A stretch of 34,014 nucleotides of DNA from Deltaproteobacteria bacterium (GTDB taxonomy: Bacteria; Desulfobacterota; Dissulfuribacteria; Dissulfuribacterales; UBA3076), in contig JAUWGF010000002.1 in the NCBI GenBank assembly GCA_030606515.1, forward strand, positions 1 through 34,014. The letters are read 5' to 3'. A program made the translations under genes and the position numbers. The notes beneath the pieces are model-generated. The model searched no databases. It worked only from the letters and a program-made list of their open reading frames with translations, and was not told the DNA's origin. This document shows, one piece after another, positions 1 to 34,014 of this stretch; within the stretch, counting starts at the first letter, position 1; every line of letters begins with the position of its first letter.

Positions 1-98
1 TGGAGTCCGTCTTGTGAAAGACGCTGCTGATTACCTTGCGTATATCGTAGCCGTTCACGGCTTGAAACTTGAAATTGGAAAATAGAAATTTGGGAGAG

Positions 99-218
99 AT
101 GAAACGAGTTTACGAGTTGGATGTTTACAAACTGGCAGAAGTTTTGTCAAATATGATCTGGCACGACTTTGATAAGTGGAACAAAACAGTACAAAAGCAT
201 GAAGGCGAAATTTCTAAT
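99..218 (+). pseudogene. Truncated four-helix-bundle protein gene fragment (23S rRNA intervening-sequence protein type, PF05635-like), 39 codons
   Basis: ATG at 99 is preceded by GGGAGAG. The translation is MKRVYELDVYKLAEVLSNMIWHDFDKWNKTVQKHEGEISNF*. It matches the N-terminal helix pattern (EL.VY.LA..L...IW....KW) of four-helix-bundle proteins, which are normally about 115-125 aa. The stop lies inside a short TTCTAAT tandem repeat. Confidence 0.4.
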
Positions 219-286
219 TTCTAATTTCAACGTTCCGTAATGAATCTTGTTTTGAACTTGGCGTAATAAGAACTCTCACCAATTCC

Positions 287-1150
287 ATGATAGATACAAC
301 AGCTACGCGATACATATTTAAACCATTTGCAAAAGATATCCATGTATTGGATGGATGGCAGAAATTCCTTCAGGCCTGTGGTCTTAACATATTTGAGAGT
401 TTTATCGCCCTTACAGGAGAGGTGGTTGACCAGAACAGCAGGAGCATTGTTCACAGGATAGAACTGGGAGATCCTCCAAGGACCTTTTATTTAAAGTGCC
501 ACAAGAACTATGTTAAACGGAAAGCATATACCTTTTTCAGACCAAAACCCATGATCTATACTGAACTTGAGAACATGATGCACTATGCAAGGGCAGGTTT
601 TGACGCCCTTGATCCTGTTGCCTGGGGATGGCAAAAGGACAAAGGTGACGGAAACAGTTTTCTCTTGATCGCAGACCTGACAGATTACAGGCCGCTCCAG
701 ACATATTTTGACAATGACCTTGTCATGGCGTCTGCTGAAAAGAGGCACGCGATATCCAGTGCCCTGTCTTCAGGACTTGCCGCCATACATGATGCAGGCC
801 TGGCTCATCGGGATTTCTTCACATGGCATGTATTCATCGGGCCCTCGCGGAGCGGTTATAAACTCCAGCCAATTGATTTGGAACGTTCAATAAAAAGGGG
901 AAAGATGATTTGGTCCTCTTTCTGGGTCAAAAGGAAACAGATTGACGACCTGGCCTCTCTGCACCTCACTGTGCCATGGCCTCTTGTAAATTTCAGTGAA
1001 CGAATGCGTTTCTTCCACGATTACAGAAAAAAAAGGGGAATGCCCGGGTCAGGACACAAATTTTTGAAGGCAATCCTTGAGAGGGCCAAACATAGGGGAG
1101 GCAGAAGAAAATTCAAACCCTATGGTGTGGCTGGGAAATTACGCACATGA
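287..1150 (+). CDS. Lipopolysaccharide kinase (Kdo/WaaP/InaA) family protein
   Basis: 287-aa ORF. It has a kinase-like catalytic loop (LAHRDFFTWHVFI) and a metal-binding-position motif (QPIDLERS). It is paralogous in layout to 25716..26555 (HHQDLYLCHFL, LIDLQRV). Confidence 0.7.
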   Translation: MIDTTATRYIFKPFAKDIHVLDGWQKFLQACGLNIFESFIALTGEVVDQNSRSIVHRIELGDPPRTFYLKCHKNYVKRKAYTFFRPKPMIYTELENMMHYARAGFDALDPVAWGWQKDKGDGNSFLLIADLTDYRPLQTYFDNDLVMASAEKRHAISSALSSGLAAIHDAGLAHRDFFTWHVFIGPSRSGYKLQPIDLERSIKRGKMIWSSFWVKRKQIDDLASLHLTVPWPLVNFSERMRFFHDYRKKRGMPGSGHKFLKAILERAKHRGGRRKFKPYGVAGKLRT

Positions 1151-1225
1151 AACCGGACTGGTCCGCAGCAATTATTTCATTGGTTTGACCCACGAGCCAT
1201 AAAAGCAAGTTCTTCAAAATAAGTT

Positions 1226-1246
1226 GCTATTTGTCGTGAAAATAGC
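1226..1246. terminator. AT-rich 7-bp hairpin between convergent genes; possible terminator for the minus-strand operon
   Basis: GCTATTT (1226-1232) pairs with AAATAGC (1240-1246) around a 7-nt loop. On the minus strand a T-rich run (TATTTTG) follows. The stem is weak and AT-rich. Confidence 0.2.
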
Positions 1247-1410
1247 TCATTGGGGAAACAGGTATGCAGTATAGCAACCTTGTACTGGAAATTATCAGAC
1301 TGTATTATTGGAATACCTGCCGGATAACCTTCATATGACAAATAATCATTGAAAATCAGACAGGACGAAATGGATAACGAACTTACTTTTTGGAGAAATT
1401 CAGAATTCAG

Positions 1411-2382
1411 CTATCGAAAAGCACCACGGCGGTATAATCGCCAGAAAAGTACCCCGGATGCCAGCAGTGGATGCCGTTTTAAGCGGGGACTCACCTCTAC
1501 CGTAATCCCGGAGTGCTGTTCTATCTTCCACAAAATATAATCCAATCCACCTTGGAAAGTAGTCATTCCTTTTAAAAGGCGCAAAGCTGAAAGCAGTTTG
1601 CCTTGAGGGCGTCGTACAGTCCATGCAAGCCGATTGGAAAAACGTATCCGTGCCGGGATGTTGACATGATAGCGGGTCGGATAAGAGCCGGAAGCGACCT
1701 GGACAGGAAACGGTACCGCCGTGATGGCTGCCTGTGTCAGTTGCTCGTAATATTTTATATTTGCGTCAAACAGAGCAAAGATGCTATCGAATTTTTCCGG
1801 CCGAAGTTCGCTGCAGTAGCTGAGCCAAAGTCCCTTCCTCCATAAATCTCTGGCGCAAAAACGGGAGGGCAATATAGGTAAAACACGTGTGATAAAGGTA
1901 ATAACAGAACACGCCAAGGCGTTTTGCACCTGTTGTGCAATTTGGTCATCGCGCACATACACCAACCCGGCGGGCTGAGCAAAACGTGCCCACAGGTAAG
2001 AATGAAAACACCGTCTCGATGTACCCCGCTCAAAGTCCTTGATCGAAAGGACTGCATATTTGGCCCGCACCAAACGCCCCTTGAAAGGCAGCTCAAGATA
2101 GTACACATTCGGAGGGAGCAACCTGTTTAGAAATGCCGGCCAACGTTTACGATGGGCAGAACGGTAGTTATCCACCAATAAATACAGATCGAGTAGACCT
2201 TCATTGTCCCCTTTGCGGAAACAGGAACCGTAAAACAGAATGGCCTGTATCGTCCTGCCATACCGCGCCAGAAGCTCATCAGCAAGGATATGAATTTCGG
2301 GTAAAGGCTGCTGCGAAGATTGCTGACTGATCAGGGCGATAAGCTGTGGTGAAATATGGCGTGCGTCTTTGATACAGTGCAT
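1411..2382 (-). CDS. Tam41/Mmp37-like nucleotidyltransferase (putative phosphatidate-type cytidylyltransferase)
   Basis: 323-aa ORF that starts 8 nt after the stop of the upstream CDP-alcohol transferase gene. The blocks ILFYGSCFRKG, LDLYLLVD, VYYLELPF...AKYAVLSIKDF, FHSYLWARFAQP and LSYCSELRPEK line up with my recollection of mitochondrial Tam41 (YGSGVF, D.I..V, VYFNP...KYGVVS, FYLAGRL.KP, LSY.GD.R). Confidence 0.55.
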   Translation of the reverse strand: MHCIKDARHISPQLIALISQQSSQQPLPEIHILADELLARYGRTIQAILFYGSCFRKGDNEGLLDLYLLVDNYRSAHRKRWPAFLNRLLPPNVYYLELPFKGRLVRAKYAVLSIKDFERGTSRRCFHSYLWARFAQPAGLVYVRDDQIAQQVQNALACSVITFITRVLPILPSRFCARDLWRKGLWLSYCSELRPEKFDSIFALFDANIKYYEQLTQAAITAVPFPVQVASGSYPTRYHVNIPARIRFSNRLAWTVRRPQGKLLSALRLLKGMTTFQGGLDYILWKIEQHSGITVEVSPRLKRHPLLASGVLFWRLYRRGAFR

Positions 2383-2390
2383 ATAATTAG

Positions 2391-3611
2391 CTATAAGTTC
2401 GTGGATTTTCTTGCAGTACGGTTTGTAAACAGCTTTACGCTGAGAGACGGATTATCCGCACTTAGATCAACCTCTGAAAACCAGGAATCCAGGGGACCGG
2501 AGACGATCCGTGTGCCTAAGGCTTGACCTAGTCTCATGACAAGAAGAAGGGTGGTCAACACCGTCCAAAAGGCCACAGCCACCAAACCAAGATCAGGACG
2601 ACCCAATACGGCACCTATTGACAGCAGGATCAGGTTGGGATTACGCCTGGCAGTGATCAGCCTGAAATAGGAATCAATGGGACGCCAGCAGAATATCCCG
2701 AAATTTCCCAGCCACCACCGAAATGCGCCTTCGACCAAACGTCCCCCAATATAACCGAGCACAATACTCCAGAGCACTACACATAAGGATAGCCCGGGAA
2801 TTCCGGGCTGAAACTCTCCCAGACCCAGACCCCATGCAATGTACCACAATGGCGGGTGAATCAGATCAAGGCCGTGATCGAGAATATTGCCGAAGCGGCT
2901 GGAAGTCACGGTCACGCGTGCCAACTTACCGTCAACCGTGTCTAGAAAGGTCATCAGCCAGCCCAACAGAAGGCCCCAGCCATACAGACCAAAAAAGAAT
3001 AAGACGCCGGCAGCCACGACCAAAAATACGCTGGTCCATGTCACGTGGTTCGGCAGCAGGCCATAATGGACGCACAGCCTGGTTGCCCATTTTGCCGGAT
3101 GAGGCCAGACCCATTTGGTAACTAAATCTGTAACACCCTTGTAAGCCCCGGCAAAGAGACGATTTTCCAAGGTCCGGCGATCTTGTGCTGTGACAGGAAG
3201 GACAAAAGGCGGATCAAGCTTGCGCAATTTCCTCTGATAAGAGGAGCATAGGGTTTGCGGGGATTCGGATCGAACGCCCGGGATGACAGAAGTAAAGGCA
3301 GGTCCAGATAGTGCGTCCCAAGCCTTAAGCGCCAGACCGGAGGGAACATGGGCCGCCACTGCCATGGGCCTTTGGCCTGAAGGGTCCACGAGGAGCACAT
3401 TGGAGGTTTCGACCATAGCGTTGATTACTCGATCGTCATACAAATAGTCGCCGCGCAAGAGCAATACTGAGCCCTCCGGCGGAACAGCCCCTATATCCTC
3501 TACTACATTGGTTACGCCTGTGTGCTCGAGCATGCGCTTTAAACGTTGGCGCGAGGATAATCCCCAAAGCCGTACAGGGGTCTCTTTAAAAATCAATACA
3601 TACACAGACAT
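2391..3611 (-). CDS. CDP-alcohol phosphatidyltransferase family protein with a ~170-aa N-terminal cytoplasmic domain
   Basis: Signature D-G-x2-A-R-x8-G-x3-D-x3-D is seen as DTVDGKLARVTVTSSRFGNILDHGLDLIHP. Several hydrophobic helices flank it. I chose the ATG at 3611 (MSVYVLIF...) rather than the 3704 ORF-track start. Confidence 0.8.
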   Translation of the reverse strand: MSVYVLIFKETPVRLWGLSSRQRLKRMLEHTGVTNVVEDIGAVPPEGSVLLLRGDYLYDDRVINAMVETSNVLLVDPSGQRPMAVAAHVPSGLALKAWDALSGPAFTSVIPGVRSESPQTLCSSYQRKLRKLDPPFVLPVTAQDRRTLENRLFAGAYKGVTDLVTKWVWPHPAKWATRLCVHYGLLPNHVTWTSVFLVVAAGVLFFFGLYGWGLLLGWLMTFLDTVDGKLARVTVTSSRFGNILDHGLDLIHPPLWYIAWGLGLGEFQPGIPGLSLCVVLWSIVLGYIGGRLVEGAFRWWLGNFGIFCWRPIDSYFRLITARRNPNLILLSIGAVLGRPDLGLVAVAFWTVLTTLLLVMRLGQALGTRIVSGPLDSWFSEVDLSADNPSLSVKLFTNRTARKSTNL

Positions 3612-3722
3612 AGATATGACCTCTTGTAATACCAAAAACCTTTTACAATAGCTCCACACTGAAATATATTGCGGATATACTATCTGTAAAGGCTGACGAA
3701 CCACACGAACTGATTTTCTGTA

Positions 3723-4679
3723 ATGAGCGAATCATTTATATTTGCACACCTTTCAGACCCCCATCTGACATCCCTGCGTAATATCAGGGTACGAGACCTG
3801 TTGAACAAGCGGGCGCTCGGATATCTCTCATGGCGTCTGCACCGACGCTTTGAATACCGAGGTGAGGTGCTTGCAGCCCTGGTTCGCGACTTGCACTGCA
3901 TCAGGCCGGAACACATTATCATTACCGGTGACTTGACGCATCTGGGTCTGCCATGTGAATTCCTAGAGGTCAAGAAGTGGCTGCATCTTTTGGGCCCTCC
4001 TTCACAGGTCACCGTGATTCCAGGCAATCATGACGCCTATATTGCCACCGACTGGGCCCATACCTTTGTTCACTGGTTAGAATACATGGTATCTGATGCA
4101 GGACAAGATTGTGTCGGAAAAAAGTTAGATACTCGCACACTTTTCCCCAGTCTGCGTATACGCCGCGAAACGGCTTTCATTGGGCTTTCCTCGGTACGGC
4201 CCAGCAAACCGTTTTTTGCCCTGGGCAGTGTGGGACAGATACAATTACAGAAGTTAGGACATATCCTGGCGCAGACGGGCCGTCAGGGCCTGTTTCGGAT
4301 CGTGATGATTCACCATCCTCCTCAGCCCGGCATAGTGACTTGGCGCAGACGGCTTACGGACAGCAGAGAATTACGTTTGCTTATAGCACAACAGGGTGTG
4401 GAGATGGTGTTGCACGGCCATGCCCATCGTTCCTCTATGGCATGGCTAAAGACTCCCGCAGGCCATGCCCCTGCAATTGGTGTCCCGTCCGCATCAGCGA
4501 CGAGCCGGAAGTCTGGGTATAGTGCTCAGTACAATATTTACTCCCTGAGTCAAAATGCTTATGGCTGGGAGATTACAATTGAGGTACGCGGCTATGCGCC
4601 CAAGGAAGGGCGTTTCATAGTCGAGGGCGAAAATCGACTAGCGATTCCCTGTCCGATGCCAGACCTACAGACGTCGTAA
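3723..4679 (+). CDS. Calcineurin-like metallophosphoesterase
   Basis: Motifs in canonical order: AHLSDPH, ITGDLTH, IPGNHD, MIHHPP, LHGHAH. The 3' end overlaps the lptG 3' end by 15 nt (convergent). Confidence 0.8.
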   Translation: MSESFIFAHLSDPHLTSLRNIRVRDLLNKRALGYLSWRLHRRFEYRGEVLAALVRDLHCIRPEHIIITGDLTHLGLPCEFLEVKKWLHLLGPPSQVTVIPGNHDAYIATDWAHTFVHWLEYMVSDAGQDCVGKKLDTRTLFPSLRIRRETAFIGLSSVRPSKPFFALGSVGQIQLQKLGHILAQTGRQGLFRIVMIHHPPQPGIVTWRRRLTDSRELRLLIAQQGVEMVLHGHAHRSSMAWLKTPAGHAPAIGVPSASATSRKSGYSAQYNIYSLSQNAYGWEITIEVRGYAPKEGRFIVEGENRLAIPCPMPDLQTS

Positions 4680-5729
4680 CTGCCTGAGTGCAACATATAC
4701 AATGATGGCTATAGGTGTCATTGTGGTAAGCGCCGGGGAGAGGCTGAATATCAGCCCTAAATATCCAAGGATCTGGACACCAAAATAAAAGGCTATTCCG
4801 ATGATCGAGCCCAACATTATCCTGTTTTCCGTACTTACTGAACGTGGTGACCCGAAGACGAATGGAAGCGAGAGCAAAATCATGGCTCCGGTGCTGAATG
4901 GAATACTCAATTTTTGCCATAAGGCCAATGCATAGTGCTCTGCATTTACCCCTTTTTCCCGGAGTGTCCGGACATATTGATAAAGGTCGGAAGGAGATAG
5001 GGTGTCAGGAGGAAGTGCCAGGACACTGACCTGCTTTGATGTCAAGAATGAATTCCATGTCAGGCCGTCAAACTGCTGTGTGGTTATGTCTACTTCTTTA
5101 ATAATTTTTTGATCCACGTCTTTGAGCAGCCATTGTTTGTTACCGCGGATTTCTGCCTTGCGGGCATGCATGAAGATCTTCATACGGCCTTGTGCGTCAA
5201 ATTCATAGATATCAATGTCTATCGGACCCTCCCCCTGAAGGATATCGTGAACGTGAATAAAGCGGAGACCGTCACTGGCCCAAAACCCGTGTTCCGTCGG
5301 CATTGTACCAGGTCTGGAGAGGGCAAGTAAACGTTGCATCCAGGCATACTGCGCCATTGGCGGAGCGATAAACTCTGCCAGTACTGCCACCACCAGCATG
5401 AGAAGTATGCTGGTACCGAGGACTGAGCACCAGATCCGCTGTACCGAAACACCACAGGTCTGCATGGCCGACAGTTCACTGTGGCTGGCCAGTGGCCCCA
5501 GTGCAACGATGCTCCCCAGCAAAGCGCTTACCGGCATTAGCTCCAGTACGTGCATAGGCAGTGTTAGGGCCACAAATGCAAACGCATCCTGCATTTGATA
5601 CCGTCCAGTTCCGATGTCGTCCAGTTGGCCTACAAGCTCTAAAAAACAAAACAAGGCAACCAATATGATCATGACCAAGAGACATCCTAGAACGACACTT
5701 ACGCCGATATAGCGATCAAGTATTTTCAC
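4665..5729 (-). CDS. lptG: LPS export ABC transporter permease LptG
   Basis: 354 aa with a GTG start. N-terminus is MKILDRYIG. There is a periplasmic middle domain (GFWASDGLRFIHV...IYEF). The C-terminal block WQKLSIPFSTGAMILLSLPFVFGSPRSV resembles E. coli LptG. It lies downstream of lptF, as in E. coli. Confidence 0.8.
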   Translation of the reverse strand: MKILDRYIGVSVVLGCLLVMIILVALFCFLELVGQLDDIGTGRYQMQDAFAFVALTLPMHVLELMPVSALLGSIVALGPLASHSELSAMQTCGVSVQRIWCSVLGTSILLMLVVAVLAEFIAPPMAQYAWMQRLLALSRPGTMPTEHGFWASDGLRFIHVHDILQGEGPIDIDIYEFDAQGRMKIFMHARKAEIRGNKQWLLKDVDQKIIKEVDITTQQFDGLTWNSFLTSKQVSVLALPPDTLSPSDLYQYVRTLREKGVNAEHYALALWQKLSIPFSTGAMILLSLPFVFGSPRSVSTENRIMLGSIIGIAFYFGVQILGYLGLIFSLSPALTTMTPIAIIVYVALRQLRRL

Positions 5730-5740
5730 GGTAAATCGAA

Positions 5741-5827
5741 CCGCAAAGACGCCAAGGACGCTAAGAAATACTTTATGTCAAACGACATAAGTATCTTCTT
5801 TGCGTTTAACCCCTTTGCGTACTTGGC
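5741..5827. repeat. Structured repeat-like element in the lptF-lptG spacer
   Basis: Inner hairpin: ATACTTTATGTC (5768-5779) pairs with GACATAAGTAT (5784-5794), 11 bp with one bulge. Outer arms: GCCAAGGACGC (5751-5761) pairs with GCGTACTTGGC (5817-5827), 10/11. It uses the same CAAAGAC and CCAAGG words as the element at 25619..25689. Confidence 0.45.
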
Positions 5828-5865
5828 GCGGTTTCTTTTACCACTACGGGGTATTTTCAGCGGAA

Positions 5866-6915
5866 TCAAGGTTGTTTCCATATCAGTGCCAAGAATAGAC
5901 AAGCCAACAACGCATGGATCCACCAGATACCAGGCATAGTACCCACGACCCCATGTTCTACCCAGGTTTTGGCCATCAAAATAGAGTTGTAATAAACAGC
6001 GAAGATCACTACAGCAACAGGCGTCTTGATGCACCTTCCCTGCCGCAGCGCCGTTCGGCTTAAGGGAACAGCCAGCAGCCCTAAGAGCACTGTGGAGAGA
6101 GGCATGGAGAGCCGCCACTGGAATTCTGCGATATCCTCGGGATCGTCGGAACGTGCCAATTGCATGATGGAAGCAGCTTTGGATTTATACTCCACAGGTA
6201 CTGTCTCCTCGGGCAGATGGAATATGAATTGCTTGAATTTTAAAACCTGATCGGCCTTTCTATTAAGGGCGAACTCATACCTGTACCCGTTTAAAAAAAA
6301 CAATATTCGGTCGCCGCTGGTCATATCGACTTTTTGATAGACTTGCTTTGCGTAGATGACCTGCAATGTATCGTTATGTTCATCCTGTATAAAGACTCGT
6401 TTTGCTCGACTCAGATGAGAATCGACCTTTTCTGCAAAAACAACCCGGTTTTCCTGCCCGATTGAGTGGAAACGGCCCGGTTCCATCTGGGCGATATCAA
6501 ATTTAGTTTCCGCCTGTGTCCTCAATCGATGCATTTCCTTATATGCCCAAGGACGGACAAATAAAGACAAGCATGCAATCAGCGCAGCAAAAAGCAGGCA
6601 TAAGTTTAAAACTACAAGGAATATTCGGATATTGCTCACACCGGAGACAGCCAGCGCCGTCATCTCGAAGTTTGTGTAAAGGCGTCTCATAGTCAACACA
6701 ATAGACAGATACAGGGCCATAGATAGGAGTATCTCTAGAGCTTTAACTGTCTTGAGTAGGATCAGGGATATGGCAGTGCTTCTCGGTAACTGCCCGCTCA
6801 CTGCATCAGCCAGGTAATGGGTTGCACTGTAGCTTACGAAAATAACCAGCAAAATGGCAAATATCACCACTAGGGGTTTGCTTATTTCGTGAATTATGTA
6901 ACGGTCTATGAGCAA
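5866..6915 (-). CDS. lptF: LPS export ABC transporter permease LptF
   Basis: 349 aa. N-terminus is (M)LIDRYIIHEISKP, and the layout is a 6-TM YjgP/YjgQ type with a central periplasmic domain. The only in-frame start after the upstream stop is TTG at 6915, so the start is uncertain. Confidence 0.75.
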   Translation of the reverse strand: MLIDRYIIHEISKPLVVIFAILLVIFVSYSATHYLADAVSGQLPRSTAISLILLKTVKALEILLSMALYLSIVLTMRRLYTNFEMTALAVSGVSNIRIFLVVLNLCLLFAALIACLSLFVRPWAYKEMHRLRTQAETKFDIAQMEPGRFHSIGQENRVVFAEKVDSHLSRAKRVFIQDEHNDTLQVIYAKQVYQKVDMTSGDRILFFLNGYRYEFALNRKADQVLKFKQFIFHLPEETVPVEYKSKAASIMQLARSDDPEDIAEFQWRLSMPLSTVLLGLLAVPLSRTALRQGRCIKTPVAVVIFAVYYNSILMAKTWVEHGVVGTMPGIWWIHALLACLFLALIWKQP

Positions 6916-7158
6916 GAGAGTATCCTATAAATTAATAATAGAAGAAAATGTGATATGTTGCCACAAACTTTAAAACAAGGTATCAAGATATCCCACTGAA
7001 CATCTGATAGAGCAAGAATTACATAATATGTGCCATCCTGGGGCCGCAAGTGTTGCGAGTTTAAGATAAAGAAGATATTTGTAATAGAGAAGGTGCAGCC
7101 CAAAAGATCCACAAAATCATCTAGGAAAAATGGGCCAAATTTATGGGTTTCTGAAATT

Positions 7159-7914
7159 ATGAGAGTAGTGATTTTGAGTGCGGGCCAAGGCCGAAGGCTG
7201 TTACCGCTTACCAACAATTTTCCAAAATGCATGCTGTGCATTCATGGGCGATCTTTGCTCGAATGGCAAGTAGATGAACTATTCAAATGTGGCATCGAGC
7301 AAGTGACTGTTGTTGTCGGCTACGGCGCCGATCAGGTCGAGAAACTCTTGGCCGACCGGTATAAATCGCACAAGGTGCGGACCATCTATAATCCGTTTTT
7401 CGCAGTCGCTGACAATCTGGTTTCCTGCTGGGTAGCGCGTACCGAGATGAACGAGAACTTTATTCTTTTGAACGGTGATACCTTGTTCGAAACAGCAGTG
7501 TTACAACGTCTTCTTGCTTCACAGGACCGGCCAGTGACGGTAATCACAGATCGCAAGCTTACGTATGACGCCGACGATATGAAAGTCATGCTGGACGGGG
7601 ACAGTCTCATCAGGATCGACAAGGATATTCCTCTTGATCAGGTTGATGCAGAGTCCGTTGGCATGATCTCCTTTCGTGGGAAGGGGCCAGCTTTATTTCG
7701 TGCGGTTATAGAGCAGGCCTTGCGCAAACCGCAAGGCCTCAAACAGTGGTATCTGTCCGGGATCGATGAGATGGCGCGGTCAATGCCCGTATGGACTTGC
7801 TCCATTGAGGGACTTCAATGGGTCGAGATAGATTATCCCGCCGATTTAAAAGAGGCGGAAAGGCTTGTACAAAATTGGATACCAAAACAAGATCTGTCGG
7901 CCGGTACAGGTTAG
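7159..7914 (+). CDS. Sugar- or alcohol-phosphate nucleotidyl(cytidylyl)transferase, LicC/IPCT-like
   Basis: N-terminus MRVVILSAGQGRRLLPLT carries the G-x-G-x-R-L NTP-transferase signature. LLNGDTLF and VEIDYPADL blocks are also present. I chose the ATG at 7159 instead of the 7030 ORF-track start. Confidence 0.75.
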   Translation: MRVVILSAGQGRRLLPLTNNFPKCMLCIHGRSLLEWQVDELFKCGIEQVTVVVGYGADQVEKLLADRYKSHKVRTIYNPFFAVADNLVSCWVARTEMNENFILLNGDTLFETAVLQRLLASQDRPVTVITDRKLTYDADDMKVMLDGDSLIRIDKDIPLDQVDAESVGMISFRGKGPALFRAVIEQALRKPQGLKQWYLSGIDEMARSMPVWTCSIEGLQWVEIDYPADLKEAERLVQNWIPKQDLSAGTG

Positions 7915-8723
7915 CCTCTCACAATGTCTTGAACAAGTCTCAAATCATCAATGCTATCCACATCTATGGCCGCTTCAGGAAAAGGCATTATAACAGCACC
8001 TGCGATGAGCCCCATCTGGCGCGATATCCGGGCCAGACCCTCATCAAGAGACAGCCGCCCCAGCAAATACCGCAATACTGCCATCCAACCGACGGCACTG
8101 ATCATACGCCATGGCTTCTTGCGCTTGCTTTCCACCTTGCGCCAGAAGTCGGCAGCAGTGCGGGCGCGAGGCGTGAGAAAAGCAAACAGATTGCAACTAC
8201 AGTAAGCACCGTCGCGAAGTCTCGTCACGGTCCTTCTTGTTCCCGGATAGGCCGCCGCCAACAGTTCGTACCGGGCCAGACCGATGACAATGTCGCATTC
8301 TGTAGAGCGGGCACGGGAACAAAAATAATCCACCATCTGAGCGTTCAAAAGGGCGTGATCAGCGGTCGTTACTAGAACGGGTCTATCTTTCGGAAGCGAT
8401 TGCAATATGTACAAAGTACTTGAACTGGGGGTTGCCCGATTTTCCACCCATTTCACATGACCCGATGCAATGCGGTCACAAAGCTCTGCATCCTGATTCA
8501 CTGCATACCGTTGCGGGCCGCACATTATACAGGCGTCTATTTCCTTGGCAGCGTTCAAGGCATCGAGCACGCGAAGGACCATGGGCCTACCGTCCACCAA
8601 AGTCAATGCCTTGCAACAGACCCCTGTTGCCTTGGCAACAGGGTCATCAGGCGAGCGATTCGCCGCAAGGACTACGGCTGTGAAACGTGGTGTCTCTGTA
8701 TTGACATCGCTCAAGTTCCTCAT
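7911..8723 (-). CDS. MobA-like nucleotidyltransferase family protein (NTP_transf_3-like)
   Basis: 270 aa. The N-terminal blocks AVVLAANRS....KAL..VDGRPMV and TTADHALL are typical of MobA-like NTP transferases. Its start overlaps the stop of the upstream gene (ATGA at 8720-8723). Its 3' end overlaps the 7159..7914 gene by 4 nt. Confidence 0.5.
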   Translation of the reverse strand: MRNLSDVNTETPRFTAVVLAANRSPDDPVAKATGVCCKALTLVDGRPMVLRVLDALNAAKEIDACIMCGPQRYAVNQDAELCDRIASGHVKWVENRATPSSSTLYILQSLPKDRPVLVTTADHALLNAQMVDYFCSRARSTECDIVIGLARYELLAAAYPGTRRTVTRLRDGAYCSCNLFAFLTPRARTAADFWRKVESKRKKPWRMISAVGWMAVLRYLLGRLSLDEGLARISRQMGLIAGAVIMPFPEAAIDVDSIDDLRLVQDIVRG

Positions 8724-9964
8724 TTCAGTTTCTTTTGATAGATACGGTAACGTTTGTATACCTCGGCCCCCAGCGACTCCAGCATGTTTCGCATTCTCGT
8801 ATTGTCTTCAAGGATCCAGGACAGTTCCACCTCTTGTATACCGCGTTTGACCACGGCAACACGTACTGCGTCGATTATCATAAACGCGAGCACAGCACCC
8901 AACAGGCTATGCTGATAGCGTTTACGTATGCCCATAAGAACGGCCCGCCCTGTCTTGGGATAGGTTATCTTAAGACGCCATAGCAGTTTGAACCAGCCAA
9001 TAGGCAAAAGCCGTCCGTTAAGATCTCGAATGATCTCATTCAAATTTGGGAATGCGACTATCATAGCTGTCGGGATACCGTCCACTTCGGCGATTTGCAC
9101 AAAGTTTTCATCCACCAGGGACGCCAAATTACGGCCTAAATCTCTAAACTCCGACTCGGTAAAAGGGATGAAACACCAGTTTTGTGACCAGGCATCTTCA
9201 AAGATATCGCGTATGATCTGCAGATCTTTCTCCAGGCTGGATTTGCGCAATGGCCGAATGCGCACCCGCCCTGCCATCTTGCCCATGGCTTGTATAACAG
9301 CAGGTATCATAAAATCAGTGCCGAGACGATATGCCAACAGGTCTTTTTCCTTGAAATAGTCCTGTTCCTCTAACCGCTCCGCGTAGTAAGGACAGGCATG
9401 ACCCATCATGACCATGGGAGGTGTATCAAAACCTTCCACCAGAAGGCCACACTCATGGTTGATGGAAAGGTTAAACGGCCCAAGGACTCGGCGCATGCCC
9501 ATCTCGCGCAGCCAGGTCTCAGCGGCGTTCAGAAGGGACCGGAAAATTGCGGCATCGTTTTGCGCATCCAGCATCCCGAAAAAACCAGTAGCATCCTGAT
9601 AACGTTCCAGATGGAGCTCGTCCACCTGGGCACTGATGCGGCCGACGGGCTGCTTGCCCCGGTAGGCAATCCAGAAACGACAACGTGCATGCGCGAAATA
9701 AGGATTTCGGCGGGACAGATGTTGGTGCCGTTCTATCAAAAGGGGTGGTACCCATACCGGGTCGTCTGCATAGATTGACCACGGAACGCGGATGAACCTG
9801 TACAAGGCACGACGACCTGTCACAGGTACGACTCGTAACAACCCATTATTTTGTCTCTGTCTGCCAGGCGGACGTGGGATAAAAGATTTCATAGCGAATG
9901 AAAACACCGGATATATTCGTATCCATTGGGAAATTACAACATAGAGTAACCGTTCACCGTTCAT
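8720..9964 (-). CDS. GNAT-like acyl-CoA N-acyltransferase; candidate bacterial ceramide synthase (bCerS-type)
   Basis: 414-aa ORF, or 390 aa if the ATG at 9892 (MKSFIP...) is used. The blocks RFIRVPWSIYADDPVWVPPL and GFFGMLDA, and the C-terminal RAVLMGIRKRYQHSLLGAVL, fit a large GNAT-superfamily protein. The function is inferred from its divergent adjacency to the spt operon. Confidence 0.45.
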   Translation of the reverse strand: MNGERLLYVVISQWIRIYPVFSFAMKSFIPRPPGRQRQNNGLLRVVPVTGRRALYRFIRVPWSIYADDPVWVPPLLIERHQHLSRRNPYFAHARCRFWIAYRGKQPVGRISAQVDELHLERYQDATGFFGMLDAQNDAAIFRSLLNAAETWLREMGMRRVLGPFNLSINHECGLLVEGFDTPPMVMMGHACPYYAERLEEQDYFKEKDLLAYRLGTDFMIPAVIQAMGKMAGRVRIRPLRKSSLEKDLQIIRDIFEDAWSQNWCFIPFTESEFRDLGRNLASLVDENFVQIAEVDGIPTAMIVAFPNLNEIIRDLNGRLLPIGWFKLLWRLKITYPKTGRAVLMGIRKRYQHSLLGAVLAFMIIDAVRVAVVKRGIQEVELSWILEDNTRMRNMLESLGAEVYKRYRIYQKKLK

Positions 9965-10033
9965 GGTTCAATGTTCAAGGGTTAATTGCAGTGCAAGTTT
10001 ACCCTATGAATCCTAAGAACCAAATGAATTAAT

Positions 10034-10062
10034 TTGACATTCGGAAATAAATGAAATATCAA
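10034..10062 (+). promoter_or_regulatory. Sigma70-like promoter candidate for the ceramide/ulosonate gene string
   Basis: TTGACA (10034-10039), a 17-nt spacer, then TATCAA (10057-10062). It lies about 80 nt upstream of the ATG at 10145, in an AT-rich divergent intergenic region. Confidence 0.3.
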
Positions 10063-10144
10063 TAAGGCCATTTACAAAACCTATCTTTTGCTTGATAGCT
10101 GCTTGTTCGTCAATGATAAAACTGATCATTATCCAATAGAGGTT

Positions 10145-12016
10145 ATGCAGGCGACACCGACCGAAAACAATCTGCCGTTGCGGGGCGCAGATTTTTCCAC
10201 GCTGGCGGAGGCACTTGATTACGCTGCCCGGGGTAAGACCGGGTATAACTTTTATACCAGCAAAGGGAAACTTTCTGCCGTGCTTCCTTATGCACAATTG
10301 AGGGAAGAGGCACAGGTACTGGCCCTCCGTCTCCACAGCCTGGGGCTGGAACGTGGTACCCGGATGGCACTGGTGGCAGACACTCACCCTGATTTCCAGC
10401 GCTTCTTTTTTGCCTGCCAATACGCCGGCTTGGTGCCGGTCCCACTTCCCGCAATGATTTCCATGGGTAGCCGCAATAATTATGTGGCGCATTTGCGGAG
10501 GCTGCTCGTAAGTAGCCAGGCAGCGGTTGCCATGGCCCATGAAGGGTTTATCGAGTTTCTTGCCGAGGCCGCTGCAGGATTGGACCTCAGGTTTGTCGGC
10601 GCCCCTAATGCATTTGCTGATCTTCCCCAAAGCACTATCCAGCCGCTTCCCATAGGACCCATGGAGATGGCCTACATTCAATACACATCTGGAAGCACGC
10701 GCTTCCCGCGTGGGGTGATCATCTCCCAAAAAGCGATTCTGAGCAATCTGAGAGGCATTATTAGGACCGGGCTCCGGATGCGGCCCGATGATCGTTGCCT
10801 ATCCTGGCTTCCATATTACCATGATATGGGCTTTGTTGGATTCGTACTGGCCCCGCTGGCATGTCAGCGCTCTGTCGATTACTTGGGCACTCAGGCATTT
10901 GCAATGCGGCCCAGGCAGTGGTTGGCCCTGATGACCCAGAGCAGGGCCACGATCTCTTTCGGTCCACCGTTTGGTTATGAACTCTGCGCACGCCGAGTCA
11001 GGAAAAGCGATATGGACCGGTTTGACCTCAGTGCCTGGCGCGTGGCAGGAGTCGGAGCGGAAATAATCCGTCCCGACTTCCTAAAACAGTTCGCGAAAAT
11101 CTTTGCTCCCTGTGGATTCGACAAAAAGGCCTTTCTAGCTTGCTACGGCATGGCAGAATGCTCTCTCGGTGTGAGTTTTGCGTCTCTCGGCCAGGGTCTG
11201 GATGTGGACATTATAGACACCGACCATTTTGTTGCACACCAGGAGGTATTGGCTGTGGAGGACGGTTCAGAGGAAGAGCGCCCTTTGCGTACGAGCATCT
11301 TCGTTAAGTGCGGCAAACCGCTGCCAGGGTATGAAGTCGTAGTACGGGATCGGCAAGGAAGGGAATTGCCGGACAAGCGCTGCGGGATCATTTTTATTAA
11401 GGGGCCGAGTGTGATGTCCGGTTATATCGGAGATATTGATGCGACCCGGGAGGTCCTGTCCCAGGATGGCTGGCTCAATACCGGTGATATCGGTTATCGA
11501 ATCCAGGGAGATATCGTGATTACTGGACGTGAAAAGGACTTGATCATTATCAACGGCCACAATATCTGGCCTCAGGACCTGGAGTATCTGGTCGAGCAGA
11601 AGCCCGGGGTGAGGCGTGGAGATGCAATGGCCTTTTCCGTCACAGGTGCAGGAGGAAAAGAAATCGTTGTCATGGTCGTTCAGTGCCGTGAATCCGACCC
11701 AGCGAAGAAAAAATCCATGACCAAACAACTGCAGGGTTTGATCCGCCAGGGATCGGGTATTGACTGCTTCGTGGAACTGGTCCCTCCCCATACATTACCT
11801 CGCACTTCTTCCGGGAAGCCGTCTCGATCCAAAGCGCGGCAGGATTTTATCCAACGAATTGGGCAAGGCCACAAAAGTGCACAGAAACGGCCTACGACAA
11901 AACGCCCAGCAGAGTATTCCGCCTTAGATAGATATTACAAGGATAATCCGTTTGCTGATTTATTTTTTCCCGATTATCCCAAACGCATTTCTGAATCAGT
12001 GTTCATCGATAGATAG
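10145..12016 (+). CDS. Fatty acyl-AMP ligase / acyl-ACP synthetase-like adenylating enzyme
   Basis: AMP-binding core motif YIQYTSGSTRFPRGVIIS, plus GYELCA, TGDIGY and the C-terminal PRTSSGKPSR. AGAGG sits 4 nt before the ATG at 10145. The C-terminal ~70 aa form a basic extension. Confidence 0.8.
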   Translation: MQATPTENNLPLRGADFSTLAEALDYAARGKTGYNFYTSKGKLSAVLPYAQLREEAQVLALRLHSLGLERGTRMALVADTHPDFQRFFFACQYAGLVPVPLPAMISMGSRNNYVAHLRRLLVSSQAAVAMAHEGFIEFLAEAAAGLDLRFVGAPNAFADLPQSTIQPLPIGPMEMAYIQYTSGSTRFPRGVIISQKAILSNLRGIIRTGLRMRPDDRCLSWLPYYHDMGFVGFVLAPLACQRSVDYLGTQAFAMRPRQWLALMTQSRATISFGPPFGYELCARRVRKSDMDRFDLSAWRVAGVGAEIIRPDFLKQFAKIFAPCGFDKKAFLACYGMAECSLGVSFASLGQGLDVDIIDTDHFVAHQEVLAVEDGSEEERPLRTSIFVKCGKPLPGYEVVVRDRQGRELPDKRCGIIFIKGPSVMSGYIGDIDATREVLSQDGWLNTGDIGYRIQGDIVITGREKDLIIINGHNIWPQDLEYLVEQKPGVRRGDAMAFSVTGAGGKEIVVMVVQCRESDPAKKKSMTKQLQGLIRQGSGIDCFVELVPPHTLPRTSSGKPSRSKARQDFIQRIGQGHKSAQKRPTTKRPAEYSALDRYYKDNPFADLFFPDYPKRISESVFIDR

Positions 12017-12058
12017 AGGTGGTATCGTGTCCGATCCGGCGTCCACCGGAAGGTCCTT

Positions 12059-13000
12059 ATGTCTCGTGTGATTGCCTTGACGGGAGCAACCGGGTTCATA
12101 GGCGGTGTACTGGCACAGCGGCTTGAGGCCGAAGGCTGGCAAGTCAGGGCCTTAGTGCGTCTTTCCTCGGTTAAGGCCCGGCTTACCGGCATGGTCACGC
12201 AGTGGGTGATAGGGGACCTGGAGGACATGGACAGCCTACGCCGTTTGGTTTGCGGTGCAGAAGCCGTCGTGCACTGTGCAGGCGCAGTTCGTGGCGCATC
12301 CCAGGACTATTTTAATCGGGTCAATAGCGCAGGTGTAGCGAGGCTGGCCCAGGCTGCTACAGAAAACTATCCGCCACCGCGCTTTTTGATGATTTCTTCG
12401 CTGGCGGCCCGTGAACCGGACATCTCTCCGTACGCGGCCAGCAAGCGACAAGGTGAAGCCGCATTGGCGGCTACTGCAAAGGAAATGGACTGGACTGTGT
12501 TCCGGCCGCCTGCTGTGTATGGACCCGGGGACAAAGAACTGCTGCCGCTGTTGCGCTGGATAGGACGGGGTATCGCTTTGGTGCCGGGTGCTGGTCATGC
12601 CCGCCGGTTTTCATTGTTATACATAGAAGACTTGGCAGAGGCGGTGATAAGATGGTTGGAAAGCGACAGTTGTGGACAAGATGTATTCGAACTGCACGAC
12701 GATCGTAGCGGCGGATATACTTGGAGTGATGTGATCAAAACGATCGCACTGCTACGCGCCAGACCTGTCCTTCGCGTGCGGGTGCCTGTGACGGTACTTG
12801 CTACCCTGACCAAGCTGAATCTGATGACGGCCAGGATGGTAGGATATGCGCCGATGCTGACCCCTGGAAAATTACGGGAACTTATGCATCCCGACTGGGT
12901 GTGCGATAATACGCCCTTTAGCAAGGCAACCGGATGGAAACCGCAGATTCCCCTGGAAGAAGGCCTGCTGCGTACATTGGGATGGCACGACGAATCTTGA
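12059..13000 (+). CDS. NAD(P)-dependent epimerase/dehydratase-fold reductase, CerR-like (candidate ceramide/3-keto reductase)
   Basis: Rossmann motif ALTGATGFIGG at the N-terminus and a YAASK catalytic Y-x3-K. It sits between the ligase and ACP genes, as in the Caulobacter ceramide cluster. Confidence 0.65.
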   Translation: MSRVIALTGATGFIGGVLAQRLEAEGWQVRALVRLSSVKARLTGMVTQWVIGDLEDMDSLRRLVCGAEAVVHCAGAVRGASQDYFNRVNSAGVARLAQAATENYPPPRFLMISSLAAREPDISPYAASKRQGEAALAATAKEMDWTVFRPPAVYGPGDKELLPLLRWIGRGIALVPGAGHARRFSLLYIEDLAEAVIRWLESDSCGQDVFELHDDRSGGYTWSDVIKTIALLRARPVLRVRVPVTVLATLTKLNLMTARMVGYAPMLTPGKLRELMHPDWVCDNTPFSKATGWKPQIPLEEGLLRTLGWHDES

Positions 13001-13015
13001 AAGGAGCGCGAACCT

Positions 13016-13264
13016 ATGTCACAGTATGAAGACATCCTTGCACAAATCTATCCGGTTCTGCAGCAGCTCGCCCGTGACAAGCAGGAAATCAATGAAGCGA
13101 CGGATTTGGTAGCCGATCTCGGTCTTGATTCTATGGCGGTAATGGAACTTCTACCCGCTATAGAGGACTGCTTCGATATCTCCATTCCATTAAATATATT
13201 GCCAGATGTCCGTACGGTTAAGGACCTTGCTTCACAGGTCCAACAATTGATGCTGGAATCGTGA
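13016..13264 (+). CDS. Acyl carrier protein
   Basis: 82 aa with the phosphopantetheine attachment motif DLGLDSMAVMEL. AAGGAG lies upstream. The stop overlaps the spt start (TGATG). Confidence 0.85.
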   Translation: MSQYEDILAQIYPVLQQLARDKQEINEATDLVADLGLDSMAVMELLPAIEDCFDISIPLNILPDVRTVKDLASQVQQLMLES

Positions 13265-14505
13265 TGGGCATTTTCGACAAGTTCCATCGTCTCGCTACGG
13301 ATCAGCGGGCCCTGGTAGATAGTGGCGTCAATCCTTTTAACGTCGTCATCGAGCGGCTCATTTCGGCAACCGAGGCGATCGTGAACGGACGTCACACCAT
13401 CTTAGCCGGTACCAACAACTATTTGGGGCTTACTTTTGATCCGCAATGTATCGAAGCGGCAAAAAAGGCCGTTCAAGCTCAAGGGACCGGGACGACTGGA
13501 TCACGGATGGCAAACGGGACATATGCTGGTCATGCTGCGTTGGAACGTGAATTTGCAGACTTTTTCGGTTACCGTTCTGCCATCGTATTTTCTACCGGCT
13601 ACCTTGCCAATCTGGGGATGTTGTCGGTCCTGGCGGGTCGCGGTGATACGATTTTGGTAGATGCACACTGTCATGCGAGTATCTATGACGGATGCCGCAT
13701 GGGCAGTGCGGAAATCATTCGATTCCGACATAACAATGTGATTGATTTAGAGAAACGCCTACGACGGCTTGGCAAAAAGACCGCAAATACACTGATTCTG
13801 GTGGAGGGCATCTATAGTATGTTAGGCGACCGGGCCCCTCTGGCAGATATAGTAACCTTAAAGCAGAAATACGGTGCCTATCTACTGGTGGACGAGGCCC
13901 ATTCACTGGGTGTTCTTGGTGAACACGGGCGCGGGCTTCTCGAGGAAGCCGGTGTGGGAAACAGCATGGACTTTATCATAGGTACCTTTAGCAAAAGTCT
14001 GGGCGCAACCGGCGGCTTTTGTGTCAGCAACCACCCTGAATTGGATCTGATTCGCTATGCCAGCCGCCCGTATATCTTTACCGCGTCGCCTGCTCCACCG
14101 GTCATCGCCTCCACCCGGACTGCACTCAAGATACTTAAGACACACCCTGAATTGCGCCGACGGCTCTGGCGTAACGCCCGCCATTTGTATCAAGGTCTTG
14201 ACGATATGGGCTTCAGCCTGGGCCCGGAGATCAGTCCTATTGTTGCAGTCCGCTTGCCGAGTGTAAAACAGGCCCTCGTCCTCTGGGGCAATCTTTTGGA
14301 TCGCGGGGTGTATGTGAATCTGGCATTACCCCCGGCCACACCGGACAGCGCGTCCCTGGTTCGCTGTAGCGTGAGCGCAGCGCATACTCAGGAACAAATA
14401 GACTACATCTGCAAGGTCTTTTCCGATCTGAGAGAAGGTGCCATAACCCTGGATGCGCAGTCAACCGCGGTCGATAGCCCTTTGGATGTTACACCCGCAT
14501 CCTGA
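13264..14505 (+). CDS. spt: Serine palmitoyltransferase (alpha-oxoamine synthase family)
   Basis: The PLP-lysine block is GTFSKSLGATGGF. The long blocks HASIYDGC..AEIIRFRHN..DLEKRL, VEGIYSMLGD, LVDEAHS, RPYIFTAS and YVNLALPPATP closely match my recollection of Sphingomonas SPT, and fit it better than BioF or Kbl. GTG at 13261 is an alternative start. Confidence 0.85.
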   Translation: MGIFDKFHRLATDQRALVDSGVNPFNVVIERLISATEAIVNGRHTILAGTNNYLGLTFDPQCIEAAKKAVQAQGTGTTGSRMANGTYAGHAALEREFADFFGYRSAIVFSTGYLANLGMLSVLAGRGDTILVDAHCHASIYDGCRMGSAEIIRFRHNNVIDLEKRLRRLGKKTANTLILVEGIYSMLGDRAPLADIVTLKQKYGAYLLVDEAHSLGVLGEHGRGLLEEAGVGNSMDFIIGTFSKSLGATGGFCVSNHPELDLIRYASRPYIFTASPAPPVIASTRTALKILKTHPELRRRLWRNARHLYQGLDDMGFSLGPEISPIVAVRLPSVKQALVLWGNLLDRGVYVNLALPPATPDSASLVRCSVSAAHTQEQIDYICKVFSDLREGAITLDAQSTAVDSPLDVTPAS

Positions 14506-14582
14506 ATGTGAGACAGGCGGGTATTGCACGAAGAAGGGCTTATCCTGATTTTTGGAATCTTGGCAATGGCCGGACGCATAAC

Positions 14583-15647
14583 ATGAAGAAGAGAGAAGCG
14601 AGGCCCTTTTGCGAGGTCCATTTCGGCGGTCCTGATATGCCGGCATACTGCTTGCGTGACCTCCTAGCGGAACGTATCGCTGCGGTGCCGCCCGGCGGAA
14701 CCATTGATTGGGTAACATACTACTTTCGTGACCGGATGCTGGCCGAGGAATTAATCCGTGCCCACCGGCAAGGCATCAAGGTTACTGTGACACTGGAGCG
14801 TCATCCTCGAACAGCGTATGCCAATGAGAATGTAATTGGAATGTTGTCTGGCCCGAATGGCTTAGGCGAAGGGTTTCGTACCGTGTCCCTGCAGCGGGTG
14901 CCAACCTCTCCCGGGATAGTTTGGAAACCGCATTTGCATGAAAAGCTCTATTGCTTTTCCCACCCGAGGCCGATTGCCTTTATCGGTTCCTTTAACCCGT
15001 CCGGAAATGGTCCAGGGGATGATCCAGCTATCATAGCTGAAATCGGTGACCAGGATCACGGTCACAATGTCCTGGTTGGGCTTGATGACCCCAGGCTGGT
15101 TGAAAGGCTGGTTGAACATGCCCGGTGGATCCACCAGACGAAACGTATCATGTTCTATCGTTTTTCCCCGACTGCAAACAAAGCGGTGAAAGGGAAGGAC
15201 ACCGATATTTTTTTTTGGCCGCGGATACGGCCGCATCCTGTAATACGGTTTCTCTCACGGCTTGGAGCGGGCGCGCGGATACGAATTGCTGCGTCACACA
15301 TCAAAGGGGCGCCAATCGTCAAGGCCTTGATACGACTTGTCCACAGTGGCGCAATAGTAAAGATATTGGCTGAACCAACACTGAGACGGGTCCCTGTGGG
15401 GGTAGAGCGGATGCTGATTCAAGCCGGAATCCCGTTCCGGCGCGTTATTCATCCTAAGGGTCTTCCGATGCATAACAAGTTCGTGCTTGCGGAGAAGGAT
15501 GGCCGGCGCTGGGTTATTTTCGGCAGCTTTAACTGGACAACTCGATCTTATTGGCTCAATCATGAGATTGGCGCTATTTCCACCAATGATCAACTCTTTG
15601 ATGCGTTTGCCAAGCGCTGGGAGGCCTTGGCAGTTCGCAGGGATTAA
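14583..15647 (+). CDS. Phospholipase D superfamily protein with two HKD motifs
   Basis: HKD-1 is HLHEKLYCF...IGSFNPS. HKD-2 is PMHNKFVLAEKDGRRWVIFGSFNWT. No TM helix is evident. The start is ambiguous (GTG 14508, ATG 14583 or ATG 14637). Confidence 0.75.
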   Translation: MKKREARPFCEVHFGGPDMPAYCLRDLLAERIAAVPPGGTIDWVTYYFRDRMLAEELIRAHRQGIKVTVTLERHPRTAYANENVIGMLSGPNGLGEGFRTVSLQRVPTSPGIVWKPHLHEKLYCFSHPRPIAFIGSFNPSGNGPGDDPAIIAEIGDQDHGHNVLVGLDDPRLVERLVEHARWIHQTKRIMFYRFSPTANKAVKGKDTDIFFWPRIRPHPVIRFLSRLGAGARIRIAASHIKGAPIVKALIRLVHSGAIVKILAEPTLRRVPVGVERMLIQAGIPFRRVIHPKGLPMHNKFVLAEKDGRRWVIFGSFNWTTRSYWLNHEIGAISTNDQLFDAFAKRWEALAVRRD

Positions 15648-15658
15648 AAGCAGCTGTT

Positions 15659-17029
15659 ATGACTATTTCACCTTCAACCCTTATTATTCCGGTAGAGACG
15701 CAAGTCCGGGAGATGGATGCCAAACTTCTCTTGGGTTGTATTGCGGTTGAGAGCGGTTTTCCTGTCATTATAGGCTCACGGGCGTTTCTCCATTTCCGGG
15801 TAGACTCGATTCCGAGGGGCGTTTATCTTGCCAAGAGCATTCGTTCGTTAAGCATTCGTATGTTCGACATCCTGCGCAAGCTTGGTCATGAAATCGTTGC
15901 GTGCGATGAGGAAGGCCTGCTGCGTGAACCAGACCCTGAATATTACCGGTGGCGACTGTCACCTATCACTATGCGGCAAGTCTCCCACCTGATTGCGTGG
16001 GGCCCGGATGACGCGAGCACCTTTCGCAAGTATCCCGGCTATCATGGAGCGGAAATCCATATTACCGGGAATCCCCGCGTCGACTTGATACGGCCGGAAC
16101 TTCGTGAGTTTTACCGGTCAGACGCAGATGCAATTCGTGAACGGTTCGGAGACTTCGTGCTGGTCAACACAAACTTTAGCAAGGTAAACCATTTTTATCC
16201 GGAGCTCAGCGAACTTAAAAAGGCAATGGCAAAAGATGGCACCGATGCGGCGAATCGATTTGATATCGGTAAAGGTCGGCATAAACTTGCCCTTTTTAAT
16301 TACTTTCAGGAGATGCTTCCATCACTTTGTGAGTCGCTGGGTAACTCTAATGTGGTCGTCCGGCCTCACCCGGCTGAGAACCAAGGTCCATGGCATGCCA
16401 TAGCTGCACGGTGTGACAATCTGCATGTGGCAAACGATGGGAGCGTAATTCCGTGGCTGATGGCAGCACAGGCATTAATTGCGAATGGCTGTACGACCCA
16501 AGTGGAGGCTGCAGTGCTCGGCACGCCGACTGTGAACTACCAGCCAGTGAAATCAGAGATGTTCGACTTTGAATTGCCTGGTTTGGTAAGCCGGTGTGTC
16601 TTTTCACTCGATGAACTCTGCACGACGGTTCGTGCCATCGTGAAAGGAAATCTCGGGCTGCTTGATTATGCTGAGCGTCGAAAGATATTGGATCGGCACA
16701 TCGCGGGGCTTGACGGCCCTTTGGCAGCGGAACGGATTATCCAGGTCCTGGAGGCCGGAGGCTACAACAAGAGACAACCCCCGGCTACATCATTGAACGT
16801 CTATGTCCATGGCTGGATCCAAAACCACTTGCGGACAATGTCGAAACGTATCAATATGCATCGACCCGGGCATCGAAATAATCTAGCCTACCATGCCTAT
16901 CGCTTTCCAGATATTTCTGTGTCGGAAATCATGAGAAAGATAGCATGCATGGGAAGATTGCTTAATCGCTTTGAGACCATCAAGGTTACACAGGTATCTA
17001 AGCATATATTCAGGATCAGCATCAATTAA
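15659..17029 (+). CDS. Surface-carbohydrate biosynthesis protein, predicted GT-B-like transferase (paralogue 1)
   Basis: 456 aa, roughly 40% identical by eye to 24175..25569. Shared blocks include LIIP.E.QVRE.D.KLLL, ITGNPR.D, ..N.NFS.VN, RPHP.EN, NGCTT..EA, LDGPLA..RII and GHRNN. The fold assignment is a guess from the alternating pattern. Confidence 0.45.
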   Translation: MTISPSTLIIPVETQVREMDAKLLLGCIAVESGFPVIIGSRAFLHFRVDSIPRGVYLAKSIRSLSIRMFDILRKLGHEIVACDEEGLLREPDPEYYRWRLSPITMRQVSHLIAWGPDDASTFRKYPGYHGAEIHITGNPRVDLIRPELREFYRSDADAIRERFGDFVLVNTNFSKVNHFYPELSELKKAMAKDGTDAANRFDIGKGRHKLALFNYFQEMLPSLCESLGNSNVVVRPHPAENQGPWHAIAARCDNLHVANDGSVIPWLMAAQALIANGCTTQVEAAVLGTPTVNYQPVKSEMFDFELPGLVSRCVFSLDELCTTVRAIVKGNLGLLDYAERRKILDRHIAGLDGPLAAERIIQVLEAGGYNKRQPPATSLNVYVHGWIQNHLRTMSKRINMHRPGHRNNLAYHAYRFPDISVSEIMRKIACMGRLLNRFETIKVTQVSKHIFRISIN

Positions 17030-17042
17030 AGGAGATATTCTC

Positions 17043-18146
17043 GTGTACAGCGTAAAAATCTACGGCGCCGGTTCTATCGGCAACCATTTGGCACATGTCT
17101 GCCGTACCAAGGGGTGGGATGTTCTTATATGCGACATTGACCATGATGCACTGAAACGAACACGCGAGGACATATATCCGTCCCGCTATGGACGCTGGGA
17201 CCCGGACATACTCCTTTCAGAGGCAGATACTGGCTCAGGTGAAGGTTTTGACATGGTCATAATAGGCACCCCTCCGGACACCCACATTAGTGTGGCAACC
17301 AGGGTGTTGGAAAACAACCCACCGAAAGTATTGCTTATTGAGAAGCCTTTGTGTACGCCCTCTCTCGATGGGGTCCAGAGGATTGTCGACCTTAAAAAGG
17401 CCACCGGGACATTCGTTGCGGTCGGTTATAACCATAGCCTGACCGAGAATTCCAGGCGCGCGGCCCGGATTCTTGCAAAAAACACGATTGGCGATCCGAT
17501 CACTATCAGCGCCTGTTTCAGGGAACATTGGGGCGGTATTTTCACCGCCCATCCATGGCTGAGCGGCCCCAAGGACACCTACCTCGGTTTTTCTGAACGT
17601 GGAGGCGGAGCTGGCGGAGAACATTCTCACGCCATAAACATCTGGCAGCGGTTTGCCCATCTTGTTAACGCTGGAAGGATCGTTGAGGTATCCTCCACAA
17701 TGGATGTGGTAGTAGATGGTATTGTTAAATATGACCGGATTTGTCTGCTGAATGTCAAGACCCAGGCTGGTCTCGTGGGAGACATCGTCCAGGATGTGGT
17801 TACTGAGCCCCCGCAAAAAAAGGTGAGAATTCAAGGCTCCAACGGCTTTCTGGAATGGTTTGTCAATCTTGATGGCGGACATGATGCCGTGCGTTACTGG
17901 GATGGAAAAGGAGAGATCATAGAAGAAACAATTCAAAAAACGCGTCCCGACGACTTCAAAGGAGAGATAGACTTTATTGAAGTTATCCTGAACGGAGGGG
18001 ATCCAGCGGACGCTCCCATATCGCTTGAGAGGGGGCTTGAGACCATGCTGGTTATAGCTGCTGCTTATGTCTCCCATCGACACAAGAGAACCGTGAGGAT
18101 CAACTATGACGGGGGATACGGACCCGAGGCCTTTGAGATATCCTAA
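17043..18146 (+). CDS. Gfo/Idh/MocA-family NAD(P)-dependent oxidoreductase
   Basis: GTG at 17043 is preceded by AAAGGAG. N-terminal dinucleotide motif KIYGAGSIGNH. MVIIGTPPDTHISVATRVLENNPPKVLLIEKPL is the family's hallmark block. Confidence 0.7.
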   Translation: MYSVKIYGAGSIGNHLAHVCRTKGWDVLICDIDHDALKRTREDIYPSRYGRWDPDILLSEADTGSGEGFDMVIIGTPPDTHISVATRVLENNPPKVLLIEKPLCTPSLDGVQRIVDLKKATGTFVAVGYNHSLTENSRRAARILAKNTIGDPITISACFREHWGGIFTAHPWLSGPKDTYLGFSERGGGAGGEHSHAINIWQRFAHLVNAGRIVEVSSTMDVVVDGIVKYDRICLLNVKTQAGLVGDIVQDVVTEPPQKKVRIQGSNGFLEWFVNLDGGHDAVRYWDGKGEIIEETIQKTRPDDFKGEIDFIEVILNGGDPADAPISLERGLETMLVIAAAYVSHRHKRTVRINYDGGYGPEAFEIS

Positions 18147-18177
18147 TAAGTGCCCGTCCGGAAACAAGGTAAATTTT

Positions 18178-19701
18178 ATGCACAACTTTAATTTTAACGA
18201 TCTGTTTATTCTCGATCTTGCCAACAACCACCAGGGCGACATGAAGCATGCCCTCAACATCATTAATGCAATGGGTAATGTAACCAGAAAGGCCGGTGTC
18301 CGTGCCGCTTTCAAGTTTCAATTCAGGCAATTGGATACCTTTATTCATCCGGATTACAAACAGAGAAAGGATGTAAAACATATCCCGAGATTCATGGAAA
18401 CGGCCTTGACCGCACAGCAATACGAGACACTTACTAAAGCCGTCATTAAGAATGGGATGCATACGATATGCACCCCGTTTGACGAAGAATCCGTGGACGT
18501 TATCCTTGATTTGGGCATTGAAATTATCAAAGTGGCCAGTTGTTCCGCAAGTGACAGGCCTCTTATTGAACGGATTACCCAGGTGAACAAACCCGTCATT
18601 GTCTCAACTGCAGGGTTAAGCATGGACAAGATAGACAGGCTGGTGAGTTTTCTCGAATCAAGAAACATGCACTTTGCCTTGATGCACTGTGTGGCCATCT
18701 ATCCTACGCCGAACGACAAGCTGAGATTGAATCAGATCAACGTGCTGAAAGAGCGGTTCCCGGACGTGCCCATTGGGTTCTCCACCCATGAGGACCCTGA
18801 CAACTACGCGGCCATTCAAATTGCTTATGGAAAGGGCGCAAGGCTGTTCGAAAGGCACGTAGGAATGGAGACAGAAGAACATAAGTTAAACAGATATTCC
18901 TCCAGACCTGAGCAAATCGCCCGATGGATTGAGGCACACAAACAGGCCGTAGCGGCCTGTGGCGGAAAGCATCGCAGCCCTGCCTCTCCTGAAGAGATTG
19001 CCTCTTTACGCTCACTCATGCGTGGGGTATTCGCAAGGGAGGAGATCAAGAAAGGTGATAAGCTTAAGAGGGACAGGGTCTATTTTGCAATGCCGCTCAG
19101 TGACGGCCAGCTTACAAGTGGCGACTGGTTTGATGGGGTTGAGGCTGACAAGGATTATTCTCCGCACGAGCCTGTAAATATGGCTGTTGCCAACACTGTA
19201 TTGCCCCCGGAAGAGATAATTTACCGCATCATGCTTCAGGTGAAAGGGATGCTCCACAAGGCGAGGATACATATCGGAAAGGACAGCTCCATTGAGTTGT
19301 CCCACCACTATGGTCTTGAACGGTTCAGGGAATTCGGTGCGGTCATCATGAACTGTATCAACCGCAAGTATTGCAAAAAACTAATCATCCAGCTTCCCAG
19401 ACAGAAACATCCCTACCATTTTCATAAAAAAAAGGAAGAAACATTCCAGTTGTTATACGGGGATTTGGAGGTAGAACTGGACGGAAAAAGGATCAAACCG
19501 CAGATAGGGGATACTATTCTGGTAAGACCTGGTGAATGGCATAAATTCCATACCCTTGATGGTGCAATTTTTGAGGAAGTGAGTACCACCCACTTTGATA
19601 ATGACTCTTTCTATGAGGATGATAGGATAGCAAGACTCCCCAGGGAGGCGAGGAAAACAGTCATCTCCAAATGGAATGTAATTGAAAAGCAGGCATCCTA
19701 A
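18178..19701 (+). CDS. NeuB-family ulosonic acid (sialic-acid-like) synthase with SAF region and a C-terminal cupin domain
   Basis: Blocks align to E. coli NeuB: LANNHQGD, KFQFR, CTPFDEESVD, KVASCS, IVSTAGLSMDKI, MHCVAIYPTP, IGFSTHE, FERHVG. A SAF-like region follows (EIKKGDKLKRDRVYFAMP). The C-terminal cupin is HPYHFHKKKEETFQLLYG...GDTILVRPGEWHKFH...EDDRIAR. Confidence 0.8.
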   Translation: MHNFNFNDLFILDLANNHQGDMKHALNIINAMGNVTRKAGVRAAFKFQFRQLDTFIHPDYKQRKDVKHIPRFMETALTAQQYETLTKAVIKNGMHTICTPFDEESVDVILDLGIEIIKVASCSASDRPLIERITQVNKPVIVSTAGLSMDKIDRLVSFLESRNMHFALMHCVAIYPTPNDKLRLNQINVLKERFPDVPIGFSTHEDPDNYAAIQIAYGKGARLFERHVGMETEEHKLNRYSSRPEQIARWIEAHKQAVAACGGKHRSPASPEEIASLRSLMRGVFAREEIKKGDKLKRDRVYFAMPLSDGQLTSGDWFDGVEADKDYSPHEPVNMAVANTVLPPEEIIYRIMLQVKGMLHKARIHIGKDSSIELSHHYGLERFREFGAVIMNCINRKYCKKLIIQLPRQKHPYHFHKKKEETFQLLYGDLEVELDGKRIKPQIGDTILVRPGEWHKFHTLDGAIFEEVSTTHFDNDSFYEDDRIARLPREARKTVISKWNVIEKQAS

Positions 19702-19737
19702 TGTGAGTTTTTAGCTACGTTTCATAACGAGGGTTAT

Positions 19738-20370
19738 GTGGGAATACAAGTAATTGTCTTTGACTTTGACGGAACGCTTATTGACTCAAACCAGTTAAAA
19801 TACGATGCGTATTTTAAACTGTTCCCAGACAATGACCGCCATGCCTCAATCATTCGTGTGGTCCTTTCTGAAATATTTGAACAAAGCCGTTACGTCATCC
19901 TGAAAGAGATTCTCCTGAGACTTGGTTACAGGAGGGATGCGCTTTTAAGGGAAAAAGTCAAAGAGCTGGCCGGGTTTTACAACGCAGTTGTTGTGGCAGG
20001 GGCAAAAACCTGCCCGGAGAAGGCAGGAGCGGAAGAGGCGCTCAGAAAATTTTCGTCGGCATATGGACTATACGTGAGTTCCACCACCCCTGATGCCAAT
20101 CTGAAAGAGATTGTTCGATTCAGAAAATGGGATGGCTATTTTCGTGCCGTGTTTGGATGGCCGAATGAAAAGCATGAGACACTCCGGCGTATCATTGCAT
20201 TAGAAGGGTTGAAAAACGCTCAGGTGCTTGTCGTGGGAGATGGAGAATCCGATAGAGAATCAGCGATGAAAAACGGATGCCCTTTTCTCTTTGTTAACGA
20301 ACGGTTTCGATTCGAGGACCTCGGGAATGCCATGGATGGTCTGTGTATATCAAATTGGACAAAAGGATAA
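19738..20370 (+). CDS. HAD-superfamily phosphatase
   Basis: GTG start. Motif I is VIVFDFDGTLIDS and motif IV-like is VVGDGESD. A cap-domain-sized insert lies between them. Confidence 0.75.
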   Translation: MGIQVIVFDFDGTLIDSNQLKYDAYFKLFPDNDRHASIIRVVLSEIFEQSRYVILKEILLRLGYRRDALLREKVKELAGFYNAVVVAGAKTCPEKAGAEEALRKFSSAYGLYVSSTTPDANLKEIVRFRKWDGYFRAVFGWPNEKHETLRRIIALEGLKNAQVLVVGDGESDRESAMKNGCPFLFVNERFRFEDLGNAMDGLCISNWTKG

Positions 20371-20373
20371 TCA

Positions 20374-21117
20374 GTGCTTGAAAACAAGACCATACTGGTG
20401 GTAGTACCCGCACGCGGTGGGAGCAAGGGCATGAAACTGAAAAACATCCGCAAACTGAACGGTGTTCCCCTCGTTGTCCTTGTCGGACGTGTGGTAAAAC
20501 AGATTCCATACGTGGACAGGGCGGTCGTTTCGACGGATCATGAAAAAATAGCTCAAATAGCAAAGGAAAGCGGCCTGGACGTGCCCTTTATGCGGCCAAA
20601 GGCTTTGTCCGGGGATTTTGTGGGTGACTGGGAGGTGCTCAATCATGCCTTGCTGGAATGCGAACAAATCGATGGAAGACAGTATGATGTCATAGTAATG
20701 CTGCAGCCGACTTCTCCCTTGCGTCAACCAGACCATGTGACGGCATCCATAGAGAAACTCATCAAAGGGGGTTTTGATGCCGTATGGACCGTCAGCGAGA
20801 CAGACGCCAAGGCGCATCCCCTGAAACAGCTTGTAATTCGAAAGGACAACCTGGATTATTATGACCCAGCCGGGGCGAACATAATTGCCAGACAGCAGCT
20901 TACGCCGGTGTACCACAAAAACGGCGTGGCATACGCCATTACCCGGGATTGTATCATCAATAAAAAAAGCATCAAAGGTGATAAGACATCATTTATTTTA
21001 ATCAATGAAATCATGGCAAACATTGATACTGAGTTTGATTTAAGACTGGCTGAATTTATCATTAAGCTGGGTGGCAATTCGAGCCAGCAACCATCCAAGG
21101 CTTCAGGGCACATTTGA
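20374..21117 (+). CDS. Acylneuraminate (CMP-ulosonic acid) cytidylyltransferase, NeuA/KdsB family
   Basis: GTG start 3 nt after the HAD stop. N-terminus ILVVVPARGGSKGMKLKNIRKLNGVPLV, followed by MLQPTSPLR. Both are signatures of the family. Confidence 0.85.
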   Translation: MLENKTILVVVPARGGSKGMKLKNIRKLNGVPLVVLVGRVVKQIPYVDRAVVSTDHEKIAQIAKESGLDVPFMRPKALSGDFVGDWEVLNHALLECEQIDGRQYDVIVMLQPTSPLRQPDHVTASIEKLIKGGFDAVWTVSETDAKAHPLKQLVIRKDNLDYYDPAGANIIARQQLTPVYHKNGVAYAITRDCIINKKSIKGDKTSFILINEIMANIDTEFDLRLAEFIIKLGGNSSQQPSKASGHI

Positions 21118-21263
21118 TCAGACCGTCTTGGACCTCCCATTTTTGGATCCCCCGCCACCCCTGGTTGCCAGGTTGATAGTCTGACCGGAGGATAATCAAA
21201 AATATGACGGCGCGAAATATCAAGATGTTCGGCATCTTAAAAAGCCTCGGCCACGATATCATC
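21108..21263 (+). pseudogene. Relic copy of the leader plus internally deleted 5' part of the 24175..25569 gene
   Basis: 21115-21203 matches 24086-24174 with 5 mismatches in 89 nt by eye. 21204-21263 matches 24355-24414 with 2 mismatches in 60 nt. The junction is the 7-nt word ATGACGG, which occurs at both 24175 and 24355. That corresponds to an in-frame 180-nt deletion. Confidence 0.75.
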
Positions 21264-21330
21264 AGGTTAATGAGTTTCCAAATTTCTGGTCATAATTTTC
21301 AGGAAAGTCTCTACGTTGGGTTTGGAGTGC

Positions 21331-22032
21331 ATGAAGATTAGTGGAGAGTTTAATTTTTTGGCGGCTGGGAGATATTTTATAGCCCTTGATATGCCGCAAA
21401 GAGAGTCTGTGATTAAATTTCTAAGACCCGATGGGCCATTGACTGTCCGGCAAAAAGGGTGGCAGGAATGGTTGCTTGAGCATTTTCGCAGGGCAAAACG
21501 CATTAAGAAGGCCGCTATGGCTGGTCGGGTTTTTCGTATGCTTTATCAGTCAGAGACTATCGATATTTTTCCTTGTTTTCCCGAAACGGAGATTGTCGAC
21601 GAAGTCGATGTTAGTTTTGTATGGGAGGGTCAGACTAACCGGTATCAGGGCCCTGCCTACATTCAACGCCGGGTCGAAGTATTTGGTAATAATACGCCCC
21701 TAGATTCGTTTAATTGGGATGCAATTATTGAAGTCCAGCACTATCTGTGGAGGTCTGGCGTTGGTCTGGGAAGCGGTGCGGAGACCTGGGGACCAAAAAA
21801 CTGGTGTCGCACGAAACAAGATAAGGTCCGGCTGGCTGATCTCAGTAGCTTGACCCAGGACAAGAAACGTGTAGGTAAACGTCTGAACAGTGCAATACGT
21901 CAAAAGCGCCGACAGCAACTGGGACGATTCCAGCCGGTTCGGTGCCGGGAGCACATCGATCCATACCTTGCATATATTGGGGAATATCTTAACCGAGAAT
22001 CGCTTAACCAACTATGGAGAGTGGGATTCTAA
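21331..22032 (+). CDS. Hypothetical protein (orphan, 233 aa, basic C-terminal third)
   Basis: Open frame with GGAG upstream of the ATG at 21331. I recognise no family motif. Coding status rests only on ORF length and the lack of a competing ORF. Confidence 0.4.
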   Translation: MKISGEFNFLAAGRYFIALDMPQRESVIKFLRPDGPLTVRQKGWQEWLLEHFRRAKRIKKAAMAGRVFRMLYQSETIDIFPCFPETEIVDEVDVSFVWEGQTNRYQGPAYIQRRVEVFGNNTPLDSFNWDAIIEVQHYLWRSGVGLGSGAETWGPKNWCRTKQDKVRLADLSSLTQDKKRVGKRLNSAIRQKRRQQLGRFQPVRCREHIDPYLAYIGEYLNRESLNQLWRVGF

Positions 22033-22297
22033 CCGGTTATTTGAGTTATGTTTCGTGATCAGCAATTCACGGTGAAAGCCTATTTTATGTAGATTGCGAA
22101 GCCGTCGCCGTTTCTGGATGCTATCCCGGAAGATCTGTGCAGCACGTTGGACCGCATAAAACCAACGCTTTTTCCCTGTTGTCAAGGCCACGTCATTTCA
22201 CCTACGTTGACGTTTTCCTGACCCTGAATCCTTTAGCCTTGAACCTGGGTATTTACAGCAATTCTTTCGAAAAGAACCAAGAGCCAGGAGGTCTGAA

Positions 22298-22834
22298 ATG
22301 ATTCGATTATGCACATTTCGTTCAATCAGCACTTACATTTTTATCCTTGTTTGCGTCATGATGGCTGTTCCATCCAAGTCCTTTTCCAAAGATCTAGAGA
22401 CCAGACATGTATTTAGGATCGAACGGAGCAAGAATGCCAATATCGTTCAATATGACGTTCAGTTGACACCTGACGGAAAGATCTATTCGAAGGAAGCAGT
22501 AATTGCCTACTGGATCAGACTGGCTAAGGACGGACAGCGAAAGGAACTCTCATCCACTCAAAGAAGGTGGGCCTATGGGTTTAAGACCAAATACGACGCC
22601 AAGGGCAACTTCGCTATCCTAGAGATGAGGGCTAAAATCGGTCGAAAAATCAAGGTCTATCCGGTAGATAGTGTATATCGCGGAGAGACCAGGATCGACG
22701 ACCAACCGGCCTTTATTGAGAAAATCTATATTACAACGATTGAAGGTGGAATGCTTCCAAAGGTTCAATCCATTGGGTTGTATGGGAAAGACATATTAAC
22801 AGGTGAGGACAGGTACGAGAACATCAAGCCTTAG
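22298..22834 (+). CDS. Small secreted protein, possibly DUF4833-like
   Basis: A strong AGGAGG lies 7 nt upstream. The N-terminus is a hydrophobic signal-like segment (ISTYIFILVCVMMAVPSKSFS). The blocks FRIERSKNANIVQYDV and AYWIRL..DGQRKEL...R.WAYG resemble my memory of DUF4833. The family call is tentative. Confidence 0.5.
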   Translation: MIRLCTFRSISTYIFILVCVMMAVPSKSFSKDLETRHVFRIERSKNANIVQYDVQLTPDGKIYSKEAVIAYWIRLAKDGQRKELSSTQRRWAYGFKTKYDAKGNFAILEMRAKIGRKIKVYPVDSVYRGETRIDDQPAFIEKIYITTIEGGMLPKVQSIGLYGKDILTGEDRYENIKP

Positions 22835-22897
22835 GCAACCCAAAATATTAAGAATTCGATAGAATTTTTCCTTAATCGGTTGGAAAGGCTGAGCTTA

Positions 22898-23791
22898 CTA
22901 TTCTTCTTTTTGAATCTCCTTTTGCAGTTTTTCGGAGCCCCACGAGTACACAATTCCCACTCCCGCCAGGAACTGATTTTCGTCGTCAACAATGGGGCTG
23001 TCCGAAGCGTCACCAATTAGCCGCTTGTATTGGAGGCTAAGCGCGAGTCTCAAATTTTTCCGAAGACGGATGCCGGAAGTCAGTTTGATCCCGATGTCTT
23101 TTATACCGGAGTCGGCATCGAATTCCTTGAGCCCTGATCGTGCTGACTCTTTTGCACTGACACCGAAAAAGTTTTCCATGTAATCATCGCTTGCCCACGT
23201 GGTCTGTAACATTGCAAGGAACAAGGGCTTATCAAACGGGATTCCAACCCCGGCGCCCGCTTCTATGAGAGCACCCTCATGACCAGAGCCTGTGTCTTGA
23301 CGGATATCCAACTCGAAGCGGAATGGCTTTTTCCTGTATTTGACAAAACCACCGACAGCGAAGCCGCCGTCTACATCGTCTAGACCTTCGAGCTTGTCAT
23401 TGTCGTCCTCATCCCGGCCAGAACTCTTTGCGACGAGTGGGCCAGCTCTCCAGGCACCCCGCCTCAGGAGGTTCGCACCAAGAGTCTTCCCTTTGAACCA
23501 GATCAAGTCTTTCCAGGTGATGGAAATGTCTGGACCCATGCCAAACTCATAGTCGTTGGAACCTTCGTAATCGGGGGATACGCCGCCGATAACACCGACC
23601 TTCACCACCCAGTTGCGAAGGCGATCCTCCGGGTCCTCGTAGCCCGGGGCTTCATCTATGTCTTCCGCCACCTCTTCCCAAACGTCAGCTTTGTCAATGG
23701 TGTTGTCGGACTTTGCGGTGTTGACATGGAGTATAAAGTTGAATAAAAGAGCCACCATACAGATAATAGGGAAACAAATAGATCGACTCAT
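22898..23791 (-). CDS. MipA/OmpV family outer-membrane protein
   Basis: Signal peptide present. FFGVSAKESARSGLKEFDA closely matches E. coli MipA YYGVSRKESARSGLRGYNP. The GDASDSPIV block and the C-terminal aromatic residue are typical. GAGGG lies upstream of the ATG. Confidence 0.75.
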   Translation of the reverse strand: MSRSICFPIICMVALLFNFILHVNTAKSDNTIDKADVWEEVAEDIDEAPGYEDPEDRLRNWVVKVGVIGGVSPDYEGSNDYEFGMGPDISITWKDLIWFKGKTLGANLLRRGAWRAGPLVAKSSGRDEDDNDKLEGLDDVDGGFAVGGFVKYRKKPFRFELDIRQDTGSGHEGALIEAGAGVGIPFDKPLFLAMLQTTWASDDYMENFFGVSAKESARSGLKEFDADSGIKDIGIKLTSGIRLRKNLRLALSLQYKRLIGDASDSPIVDDENQFLAGVGIVYSWGSEKLQKEIQKEE

Positions 23792-24085
23792 ATGAACCCT
23801 CTACTATTTAACTTGCTCAACTCTTATTAAGACTCCTTATTAAAATGAAGGAGCGTCAGGCCTCCAGATATACTTCTGGGACCTTGTCCTTGACTACACA
23901 AGACTTTCATCAACCAAGAGCGCGATTAATGCTGGAGGATGATTAATGAGAAGCATATTCGGATAAGATCAAATAAAATGCCTTTTTGAAAACTATTATG
24001 GCGTATTTGGGTTTGTTGTCAAGAATAACCCCTACCTATAACAGAAAGTTTTTCCGTAGGCAGTGGTTCCATAGTTATGCGCATC

Positions 24086-24174
24086 TGATCAGACCGTCTT
24101 GGACTTCCCATTTTGGGATCCCCCGCCACCCCTGGCTACCAGGTTGATAGTCTGACCGGAGGATAATCAAGAAT
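24086..24174 (+). promoter_or_regulatory. Conserved 89-nt leader upstream of paralogue 2 (candidate cis-regulatory RNA)
   Basis: It is duplicated at 21115-21203 at about 94% identity. It contains CCTGG-N3-CCAGG, and TCAGAC...GTCTGA as a possible closing stem. A C(C/T)TCC word could pair with the GGAGG Shine-Dalgarno. Confidence 0.35.
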
Positions 24175-25569
24175 ATGACGGAAAAAAGAGCACCGCTGAT
24201 CATTCCCATGGAAAGCCAAGTGAGGGAACTGGATCCGAAACTTTTGCTTGCCTGTGTTGCCGCCGAACGCGGGTTTACTGTATTCCTGGGTTCGAAAACA
24301 GAAGTGGGACTCCGTATTGCCTCTTTTCCCAGATCCATATATTTAGGCAAGAGCATGACGGCGCGAAGTATCAAGATGTTCAGCATCTTAAAAAGCCTCG
24401 GCCACGATATCATCGTATGGGATGAGGAAGCCCTAGTCCACCATTCCAAGGAACAGTATTACGGGCGGCGGCTCGACCCCAAGACGCTGGAGCAGGTGAG
24501 TGCGTTGCTTGCCTGGGGTCAAGAAAACTATGAGCTGTTCAAGGAATATCCAACGTATTCAGATACGCCGATCTACATCACCGGAAACCCACGTGGAGAT
24601 ATGATGCGCCCTGAAGTTCTTCCCTTTTACGAACCTGAGGCAGAATCGATTCGCAAACGATTCGGTGAGTTCATTTTGATCAACACAAATTTCAGTATGG
24701 TGAATGGCTTTCTCCCTAGCCTGAATCTGCGCAACCCGGGAGCCAAGCCCGATGCCCCGACCCAGGCCGGTACAGCCGCGAGGGGATTAACACCGGAGTT
24801 TGCGGAGGGTTGGGCAAACCACAAGCAGGCCATATTCGAGCATTTTAAACAGCTTATCCCATTACTGAGTAAAGCCTTCCCGGACCATACCATTGTAATT
24901 CGGCCCCATCCGGTGGAAAATCATAATGTGTGGCATCAGCTTGCCGAGCCATACGACAACGTCAAGGTCATCTACCAGGGCAATGTTCTCGCCTGGCTGA
25001 AAGCGGCCAAGGCGGTCATTCACAACGGGTGTACAACAGGAATTGAGGCCTTCATTGTCAAGTTGCCCGCAATTGCTTATCGGCCGGTAACCGCCAAAAT
25101 TTACGATTTAGACCTGCCCAATTCGCTGAGTTATGAATGCTTCGATTTTGAAGAGCTTTGTCAAACCCTCAAAAGGATACTGAGCCGCAAACTCGGCCCT
25201 CCCGATACGATTGAACGACGGCAGCTTATCGATTATTATATATCGGCACTGGACGGTCCTTTAGCCTGCGATCGAATCATCGACGTGATTGAACAGCGTG
25301 AAGCAAGTCTATCCGGGCTGCCATGGCCTGGGTTGAGGTCATATCTGAAAGGCTGGATCAAGGCAAATATTCGCAGTTATAAAAAACGCTATATCAAATC
25401 AAAGCTCTCCGGACACCGCAACAATCCTGATTACTTGAGCCAGCGCTTCCCTGGCGTATCCGTTGATGAAGTCAGGTCTCGAATCAATCGCTTCTTTCGG
25501 AACCTGGACAGATTTAAGGATGTAAAGGCTAATCAGTTTTCTAAGAATATTTTTCAAATCCATATATGA
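24175..25569 (+). CDS. Surface-carbohydrate biosynthesis protein, predicted GT-B-like transferase (paralogue 2)
   Basis: 464 aa. It is collinear with 15659..17029 along the full length (see the blocks listed for that feature). Confidence 0.45.
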   Translation: MTEKRAPLIIPMESQVRELDPKLLLACVAAERGFTVFLGSKTEVGLRIASFPRSIYLGKSMTARSIKMFSILKSLGHDIIVWDEEALVHHSKEQYYGRRLDPKTLEQVSALLAWGQENYELFKEYPTYSDTPIYITGNPRGDMMRPEVLPFYEPEAESIRKRFGEFILINTNFSMVNGFLPSLNLRNPGAKPDAPTQAGTAARGLTPEFAEGWANHKQAIFEHFKQLIPLLSKAFPDHTIVIRPHPVENHNVWHQLAEPYDNVKVIYQGNVLAWLKAAKAVIHNGCTTGIEAFIVKLPAIAYRPVTAKIYDLDLPNSLSYECFDFEELCQTLKRILSRKLGPPDTIERRQLIDYYISALDGPLACDRIIDVIEQREASLSGLPWPGLRSYLKGWIKANIRSYKKRYIKSKLSGHRNNPDYLSQRFPGVSVDEVRSRINRFFRNLDRFKDVKANQFSKNIFQIHI

Positions 25570-25618
25570 TTACACTGCAAAAGCCCTAACCCGGACAAGC
25601 CGGAACCAAGAAATATTT

Positions 25619-25689
25619 GCCACCAAGGCACAAAGACACGAAGGATTTTATTTTGTTATTCTTTCTCAGTGTCTTGGTGCCTTTGTGGC
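25619..25689. repeat. Imperfect 21-bp inverted repeat element between convergent genes (REP/MITE-like; possible bidirectional terminator)
   Basis: GCCACCAAGGCACAAAGACAC (25619-25639) pairs with GTGTCTTGGTGCCTTTGTGGC (25669-25689), 19/21 complementary, around a 29-nt AT-rich spacer. It would translate as FATKAQRHEG...LGAFVA, a peptide-like pattern I recall from short repeats that litter some deltaproteobacterial-type genomes. Confidence 0.5.
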
Positions 25690-25715
25690 GAGAAGAAAAA
25701 ATCTGCCTGACTCCA

Positions 25716-26555
25716 TCACAGTCTGTGCTTGAGTGTATGACGTCTTATGCGCTGACTTTTCCTGAGTATTGAGTGCCAAAGCGGAATTTTTCTCCTTCCA
25801 GTATGATATATGGAATTATAGACCTTCCAAAAACGCCACATATCCTGCCTGGTTATGTATTGGGCCGAGGAAAAGTGCAGTTGGGCAAGGTCCTTTACCT
25901 GCCATCTCCAGGACAGTCTCCTGTGACGTTTCACACGCTGGAGATCTATGAGGGTCAGGGGGAGGCCGTCCTGTTCTGAGCCGCACAGAAAGTGGCAAAG
26001 GTATAGATCCTGGTGGTGCAGTCCCGCTGAGTGCATCCTCCCCACGATATCCGCCACATCTTTAATTATTTTCCGCTTTGCCGGAATGGCTTGTGTGTTT
26101 CTATGAGACCCTTTTCCAAAATTCCTTTCTGCCCACTCACTGAGTCTCATCACATGACTTACACCCTCAGAAAGGACCAAAGAAGGCCCACCATCCTGCC
26201 CCCAGGCTACTGGAACAGGCCCTGGAAGGCCAAGCTGCATGAAGGTCCACATGGCATGCCATTCCTGTCCAGCACCAGGAGCCGGACGCTTTAGTCTGAG
26301 ATATGCCTTTAACCCGTCCCGTACTGTAGGAGGTACATAGCGTTTAAGGAAAAAAGACTTTTTTTCTCCGCTCTCTGTTTCGAGATCAAGTCGAACAGTA
26401 TTTCGTTCTTTAATAGCACACTTTGCCACCGCGTGTCCCGGGTGTGACATCAACGCCTTAAAAGTCGTGAGATCATGGGACTCAAGGAGCGGGAGAAACG
26501 CCCTGTTGACTTCAAGCCTGCCTCCATCTAACGACGTAATCCTCGAGTCATCCAT
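25716..26555 (-). CDS. Lipopolysaccharide kinase (Kdo/WaaP/InaA) family protein
   Basis: 279 aa with an InaA-type catalytic loop (GLHHQDLYLCHFL) followed by TLIDLQRV. Confidence 0.75.
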   Translation of the reverse strand: MDDSRITSLDGGRLEVNRAFLPLLESHDLTTFKALMSHPGHAVAKCAIKERNTVRLDLETESGEKKSFFLKRYVPPTVRDGLKAYLRLKRPAPGAGQEWHAMWTFMQLGLPGPVPVAWGQDGGPSLVLSEGVSHVMRLSEWAERNFGKGSHRNTQAIPAKRKIIKDVADIVGRMHSAGLHHQDLYLCHFLCGSEQDGLPLTLIDLQRVKRHRRLSWRWQVKDLAQLHFSSAQYITRQDMWRFWKVYNSIYHTGRRKIPLWHSILRKSQRIRRHTLKHRL

Positions 26556-26788
26556 GCCGGTAATTCCCCTTCAGGATATTTTTCCATTCACATAACAATG
26601 CTCAGGAGGGTCTATTGGATATAGATATACAATATAAATTATTCTCCAATTGTACCAGTATTACCATGCTCATGTAACCCAACCCCTGTACAAAACAGTC
26701 CAATAATTGCCGCAGTAACGTCTTAATCCATCCGGGTTTCTGCGTTTGGACGGGCAAATTTGAAAACGCGCGGCGAGATAACGATTTC

Positions 26789-26810
26789 GTATTATCCTTG
26801 TATTATCCTT
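26789..26810. promoter_or_regulatory. Perfect tandem 11-bp direct repeat (GTATTATCCTT x2); candidate response-regulator box
   Basis: The two copies are 26789-26799 and 26800-26810. A TAAAGA -10-like hexamer starts 10 nt downstream (26821). The repeat is 116 nt upstream of the GT9 gene ATG (26926). Confidence 0.3.
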
Positions 26811-26925
26811 TTGGGTTTGGTAAAGAATGCGGCGCGTTAAGGGTTCGCTCAAAAATGGGAAGTAATTTTACACGCGCCTCGGGTTGCACCGCACGAAACT
26901 GGTAAAATCACTGTCATCAGAGAAA

Positions 26926-27969
26926 ATGGTGGATGCAAAAATAAAATTTGCAAAGACTATCCTTATCCGGTGCCCGAACTGGGTCGGTGATATCGTCATG
27001 GCGACCCCAGTGTACGACTGTCTCCGTGAAAATTTTCCGAGCGCCAAAATCTTTGCCTGTGTCAGGAAATATGCCCGCGGTATCATTGAAGACGGCCCAT
27101 GGTTTGACGGCATCATTAACTGTAATGACAAGGATTTTTATGGATTTTTCCAGACTGTTAGGGGGATAAGGAAGGTTAAACCGGATATGGCAGTTCTGCT
27201 GCCTAACTCAACTCGTTCCTTCCTGACAGCGAAATCCGGAGGGGCCAGGTTCATATACGGCTATAAGCGCAATCTAAGAAAATTTTTCATGTCCGGTGGC
27301 CCTGCGCCTGTTGTTACGGACGGGGGAATCAAGCCTATGCCCATGGTCGACTACTATCTGGAAATCTGTCGGTATCTGGGCCTCAGAGTATCTGAAGCAC
27401 CGAAACCGCGTCTTTATATTTCCAGCCAAATGCGAGAAAAGGGCAACAGGATCCTGGAGACTTACGGCATTGCCATACAGGACAACGTCATTGGTTTGAA
27501 TCCCGGTGCCAGCTTTGGGTCATCCAAATGCTGGCCACCTGAAAATTTTGCAAAACTGGCTGAAATCATTGAGAAAGAAATTCGGTGTAAAATCATACTG
27601 TTTGCCGGGCCAGGGGAAGAAGAAATCGCTAAAGCCATTGTCGAAAAAAGCAGTGCGAAGATCATTGATACGTCCCTGGACAATATAGATCTGGCACATC
27701 TTAAACCCCTGATCAATCGATGTGATCTTTTGGTCACCAATGATACCGGACCACGGCACTATGCCGTGGCATTTGATGTCCCGGTTGTTGTTTTGATGGG
27801 ACCCACAGACCCGCTCTATACGGCCGCCAATCTGGGGAGTACGATTGTTATCAGGGAAGAAATGGACTGCGCACCCTGCCATAAGAAAACATGTCCCACA
27901 GATCACCGGTGTATGAGAGATATTACTCCTGAAAGGGTATTGGATGGTGTCAGGAAACTGCTAAAATAA
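26926..27969 (+). CDS. GT9 ADP-heptose:LPS heptosyltransferase
   Basis: Motifs ILIRCPNWVGDIVMATPV, LNPGASFGSSKCWPPENF and LVTNDTGPRHYAVAFDVPVVVLMGPTDP. I chose the ATG at 26926 over the TTG at 26884. Confidence 0.8.
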   Translation: MVDAKIKFAKTILIRCPNWVGDIVMATPVYDCLRENFPSAKIFACVRKYARGIIEDGPWFDGIINCNDKDFYGFFQTVRGIRKVKPDMAVLLPNSTRSFLTAKSGGARFIYGYKRNLRKFFMSGGPAPVVTDGGIKPMPMVDYYLEICRYLGLRVSEAPKPRLYISSQMREKGNRILETYGIAIQDNVIGLNPGASFGSSKCWPPENFAKLAEIIEKEIRCKIILFAGPGEEEIAKAIVEKSSAKIIDTSLDNIDLAHLKPLINRCDLLVTNDTGPRHYAVAFDVPVVVLMGPTDPLYTAANLGSTIVIREEMDCAPCHKKTCPTDHRCMRDITPERVLDGVRKLLK

Positions 27970-27986
27970 CGATTCGATGCATACCT

Positions 27987-29474
27987 ATGAAATCTGCTTA
28001 CTATTGGAAAAGATGGACGTCGCTCAAAGAAAAGGCAGATAAAGATCAGCTGAATCACCTTTCCAGGCAGATCGCCCTGTCTTTTCTGGACCACTATTTT
28101 TACAATGACCATCACGAGGAGGAGTATATCCGTCTCCTGTGTGAAATGGCGACATTTTTCGATGATGAGGAATTCAACAAGGCCGGGTCATCTGCTCTTT
28201 TCGGCATTATTGTTGAAGGCCTCTGCGACGACTTCGAAGAACTCCAGACCGAAGCATACAACAAGGTGATGAGTCAGGTCGTTGCTTTCTGCCGAACCTT
28301 ACCTGCCGGCAGGGAACTGGCTGAGCGACTTAATGATTTTGGATTGAAATCCTACACGGATATTCTTGAACGCATTGAATATATTCGCGCGTGCAGCGAT
28401 GAATATCTAGGCATGGAATCTCCGCCTAAAAAGATATTCCTTCTTTCAAGAGTGAGCGTAGGTGCGGATGTCGCCATCACCAGCGTACTGATTCAACGTC
28501 TGACCCTCAGATTCCCGTATGCTGAGATCATCGTCATAGGGGGCAGTAAACTCAAGGATATATTTGGAGGAAATCCCCATATCCGAATAACAGAAGTCGT
28601 TTATTCCCGCCGGGGAAATATGATAGAGCGGTTTTCCATCTGGCTTGCTGTACTGGAGGCGATTCATAAGGAAATTACAGAAGAAGATGCTGAGAATATC
28701 ATCGTGGTCGATCCAGACTCACGGCTCTCGCAACTGGGTGTGCTCCCGCTTGTAAGTGACCATAAGTACCTGTTTTTCAACAGCCGTGGCAAAGATTCAT
28801 ACCCGAAAAAAATGTCTGTTGCCGAACTCACGAATCACTGGCTGGATAATGTGCTGGGAGAGTCGAAATTTTGTTATCCTAATGTTTGGCTTCAAGATTC
28901 GGTACTTGAAAAGGCAGTTCATTTTGCCCTTGCATTGCGAGAGGCTGGATGCCAACAGATTATTGCGATCAATTTGGGTATAGGCGGCAATGCACGAAAA
29001 AGGCTGGAGGATGATTTTGAGGGAAAACTGATTTTGAAACTTTTGAATGAGCCTGATACGGTTATCCTTCTCGATCAAGGATTTGGTGATGAGGAAATTA
29101 CCAGGTCAAGGGCTCTGATTCATAGGGCAGAGAAACAAGGGGTTACGACAACATGTGTCGGATTTGAATGTTTAGAAGATGTCAAAATCTCAAGGGGTAT
29201 TGTGGGTGTCGTAGCCGGGATTGGAGAAATCGCAGCCCTTATTTCCCAATGCGATGAGTTTATCGGTTATGATTCAGCCTGCCAGCATATAGCCGCTTCA
29301 CTGGGTATCCCTACTTATACGGTATTCGCAGGGAGCAACAATTCACGCTTTATCAGGCGCTGGAGTGCCTGTGGTCCATCAAAAAGTGAGATCATCCACG
29401 TTGATACCTTGACGCATCCGCCAATGTTCGATACCGAGGATGTTATTGTCAGGATAACTGATGCTCGGTCGTAG
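27987..29474 (+). CDS. GT9 (heptosyltransferase-like) glycosyltransferase with a ~145-aa N-terminal extension
   Basis: From about residue 150 there are GT9-like blocks: IFLLSRVSVGADVAITSVLIQRL, AINLGIGGNARKR and IGYDSACQHIAASLGIPTYTVFAG. I cannot assign a family to the N-terminal part. Confidence 0.6.
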   Translation: MKSAYYWKRWTSLKEKADKDQLNHLSRQIALSFLDHYFYNDHHEEEYIRLLCEMATFFDDEEFNKAGSSALFGIIVEGLCDDFEELQTEAYNKVMSQVVAFCRTLPAGRELAERLNDFGLKSYTDILERIEYIRACSDEYLGMESPPKKIFLLSRVSVGADVAITSVLIQRLTLRFPYAEIIVIGGSKLKDIFGGNPHIRITEVVYSRRGNMIERFSIWLAVLEAIHKEITEEDAENIIVVDPDSRLSQLGVLPLVSDHKYLFFNSRGKDSYPKKMSVAELTNHWLDNVLGESKFCYPNVWLQDSVLEKAVHFALALREAGCQQIIAINLGIGGNARKRLEDDFEGKLILKLLNEPDTVILLDQGFGDEEITRSRALIHRAEKQGVTTTCVGFECLEDVKISRGIVGVVAGIGEIAALISQCDEFIGYDSACQHIAASLGIPTYTVFAGSNNSRFIRRWSACGPSKSEIIHVDTLTHPPMFDTEDVIVRITDARS

Positions 29475-29540
29475 TGAAATTTTGTTGACATTAGCGTTTT
29501 GCAGACGGACTGGGCCATGGGGTCTCTTTTGGATTAAAAA

Positions 29541-31058
29541 ATGAAAATACTCTTTATTTATCCTAACGCGGGATCCCAGTTGGGCTTCAATTATGGTGTT
29601 GCTCACATATCCGCAGTCCTAAAAAAGGCCGGACATCATGTGGATTTCCGGCAGTTGTGTGAAGACCTTGGCCCGCTACCCACAAAAAATGAATTTGTCA
29701 CAGATCTGAAGGATATGAATCCGGATATCATTGGTTTTTCAGTCGTGACCAACCAGTGGCAGTATGCTGCACAACTCGCTGAATGGATTAGAGAAACGCT
29801 TAATATCCCGCTTGTCTGTGGCGGTATTCATGCAACTATTGCGGCAGAAGAAATTCTTGAAACCGGACTCTTCGACTACGTATTCCTGGGTGAATGCGAA
29901 GATGCCTTTCCCGAATTCGTTGAAAAAATGAACAGGAATGAAGACATTGAACACATCCGCAACATGGGGTTTATTGCCAACGGAAAAGTAAAGATCAATC
30001 CTGTTCGCCCCTTGCCGGACCTTCAAGGTCTGCCTTTTAAAGATTATGACGCCTTTGATTTTCAGAATATCATTGATGCCAAAAACGGATGGGTGGGCGT
30101 TATGGCTTCGCGTGGATGCCCCTTCAAATGCACCTATTGTTTCAATCACCTGATGGTAGAAAAATATCGGGGTGACCTGCAGTGCAGTTTCAAGGATCTG
30201 AAATACATCAGGCATTTTAAAGTAGAACAGGTCATCGATGAGATTGTATTCCTGCAGGAAAACTACAAGAACATCTCCATGTTTATTTTTGATGATGATT
30301 TATTCACATTTAATAGAGATTACGTCGTTGAATTCTGCAAAGCGTATAAAACCGTATCTAATCTGCCCTTTGTCGTTAATGCGCATATTGGTTTTTTTGA
30401 TGAAGACCGTGCATTCCACCTTGCGGATGCCGGATGCAAGATCGTTAAATTCGGTGTTGAAAGCGGCAGCAAGAAAATTCGCAGCAAGATCATGAACCGA
30501 CACATGAGCAATAAGAAGATCATCAAATCCATCAATCTGGTCCGCCGATACAACATGCACAGCTCGGTGTTTATCATGATCGGGCTGCCTTATGAAGACC
30601 GTGACGATGTTATGGATACCATTACTTTTCTAAGTCAGGCAAAACCAGGACGGTTTCGGTGGACGTTCTTTTTCCCGTTTCCCGGAACCGTATCCCACAA
30701 AATGAGCATTGATGGTGGTTATGTAAATGTGAACAAGATGAATTCTCTCCTTAATTTCACAGATTCTTCCGCCCTTGATTTCGGAGAAGAGCACAACCTG
30801 TTTCTTGAAAAGGTCGGTCGTATTATGCCCTGGTTCGTGAATGCCTATGCCGACTTTGAGGCCTCGCCGGTATATCTTGAAAAGGTAGAAAAAATCATTC
30901 AAATGGATCGTTCAGAATGGAAAAAAGTATCTCCTGCCCTGCACGATGAGGACAAGAGACTGACATTACAGTTTCAAGAAAAGAATCAAAGCCACTATGC
31001 CGTGAAATACAATCCATTCATGGGCGTGATCTCCGACTATTTCATGAATGAGAATTAA
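29541..31058 (+). CDS. B12-binding-domain radical SAM protein (class B)
   Basis: The N-terminus is a Rossmann-like B12-binding region (KILFIYPN...DIIGFSV...PLVCGGIH). It is followed by the CX3CX2C cluster motif in ASRGCPFKCTYCFN. Confidence 0.8.
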   Translation: MKILFIYPNAGSQLGFNYGVAHISAVLKKAGHHVDFRQLCEDLGPLPTKNEFVTDLKDMNPDIIGFSVVTNQWQYAAQLAEWIRETLNIPLVCGGIHATIAAEEILETGLFDYVFLGECEDAFPEFVEKMNRNEDIEHIRNMGFIANGKVKINPVRPLPDLQGLPFKDYDAFDFQNIIDAKNGWVGVMASRGCPFKCTYCFNHLMVEKYRGDLQCSFKDLKYIRHFKVEQVIDEIVFLQENYKNISMFIFDDDLFTFNRDYVVEFCKAYKTVSNLPFVVNAHIGFFDEDRAFHLADAGCKIVKFGVESGSKKIRSKIMNRHMSNKKIIKSINLVRRYNMHSSVFIMIGLPYEDRDDVMDTITFLSQAKPGRFRWTFFFPFPGTVSHKMSIDGGYVNVNKMNSLLNFTDSSALDFGEEHNLFLEKVGRIMPWFVNAYADFEASPVYLEKVEKIIQMDRSEWKKVSPALHDEDKRLTLQFQEKNQSHYAVKYNPFMGVISDYFMNEN

Positions 31059-31240
31059 GAGGAGTGTAGGTATCTAATTTAAGTAGCTCTTCTTCCAATT
31101 GAACTCTGTGTTTTTCTAGTTCATCTCCTTCTGCATTTTTTGGAACTCGTATTACTTCACCAAAGTGGACTCTCTCTCCAACAGGCTGAGTGTATCTGAG
31201 ATAGTGATACCGATTAACCAGACTACTCTCCCTTCAAGTC

Positions 31241-31270
31241 TTGCAGAATTCAGGAACCTGCATGTATAGT
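31241..31270 (+). promoter_or_regulatory. Sigma70-like promoter candidate for the tandem-kinase gene
   Basis: TTGCAG (31241-31246), an 18-nt spacer, then TATAGT (31265-31270). It lies about 90 nt upstream of the ATG at 31363, inside a 304-nt AT-rich spacer. Confidence 0.25.
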
Positions 31271-31362
31271 TGATTATGTCTAAGAATTTTTTACGGATGT
31301 TTGAGTTTTTCAGTAAGTTAACGGCTTTAACTGCTGGTAAAGATGGGCTTCAATAAACTACT

Positions 31363-32931
31363 ATGATGAAACAGGCTGTCTTTTCAGAACTCCCCATGCC
31401 CGAAACCTGGGAAATCTGTGACCGGTATTTCGAGCCTGGCACTCTGTGGAGTTCTCAAGACATAGAGATTGTCAAGGAAGCACGAAATCGGAGAGTTTAC
31501 CGAAGCTCGGACCTGTTTATCAAGGTATTCCGCATAGGCTCAGTGGTCAGGAAACTCAGGAACCATGGGAAGAAAGAATGGATCATGGCCCAGTCATTAC
31601 ACAGTCACGGCCTTACAGCTTCTCCGGTGGCATACGGGCGTATAGGCGAATGGAGCTACTTTGTGACAAGAGAAGTGCCTGGACCAACCCTTGCGTCATT
31701 TCTGAATTCAAGTTGGCCAATCCTTAACCACAAGGACAAGGGAAAGGTAATGTACAGCTTTTCCCAGTTTATCGTCGGCCTTTCGCAGGCAGGCCTGTTT
31801 CAACCGGACTTTCATCTCAACAATGTGATGTACAACCAGTGGAAAAACCAATTTTTCCTCATTGATCTCCACAGCGGACATCGGTATTTGAGACCCTTAA
31901 ACCTCAAGGAGCGCGTGGAACAACTCAGCTATATCCTGCCACCCCTATGGGGCAATATCTCACCGAGGGATATGCTGACTTTTGTCTCTATGCTTTCAAA
32001 AGAGTGGCCGGAACTCCGAGATAGATCGCTTCGATACAAAGTGCAGGAAAAGGCCTTTTGGCGCATGCGTCGGCATTGCTCAAAAAGGGGGCTTAGGCGT
32101 GTCAAAAAATCACTGTCAAAGATAAATATCGGCAAAAAGGTCATTTTTTTGTCTGCTGGTACTCCAGAAGAGGTCAGACACCTCTTACATAATATCCTTA
32201 ACGAAACAATGAAGGACAAAAAGACCATTCTCAAGAACTCCAGGCACACACTCTCCCTGTTGGTCAAAGTCGCAGCTACGACTTATTTCCTGAAAATCTA
32301 CAGGAACTCAAGCCACTTCAAGTCGTGCTTGGACCTCTTCAGGACTTCAAGGGCCGAAAGGGCGTGGAACACTTCCTGGAACCTGATTGTGAGGCAAATC
32401 TCCACACCCCTCCCTTTGGCGGCCCTTGACACGAAAAATCCCTGGAACGAGATCTATGGTGCAGTAGTCCATCCACAAATAGGCGCAGGCAAAGAAAACA
32501 TAGAGATGATAAAAAGGACCCTGAAAAATCCTTGCACTGCCCCTGTTTTTCTTTCAAAGCTCTGTGGTTTTGTATGGGAAATGCACGAAAAAGGAGTATT
32601 TCACGGCGACTGCAAAATTACAAACTTCTATTTCGATCCACGGAGTCCCGCGCCCTTTACGGTCTTCGACCTTGATGGGACCAAGATAAAAACACGATTG
32701 TCAGATAATGAAAGGTTGTCAGATCTGGTCAACCTATGTGCCTCTCTTGAGTGGTGGCAAATAAGGGAAAACTTAACTGAAGAAGTGCTCAATCTGTATA
32801 CAAGCAGGCATATTACGTGGCGAGAAGAAAAGCACAGATTGTTGAAAAAGCTGCAAATAAAAGTGCTCCGCCGTCTGGAACGGAAAAAAAACCGTGAAAT
32901 CCAAAAAACAGAAACGTTAGCTGAGAATTAA
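31363..32931 (+). CDS. Tandem-domain lipopolysaccharide kinase (Kdo/WaaP) family protein
   Basis: 522 aa with two kinase-like halves. Half 1 has FIKVFR, QPDFHLNNVMY and FLIDLHSG. Half 2 has YFLKIYR, FHGDCKITNFYF and TVFDLDGT. Confidence 0.65.
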   Translation: MMKQAVFSELPMPETWEICDRYFEPGTLWSSQDIEIVKEARNRRVYRSSDLFIKVFRIGSVVRKLRNHGKKEWIMAQSLHSHGLTASPVAYGRIGEWSYFVTREVPGPTLASFLNSSWPILNHKDKGKVMYSFSQFIVGLSQAGLFQPDFHLNNVMYNQWKNQFFLIDLHSGHRYLRPLNLKERVEQLSYILPPLWGNISPRDMLTFVSMLSKEWPELRDRSLRYKVQEKAFWRMRRHCSKRGLRRVKKSLSKINIGKKVIFLSAGTPEEVRHLLHNILNETMKDKKTILKNSRHTLSLLVKVAATTYFLKIYRNSSHFKSCLDLFRTSRAERAWNTSWNLIVRQISTPLPLAALDTKNPWNEIYGAVVHPQIGAGKENIEMIKRTLKNPCTAPVFLSKLCGFVWEMHEKGVFHGDCKITNFYFDPRSPAPFTVFDLDGTKIKTRLSDNERLSDLVNLCASLEWWQIRENLTEEVLNLYTSRHITWREEKHRLLKKLQIKVLRRLERKKNREIQKTETLAEN

Positions 32932-32951
32932 GCTGGATAAATATGGCCTAT

Positions 32952-32970
32952 ATAGGGCTTACGGCCCTAT
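32952..32970 (+). terminator. Short hairpin downstream of the tandem-kinase gene (weak terminator candidate)
   Basis: ATAGGGC (32952-32958) pairs with GCCCTAT (32964-32970) around a 5-nt loop. The following sequence is A-rich rather than T-rich, so support is weak. Confidence 0.2.
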
Positions 32971-33113
32971 CTAAAAAAGTGGGGGTTGCCTCGCTTGTAA
33001 TGTAACCATCACGCCCTTAATCCTCAGCCTTTTGCCTTTTTCGGAACTTTAGTTTGGTATTACCATTACATAGCGGACGTCCCGGAGAGTTAGTTCAAGA
33101 AGGGGGAAATGAC

Positions 33114-33335
33114 ATGGAAACTGTAACTATTGAAAAGGATTTATTGAGGTTGCCTGAAAAAATTGCCAAAAGGTTAAGAGGCAGAAGGATCGAAATTGCG
33201 GAAATAAAAGAAGGCATATTATTGAAGACAGCCGATAGCCCCATAGCTGAAGCAAGAGGTTTTTTGAAAGGGAAGCGATTTACGACCAAAAGGTATATAG
33301 AGATGAAAACGATAGAGAAGGAATTGGAGTCGTGA
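33114..33335 (+). CDS. vapB: AbrB/MazE/SpoVT-type antitoxin (VapB-like)
   Basis: 73 aa, with AAGGGGG upstream of the ATG at 33114. The stop overlaps the start of the PIN gene (GTGA). The LRLPEKIAKRL...ILLK pattern is typical of swapped-hairpin antitoxins. Confidence 0.65.
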   Translation: METVTIEKDLLRLPEKIAKRLRGRRIEIAEIKEGILLKTADSPIAEARGFLKGKRFTTKRYIEMKTIEKELES

Positions 33336-33748
33336 GCGGAAAATTCGTTTTGGATGCATGTGCCATCATTGCTTTCTTGAACGATGAAGAGGGTGCTGAT
33401 AAGGTTGAAGAATTATTATGGCAGCGGGAGCGCTCTTCTTATACCCTTTTTATACATGAAATCAACTTGCTGGAAATATATTATGGCGTTTACCGAGATG
33501 AAAGTAAAGAGTTAGCAGAACAGACGTATGTCAAGGTGCTGAATTTACCAATTACGGTTGTTAGAGGGTTGAGAAAAAATGTGTTCAGACAAGCAGGGAG
33601 ATTAAAAGCTGTATATAAAATTTCATTAGCTGACTCAATCGCTCTTGCTGAGGCCAAGATCAGGAGAATTCCTTTGGTTACCTCTGACCATCATGAATTC
33701 GATCCGATTCAAGACAAGAATGAATTGGATTTCTTCTGGATAAGATAA
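33332..33748 (+). CDS. vapC: PIN-domain ribonuclease toxin VapC
   Basis: 138 aa with conserved acidic positions in the expected order: VLDACAII, NLLEIYYG, SLADSIALAEA, LVTSDHHEF. Confidence 0.8.
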   Translation: MSGKFVLDACAIIAFLNDEEGADKVEELLWQRERSSYTLFIHEINLLEIYYGVYRDESKELAEQTYVKVLNLPITVVRGLRKNVFRQAGRLKAVYKISLADSIALAEAKIRRIPLVTSDHHEFDPIQDKNELDFFWIR

Positions 33749-34014
33749 GTTGTGACTTATGAGCCATGCCCGCAACGCTTTCTTTGAAAGATATTGGCAA
33801 TTAAAGCAGCAAAAGCACCAACGTCCCCCATTACGAGCCCGACTCCTTTGATGTAGCCATTTTGTTTGATGGCAGCAGAAAAGACACAAGAAAGATAAGG
33901 GAAGAGGTGGGTATACCTTCCCGCAAGTTACTACCGCTTTGGTAACAGCCGGTCGTCGGGGCCACCAAGTTTCTTCCGTAAGGGAGGATGGGTTTGTAAA
34001 TATTAGTAGGAATT

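Follow-up and report, generated by a model that had tools for sequence, protein, structure and literature searches.

Homologs of Caulobacter ceramide head-group genes, including a putative Tam41-fold cytidylyltransferase, in a Thermodesulfobacteriota-type lineage

In this work we have analysed a stretch of DNA of 34,014 nucleotides (here called the window) and, within it, three neighbouring genes. The first of these, on the minus strand (1411..2382), encodes a Tam41-fold putative cytidylyltransferase of 323 aa, homologous to Caulobacter CpgC. The second, on the same strand (2391..3611), encodes the CpgA homolog, a 406-aa CDP-alcohol phosphotransferase, and the third is transcribed divergently from it on the plus strand (3723..4679) and encodes a calcineurin-like metallophosphoesterase homologous to CC_1158. 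The TAG of the transferase gene ends at 2391 and the ATG of the Tam41-like ORF lies at 2382, which leaves a gap of 8 nt. The reading frame of the transferase is open back to 3704; ATG 3611 is its likely start, because a Shine-Dalgarno sequence, AAGAGG, is found 8 nt 5' of it and the homologs are 401-408 aa long. With this start, the spacer between the divergent genes is 111 nt (3612-3722). The three ORFs, both spacings and the motifs quoted in an earlier, sequence-only reading of this DNA were all found in the sequence.

The trio is adjoined on the minus strand by two LptF/LptG-family permease genes. One (4665..5729; PF03739, 9e-66) is syntenic in most related loci, shares 23% identity with its counterpart in the Caulobacter-type locus L086 and corresponds in position to Caulobacter LptF2/LptG2; the synteny of the other (5866..6915; PF03739, 1.9e-58) is also conserved. 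They are followed by a CpgD-like nucleotidyltransferase gene on the plus strand (7159..7914, frame open from 7030), which has NTP_transferase/NTP_transf_3 domains and 49% identity to the L086 gene that occupies the CpgD position. The top PDB match of its product is LicC (1JYK), with IMPCT (4JD0) also matching, the same neighbours as published for CpgD, and it is probably a CTP:phosphoglycerate cytidylyltransferase. A CC_1153-like gene on the minus strand (7911..8723; PF12804, 2.1e-13; 34% identity to the L086 counterpart) encodes a second nucleotidyltransferase, which is MobA/CofC-like. The ceramide genes which the sequence-only reading placed nearby are indeed present, from a bCerS-like gene through spt (8720-14505), 6-12 kb from the Tam41-like gene. 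The bCerS-like acyltransferase, a bacterial ceramide synthase homolog (8720..9964, minus strand), has a weak GNAT match and, compared with the gene found in L086 where Caulobacter has CC_1154, 45% identity (E 3e-103). On the plus strand there are an AasR-like acyl-ACP synthetase (10088..12016; AMP-binding, 1.6e-53), syntenic with ceramide genes in related loci, and a CerR-like NAD-dependent reductase of conserved synteny (12059..13000; Epimerase, 3.3e-27). Between the latter and the serine palmitoyltransferase Spt (13261..14505, plus strand; NF047599, 640.6 bits, cutoff 500; 59% identity to L086 Spt) sits an AcpR-like acyl carrier protein of 82 aa with the phosphopantetheine-site motif LGLDSM (13016..13264, plus strand). 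The window also holds three Kdo/WaaP-family kinases and two GT9 genes.

A known counterpart of this gene set exists in Caulobacter crescentus, an alphaproteobacterium, whereas the window comes from a Thermodesulfobacteriota-type MAG lineage. The C. crescentus cluster CC_1152-CC_1165 (CCNA_01210-01223) makes ceramide phosphoglycerate (CPG) and ceramide diphosphoglycerate (CPG2) (PMC9393093, PMC11324152), and its members are the ceramide kinase CpgB, CpgC (CC_1161/CCNA_01219), CpgA (CC_1159/CCNA_01217), CpgD, CC_1153, CC_1158, LptF2/G2 and the ceramide genes. Ceramide is converted to ceramide-1-phosphate by CpgB, a DAGK-type kinase. CpgC is needed for the step from ceramide-1-phosphate to CPG, a role known from Caulobacter knockouts alone (PMC9393093, PMC11324152): in the cpgC mutant, ceramide phosphate builds up and CPG is lost (PMC9393093). 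The first head group is added even without CpgA, which is required only for the conversion of CPG to CPG2 (PMC9393093, PMC11324152), a step in which CC_1158 (the phosphoesterase) and CC_1153 (the second nucleotidyltransferase) assist; CpgD makes CDP-glycerate, the proposed soluble donor for CpgA (PMC12275187). The Tam41 domain of CpgC (IPR015222) and, as a proposal, an "NDP-activated ceramide" as its product were put forward in 2024 (PMC11324152), where CpgA is described as a CDP-alcohol transferase and CC_1158 as a phosphoesterase and where a role of LptF2/LptG2 in sphingolipid export is likewise a proposal only. Further work on the genetics and biochemistry of the Caulobacter pathway has been published (PMC13228409).

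Our comparison loci can be assigned to Caulobacter because of primer matches and the 87% identity of one of their proteins (L088) to C. vibrioides CA606_08125. The published cc_1160 primer matched exactly, five other cloning primers were collinear with 2-4 mismatches, and the published forward primer for cc_1158 differs at 2 positions from the first 25 nt of the CC_1158 homolog ORF. The CpgC proteins P0245 and P0244 (C. vibrioides), as well as CA606_08125, end in RRQAA, as encoded by the published cc_1161 reverse primer oLOP455. Every gene in and around the trio has a full-length homolog in the Caulobacter cluster; the enzymes share 32-59% identity, the LptF/LptG pair only 20-23%. The gene order is nearly identical and the domain types are those published. 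Judged by this homology, the trio is a real find which has mostly been described already, since its three genes are counterparts of known Caulobacter head-group genes. The sequence-only reading was right to link them with a sphingolipid head group, as both this homology and the ceramide genes within 10 kb of trio relatives in 43 of 52 loci indicate, but its suggestion of a new pathway does not hold, as knockouts of cpgC, cpgA and CC_1158 (PMC9393093, PMC11324152) and the Tam41 domain are already in the literature. One difference is puzzling. In Caulobacter, cpgC lies directly downstream of cpgB within the ceramide-synthesis cluster, whereas by tblastn (E<=10) we found no ceramide-kinase (DAGK_cat) gene in the window or in a 94%-identical relative (L006). 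The entry step of the pathway is therefore not visible in the window; the kinase would have to be encoded elsewhere in the same genome.

Is the 323-aa protein truly related to Tam41? The ORF itself matched no Pfam family at E<=0.01, nor any at E<=10, PF09139 included. However, PF09139 was matched by 20 of its 25 homologs (55-63% identical to the window protein; E<=1, best E 2.4e-10), and the family profiles matched S. pombe Tam41 (6IG2) with E-values of 1.7e-3 and 3.8e-4. An AF2 model of the ORF (pLDDT 82.6) gave Tam41 structures, among them 6IG4 and 6IG2 from S. pombe and 7ECD from Firmicutes, as the top five Foldseek matches (E 1e-10 to 1e-8, TM 0.49-0.60), the next fold being ANT (E 2e-4). 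The designation as Tam41-like is thus borne out by the homologs, the profiles and the predicted structure, although not by a PF09139 match of the ORF itself, and a remote Tam41-fold enzyme is supported by the model. In the predicted structure the nucleotidyltransferase domain is joined by a helical/winged-helix domain and by a C-terminal helix which, as in Tam41, is basic. Both families have the motifs YGS, K-Y, Y-L-x-x-R-F-x-x-P and S-Y-x-x-[ED]-[LI]-R...E-x-P, and at the usual D-x-D position the window family has a single acidic residue, matching the published description of Tam41; its invariant residues include YGS(51-53), D65, K108, R133, Q136, Y189, E192, R194 and E196. What sets the window protein apart from Tam41/Mmp37, besides a marginal sequence similarity (no PF09139 match, profile E-values of 1e-3 to 1e-4), is its sphingolipid context, while those CDP-diacylglycerol synthases belong to a glycerophospholipid one. 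This genomic context points to ceramide-1-phosphate as the likely substrate, in place of phosphatidate. It shares 32% identity with CpgC P0245 of Caulobacter sp. SL161 (E 7e-43, residues 17-321 against 7-293), and Caulobacter CpgC departs from some family-invariant residues, for example Y109, which is replaced by V. Because of this modest identity and these differences, the substrate or product could be another one in the phylum of the window. The family is found in at least 595 species of Thermodesulfobacteriota, Nitrospirota, Myxococcota, Binatia and Proteobacteria.

The transferase matched PF01066 (E 6.7e-10) and carries the complete motif D224-x2-D-G-x2-A-R-x8-G-x3-D-x3-D249, invariant across 29 homologs. 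It is 43% identical to Caulobacter-type CpgA (E 1e-95) over residues 6-380, including the N-terminal domain of about 125-170 aa which precedes the transmembrane catalytic domain. The top Foldseek matches of its model were AF2299, PIPS and IPCT-DIPPS (E 3e-7 to 9e-6), and two of these, the archaeal proteins AF2299 and IPCT-DIPPS, show the same order of an N-terminal alpha/beta domain and a transmembrane catalytic domain. The sequence-only reading had likened the N-terminal domain to that of IPCT/DIPPS fusions. The resemblance holds for the fold, which is confidently modelled for residues 1-125 and is similar to the N-domains of AF2299 and IPCT-DIPPS, but the match to stand-alone IPCT is weaker (E ~1e-2, probability 0.99) and no Pfam family matched the domain at E<=10. 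The G-x-G-x-R-L loop and lysine signature which we looked for is missing, the consensus there being LWGLSSRQRL, and because of this and the lack of a Pfam match this degenerate, NTP-transferase-like domain is probably not catalytic. In its length and its missing loop it differs from a competent cytidylyltransferase domain of the IPCT-DIPPS type (~230 aa, with glycine loop and catalytic Lys). The metallophosphoesterase matched Metallophos (PF00149, E 2.4e-11), contains the metal-binding motifs DPH, GDLTH, GNHD, HHPP and HGHAH and shares 38% identity (E 4e-63) with the Caulobacter-type CC_1158 homolog; its weak PDB relatives are the phosphodiesterases Rv0805, Icc and GpdQ.

We also surveyed synteny in 85 related loci, with co-occurrence counted in the 52 that have at least 9 kb of upstream sequence. 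In 66/74 loci the Tam41-like gene is immediately preceded by a DAGK_cat gene, and the 8-nt adjacency of the Tam41-like and transferase genes in the window is thus due to the absence of the kinase gene which normally stands between them. The trio is not found mainly in genomes without spt: the ceramide genes close by in most well-covered loci leave the sphingolipid link in place. Transferase and CpgD-like genes were concordant in 44/52 loci (Fisher p 1.2e-6, phylogeny ignored). No association was seen in this survey between the transferase and the CC_1153-like gene (p 0.76, phylogeny ignored), which persists in loci lacking the transferase, and no co-variation between the transferase and the Tam41-like gene.

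How, then, might the three enzymes work together? The sequence-only reading proposed that the Tam41-like enzyme makes a CDP-activated lipid, perhaps CDP-ceramide, that the adjacent transferase uses this CDP-lipid to attach a phospho-alcohol and that the phosphoesterase trims the terminal phosphate, as with PGP or PIP. The 8-nt gap speaks for such coupling, as do transferase-kinase fusion proteins among the relatives, the phosphoesterase accompanying the kinase and Tam41-like pair in 41/46 loci, and the CDP-lipid users within the CDP-OH family, PIP synthases being among the closest NCBIfam and PDB matches. We nevertheless consider it improbable. The Caulobacter cpgA knockout still makes CPG (PMC9393093, PMC11324152), so CpgC does not need CpgA; the Tam41-like gene is kept without the transferase in 19/52 loci, 15 of them with the kinase and 13 with the phosphoesterase; the transferase instead co-varies with the CpgD-like gene for a probable synthase of soluble CDP-glycerate; and the tight spacing in the window reflects the missing kinase gene. 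Could the trio be an ordinary glycerophospholipid module, in which a CDP-diacylglycerol synthase like Firmicutes Tam41 feeds a PgsA- or PIPS-like transferase and a phosphatase? Bacterial Tam41 homologs can make CDP-DAG, according to a published account citing Kimura 2022, the fold matches include 7ECD, and the best NCBIfam matches of the transferase are AIP and PIP synthases. All the NCBIfam scores are far below the cutoffs, however, the window protein fails PF09139, its family sits in ceramide-synthesis clusters in several phyla and it is ceramide phosphate that the Caulobacter cpgC mutant gains at the expense of CPG (PMC9393093), which makes this very unlikely. There is scarcely any chance that the phospho-substituent is added to lipid A or the LPS core and not to ceramide. 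The LptF/G genes that adjoin the trio in most loci and the Kdo/WaaP-family kinases and GT9 (heptosyltransferase) genes of the window would fit, but the Kdo-kinase neighbour was conserved in no other surveyed locus, in gamma- and alphaproteobacterial loci the Tam41-like gene neighbours bCerS, AasR, CerR and Spt while LptF/G is absent, and Caulobacter lipidomics places the action of the homologs on ceramide (PMC9393093, PMC11324152).

From the comparison with Caulobacter we think it likely that the trio belongs to a cpg-type operon set which equips ceramide with an anionic head group of the phospho-acid type (CPG/CPG2, judging by homology), probably for the outer membrane. From ceramide-1-phosphate and CTP the Tam41-like enzyme would form a CDP-ceramide-like intermediate, which glycerate or phosphoglycerate would then resolve; it is reasonable to read this step as the formation of a nucleotide-activated ceramide. 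The donor of the transferase would not be the Tam41-like product but soluble CDP-glycerate made by the CpgD-like protein, whose phosphoglycerate would be added to the lipid in a DIPPS-like manner. IPCT-DIPPS would likewise use a soluble CDP-alcohol from a cytidylyltransferase, except that in the window the cytidylyltransferase has a gene of its own (7159-7914) and the acceptor, unlike that of IPCT-DIPPS and AF2299, is probably a lipid. The CpgD authors drew an analogy to teichoic acid TagD/TagF, in which a cytidylyltransferase supplies a soluble CDP-activated polyol or acid that is polymerised onto a membrane acceptor (PMC12275187), although the window transferase is of the CDP-OH_P_transf family, not TagF, and its acceptor would be a sphingolipid. 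The LptF/G pair may export the lipid. More tentatively, and with rather more doubt than confidence, we suggest that the Tam41-fold protein is a CTP:ceramide-1-phosphate cytidylyltransferase making CDP-ceramide itself, and that in the kinase-less lineage the coupled transferase might consume it directly. The phrase "CDP-ceramide" was not found in a literature search that covered roughly 8 million papers; if the first part is true, the product would be a liponucleotide of a sphingolipid, so far observed in no organism, and if the second is, the window would hold a variant of the Caulobacter route. Another feature which distinguishes the window from the Caulobacter cluster is a PLD-like gene coupled to spt.

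The Tam41-like gene, the CDP-alcohol transferase gene and the calcineurin-like phosphoesterase gene form part of a cpg-type pathway, the one known from the ceramide phosphoglycerate (CPG) cluster CC_1152-CC_1165 of Caulobacter crescentus. The window holds this system in a different phylum and in a kinase-less variation, not a new kind of system. The three ORFs lie where they were placed from the sequence alone: the 323-aa Tam41-like ORF at 1411-2382 and the transferase at 2391-3704, both on the minus strand, and the metallophosphoesterase at 3723-4679 on the plus strand. On the minus strand the transferase TAG ends at 2391 and the 323-aa ORF begins at 2382, confirming the 8-nt gap between them. 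The divergent spacer of 111 nt between transferase and phosphoesterase is correct provided that translation of the transferase begins at the ATG at 3611, which has an AAGAGG Shine-Dalgarno sequence 8 nt upstream and gives a product of 406 aa, compared with 401-408 aa in homologs. The expected PF01066 match of the transferase was found (E 6.7e-10), and its D-x2-D-G-x2-A-R-x8-G-x3-D-x3-D motif is complete from D224 to D249 and invariant across 29 homologs. The phosphoesterase matches PF00149 (E 2.4e-11) with the full set of metal-binding motifs; its nearest solved relatives, the phosphodiesterases Rv0805, Icc and GpdQ, are compatible with trimming as well as with pyrophosphate cleavage. The N-terminal domain of the transferase had been described as a degenerate NTP-transferase fold. 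Its residues 1-125 are modelled at pLDDT ~85-90; the best matches of the whole model are AF2299, PIP synthases and IPCT-DIPPS (E 3e-7 to 9e-6), and the N-terminal part weakly matches a stand-alone CTP:inositol-1-phosphate cytidylyltransferase (E ~1e-2, probability 0.99). Since this domain is short, has no Pfam or NCBIfam match even at E<=10 and lacks a glycine loop (consensus LWGLSSRQRL), the description is a fair one, and the domain is unlikely to be catalytic.

Is the 323-aa protein a relative of Tam41? Taken by itself, it has no match in Pfam or NCBIfam even at E<=10, PF09139 included, and a single-sequence search of the PDB found nothing. At the level of its family the assignment is right, judging by profiles and a structural model. 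PF09139 matches 20 of 25 aligned homologs (best E 2.4e-10), many of the ~4,180 homologs in the protein collection carry a precomputed match to it, and family profiles match S. pombe Tam41 (6IG2 and 6IG4, E 1.7e-3 and 3.8e-4). The motifs YGS, K-Y, Y-L-x-x-R-F-x-x-P and S-Y-x-x-E/D-L/I-R...E-x-P align between the family and Tam41. The five best PDB matches of the AF2 model (pLDDT 82.6, pTM 0.83) are all Tam41, from S. pombe and a Firmicutes bacterium (E 1e-10 to 1e-8, TM 0.49-0.60), and the next fold is that of aminoglycoside nucleotidyltransferases (E 2e-4). At the usual nucleotidyltransferase D-x-D position the family has one acidic residue only, D65, followed by an invariant Y67. According to a secondary source, on which this comparison of catalytic residues rests together with HMM alignments, Tam41 likewise has a single acidic residue there. 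The Tam41-like gene of an alphaproteobacterial MAG (L085:10001-10969) was excluded from the alignment because of an internal stop codon, which makes it a pseudogene or reflects a sequencing error.

Knockouts in Caulobacter have shown that CpgB (CCNA_01218), a ceramide kinase of the DAGK/LCB5 type, and CpgC (CCNA_01219) are required for ceramide phosphoglycerate, that ceramide phosphate is kept in the cpgC mutant, and that the PgsA-like CpgA (CCNA_01217) is required only for the second phosphoglycerate (PMC9393093). Olea-Ozuna et al. 2024 added CC_1152, CC_1153 and CC_1158 to the step leading to ceramide diphosphoglycerate (CPG2) and described the cluster genes LptF2/LptG2 (PMC11324152). CpgD (CC_1152) makes CDP-glycerate in vitro, the proposed donor for CpgA (PMC12275187), and the mechanism of CpgC is described as unidentified (PMC12275187, PMC13228409). 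We obtained Caulobacter references through the 22-nt cc_1160-end part of a published cloning primer, which matched exactly on three metagenome contigs; a metagenome scan with an assumed 34-nt cc_1160/cc_1161 junction gave no match. Of the eight primers published for cc_1158 to cc_1161, six align to L086, a Caulobacter-type locus, with 0-4 mismatches and in the order and orientation expected. A further such locus, L088, has in the CpgC position a protein that shares 87% identity with C. vibrioides CA606_08125 and with a Caulobacter sp. SL161 protein; these last two terminate in RRQAA, as encoded by the cc_1161 reverse primer.

Against these references the window Tam41-like protein is 32% identical to CpgC over nearly its full length (E 7e-43), the transferase 43% to CpgA with the N-domain included (E 1e-95), and the phosphoesterase 38% to CC_1158 (E 4e-63). 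The likeness extends downstream of the phosphoesterase. Two LptF/LptG-family permeases (4665-5729 and 5866-6915) are followed by a first nucleotidyltransferase (7030-7914; 49% to the CpgD position, E 5e-73), a second one (7911-8723; 34% to the CC_1153 position, E 9e-32), a 414-aa acyltransferase (8720-9964; 45% to the bCerS position, E 3e-103), an AasR-like AMP-binding enzyme (10088-12016), a CerR-like NAD-dependent reductase (12059-13000), an AcpR-like acyl carrier protein of 82 aa (13016-13264) and serine palmitoyltransferase (Spt, 13261-14505; NF047599, 640 bits), which is 59% identical to the Caulobacter-type Spt (E 3e-153). L086 carries spt, cpgC, cpgB, cpgA, the phosphoesterase gene, the two Lpt permease genes, bCerS and the two nucleotidyltransferase genes in that order, and the window mirrors this arrangement except for inversions and the absent kinase.

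The sequence-only reading proposed that the Tam41-like enzyme makes a CDP-activated lipid which the adjacent transferase consumes. We scanned one genome per species and found relatives of the 323-aa protein in at least 595 species; those among the matches listed belong to Thermodesulfobacteriota, Nitrospirota, Myxococcota, Binatia, Geobacterales, Gamma- and Alphaproteobacteria, the closest (94% identity) being an uncultured Thermodesulfobacteriaceae MAG. We then compared 85 loci by tblastn, using the window proteins and the DAGK_cat protein of one relative (L005) as queries, and drew no information from L002 (CP070697), in which the genes look fragmented. Of the 74 loci with enough sequence, 66 have the DAGK_cat gene immediately 5' of the Tam41-like gene. 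Where at least 9 kb of upstream sequence is available (52 loci), ceramide-synthesis genes occur within 10 kb in 43; with both flanks covered, they do so in 31 of 36. The transferase was found in only 33 of those 52. Its presence follows that of the first nucleotidyltransferase (28 loci with both, 16 with neither, 8 discordant; Fisher p 1.2e-6, phylogeny not corrected for) and not that of the second (p 0.76). Among the 19 loci without it, from Syntrophobacterales, Desulfobacteraceae, Desulfatibacillum, Hyphomicrobiales and Gammaproteobacteria, the Tam41-like gene still has the kinase at its side in 15 and the phosphoesterase in 13, and the second nucleotidyltransferase persists in 12. A short cluster variant (L003, L010, L014, L030, L037, L042, L043, L055, L061, L064, L065, L069, L077, L080, L082, L083) has neither transferase nor CpgD-like gene; the Tam41-like gene is accompanied there by the kinase, the phosphoesterase and the CC_1153-like nucleotidyltransferase. 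Co-occurrence independently reproduces the two genetic modules of Caulobacter, kinase and CpgC for the first unit and CpgA and CpgD for the second, which speaks against a coupling between the Tam41-like enzyme and the transferase. Even where CpgA and CpgD are missing, the phosphoesterase and the CC_1153-like gene accompany the kinase/Tam41-like module; their role may therefore not be confined to the CPG2 step inferred in Caulobacter, a point which goes beyond the cited Caulobacter papers. In five gammaproteobacterial MAGs (L067, L068, L071, L072, L075) the Tam41-like gene comes straight after a bCerS-like gene with AasR, CerR and Spt close by, and kinase, phosphoesterase, transferase and LptF/G are all absent within 10 kb. 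L003 has a third LptF/LptG-family gene (14117-15298) ~4 kb downstream of the Tam41-like gene, besides the pair at the phosphoesterase, which fits the published idea that the cluster pair is a dedicated second copy.

The missing kinase is an oddity. In most relatives the transferase and the Tam41-like gene flank cpgB (e.g. L005:8943-9998); no kinase gene is found at this position in the window (junction 2383-2390), in the 94% identical relative L006 or in L053. No DAGK-like sequence is detectable in the 34 kb of the window or in 10 kb downstream in L006, where the genes after the Tam41-like gene are unrelated, and tblastn with the L005 DAGK_cat query at E<=10 gave no match in the window, L006, L053 or the kinase-less gammaproteobacterial loci. 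Could the Kdo/WaaP kinase at 287-1150, convergent with the Tam41-like gene, be a substitute? We rejected it because it is conserved beside the family in no other locus. The ceramide kinase of this organism is probably encoded elsewhere, and a variant route in the kinase-less lineage is also conceivable. Over-long ORFs hinted at kinase-Tam41 fusions, which were discarded since the two matches lie in different frames. Some relatives (proteins P0125, P0130, P0133 and P0139; L001:5291-7507) have the CpgA-like transferase and the CpgB-like DAGK_cat kinase fused in one ~738-aa protein.

Most probably, ceramide would be produced by the Spt, AcpR, AasR, bCerS and CerR homologs and phosphorylated by a kinase encoded outside the window. 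The CpgC homolog would work on ceramide-1-phosphate, with CTP-dependent activation as the most parsimonious chemistry, because joining a phosphomonoester and glycerate in a phosphodiester requires activation and the fold is that of a lipid-phosphate cytidylyltransferase. The CpgD-like enzyme would make a soluble CDP-acid, which the CpgA homolog would move onto the lipid. The earlier idea of a Tam41-type, CDP-linked sphingolipid head-group pathway was correct as to the type of pathway and not as to its newness, as this is the published cpg system. A literature search for the term 'CDP-ceramide' found no paper; a CDP-activated ceramide as such is already in print as a proposal. Three results focus further work on the CpgC step, namely the resemblance in structure to Tam41, the conserved motifs and the co-occurrence of two modules (kinase, Tam41-like gene and phosphoesterase; transferase and CpgD-like gene). 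In Caulobacter, anionic ceramide phosphoglycerates enable survival without lipid A and are the main target of colistin (PMC9393093). The same gene set is found in this anaerobic Thermodesulfobacteriota-type lineage and, through the survey, in hundreds of species of several phyla. Rather than a Caulobacter curiosity, these lipids may therefore be an outer-membrane component of wide occurrence.

The window also has, 3 nt past the spt stop codon, a gene (14508-15647, plus strand) whose PLD-like product has two PLDc_2 stretches. The published description of the Caulobacter cluster contains no counterpart. Homologs 65-67% identical lie directly downstream of the Tam41-like gene (~1.1-1.3 kb) in the Desulfobulbaceae/deltaproteobacterial loci L029 and L032, and the protein is a candidate for an enzyme resolving an activated ceramide. 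Sugar and LPS-core genes come next. The nonulosonic-acid-type sugar block (15659-21117 and 24175-25569) contains a NeuB-cupin fusion, a GFO/IDH/MocA oxidoreductase, a HAD phosphatase and a CMP-sugar-type cytidylyltransferase. It has a TIGR04396 'surface carbohydrate biosynthesis' protein on either side, the two being paralogs, and may hint at a glycosylated lipid or LPS core. The second TIGR04396 gene is separated from the sugar genes by a 238-aa ORF with no family match (21316-22032, plus strand), a DUF4833 protein (22298-22834, plus strand) and a MipA-family outer-membrane protein (22898-23791, minus strand). Kdo/WaaP-family kinase genes occur three times in the window (287-1150, 25716-26555 and 31363-32931), with two GT9 heptosyltransferase-like genes at 26884-29474 and a B12-binding radical SAM gene at 29541-31058.

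Follow-up and report, generated by a model that had tools for sequence, protein, structure and literature searches.

The question raised by this locus is whether a compact group of five genes (8720..14505) within the window, the whole 34,014-nucleotide stretch of DNA analysed here, equips its host to make ceramide, and which organism that host is. The original prediction that the host belongs neither to the alphaproteobacteria nor to the Bacteroidota is correct, as clusters at at least 90% identity name Seep-SRB2 str. ML8_D and Dissulfuribacterales (Desulfobacterota), which makes the host an uncultured cold-seep sulfate-reducing partner of methane-oxidising archaea. The genes are present and intact, they belong to the expected families, and both their catalytic motifs and their synteny are conserved. 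Judged by its sequence, the locus very probably encodes a working Caulobacter-type (ACP-dependent) ceramide pathway in this sulfate reducer. The pathway itself is already known, and no link between it and this host was found in the searched literature.

Four of the five genes form a tightly packed run on the plus strand (10145..14505) encoding an AasR-like ligase, a CerR-like reductase, an ACP and Spt, with successive intergenic gaps of 42, 15 and -4 nt. This order, which had been anticipated, is that of CC_1165-CC_1164-CC_1163-CC_1162 (aasR-cerR-acpR-spt) in Caulobacter (PMC11324152). All five ORFs are uninterrupted and full length in comparison with their homologues, and the family matches lie far beyond chance, with E values of 7e-193 for the Spt model, 7e-236 for the fatty acyl-AMP ligase model, 3e-27 for Epimerase (the reductase) and 5e-12 for PP-binding (the ACP). 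The AasR-like fatty acyl-AMP ligase, or acyl-ACP synthetase, (10145..12016) occupies the CC_1165 position and is a 623 aa protein with an ATG start; a longer ORF begins with TTG at 10088, and the gene calls of related contigs give 623 aa. It scores 784 bits against the NCBIfam fatty acyl-AMP ligase model NF006624 (cut-off 600), and its top PDB match is the fatty acyl-adenylate ligase (FAAL) 3pbk with 549 bits. The CerR-like NAD(P)-dependent reductase at the CC_1164 position (12059..13000, 313 aa) is an extended SDR with GATGFIG at residue 9 (GxxGxxG) and YAASK at residue 125 (YxxxK). Its top PDB matches are NDUFA9 and 39-kDa complex I subunits, and CerR is itself NDUFA9-like (PMC11087976). The AcpR-like dedicated acyl carrier protein (13016..13264, 82 aa) carries a DSM phosphopantetheine site at residue 38, and its stop overlaps the start of spt by 4 nt.

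The spt gene (13261..14505, plus strand) encodes 414 aa from a GTG start; the ORF originally placed at 13264..14505 is present, with 13264 being the next codon, an ATG. The claim that the synthase is an Spt rather than a BioF or Kbl holds, since it scores 640.6 bits against the NCBIfam Spt equivalog NF047599 (cut-off 500), about 300 bits above the bioF (326 bits) and Kbl (313 bits) models, both of which remain under their cut-offs. The closest PDB sequences are the SPTs of S. wittichii (462 bits; 2x8u, 54% identity over 383 residues) and S. paucimobilis (447 bits), whereas PDB Kbl sequences reach 230 bits or less (E. coli Kbl 222) and E. coli BioF 170. The PLP lysine, the histidine, the Asp-x-x-His motif and PPATP are all retained, within the conserved blocks HASIYDG, VDEAHS, GTFSKS (which holds the PLP lysine) and PPATP, and the three peptides quoted in the original prediction are all found: HASIYDGC (residues 138-145, 13672..13695), AEIIRFRHN (residues 150-158, 13708..13734) and GTFSKSLGATGGF (residues 241-253, 13981..14019).

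The amino acid used by an alpha-oxoamine synthase is not predicted by family membership alone and cannot be read from the sequence of this Spt, so a different substrate could yield a 1-deoxy or sulfono long-chain base in place of canonical serine-derived ceramide, for example 1-deoxyceramide from alanine, or capnine or a sulfonolipid from cysteate. In the Black Sea, metalipidomics has connected 1-deoxy- and sulfono-1-deoxyceramides with abundant Desulfobacterota (PMC11334938). This alternative is nevertheless unlikely, because the window enzyme matches the serine-using Sphingomonas SPT at 462 bits but cysteate-C-fatty acyltransferase at only 185 bits and keeps the SPT-type PPATP block; the head-group genes described below also argue against a 1-deoxy base.

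The fifth gene encodes a bCerS-like N-acyltransferase of the tandem-GNAT type on the minus strand, divergent from the ligase gene and separated from it by a spacer of 252 nt (or 180 nt), in keeping with the predicted sharing of one intergenic region. The ORF first proposed for the N-acylating enzyme, 8720..9964 (414 aa), exists and is of the bCerS family, but 8720..9892 (390 aa) is likelier to be the gene because more distant homologues of about 391 aa begin at the equivalent of Met25 (MKSF...), a start with which alignment A1 agrees. The AlphaFold model of the protein (pLDDT 70.7) shows a tandem-GNAT fold, with 5kf1, 2wpw and 7q3a, all tandem-GNAT structures, as its best matches (E 1e-13 to 1e-11). 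Its family comprises more than 7900 members. Similarity to bCerS is established indirectly: the protein is 52% identical (E 6e-150) to one from N. communis whose gene lies in the same order as Neut_1100-1106, at the position of Neut_1100, and Neut_1100 is the published orthologue of CC_1154, the Caulobacter bCerS (41% identity, E 5e-105). For both bCerS and CerR, which are without curated HMMs, family membership runs through a transitive chain and gene position, as Caulobacter CC_1154 and CC_1164 were compared indirectly.

It is conceivable that the GNAT-like protein has a different amine as its acyl acceptor, for instance an ornithine- or lyso-lipid or a sugar, in which case the locus alone would end at the long-chain base. 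The indirect chain to CC_1154 leaves room for such a role, as do the weak match to Pfam Acetyltransf_1 (23.1 bits, cut-off 20.7) and the structural neighbours, which are sugar or small-molecule N-acetyltransferases with only 11-13% identity. It is however highly improbable, given that Caulobacter genetics shows CC_1154 to be needed for ceramide, that the Nitrosomonas family member sits in the same gene order at the position of its orthologue, and that the family (51-68% identity in the best 80 loci) adjoins the aasR-cerR-acpR-spt operon or counterparts of CC_1153-1161.

In a genome scan the best 80 related loci, with at least 51% identity, were counted. All five genes occur together in 35 of them, spread over several phyla, and cerS and aasR are arranged head-to-head in 32 of these 35. 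The same arrangement with 94-100% protein identity is retained in an independent MAG contig (L002), and the cluster sequence was found in about 20 cold-seep metagenomes. These observations bear on a further alternative, in which the intact genes are not expressed or form an island that the host gained recently and that plays no part in its envelope. For individual genes the nearest relatives are distributed over several phyla, a pattern that horizontal spread could produce, and scans of the locus for promoters and terminators gave chance level only. In the single RNA-labelled run the depth over the contig is low, flat and on both coding strands, and the signal could therefore be DNA carry-over, making this run unreliable as evidence of transcripts. 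Silence or recent acquisition is even so the most improbable of the alternatives, because the genes are free of frameshifts and stops, keep their catalytic residues and recur in another MAG and across many seep samples, while the GC content of the cluster (0.50-0.54) is uniform with its flanks and the locus is surrounded by LPS core and Lpt genes.

The predicted collinearity with Caulobacter holds but its extent had been understated, as the match reaches down to 1411, and 1411..8723 contains counterparts of six further sphingolipid genes of the CC_1152-1161 region. Next to cerS lies a MobA-like nucleotidyltransferase (7911..8723, minus strand; NTP_transf_3 E 2e-13), the CC_1153 counterpart, which follows cerS in 62 of the 80 best related loci and holds the position of Neut_1101. 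The CC_1152 counterpart is a sugar-phosphate nucleotidyltransferase (7159..7914, plus strand; NTP_transferase and NTP_transf_3) whose ORF runs from 7030 with the domain beginning at Met44; it stands beside cerS in 34/80. At the CC_1155/1156 position are the permeases LptF (5866..6915, minus strand; TIGR04407 316.6 bits, cut-off 230; 45/80) and LptG (4665..5729, minus strand; TIGR04408 338.4 bits, cut-off 240; 42/80). They are followed by a calcineurin-like metallophosphoesterase (3723..4679, plus strand; Metallophos E 2e-11), the counterpart of CC_1158 (32/80), and a CDP-alcohol phosphotransferase (2391..3611, ORF to 3704, minus strand; CDP-OH_P_transf E 7e-10), the counterpart of CC_1159/CpgA, which shares 45% identity with the gene that Nitrosomonas has at the Neut_1104 position. 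The CpgC-like protein (1411..2382, minus strand) gave no match in Pfam and NCBIfam searches and was assigned as the CC_1161 counterpart by position; the N. communis protein at the Neut_1106 position (L064:15823-16794) shares 41% identity with it (E 2e-79). Head-group genes of the CDP-alcohol transferase and CpgC-like types require a hydroxyl group at C1, and this group is missing from 1-deoxy bases. The Caulobacter-type set is complete for ceramide, as had been claimed, but a DAGK-type ceramide kinase is absent across the 34-kb window, so the Caulobacter head-group route cannot apply unchanged.

The substrates, order of steps, products and expression of the locus are inferred, and the mechanism is drawn from the homologous, characterised system of proteobacteria. 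In the proposed route the AasR-like ligase would activate a long-chain fatty acid by adenylation and transfer it to the dedicated ACP, Spt would condense the acyl-ACP with serine to 3-ketosphinganine, the tandem-GNAT enzyme would N-acylate the long-chain base and the NDUFA9-like reductase would reduce the 3-keto group, yielding dihydroceramide. The two nucleotidyltransferases, the CDP-alcohol transferase, the CpgC-like protein, the metallophosphoesterase and LptF/LptG probably serve in adding an anionic phospho head group and in lipid export to the outer membrane.

Caulobacter crescentus has the same five functions (CC_1165-CC_1162 and CC_1154, within CC_1152-CC_1168), with the four-gene operon in equal order and orientation, cerS in a separate transcription unit and counterparts of CC_1152, 1153, 1155/1156, 1158, 1159 and 1161 alongside. 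There, however, cerS is eight genes away rather than head-to-head beside the operon, and the window lacks the DAGK-type kinase (CC_1160), the HIT protein (CC_1157), LptC2, the flippase and CC_1167. Its LptF/LptG score as canonical equivalogs and not as second copies, its operon is extended by a PLD-like gene and a CMP-sugar-acid cassette, and its host phylum is Desulfobacterota. The published Nitrosomonas eutropha orthologue sets Neut_0458-0461 and Neut_1100-1106, represented here by loci of N. communis Nm44 and N. oligotropha Nm45, share the order cerS, MobA-like gene, LptF/G pair, CDP-alcohol transferase and CpgC-like gene; cerS is 51-53% identical and the Spt passes the betaproteobacterial Spt model. 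Unlike the window, Nitrosomonas spreads these genes over three regions and has, between its CDP-alcohol transferase and CpgC-like genes, a DAGK_cat kinase. The Sphingomonas SPTs (2x8u, 2jg2) conserve all catalytic blocks, but the pathway genes of Sphingomonadales are scattered and studies of the crystallised enzymes used acyl-CoA, whereas in the window an ACP and its loader adjoin spt. The Bacteroidota pathway (Sphingobacterium 3a2b; Bacteroides, Porphyromonas) has the same first reaction and class of end product, but its Spt is a far weaker match (285 bits; NF047600 361 bits, under the cut-off of 640), its enzymes use acyl-CoA and its genes are unclustered.

A PLD-superfamily protein with two HxK...GSxN motifs (14583..15647, plus strand; PLDc_2 E 1e-23) is encoded 77 nt downstream of spt. 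Alignment A2 shows no variation at H119, K121, H297 and K299, the model of the protein (pLDDT 85.7) resembles PPK1, PLD3/4, bacterial PLD and PssA folds, and in 5 of the 6 other contexts its homologues adjoin sphingolipid genes. It is followed on the same strand by a five-gene CMP-sugar-acid cassette (15659..21117) with gaps of 3 to 36 nt, whose family matches are a TIGR04396 protein (15659..17029), a GFO/IDH/MocA oxidoreductase (17043..18146), a NeuB-cupin (18178..19701), a HAD phosphatase (19738..20370) and a cytidylyltransferase (20374..21117). It is uncertain whether this cassette is part of the sphingolipid pathway. It lies downstream of spt in six other loci (L028, L033, L083, L085, L089, L093) and occurs without spt in two (L091, L092). 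The PLD-like gene and the cassette recur adjoining spt in other Thermodesulfobacteriota.

The locus at 8720..14505 very probably encodes a functional ceramide pathway of the Caulobacter type, as judged from sequence comparison. The five genes that the original prediction had placed here are all present and each of them is uninterrupted in the ORF map. The GNAT-like gene, cerS (8720..9964), lies on the minus strand, and the ligase gene aasR (10145..12016, 623 aa), the gene for the epimerase-fold protein cerR (12059..13000, 313 aa), the carrier protein gene acpR (13016..13264, 82 aa) and the alpha-oxoamine synthase gene spt (13261..14505, 414 aa) follow one another on the plus strand with gaps of 42, 15 and -4 nt, the last being the overlap of the acpR stop with the start of spt directly downstream. 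The synthase had been read from 13264, and while the gene itself stands, its start shifts to a GTG at 13261, with 13264 being the following ATG. Within the synthase, the three quoted blocks were located at residues 138, 150 and 241. The divergent spacer between cerS and aasR measures 180 nt, or 252 nt with the cerS start at Met25, which is favoured by an alignment with 20 homologues (approximately 391 aa). The GC content is even throughout the region.

Spt is the most clearly assigned of the five proteins. It scores 640.6 bits on the curated NCBI model NF047599 (cut-off 500) and 504 and 361 bits on two other Spt models, but falls below the cut-offs of the bioF (326 vs 426) and Kbl (313 vs 460) models; it reaches 227 bits on a CqsA-type and 224 bits on an ALAS model. 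The best solved relatives are the serine palmitoyltransferases of S. wittichii (2x8u, 462 bits; 54% identity over 383 residues) and S. paucimobilis (2jg2, 447 bits), followed by weaker matches to the Sphingobacterium SPT (285 bits), Kbl (at most 230), BioF (at most 186) and cysteate acyltransferase (185). Clustering with BioF or Kbl had been named as the outcome that would speak against the assignment, and since the protein scores higher with Spt than with the BioF and Kbl models and structures, it is to be placed with Spt. The blocks HASIYDG (residue 138), VDEAHS (210), GTFSKS (241) and PPATP (357) each align to the same block of 2x8u. GTFSKS is the block of the PLP-binding lysine, and the roles given to it and to the active-site His, Asp-x-x-His and PPATP are those in the S. 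paucimobilis enzyme.

The aasR product passes the fatty acyl-AMP ligase model NF006624 with 784 bits (cut-off 600), finds its best PDB match in the fatty acyl-AMP ligase 3pbk (549 bits) and is encoded by the first gene of the operon, as is the case for AasR. The AcpR-like protein matches the PP-binding family (E 5e-12) and carries the phosphopantetheine site DSM at residue 38. The CerR-like reductase matches the Epimerase family (E 3e-27) and contains the motifs GATGFIG (GxxGxxG) and YAASK (YxxxK), both signatures of extended SDR proteins. Its best PDB matches are NDUFA9 or 39-kDa subunits of complex I, which is the same relationship as that published for CerR (PMC11087976). The gene is located between aasR and acpR, and its product is conserved at 41-61% identity in 45 of the 80 best-matching related loci, and also in the loci L083-L089. 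The assignment relative to CC_1164 (CCNA_01222) is indirect and would amount to positional orthology.

The GNAT-like protein gives a weak Pfam GNAT match of 23.1 bits (cut-off 20.7), matches no curated NCBIfam model and finds nothing useful among PDB sequences (E 0.8). An AlphaFold model built from the family alignment (pLDDT 70.7) resembles tandem-GNAT acyltransferases with E values of about 1e-13 and TM scores of 0.57-0.68. The best 80 cerS loci from a scan of the genome collection share 51-68% identity with the window gene. Cultured bacteria among them are Nitrosomonas communis, N. oligotropha and Nitrosospira; no Caulobacter locus is among the 80. In N. communis Nm44, which stands in for N. 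eutropha in these comparisons, the genes that come after the cerS homologue (52% identity, E 6e-150) encode two LptF/G proteins, a CDP-alcohol transferase, a DAGK_cat kinase and a protein of 323 aa, and in most of the remaining Nitrosomonas and Nitrosospira loci cerS is separated from the LptF/G pair by a MobA-like gene. These gene runs correspond to the published order Neut_1100 to Neut_1106. Neut_1100 is the published orthologue of CC_1154 (41% identity, E 5e-105, 100% coverage), and CC_1154 (CCNA_01212) is genetically required for ceramide and has been named bCerS. The link between the window cerS and CC_1154 would thus be strong but transitive. cerS has been reported always to occupy a transcription unit apart from aasR-cerR-acpR-spt (PMC11324152), and this rule holds here as the gene is on the opposite strand and divergent from aasR.

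By homology, AasR would load a fatty acid onto AcpR and Spt would condense the AcpR-bound acyl group with serine, after which the tandem-GNAT enzyme would N-acylate the base and the NDUFA9-like reductase would reduce the 3-keto group; for these two final steps the order is that of the Caulobacter model. Addition of an anionic phospho head group and export of the lipid are the probable tasks of the flanking genes. The main doubts about a functional pathway concern the indirect assignment of bCerS and CerR, and the amino-acid substrate of Spt. The latter could yield a 1-deoxy or sulfono base in place of a serine-derived one, and bases of these kinds have been linked to Desulfobacterota in a Black Sea study. 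An RNA-labelled sequencing run covers the locus at a flat depth of 5-8 with contigs of both orientations, and was not counted as transcription. Promoter and terminator scans of 8600..22400 stayed at shuffle level (15 vs 15.0 expected, and 19 vs 14.4) and are uninformative on operon limits.

Co-occurrence was counted by tblastn of the window proteins against the best 80 cerS loci. All five core genes occur together in 35 of these, and the head-to-head layout of cerS and aasR is found in 32. The five-gene loci come from MAGs labelled as Desulfobacterales, Nitrospirales, Geobacteraceae, Methylomirabilota and beta- and gammaproteobacteria. The entire arrangement recurs in an independent MAG contig (L002, GCA_048634465.1) at 94-100% protein identity. 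Fragmented spt-like or aasR-like genes were seen in two related metagenome contigs (L087 915..2008 and L093 2778..4339); the splits may be frameshifts or assembly errors, or may mean that the cluster decays in some lineages.

The predicted collinearity with the Caulobacter cluster is borne out for the five genes, but its extent was understated as counterparts also lie to the left of cerS. These are a MobA-like nucleotidyltransferase (7911..8723; CC_1153), a sugar-phosphate nucleotidyltransferase (7159..7914; CC_1152), LptF and LptG on the minus strand (5866..6915 and 4665..5729; CC_1155/1156), a metallophosphoesterase (3723..4679; CC_1158), a CDP-alcohol phosphotransferase (2391..3611; CC_1159) and a 323-aa protein (1411..2382; CC_1161) with 41% identity to the Nitrosomonas gene at the Neut_1106 position. 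The counterparts of the Caulobacter head-group pathway for ceramide phosphoglycerate (CPG/CPG2), namely CC_1152/1153, 1158, 1159 and 1161, were assigned by Pfam or positional homology. A Tam41 signature has been reported for CC_1161; in the window protein no Tam41 Pfam signal was seen even at E 1. The two nucleotidyltransferase genes converge, and their 3' ends overlap by 4 nt at 7911..7914. Both LptF and LptG pass the cut-offs of the canonical LPS-export equivalogs, and hence may be the main Lpt permeases of the cell rather than dedicated second copies, unlike the pair in the Caulobacter sphingolipid region, which consists of second copies.

The DAGK_cat ceramide kinase (CC_1160, CpgB), which occurs in 36 of the best 80 related loci, was not found in the window by tblastn with the N. 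communis kinase (best E 0.07), and it is also absent from L002; it may be encoded elsewhere in the genome. Exactly where related loci have this kinase, beside the CpgC-like gene (1411..2382), the window carries a Kdo/WaaP-family kinase (287..1150, plus strand); a kinase of this family takes that place only in the lineage of the window itself (L002). The protein is not a diverged DAGK-type ceramide kinase, being unrelated in sequence (BLASTP E 0.44). It could have replaced the ceramide kinase without being its orthologue, or be no more than a kinase of the LPS core; replacement is unsupported because three such kinases are present in the LPS-core region of the window.

On the other side of the core, ten plus-strand genes run from aasR to 21117 with gaps of at most 77 nt. 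spt is directly followed by a PLD-superfamily gene (14583..15647, plus strand) whose product has two invariant HxK...GSxN (HKD-like) motifs, and then by a plus-strand cassette (15659..21117) for a CMP-activated sialic-acid-like sugar. The latter encodes, in order, a TIGR04396 surface-carbohydrate protein, which has a plus-strand paralogue at 24175..25569, a GFO/IDH/MocA oxidoreductase, a NeuB-cupin protein, a HAD phosphatase and a PseF/KdsB-like cytidylyltransferase. In the NeuB-cupin protein a cupin takes the place of the usual SAF domain. This protein is conserved at 66-99% across many MAGs, its closest named homologue (86% identity) is from Dissulfuribacterales, and among PDB entries it is most similar to 3g8r, an SpsE-like protein of unknown function. 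A model of the PLD-like protein (pLDDT 85.7) matches PPK1, PLD3/4, bacterial PLD and E. coli PssA about equally, so that the fold search does not discriminate among lipid synthase, hydrolase, nuclease and PPK-like members and leaves the function unfixed.

Homologues of the PLD-like protein (59-72% identity) are adjoined by sphingolipid genes and NeuB or cytidylyltransferase genes in five of six other contexts, and recur beside spt operons in other Thermodesulfobacteriota (L083, L085, L088, L089, L093). Those operons often hold an MsbA-like ABC exporter, whereas the window is without it. The GFO, NeuB-cupin, HAD and cytidylyltransferase genes follow spt in L028, L033, L083, L085, L089 and L093, but in two of three further contexts (Ca. 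Moduliflexus L091, L092) spt is not within 10 kb of the cassette. The cassette is thus a mobile sugar-acid module whose coupling to spt in Thermodesulfobacteriota is frequent but not constant. What it makes may be attached to the sphingolipid, to LPS or to capsule, and the sialic-acid genes of Seep-SRB2 have been read as a capsule pathway (PMC10553843). A more speculative and rather unlikely scheme is that the spt operon of Seep-SRB2, and of several further Thermodesulfobacteriota, is extended by the PLD-like gene and the cassette, so that the ceramide would bear a CMP-activated sialic-acid-like (nonulosonic/ulosonic) sugar as a ganglioside-like outer-membrane lipid. The sugar would be joined to ceramide possibly through a phosphodiester, with the 287..1150 kinase or a PssA-like PLD enzyme standing in for the DAGK-type ceramide kinase route, and a sphingolipid at the ANME contact surface would be what the Seep-SRB2 sialic-acid genes serve, in place of a capsule or in addition to it. 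The recurring combination of spt operon, PLD-like gene and sialic-acid-type cassette offers a lead, open to testing, towards a sphingolipid head group new to bacteria.

The host had been guessed from gene style to be neither an alphaproteobacterium nor a member of the Bacteroidota, and this proved correct. Clusters formed with the window's proteins at 90% identity or more contain NCBI entries under the names "Deltaproteobacteria bacterium", "delta proteobacterium ML8_D" and "Dissulfuribacterales bacterium"; ML8_D is Seep-SRB2 sp. 7, and the MBW accession blocks neighbouring the window's cluster entries are Seep-SRB2 MAGs, that is Ca. Desulfomithrium of the class Dissulfuribacteria, Desulfobacterota (Murali et al. 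2023). The window sequence was found in approximately 20 public runs, nearly all of them cold-seep metagenomes, and Seep-SRB2 (Ca. Desulfomithrium, Dissulfuribacterales) is a syntrophic partner of anaerobic methane-oxidising archaea. That bacteria make ceramide with Spt, bCerS and CerR is established, and genes of this type, which often lie in clusters, are already predicted to occur widely, Desulfobacterota MAGs included. The pathway as such is therefore not new; the new element is the host. Sphingolipids are not mentioned in the comparative genomics paper on the Seep-SRB2 partners, and in the limited collection of literature searched no paper was found that connects sphingolipids with Seep-SRB, or nonulosonic acid genes with the sphingolipid clusters of bacteria. 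The all-in-one locus, the lack of a DAGK-type kinase in the window and the extension by the PLD-like gene and the sugar-acid cassette are variant features worth following up. Should these lipids indeed be made, they would become candidate biomarkers of the Seep-SRB2 clade in seep sediments and would change the picture of the outer-membrane surface that contacts ANME cells. The locus would then also offer a compact system, spanning ceramide, head group and Lpt export, that could be studied heterologously as an example outside the Proteobacteria.

The four-helix-bundle fragment mentioned in the original prediction is real and lies at 99..209. It is a 36-codon fragment of a four-helix-bundle protein gene (23S rRNA intervening-sequence type), MKRVYELDVYKLAEVLSNMIWHDFDKWNKTVQKHEG, followed by a stop. 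The metagenome contig depth over 1..667 is approximately 53,000 compared with approximately 27 in the remaining window, and there are many variable joints between 71 and 216, which indicates a variable repeat present at very high copy number in the community. Neither Rfam nor tRNA scans gave a hit anywhere in the window. The right half (21316..34014) is an outer-membrane and LPS-core neighbourhood that encodes a DUF4833 protein (22298..22834), a MipA/OmpV-like protein (22898..23791), two more Kdo/WaaP-type kinases (25716..26555 and 31363..32931), heptosyltransferase II (26884..27969), a heptosyltransferase-like protein (27987..29474) and a B12-binding radical SAM enzyme (29541..31058).

Follow-up and report, generated by a model that had tools for sequence, protein, structure and literature searches.

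A CMP-ulosonate gene cassette behind the ceramide genes of a Desulfobacterota bacterium and its possible role in an acidic outer-membrane sphingolipid

Organization of the locus

The window, i.e. the whole stretch of 34,014 nucleotides analysed, belongs to the genome of a SEEP-SRB2-like, sulfate-reducer-type member of the Desulfobacterota. Positions 10145-21117 contain ten co-directional plus-strand genes, whose open reading frames were all confirmed, encoding in this order a fatty acyl-AMP ligase (FAAL), a CerR-like SDR reductase, an acyl carrier protein (ACP), serine palmitoyltransferase (Spt), an HKD/PLD enzyme, a TIGR04396 protein, a Gfo/Idh/MocA oxidoreductase, a NeuB-cupin protein, a HAD phosphatase and a CMP-transferase (Table 1). 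Open reading frames and family profile matches bear out the string, order and families proposed in an earlier note. The junctions, measured from the best-supported starts (ATG 10145 for FAAL, ATG 13264 for Spt, ATG 14583 for PLD, GTG 17043 for Gfo and ATG 18178 for NeuB), reproduce exactly the values given there, being 42, 15, -1, 77, 11, 13, 31, 36 and 3 nt, where 77 nt is the Spt-PLD gap and -1 the 1-nt overlap between the ACP stop codon and the Spt start codon. Homologue lengths of about 351-355 aa favour the PLD start, and an alignment favours that of NeuB.

A hairpin scan revealed no terminator-like hairpins in any of the nine junctions, in agreement with the same note. Its statement that the only good promoter precedes the first gene was not sustained: the TTGACA-17-TATCAA site does not stand out from the chance matches that the rest of the region contains, a consensus scan gave 9/12 matches of equal quality within the string, and the total of 17 promoter-like sites is at chance level (16.2 +/- 4.4 expected). 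GC content falls across the string from 0.53-0.57 to 0.46-0.48, as would be expected if the module had been acquired recently, in which case it need not act on the pathway encoded next to it.

Table 1. Features of the window, with coordinates, strand and supporting evidence.
Feature	Coordinates	Strand	Evidence or remark
323-aa conserved protein, CDP-alcohol phosphatidyltransferase-domain protein (CpgA/CC_1159-like) and metallophosphoesterase (CC_1158-like)	1411..4679		Pfam matches
LptG and LptF permeases	4665..6915	-	TIGR04408 338 bits, TIGR04407 317 bits
Two MobA-like nucleotidyltransferases (CC_1152/CC_1153-like)	7030..8723		NTP_transf_3
GNAT-domain protein, 414 aa, candidate bCerS (CC_1154-like)	8720..9964	-	weak Acetyltransf_1 match; divergent from string
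Sigma70-like site TTGACA-17-TATCAA	10034..10062	+	inspection; in 180-nt divergent intergenic region
Fatty acyl-AMP ligase / acyl-ACP synthetase (FAAL, aasR-like)	10145..12016	+	NF006624, 784 bits (cutoff 600)
NAD-dependent epimerase/SDR-family reductase, cerR-like (3-ketosphinganine / oxo-ceramide reductase)	12059..13000	+	PF01370 3e-27
Dedicated acyl carrier protein, acpR-like	13016..13264	+	PP-binding 5e-12
Serine palmitoyltransferase (Spt)	13264..14505	+	NF047599 equivalog, 640.6 bits (cutoff 500)
Two-HKD PLD-superfamily phosphodiester transferase, 355 aa	14583..15647	+	PLDc_2 x2
TIGR04396 protein a, candidate CMP-ulosonate transferase, GT-B fold	15659..17029	+	TIGR04396 360 bits (cutoff 125)
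Gfo/Idh/MocA sugar oxidoreductase	17043..18146	+	PF01408 and PF22725
NeuB-family PEP-aldose condensing synthase with C-terminal cupin (sugar-isomerase-like)	18178..19701	+	PF03102 141.7 bits; Cupin_2
HAD-IA phosphatase, candidate ulosonate-phosphate phosphatase	19738..20370	+	HAD_2 2.6e-14
CMP-ulosonate synthetase (cytidylyltransferase)	20374..21117	+	CTP_transf_3 82.7 bits
TIGR04396 protein b, 44% identical to a	24175..25569	+	TIGR04396 387 bits
WaaP/Kdo-kinase-family kinases	25716-26555; 31363-32931	-; +	possible core-oligosaccharide extension
GT9 heptosyltransferase II-like protein	26884-27969		157.8 bits (cutoff 134.6); possible core-oligosaccharide extension
Second GT9-domain protein	27987-29474		possible core-oligosaccharide extension
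B12-radical SAM protein	29541-31058		within possible core-oligosaccharide extension region (25716..32931)

Ceramide genes and upstream context

The order FAAL-SDR-ACP-Spt is identical to that of aasR-cerR-acpR-spt in Caulobacter (CC_1165-CC_1162; PMC11324152). When the neighbourhoods of 44 Spt loci were compared, the SDR gene stood between those for FAAL and ACP in all of them. The GNAT gene, which here takes the position of cerS in the Caulobacter locus (PMC11324152), adjoins FAAL or nucleotidyltransferase genes in most Spt loci, with 50-63% identity. By annotation and synteny, the FAAL, ACP, Spt, SDR and divergent GNAT genes make up a five-gene ceramide set. The first four had previously been taken as the ceramide backbone set; families and order match Caulobacter, but the set was incomplete, as the candidate N-acyltransferase gene is the divergent one.

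Further upstream, LptF/LptG genes are syntenic with Spt in 16/44 loci, and the MobA-like nucleotidyltransferase genes lie beside GNAT and FAAL genes in most of the loci. The 323-aa protein, CDP-alcohol transferase and metallophosphoesterase accompany Spt in L019, L021, L024, L025, L029, L035 and L064/65. On annotation and synteny, LptF/LptG, the two nucleotidyltransferases, the CDP-alcohol transferase and the phosphoesterase are the counterparts of the Caulobacter genes that serve head-group synthesis and export of anionic sphingolipids.

CMP-ulosonate cassette and HKD enzyme

The NeuB, HAD and cytidylyltransferase genes, already read as a CMP-ulosonate trio, were confirmed by profile matches. 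The NeuB-cupin protein matches PDB 3g8r (6e-92) and, in the alignment, its catalytic residues are kept, since His215, Glu234 and His236 of N. meningitidis NeuB correspond to H204, E225 and H227; the cupin domain matches the D-lyxose/mannose isomerase 7nzo (5e-5). The Gfo gene is found directly 5' of NeuB-cupin in every related locus, and the HAD gene comes after NeuB-cupin in most. The nearest matches of the cytidylyltransferase are CMP-sialate synthetases (1e-24 to CMP-Neu5Ac synthetases in PDB); with the PseF profile it scores 126 bits, under the cutoff of 205.7. Because the string lacks genes for an aminotransferase, an acetyltransferase and a NeuC-type epimerase, the product is predicted to be a non-aminated, Kdn-like acid.

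The HKD/PLD protein carries HxK and GSxN motifs in each half, and no signal peptide was found in it. The nearest folds to its AF2 model (pLDDT 89.6) are PPK1 C-terminal domains, F13, PLD3/4 and PssA. Homologues occur also away from spt (L104, L106).

TIGR04396 proteins as candidate transferases

The TIGR04396 profile bears the name 'surface carbohydrate biosynthesis protein'. Protein a, which scores 52 bits with NF046086 (BFO_1060 family), under its cutoff, gave an AF2 model of GT-B fold (pLDDT 92.4), and its D/E-D/E-G (83-86) and RPHPxE (235-240) motifs are kept across 42 sequences; its former description as GT-like is thereby upheld. D/E-D/E-G and HP motifs have been described for CMP-sialate-using enzymes, and the Pse/Leg transferases of Tannerella, to which TIGR04396 proteins are distantly similar, are genetically proven (PMC5420450); both bacterial sialyltransferase motifs are present here. 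In addition, the presence of TIGR04396 genes goes together with that of NeuB and CTP_transf_3 genes in all contexts examined, and they adjoin the CMP-transferase gene in L047, L051, L054, L061, L063, L064/65, L098 and L099; protein b is encoded directly after the cytidylyltransferase in most relatives.

Motifs and co-variation both argue against the TIGR04396 proteins being TagB/TagF-like phosphotransferases, which would build, together with the HKD enzyme, phosphodiester-linked ceramide head groups from CMP/CDP-activated donors, i.e. a polyol-phosphate or sugar-phosphate, phospho-linked rather than ketosidic. We regard this as improbable, although the Tannerella relatives were at first assigned a TagB-like domain (PMC5420450) and the locus already encodes a CDP-alcohol transferase and nucleotidyltransferases suited to phosphodiester chemistry. 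Among the Foldseek neighbours of the protein a model are the teichoic acid polymerase TagF, a TagF-like polymerase of capsule and also epimerases, but TagF is matched at TM-scores of only about 0.5.

The epimerase matches raise a further, very remote alternative, namely that the TIGR04396 proteins act, like NeuC, as 2-epimerases or hydrolases of nucleotide sugars with a GT-B fold, feeding an aldose to the NeuB domain, which would leave the string without any transferase. The best 30 Foldseek matches are indeed UDP-GlcNAc and related 2-epimerases (E ~1e-9 to 1e-10), but their TM-scores of only 0.43-0.52, at 11-15% identity, correspond to the general GT-B level, and Pfam gives no Epimerase_2 match for these proteins. 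Two to four paralogues per locus (window; L104), a separate genuine Epimerase_2 gene in L104 and the conserved sialyltransferase motifs also speak against it.

Linkage of spt and NeuB genes across genomes

A search for spt within 10 kb of a NeuB gene, suggested by the earlier note, was positive within Desulfobacterota: the linkage recurs in several lineages and in many loci, with no fewer than five independent arrangements of the genes. The order Spt>PLD>T4396a>Gfo>NeuB-cupin is shared by the window, L050, L060, L070 and L092; Spt>ABC exporter>PLD>Gfo>NeuB-cupin by L045, L047, L067 and L105; Spt>ABC>Gfo>NeuB-cupin>HAD>CMP-transferase>T4396 is found in L098. The cassette is convergent with spt in L051 and L061, and divergent from it in L065. 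A non-orthologous cassette, composed of a MsbA/HepA-type ABC exporter, KdsC-family phosphatase, NeuB+SAF, SDR, ALDH, CTP_transf_3, transketolase and TIGR04396, takes the corresponding place 3' of spt in one further lineage, namely in L008, L010, L011, L013, L014 and probably L006. For two closely related cassettes (L053, L059), no spt was found in the available 3-6 kb upstream.

The Gfo-NeuB-cupin-HAD-CMP-transferase-TIGR04396 unit also occurs without spt, in other taxa: within sulfated or carbamoylated polysaccharide-type loci (L097, from Ca. Moduliflexus, and L100-L103), alone (L099), or next to A-PCP, sulfotransferase or PMT genes (L075, L077). Since the unit also sits in spt-less polysaccharide-type loci, the TIGR04396 enzymes are not ceramide-specific; since, moreover, heptosyltransferase and WaaP-like genes lie downstream here, the acceptor may be either ceramide or an LPS-like core.

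It is accordingly possible, though we hold it for the less likely case, that the ulosonic acid goes to an LPS-like core or other surface polysaccharide, with a lipid A-core or an undecaprenyl-linked glycan as the acceptor for the TIGR04396 enzymes, and that the window is an outer-membrane glycolipid island clustered by co-regulation or co-inheritance. The spt-less loci are consistent with this, as are the two GT9 genes and three Kdo/WaaP-family kinase genes 3' of protein b, neighbours typical of LPS inner core; the L103 cassette is also paired with GT9, and the proven Tannerella relatives use a glycan acceptor (PMC5420450). However, heptosyltransferase and WaaP-like genes are not conserved beside the cassette in the other Spt-linked loci, and GT9 and WaaP-like genes do not accompany it in L045, L047, L051, L061, L065, L067, L098 and L105, while Spt stays with the cassette through several rearrangements and one non-orthologous cassette replacement, and in the window only 77 nt, free of terminator-like sites, separate spt from the start of the cassette.

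Proposed pathway and comparison with known systems

Since the cassette lies directly behind the ceramide genes, in an arrangement recurring in related lineages, the probable product is an unusual acidic sphingolipid of the outer membrane, as the gene linkage suggests. We give about even chances to the window being an outer-membrane sphingolipid locus with a portable CMP-3-deoxy-2-ulosonate cassette inserted directly behind spt, and put at one in two the production of an ulosonic-acid sphingolipid, as predicted from the genes. The latter reading had been advanced before: ceramide genes, cassette, recurrent linkage and GT-B/sialyltransferase motifs give it partial support, while ceramide as the acceptor is weakened by the spt-less loci and by the GT9/WaaP-like genes that follow here.

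In the proposed pathway, an aldose phosphate may come from the cupin domain, perhaps together with the Gfo/Idh/MocA enzyme, e.g. by ketose/aldose isomerisation, and the NeuB domain would join it with PEP; the HAD enzyme would take off the phosphate, and the cytidylyltransferase would make the CMP-sugar of the Kdn-like acid. The two TIGR04396 GT-B enzymes would place this sugar on the head group of the sphingolipid. The HKD enzyme might first make or remodel a phosphodiester on ceramide phosphate, creating the acceptor by a PssA-like reaction with a lipid activated by CDP or phosphate, a step that may be likened to KpsS adding Kdo to phosphatidylglycerol.

An aminoglycosphingolipid of Chlorobium limicola reportedly contains neuraminic acid. 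This lipid was described in 1991, as cited in PMC11762602, and the earlier claim that no bacterial system of this kind had been described was too strong. The window locus itself matches the anionic-sphingolipid locus CC_1152-CC_1165 of Caulobacter (PMC11324152), where LptF2/G2 are needed for sphingolipid export (bioRxiv 10.64898/2026.04.12.717747), and an ulosonic-acid sphingolipid, if made, would be a variation on known bacterial sphingolipid head-group pathways.

Gene organization of the string

The string was mapped as ten successive plus-strand ORFs (positions 10088-21117), and the Pfam and NCBIfam assignments agree with the gene order and families that an earlier note, made from the sequence alone, had given for it. 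The start codons reported in the table were chosen on the basis of homologue lengths and alignments. With these starts the junctions measure 42, 15, -1, 77, 11, 13, 31, 36 and 3 nt, 77 nt being the largest, values identical to those proposed earlier. A scan returned zero terminator-like hairpins across all nine junctions, in accordance with the claim that these are free of terminators. The companion claim, that the only good promoter precedes the first gene, had to be abandoned: matches of equal quality to the element reported in the table were found inside the string, for a total at the level of shuffled sequences. Because the counts sit at this level, the promoter and terminator scan carries little weight. 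An Rfam scan of the window gave zero RNA matches, and therefore no riboswitch or leader explanation is available. The GC content of the genes decreases along the string, from 0.53-0.57 (FAAL, SDR, Spt, PLD) to 0.46-0.48 (NeuB-cupin, HAD, cytidylyltransferase), which is consistent with a recruited module of different origin.

Features of the window, with position, strand and supporting matches. T4396a and T4396b are the two TIGR04396 paralogues.
Feature	Position	Strand	Support
Sphingolipid block upstream of the string	1411-9964
bCerS candidate (GNAT), divergent from the FAAL gene	8720-9964		weak GNAT match (9e-5), no NCBIfam match; synteny conserved
Promoter-like element TTGACA-17-TATCAA	10034-10062		within the divergent intergenic region
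Fatty acyl-AMP ligase (FAAL)	ATG 10145	+	NF006624, 784 bits
NAD-dependent epimerase/SDR, CerR candidate		+	family match (generic model, not CerR-specific); position conserved among Spt loci
Acyl carrier protein (ACP)	13016-13264	+	PP-binding match; adjoins spt
Serine palmitoyltransferase (Spt)	ATG 13264	+	NF047599 equivalog, 640.6 bits (curated cutoff 500)
Two-domain PLD-like protein (HKD/PLD)	ATG 14583	+
T4396a	15659-17029	+	TIGR04396, 360 bits (curated cutoff 125)
Gfo/Idh/MocA oxidoreductase	GTG 17043	+
NeuB-family synthase with C-terminal cupin	ATG 18178	+
HAD-IA hydrolase, then CTP_transf_3 cytidylyltransferase	string ends 21117	+
Three-gene insert	21316-23791
T4396b	24175-25569		TIGR04396, 387 bits (curated cutoff 125)
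Putative LPS-inner-core-like toolkit	24175-32931
VapBC-like toxin-antitoxin pair	33054-33748

The sphingolipid block and the Caulobacter locus

The 10 kb upstream of the string contain the divergent GNAT gene, two genes for MobA-like nucleotidyltransferases, LptF and LptG and genes for a metallophosphoesterase, a CDP-alcohol phosphatidyltransferase-domain protein, a conserved 323-aa protein and a Kdo/WaaP-family kinase. LptF (TIGR04407, 317 bits) and LptG (TIGR04408, 338 bits) both exceed their equivalog cutoffs, while the head-group genes are assigned by domain only (PF01066 for the CDP-alcohol transferase, PF12804 for each of the two nucleotidyltransferases, PF00149 for the phosphoesterase).

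In Caulobacter crescentus, the CC_1152-CC_1168 region comprises aasR-cerR-acpR-spt, cerS, LptF2/LptG2 and the genes responsible for an anionic head group, ceramide (di)phosphoglycerate (PMC11324152); sphingolipid export has recently been shown to depend on LptF2/LptG2 (bioRxiv 10.64898/2026.04.12.717747). The FAAL-SDR-ACP-Spt order equals that of CC_1165-CC_1162 (PMC11324152) and, with its cerS-candidate GNAT, two nucleotidyltransferases, CDP-alcohol transferase, phosphoesterase and LptF/LptG, the window locus matches CC_1152-CC_1168 domain by domain and partly in order. Judged from domains and synteny, the ceramide, Lpt and head-group genes would thus belong to a Caulobacter-type system. The differences are that HKD/PLD, TIGR04396, Gfo, NeuB-cupin, HAD and CMP-transferase are absent from the described products of CC_1152-CC_1168 (PMC11324152), that the host is a member of the Desulfobacterota and not an alphaproteobacterium, and that a CpgB-type LCB5/DAG-kinase ceramide kinase was not found among the 30 major predicted genes of the window, outside which it may lie.

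A retrieval centred on Spt over species-representative genomes yielded 44 loci, of which the nearest (94-100% identity) come from Desulfobacterota MAGs labelled SEEP-SRB2, Desulfobacterales and 'Thermodesulfobacteriaceae'. The surroundings of Spt keep the sphingolipid block in many Desulfobacterota, in Nitrospirota and in some proteobacterial MAGs, with LptF and/or LptG in 16 of the 44 loci. Since this Caulobacter-like block is conserved in so many MAGs, the ceramide backbone set is taken as real; the first four genes, to which the earlier note had limited it, are however only part of it, as the bCerS-like fifth member lies outside the interval then considered.

The distribution of the block (loci L002-L044) is wider than the alpha- and gammaproteobacteria stressed in the preprint (bioRxiv 10.64898/2026.04.12.717747). 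Four Nitrospirales/Nitrospiraceae loci (L004, L005, L007, L031) carry in addition, 1-3 kb downstream, a convergent second alpha-oxoamine-synthase, 33-36% identical to Spt.

Enzymes of the CMP-ulosonate cassette

The synthase contains a NeuB domain (PF03102, 141.7 bits against a threshold of 22.1); its residues 8-321 match PDB entry 3g8r, an uncharacterised SpsE-like protein, at 6e-92, and Neisseria meningitidis NeuB at 2e-27. H204, E225 and H227 align with His215, Glu234 and His236 of the meningococcal enzyme (1xuu), and the metal/catalytic residues are therefore kept. The C-terminal portion, about 140 residues long, gives weak matches to cupins of D-lyxose/D-mannose isomerase and mannose-6-phosphate isomerase. 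No paper pairing NeuB with a cupin emerged from the literature search, where this architecture is undescribed. The protein falls below the equivalog cutoffs for N-acetylneuraminate (TIGR03569, 143.5 vs 399.65) and pseudaminate (TIGR03586, 122.4 vs 340.25) synthases, and therefore its substrate is probably different from theirs. As the string contains a phosphatase and no gene for an aminotransferase, N-acetyltransferase, dehydratase or NeuC, the product may be a Kdn-like 3-deoxy-ulosonic acid that has no amino group and derives from a sugar phosphate; the cupin and/or the Gfo enzyme could ready the aldose used by the NeuB domain. The cytidylyltransferase (PF02348, 82.7 bits) is closer to CMP-Neu5Ac synthetases (PDB 6ifd, 1e-24) than to KdsB (4e-5), and its 126 bits are below the PseF equivalog cutoff of 205.7.

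The cassette resembles the Kdn and sialic-acid 9-phosphate pathways in combining a NeuB domain with kept residues, a phosphatase and a CTP_transf_3 protein nearest to CMP-Neu5Ac synthetases; the cassette of a second lineage, described below, has a HAD of the KdsC/KDN-9-P-phosphatase type. It departs from these pathways in that the NeuB, PseI and PseF equivalog cutoffs are missed, in the extra C-terminal cupin of a synthase always paired with Gfo/Idh/MocA, and in the HAD protein, which in the window is of type IA and not KdsC-like.

The HKD protein is soluble and bilobed and has two HKD motifs (HEKLYCFS...GSFNPS and HNKFVLAE...GSFNWT), in which the Asp position of HxK(x)4D (fourth after the Lys) is occupied by Ser in the first copy and by Glu in the second, while H119, K121, H297 and K299 are invariant across 36 sequences. 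The fold of its AF2 model (pLDDT 89.6) is similar to those of PPK1 C-terminal domains, vaccinia F13, PLD3/4 and phosphatidylserine synthase, a result that establishes no more than the superfamily and points to no substrate.

Candidate transferases

T4396a and T4396b are 44% identical. Neither contains a Pfam domain, a PDB sequence search with T4396a was empty, and a literature search on TIGR04396 found no described system. Against NF046086, the model of the BFO_1060 family, they score 52 and 57 bits (cutoff 200), in alignments spanning nearly the whole model. The AlphaFold model of T4396a (pLDDT 92.4) shows a two-Rossmann GT-B fold, whose neighbours, at TM ~0.5, are UDP-GlcNAc 2-epimerases, TagF and a TagF-like capsule polymerase; this is a generic GT-B similarity which, alone, cannot separate transferase, epimerase and TagF-like roles. 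Two motifs, D83-E84-E85-G86 (D/E-D/E-G) and R235-P-H237-P-x-E240 (HP), are conserved across 42 sequences.

BFO_1060-family enzymes of Tannerella forsythia, for which transfer of pseudaminic or legionaminic acid derivatives was shown genetically, have been described as GT-B/TagB-like and as carrying D/E-D/E-G and HP, motifs of bacterial sialyltransferases (PMC5420450). The window proteins are like Tanf_01245/TFUB4_00887 in being soluble, GT-B/TagB-like, about 450 aa long, provided with both motifs and encoded beside NulO biosynthesis genes (PMC5420450), but with just 52-57 bits they are not BFO_1060 members; the Tannerella enzymes act on a ManNAcA residue of a protein O-glycan. By virtue of their fold, motifs, likeness to NF046086 and strict co-occurrence with NeuB and cytidylyltransferase genes, the TIGR04396 proteins are the best candidates for CMP-ulosonate transferases. 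Given the TagF-like fold neighbours, they might act as TagB/F-like phosphotransferases, which we consider very unlikely. A function as NeuC-like epimerases, also represented among these neighbours, appears extremely unlikely, as the sialyltransferase motifs are conserved, several paralogues occur per locus and, in locus L104, a genuine Epimerase_2 protein is encoded beside TIGR04396.

In the window, T4396b is parted from the cytidylyltransferase by an insert encoding a 238-aa protein with no family match, a DUF4833 protein with an N-terminal hydrophobic segment and a MipA-family outer-membrane protein. This insert is missing in L051, L054, L063 and others, where T4396b comes directly next.

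Linkage of the cassette to spt

The linkage was judged from three surveys, centred on Spt, on PLD and on NeuB-cupin. In the first, only the closest relatives (L003, L043) had the PLD-to-cytidylyltransferase string behind spt. In a second lineage, whose Spt is ~65% identical (L008, L010, L011, L013, L014 and probably L006) and to which the Olavius symbiont 'Delta 1' belongs, the equivalent position (~11200-21100) is occupied by a different cassette, made up of an MsbA/HepA-family ABC exporter, a KdsC-family phosphatase, NeuB+SAF, an SDR, an aldehyde dehydrogenase, CTP_transf_3, a transketolase and a TIGR04396 protein 55% identical to T4396b. The sugar cassette has here been exchanged for a non-orthologous one, and the transferase family has been kept. 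The dehydrogenases of this cassette hint at an oxidised, perhaps ulosaric-type, sugar.

The PLD-centred survey revealed, in L045/46, L047/48 and L105, an order running from Spt to an ABC exporter and, after other genes, to PLD, (T4396a), Gfo and NeuB-cupin. In L104, PLD lies among four TIGR04396 paralogues, two cytidylyltransferases, NeuB+SAF and a true UDP-GlcNAc-2-epimerase; no Spt was seen on this contig, which ends 7.6 kb upstream. Upstream Aminotran_1_2 fragments of L104 are not Spt according to tblastn, and the locus was counted as not linked. In L106, PLD is found without cassette neighbours, and comparison ruled out that the adjacent 454-aa protein is a TIGR04396 homologue.

Some of these loci show further peculiarities. 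Two sulfotransferases of L104 share a co-directional run (6239-17240) with the four TIGR04396 genes, HKD/PLD, the two cytidylyltransferases, NeuB+SAF and the epimerase, which suggests an oligo-ulosonate or mixed head group. In L045/L046 (13851-17486), an APH-like kinase-fold protein replaces HAD and cytidylyltransferase after NeuB-cupin, and a 669-aa gene product of the sulfatase/LtaS/phosphoglycerol-transferase family is encoded nearby. A HicAB pair is located within the equivalent cassette region of L047/L048; in the window, a 93-aa ORF overlaps by 4 nt the start of a PIN-domain protein, the two forming the VapBC-like pair reported in the table.

NeuB-cupin is 82-86% identical between lineages whose Spt proteins are only ~65% identical. 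Among informative loci with NeuB-cupin identity of at least 80%, Spt is present in L050, L051, L060, L061, L067 and L070/L092, and not seen in L053 and L059 over the 3-6 kb of upstream sequence that these offer. At 65-75% identity it is present in L065, L098 and L105, and missing from L097 (Ca. Moduliflexus flocculans), L099, L100, L101, L102 and L103; L064, in the same range, has a block of CDP-alcohol transferase, phosphoesterase and LptGF. Below 60%, Spt is found in none of five loci (L075, L076, L077, L083, L085). In two of the latter (L075, 2516-5248; L077, 2885-5710; NeuB-cupin 56-57%), the cassette has as neighbours, in place of spt, genes for a 910-941-aa adenylation-PCP protein whose C-terminal third has no assignment, an amidohydrolase, a P450, sulfotransferases and a PMT-type glycosyltransferase.

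The Spt-linked loci display at least five arrangements: besides the collinear one and the one with the ABC exporter in between, the genes converge in L051 and L061 and diverge in L065, and L098 has its PLD gene displaced. The association of spt with NeuB, for which the earlier note had suggested a neighbourhood survey, thus recurs in several lineages. A linkage outlasting both rearrangement and cassette replacement would be hard to explain otherwise, and therefore argues for a functional connection. The unlinked loci, on the other hand, indicate that Gfo-NeuB-cupin-(HAD)-cytidylyltransferase-TIGR04396 is a self-contained, portable unit; there it lies within glycan loci in which GT2/GT4, sulfotransferases, PAPS genes and carbamoyltransferases abound, or stands alone (L099).

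Proposed pathway and acceptor of the sugar

The earlier proposal of an ulosonic-acid sphingolipid is partly supported by the family-level gene identities, by the retained catalytic motifs and by a recurrent linkage that resists rearrangement and cassette replacement; the identity of the sugar, the order of the steps, the role of HKD and, above all, ceramide as the acceptor are what we infer. In the mechanism proposed, to which we assign about even chances, the five-gene set would make ceramide, which Caulobacter-like head-group enzymes would phosphorylate or activate. The HKD enzyme would form or exchange a phosphodiester on the activated ceramide, the two TIGR04396 enzymes would attach one or two ulosonic acid residues from the CMP-sugar of the cassette, and LptFG would move the resulting acidic glycosphingolipid to the outer leaflet; sister lineages may also use the MsbA-like exporter encoded directly after spt.

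Behind T4396b come genes for a WaaP-like kinase (minus strand), a heptosyltransferase II-like GT9 (157.8 bits vs 134.6), a 495-aa protein whose C-terminal part contains a GT9 segment, a B12-binding radical SAM enzyme and a kinase-domain protein of 522 aa, together a predicted LPS-inner-core-like toolkit adjoining the sphingolipid locus. These neighbours of T4396b, the similar pairing of the cassette with GT9 in L103 and the use of the cassette in polysaccharide-type loci elsewhere would all fit transfer of the ulosonic acid to an LPS-like core or other glycan, the main alternative. We hold it to be rather unlikely; against it speaks that, across the other Spt-linked lineages, it is Spt and not the LPS-type genes that stays with the cassette. 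It is improbable that the toolkit builds a mimic of the LPS inner core on ceramide, in which a Kdn-like acid would be placed on (phospho)ceramide by HKD and TIGR04396, heptose added by GT9 and phosphate by the WaaP-like kinases, before export by LptFG; if true, such a ceramide-anchored molecule would be the counterpart of the Kdo-heptose-phosphate lipid A-core and would be widespread in uncultured Desulfobacterota.

Even with LPS as the target, the data show that the Caulobacter-type sphingolipid and LptFG locus reaches Desulfobacterota and Nitrospirota, and that the site behind spt is a hot spot for head-group cassettes. The locus type itself is already known; the new part is the recurrent head-group module, which makes the finding a good, directly testable lead, not a demonstrated pathway. 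Should the acidic glycosphingolipid be confirmed, an ulosonic head group on ceramide would be a convergent answer to the task of Kdo, that of an acidic, cation-bridging first sugar. It would also provide an extra biomarker lipid for the uncultured sulfate reducers that live in methane seeps and sediments, and a testable function for TIGR04396 and for the NeuB-cupin fusion, two uncharacterised protein types that metagenomes contain very often.

Comparison with known lipids

Bacterial sphingolipids are outer-membrane lipids, partly able to substitute for LPS, and their described head groups are hexoses, uronic acids, phospho-alcohols or phosphoglycerate. A survey of Black Sea sphingolipids reported ceramides and glycosyl-, lysine-, 1-deoxy- and sulfono-ceramides, whose producers include Desulfobacterota (PMC11334938). 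In the literature search, neither a bacterial sphingolipid bearing Kdo or a nonulosonic acid as its head group nor a study of a cluster of this kind turned up. The earlier statement that no such bacterial system has been described is nevertheless too strong, as one chemical precedent may exist. An aminoglycosphingolipid of Chlorobium limicola reportedly contains neuraminic acid. If this composition is right, the lipid combines a bacterial ceramide with a nine-carbon ulosonic acid and would be the sole chemical precedent; it differs in coming from another phylum than the window host. This aminoglycosphingolipid, the subject of work by Jensen, Knudsen and Olson in 1991 (Arch Microbiol 156:248), is cited in PMC11762602. 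The locus, if correctly interpreted, would supply genes for a lipid class with at most one old chemical report.

In Sphingomonas, LPS is replaced by glycosphingolipids in which GlcA or GalA is linked to ceramide, the sugars being UDP-activated uronic acids, and KpsS/KpsC transfer Kdo to phosphatidylglycerol. Both differ from the system proposed here, the former in using UDP-uronic acids instead of a CMP-ulosonic acid, the latter in that the acceptor of KpsS is a glycerolipid instead of ceramide. The likeness is that in each case an acidic sugar placed on a simple membrane lipid gives an outer-leaflet, LPS-like molecule.

Follow-up and report, generated by a model that had tools for sequence, protein, structure and literature searches.

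A NeuB-cupin fusion in a recurrent four-gene cassette predicted to make a CMP-activated ulosonic acid without amino groups, most likely Kdn or a close relative

Four genes lie on the + strand between positions 17043 and 21117 of the window, the 34,014-nucleotide stretch of DNA analysed here, and are separated by intergenic gaps of 3-36 nt. They encode, in order, a Gfo/Idh/MocA-family oxidoreductase, a synthase with NeuB, SAF-like and cupin parts, a HAD phosphatase and a NeuA-type cytidylyltransferase, which confirms the gene order and positions given in the initial annotation. A particular feature of this locus is that the cassette sits within a ceramide-lipid operon, in a host that is a cold-seep sulfate-reducer relative. 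The first gene (17043..18146, 367 amino acids) has a GTG start preceded by AGGAGA, and its product matches PF01408 (E 5.8e-9) and PF22725 and carries the GxGxxG and EKP motifs of an NAD(P) oxidoreductase. No close characterised relative of this protein was found in the PDB, where the best match has an E-value of 2e-5.

The synthase gene (18178-19701, + strand) belongs to an open reading frame that begins at 18106. We placed the true start at 18178, giving 507 amino acids, because the 120 best homologues listed are nearly all 500-515 residues long and most are exactly 507. Residues 1-334 (18178..19179) comprise a NeuB TIM barrel (PF03102, E 3.5e-41) and a SAF-like domain, and are predicted to form a PEP-condensing ulosonate synthase. 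The SAF-like segment is real although weakly matched by Pfam (PF08666, E 0.21, 12.6 bits), since the NeuB-SAF structure 3G8R aligns through residue 321 (E 1.8e-92; 45% identity by Foldseek). By comparison, Neisseria meningitidis NeuB aligns to residue 306 with ~26% identity. Ten Neisseria NeuB residues are kept in the synthase (K53, Q55, K129, S132, S154, Y186, S213, H215, E234 and H236), and five are replaced (E25 by D, E134 by S, N184 by A, D247 by N and R314 by M). Arg314 contacts the N-acetyl group in the Neisseria enzyme, and Met is invariant at this position in the NeuB-cupin family.

The remainder of the protein, residues 335-507 (19180..19701), consists of a helix and a cupin domain, predicted to be a metal-dependent aldose-ketose isomerase. 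The presence of an extra C-terminal cupin, as first proposed, is borne out by matches to Cupin_2 (PF07883, E 1.9e-8 to 1.1e-7) and by a confident domain model (pLDDT 94.5) with a metal-binding sugar-isomerase fold. Its proposed likeness to type II phosphomannose isomerases did not hold, as PF01050 gives no match to the synthase even at E<=10. Instead, the domain scores 28-33 bits against Lyx_isomer (PF07385), above the cut-off of 20.8. Its PDB sequence matches include 7NZO (E 1.7e-6) and 2Y0O (E 3.7e-5), and the ten best Foldseek matches to the model are all D-lyxose isomerases (TM 0.61-0.76), with the compact Bacillus subtilis and Thermofilum enzymes at 0.71-0.76.

The Thermofilum enzyme has eight listed sugar- or metal-contacting residues, of which at least seven are identical in the cupin. 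K62, H75, H77, K86, E88, H143 and E156 correspond to K401, H414, H416, K419, E421, H455 and E467, where the H143-H455 pair is not matched in the printed alignment and was placed by hand on the PxxxHxF motif. Across 94 representatives, six of the seven matched positions are invariant or nearly so, and the H75 position is H or Q. An Arg aligned with Thermofilum R175 is invariant in a close-family alignment of 26 sequences. Sequence, modelled fold and contact residues together mark the domain as a full-length D-lyxose/D-mannose isomerase. In addition, the SHHYG, R489 and R492-K493-T494 motifs are invariant in the NeuB-cupin family and absent from lyxose isomerases; these could form a phosphate site. 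In most complete proteins seen, this cupin domain stands behind NeuB and SAF domains, and candidate free-standing forms are few.

The third gene (19738..20370) encodes a 210-residue capped HAD-IA phosphatase (HAD_2, E 2.6e-14) that exceeds the TIGR01549 HAD-SF-IA-v1 cut-off and carries DFDGT and GDGESD motifs. No KdsC/YrbI-type models are among its profile matches; the Bacteroides Kdn-9-phosphate phosphatase is of the KdsC/YrbI type. The fourth gene (20374..21117) encodes a 247-residue NeuA/PseF-type CMP-ulosonate synthetase with a PARGGSKG motif (CTP_transf_3, PF02348, E 4.3e-23). Its PDB matches are CMP-Neu5Ac synthetases (E 1e-24 to 2e-15), with KdsB at 4e-5, and it scores 126 bits with the PseF model against a cut-off of 205.7.

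No fewer than 352 species genomes from many phyla, including Bacillota and Actinomycetota, carry the NeuB-cupin fusion, and its recurrence is far beyond chance. A literature search found no paper on this architecture, in agreement with the original impression that it lacks a characterised precedent. Linkage was counted only at loci whose flanks allow scoring, which sets the denominators at 71, 63, 57 and 42. A Gfo/Idh/MocA gene adjoins the NeuB-cupin gene co-directionally in 66 of 71 loci, a HAD phosphatase gene follows within 3 kb in 51/63 and a cytidylyltransferase gene lies downstream in 60/63; all three partners are present together in 45 of 57. Roughly one locus in five lacks the HAD gene, as do the phage copies of the cassette. 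Every partner is moreover found covalently joined to NeuB-cupin: the oxidoreductase in a Gfo-NeuB-cupin order (P0286, P0292 and P0297), the HAD domain at the C-terminus in six representative proteins, and the CMP-transferase at the N-terminus in eight. Carbamoyltransferase and methyltransferase genes, both of types that tailor hydroxyl groups, are inserted in the cassette of other genomes.

Two TIGR04396 genes accompany the cassette. The product of 15659..17029 (+ strand), a 'surface carbohydrate biosynthesis protein' (TIGR04396, E 2.4e-107), is an accessory candidate CMP-ulosonate transferase that also matches, weakly (E 5.7e-14), the BFO_1060 family of Tannerella transferases for Pse/Leg derivatives (PMC5420450). 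A second paralogue lies at 24175..25569 (+ strand; E 1e-115), and in close relatives it directly follows the cytidylyltransferase gene (loci L012, L013, L018, L020 and L027). Of the 42 long-flank loci, 28 carry a TIGR04396 gene no more than 10 kb away.

The domain identities, the intact motifs and catalytic residues, the linkage across phyla and the covalent fusions support a predicted logic of isomerase, PEP-condensing synthase, phosphatase and CMP-transferase, from which we infer the sequence of reactions, the starting sugar and the product. We consider it probable that the four genes form one pathway whose product is a 3-deoxy-2-ulosonic acid, free of amino groups and activated with CMP, most likely Kdn or a close relative. 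In such a pathway, the cupin, as a Mn/Zn-type member of the lyxose/mannose family, would convert a central ketose to the matching manno- or lyxo-configured aldose, most likely fructose-6-phosphate to mannose-6-phosphate. Within the same protein, the NeuB barrel would condense the aldose irreversibly with PEP, and so pull an unfavourable isomerisation forward. The HAD enzyme would then strip the terminal phosphate from the ulosonate-phosphate, the NeuA-like enzyme would convert the free ulosonate to CMP-ulosonate, and TIGR04396-type transferases would pass the sugar to a surface acceptor. We judge the chances evenly balanced that phosphate is removed after condensation, as this order proposes. 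The oxidoreductase probably tailors the sugar, giving an epimer or a keto form, or else prepares the substrate, although this is only a guess.

The Kdn-type pathway first suggested for this locus thus keeps its enzyme logic, and is favoured by the invariant Met at Arg314 and by the hydroxyl-directed tailoring genes seen elsewhere; across loci, the regular cassette neighbours include no NeuC, dehydratase, epimerase, aminotransferase or acetyltransferase. The type of phosphatase does not fit that suggestion, and its absence from some loci also counts against the proposed pathway, as does the near-constant oxidoreductase, for which a Kdn route has no need. The idea that the fused cupin serves to supply mannose-6-phosphate is weakened as well, because a canonical type II phosphomannose isomerase is encoded separately in the host genome and such a supply is therefore not required. 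The lyxose isomerases studied so far, moreover, take sugars without phosphate.

A tentative alternative, which we hold to be possible but a good deal less probable, is that the HAD enzyme acts first on fructose-6-phosphate or another ketose phosphate, the cupin turns free fructose into mannose, and NeuB joins free mannose with PEP to give Kdn directly. The substrates of the cupin's nearest characterised relatives are indeed free sugars (lyxose, mannose and fructose), bacterial NeuB, PseI and LegI use unphosphorylated substrates (PMC6200933), the HAD gene is dispensable at about 20% of loci and in the phage copies, and the Kdn locus of Serratia consists of neuA and neuB alone. However, a phosphatase that hydrolyses fructose-6-phosphate would drain central metabolism, and the cupin carries the invariant motifs, absent from lyxose isomerases, that could form a phosphate site. 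In every ulosonate pathway with a dedicated phosphatase that we know of (Kdo, Kdn and animal Neu5Ac), this step follows condensation. It is unlikely, though still worth weighing, that the product is some other and possibly undescribed ulosonic acid, such as eight-carbon 3-deoxy-D-galacto-octulosonate made from xylulose(-5-phosphate) via lyxose(-5-phosphate), or an epimer or keto-derivative of Kdn determined by the oxidoreductase. Lyxose-preferring enzymes give the best alignments to the cupin, which retains the Arg that excludes hexoses in Thermofilum, the oxidoreductase is left unexplained by a plain Kdn route, and both synthase and cytidylyltransferase fall under every NCBIfam equivalog cut-off. 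Yet the E. coli lyxose isomerase accepts mannose despite an equivalent Arg (PMC8378251), in Serratia the analogous NeuB with a fused isomerase is associated with Kdn, and a cytidylyltransferase far nearer to NeuA than to KdsB favours nine carbons.

Public annotation as an 'N-acetylneuraminate synthase family protein', together with NeuB and PseI as best NCBIfam matches, would suit a classical N-acylated (Neu5Ac/Pse/Leg-type) synthase with a non-catalytic or regulatory cupin appendage. This is very improbable: the synthase reaches only about one third of each cut-off (143.5 bits against 399.65 for NeuB and 122.4 against 340.25 for PseI), amino-sugar genes are missing from the cassette, a search of the host genome found no second NeuB, Met replaces Arg314, and the cupin's metal ligands and catalytic Lys/Glu are strongly conserved across phyla. 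The four activities also parallel Kdo-pathway logic, with the cupin for KdsD, NeuB for KdsA, HAD for KdsC and the NeuA-like enzyme for KdsB. Such a non-homologous CMP-Kdo analogue is scarcely credible, as a canonical KdsA (368 bits, exceeding its cut-off) and a KdsB-like protein are encoded elsewhere in the genome, Bacillota and Actinomycetota also carry the cassette, and arabinose is not lyxo/manno-configured.

The closest solved relative of the NeuB-SAF part, 3G8R, is a Chromobacterium violaceum 'probable spore coat polysaccharide biosynthesis protein E'. The ANNH motif and the SCS and AxY substitutions of the synthase are found in it as well, but it lacks the cupin, and to our knowledge no function has been reported for it. 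The cupin in turn shares the whole fold with N-terminal helix, the metal ligands and the catalytic Lys/Glu with the lyxose/mannose isomerases TsLI (7NZO), YdaE (2Y0O) and E. coli Z5688 (3KMH), at 23-24% identity to the first two and 18% to Z5688 (TM 0.61-0.63). It differs in lacking a six-residue loop between the HxH and KxE motifs and in its extra invariant SHHYG and RKT motifs.

Bacteroides thetaiotaomicron and Prymnesium parvum make CMP-Kdn with a Kdn-9-phosphate synthase, a phosphatase and a CMP-Kdn synthetase (PMC6200933). The cassette resembles these precedents in combining a NeuB-family synthase (BT1714 in B. thetaiotaomicron), a phosphatase and a NeuA-family cytidylyltransferase without amino-sugar genes, so that a nitrogen-free product is expected. 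Unlike these pathways, it has an isomerase fused to the synthase, a capped HAD-IA phosphatase and the oxidoreductase as a constant fourth member, and its phosphorylated substrate is only predicted. A further Kdn precedent is the Serratia marcescens KL1/KL2 capsule, which contains Kdn and Neu5Ac at ~20:1 and requires neuB, a 2241-bp ORF whose product combines NeuB with a COG1082 sugar-phosphate isomerase/epimerase domain (PMC9000132). There too the synthase polypeptide includes an isomerase-type domain, and NeuA is the only partner; the added domain, however, has a TIM-barrel (xylose-isomerase-like) fold rather than a cupin, and the NeuB part of a protein of Serratia-type architecture (P0304; NeuB, SAF and PF01261) is only 30% identical. 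For these two reasons, the likeness between Serratia NeuB and NeuB-cupin is convergent and does not reflect shared membership.

Four co-directional genes with intergenic gaps of 3 to 36 nt occupy window 17043-21117. The first (17043-18146) begins with a GTG start behind an AGGAGA box and encodes a Gfo/Idh/MocA oxidoreductase (PF01408, E 5.8e-9; PF22725) with GxGxxG and EKP motifs. A close characterised relative of this protein was not found, and the only ESM Atlas matches were generic Gfo/Idh/MocA clusters. The second gene encodes the 507-aa synthase fusion. Although its open frame opens at 18106, the 120 best homologues listed are almost without exception between 500 and 515 aa long and most have exactly 507 aa, and therefore the ATG at 18178 is taken to be the true start. 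A HAD-IA hydrolase with DFDGT and GDGESD motifs (19738-20370) and a NeuA/PseF-type cytidylyltransferase with a PARGGSKG motif (20374-21117) complete the cassette. The initial annotation of the four genes, including the synthase start, was confirmed.

The NeuB domain expected in the synthase was recovered by PF03102 (141.7 bits against a cut-off of 22.1, E 3.5e-41), and the synthase part aligns with 3G8R, a crystal structure of a NeuB and SAF protein (E 1.8e-92; Foldseek identity 45%). The proposed SAF-like segment fared unevenly: its Pfam match is weak (PF08666, E 0.21), but the alignment with 3G8R runs through residue 321. This segment can also be aligned to the AFP-like domain of Neisseria meningitidis NeuB. 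The metal and PEP residues of the Neisseria enzyme (H215, H236, E234, K53, K129, S132, S154 and S213) are identical in the fusion (H204, H227, E225, K46, K118, S121, S143 and S202), and Q55 and Y186 are likewise kept. The metal-binding His pair, the catalytic Glu and the PEP-binding Lys and Ser residues are invariant in a 26-sequence family alignment. Five positions of Neisseria NeuB carry a different residue throughout the family (E25D, E134S, N184A, D247N and R314M). The position of R314, which we take to contact the N-acetyl group from the SAF/AFP domain of the neighbouring subunit, is Met305 in the fusion and is invariant, leaving the family without this Arg. Mutant structures of the Neisseria enzyme are available (PDB 4IPI and 4IPJ). 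Scores against the NCBIfam equivalogs for NeuB (TIGR03569, 143.5 bits against a cut-off of 399.65) and PseI (TIGR03586, 122.4 bits against 340.25) fall below threshold. Judged by sequence, the synthase is a NeuB-family enzyme outside the characterised Neu5Ac and Pse synthase groups, and an N-acetylated substrate appears unlikely.

The C-terminal domain, which matches PF07883 (E 1.1e-7), had been compared with type II phosphomannose isomerase (PMI) cupins. This identity was dropped because the isolated domain has no match to PF01050 even at E≤10 and scores 32.8 bits against the D-lyxose isomerase model PF07385 (Lyx_isomer), above the gathering score of 20.8. The nearest solved proteins by sequence are the D-lyxose isomerases of Thermofilum (TsLI, PDB 7NZO, E 1.7e-6) and Bacillus subtilis (YdaE, PDB 2Y0O, E 3.7e-5). 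The expectation that the region folds as a cupin was borne out by a domain model built on 94 representatives (mean pLDDT 94.5), in which the predicted lyxose-isomerase fold spans the whole domain and for which Foldseek ranks 1-10 are D-lyxose isomerases without exception. The model superposes on the B. subtilis and Thermofilum enzymes with TM scores of 0.71-0.76 over 164-181 columns, N-terminal helix included, and with an rmsd of 1.9-2.6 Å in all chains but one. In contrast, the larger E. coli lyxose isomerase yields lower TM scores (0.61-0.63), and the match to small archaeal PMIs is limited to a barrel core of 88-98 columns.

In TsLI, Mn and the sugar are held by K62, H75, H77, K86, E88, H143, E156 and D163, and mutation of the equivalents of K86, E156 and D163 abolishes lyxose-isomerase activity (PMC8378251). 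Residues were matched after applying an offset for the TsLI chain, which is shifted by 24 residues in the PDB file relative to the published numbering. The Mn ligands H75, H77, E88 and H143 correspond to H414, H416, E421 and H455 of the fusion, with the H143/H455 pair placed by hand on the PxxxHxF motif, where the printed alignment is out of register. K62, K86 and E156 correspond to K401, K419 and E467, and D163 corresponds to either D474 or the invariant D476, the alignment being ambiguous by two residues. These aligned contact residues are invariant or nearly so in representatives down to 35% identity, except for H414, which is Gln in some. Because the Mn and sugar contacts are kept and conserved, the cupin looks like a working aldose-ketose isomerase for lyxo- or manno-configured sugars. 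Relative to lyxose isomerases, the cupin carries additional invariant residues, namely SHHYG (375-379) and, at the C-terminus, R489 and R492-K493-T494; that these form a phosphate site is only a guess. The genome encodes its own type II PMI elsewhere (190.8 bits), and therefore the fused isomerase would be unneeded for the mere supply of Man-6-P.

The cassette is widespread and conserved. A pattern scan with one genome per species placed the fusion in at least 352 genomes, with carriers including Desulfobacterota, anammox Planctomycetota, Kiritimatiellia, Verrucomicrobiota, Bdellovibrionales (Bdellovibrionota) and Halobacteriovorax, as well as many Hyphomicrobiales, Bacillota, Actinomycetota, Bacteroidota, Marinimicrobia and Patescibacteria. 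Identity across carrier phyla ranges from 57 to 100%, and the carriers include isolates in culture, among them Desulfofustis glycolicus DSM 9705, whose protein is 65% identical to the 507-aa synthase fusion. Occurrence within the window's own genus is patchy (3 of 18 genomes searched), and 16 of 401 sampled genomes from its phylum carry the fusion, the window's own being included in both counts; complete copies of the domain in this sample of the phylum are all fused. Candidate free-standing cupins, when aligned, share too little conserved sequence to guide a metagenome scan, and a scan with the single protein P0142 gave one 26-residue match, without cassette genes. The fusion was not found in the plasmid collection or the GenBank phage collection. 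An IMG/VR contig (L094, UViG_3300027902_000148) encodes the oxidoreductase, the NeuB-cupin protein and the cytidylyltransferase at 939-4173 but no HAD enzyme, and these proteins are 45-56% identical to those of the window. It is a phage contig with genes for a terminase, head closure, a tail-sheath stabiliser and a tail sheath, and two further loci, L093 and L095, likewise carry the fusion.

Linkage was counted in the 80 best loci, using only those with enough flank for each count. The oxidoreductase gene adjoins the fusion and is co-directional with it in 66 of 71 loci, a HAD gene follows it within 3 kb in 51 of 63, and a cytidylyltransferase gene accompanies it in 60 of 63; the full set of three partners is present in 45 of 57, and a TIGR04396 gene occurs nearby in 28 of 42. 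MsbA-like ABC exporters, GT2 and GT4 glycosyltransferases and sulfotransferases are recurrent further neighbours, whereas genes for a NeuC-type epimerase, a 4,6-dehydratase, an aminotransferase or an acetyltransferase are not regular members of the 80 loci. A search for longer relatives revealed proteins fused to additional partners (P0283-P0300): the oxidoreductase at the N-terminus (P0286, P0292 and P0297), the HAD domain at the C-terminus (six representatives), or the cytidylyltransferase at the N-terminus (eight representatives, some with an extra PF01467 domain). Another NeuB-cupin multi-domain protein, P0302, has an added SDR epimerase/dehydratase domain. In some lineages, a NodU/CmcH-type carbamoyltransferase or a SAM methyltransferase gene lies between the synthase and cytidylyltransferase genes, and in one lineage SDR and DegT aminotransferase genes are inserted in the cassette. 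These tailoring-gene insertions (L034 12235-14481, L035 11546-13264, L073 5063-5932 and L043 11557-13705) imply that the sugar is O-carbamoylated, O-methylated or aminated in a lineage-specific manner.

The predicted activities of the cassette are thus an isomerase, a PEP-condensing synthase, a phosphatase and a cytidylyltransferase, plus the oxidoreductase, which a plain Kdn route does not require. We propose that the fused cupin isomerase would feed the NeuB synthase in a Kdn-like route, and that irreversible PEP condensation would pull the isomerisation forward. Alternatively, the substrates may be free sugars rather than phosphorylated ones, given that the lyxose isomerases studied act on free sugars and that the HAD gene is missing from about one-fifth of loci and from the phage copies. 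However, to our knowledge, in ulosonate pathways with a dedicated phosphatase, dephosphorylation always follows condensation. The phosphatase itself matches TIGR01549 and HAD_2 (HAD-IA) and has an insert of approximately 80 residues after motif I, and the KdsC/YrbI model is absent from its matches. The Kdn-9-P phosphatase of Bacteroides is presumably a cap-less C0 enzyme of the KdsC/YrbI type, and the cassette, having a capped HAD-IA enzyme instead, therefore does not belong to the Bacteroides Kdn-9-P pathway on phosphatase type. Despite this difference, its working logic may be the same.

The cytidylyltransferase (PF02348) matches CMP-Neu5Ac synthetase structures at E 1e-24 and KdsB structures only at E 4e-5, which favours a nine-carbon sugar. 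This disparity also bears on whether the cassette is a replacement CMP-Kdo pathway that provides the Kdo of the cell. Such a role is unlikely, as the genome has canonical KdsA and KdsB-like genes at other sites. An eight-carbon product derived from a pentose may be formed instead, since an Arg that is invariant in the close family alignment aligns with Thermofilum R175, a residue that excludes hexoses in TsLI (PMC8378251); the NeuA-like match of the cytidylyltransferase argues against this product. Overall, the KDN-type phosphosugar pathway suggested by the initial annotation is partly supported: the Kdn-like enzyme set stands, with a NeuA-family CMP-ulosonate synthetase and a locus without amino-sugar genes, but the PMI-type cupin and the Bacteroides-type phosphatase do not.

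In the window, the cassette forms the end of a co-directional string (10088-21117) in which it is preceded by genes for a fatty acyl-AMP ligase, an SDR reductase, an acyl carrier protein, a serine palmitoyltransferase, a two-HKD PLD-like protein and a TIGR04396 protein (15659-17029, forward strand). The serine palmitoyltransferase scores 640.6 bits against NF047599, the beta-proteobacterial SPT equivalog, above its cut-off. Upstream on the other strand are genes for a GNAT-like 414-aa protein and two NTP-transferases, one resembling inositol-1-phosphate cytidylyltransferase, and further upstream is a gene for a 437-aa CDP-alcohol transferase with weak phosphatidylinositol-phosphate-synthase matches (E 1e-11, far below model cut-offs). 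This ceramide-type gene set (8720-15647, 1411-3704 and 7030-8723), together with the inositol and CDP-alcohol genes, suggests a phosphoceramide, possibly inositol-containing, that the ulosonate could decorate. Both TIGR04396 paralogues, the second of which lies at 24175-25569 on the forward strand, weakly match a Tannerella forsythia family of transferases for Pse/Leg derivatives (PMC5420450). This match and the ceramide gene surroundings make a lipid acceptor, possibly a phosphoceramide, plausible in the window's organism. Among the 80 loci, a serine palmitoyltransferase gene is near the cassette in three, all close relatives, and a PLD-like gene accompanies it in 12; the CDP-alcohol transferase gene occurs with the cassette in three further Desulfobacterota loci (L021-L023), along with 323-aa and 238-aa ORFs. 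A less likely reading is that the sugar is itself undescribed, for instance an epimer of Kdn modified by the oxidoreductase or an eight-carbon ulosonate derived from lyxose, and that the two TIGR04396 transferases attach it to a ceramide-based lipid. The lipid in question could be an inositol-phosphoceramide whose synthesis depends on the cytidylyltransferase and the CDP-alcohol transferase encoded nearby.

Genes for the LPS core and for sphingolipids are mixed in the window, which is an outer-membrane lipid island. LPS-type genes surround the lipid operon, comprising three of the WaaP/Kdo-kinase family, two GT9 heptosyltransferase-like genes and lptF/lptG (287-1150, 25716-26555, 31363-32931, 26884-29474 and 4665-6915). 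Adjoining the heptosyltransferase genes is a gene for a B12-binding radical SAM protein (29541-31058) with weak matches to HpnJ, HpnR and 'lipid biosynthesis B12-binding/radical SAM' proteins, which are of the hopanoid or lipid methylase type.

Among public records, the closest are Desulfobacterales MAGs from cold seeps (L011, 100% identity; L012, 97%), one with 'SeepSRB2' in its contig name, and the stretch is present in cold-seep metagenomes from 12 studies. Of the 30 bins that span the whole operon, metatranscriptome contigs from two runs of one study cover 29 and 28, which fits in-situ transcription, with DNA carry-over in these contigs being possible. Promoter and terminator scans of 9800-22400 gave counts not above those of shuffled sequence. 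When contigs were placed on this same stretch, which leaves out the 24175 gene, three runs yielded loose ends at 21263, past which the contig sequence is exactly that of window 24415-24444. Most simply, these are contigs of the 24175 gene placed on its 60-nt relic copy rather than a strain variant. This continuation fits the proposal that window 21108-21263 is what remains of a second copy of the 24175 gene, corresponding to its 5' end. The gene corresponding to the second paralogue, TIGR04396b, lies directly 3' of the cytidylyltransferase gene in five relatives (L012, L013, L018, L020 and L027), and thus window 21264-24085 looks like an insertion.

If our reading is true, much of the Kdn-like acidic sugar reported from environmental biofilms and granular sludges probably originates from this cassette, a source that has gone unrecognised. 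A permanent isomerase-NeuB fusion would be a simple case of an irreversible condensation drawing an unfavourable isomerisation forward. Because serine palmitoyltransferase and further ceramide genes belong to the same gene string as the cassette, an acidic glycosphingolipid is predicted, which would belong to a partner bacterium of methane-oxidising consortia. Such a ulosonate-decorated ceramide lipid, if real, would be the equivalent, in a bacterial relative of cold-seep sulfate reducers, of gangliosides or of the GIPCs of plants.

Literature searches for NeuB with lyxose isomerase, nonulosonic with cupin, and sialic acid synthase with cupin or sphingolipid returned nothing relevant. Known phosphate-passing ulosonate routes have the isomerase, synthase, phosphatase and cytidylyltransferase set in common with the cassette, in which the oxidoreductase is extra. 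In Bacteroides thetaiotaomicron and Prymnesium parvum, Man-6-P and PEP yield Kdn-9-P, which is converted to Kdn and then to CMP-Kdn (PMC6200933). An independent precedent for an isomerase-fused NeuB is found in the KL1 and KL2 capsule loci of Serratia marcescens, where the 2241-bp neuB ORF includes a COG1082 'sugar phosphate isomerase/epimerase' domain, is required, and occurs in strains with a Kdn:Neu5Ac ratio of approximately 20:1 (PMC9000132). Another protein of this architecture, P0304 (631 aa), joins NeuB and SAF domains to a xylose-isomerase-like TIM barrel (PF01261) and provides a second isomerase-NeuB fusion, independent of the first; a match with a 631-aa frame in the window's own order (L005, G040:C223:8447-9226) is a candidate for the same architecture. 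The NeuB part of P0304 is only 30% identical to that of the window, and therefore the Serratia-type and NeuB-cupin fusions are convergent. The Kdn-like reading is favoured because the set of activities, the Bacteroides and Prymnesium route, the NeuA-like cytidylyltransferase and the Serratia precedent all agree.
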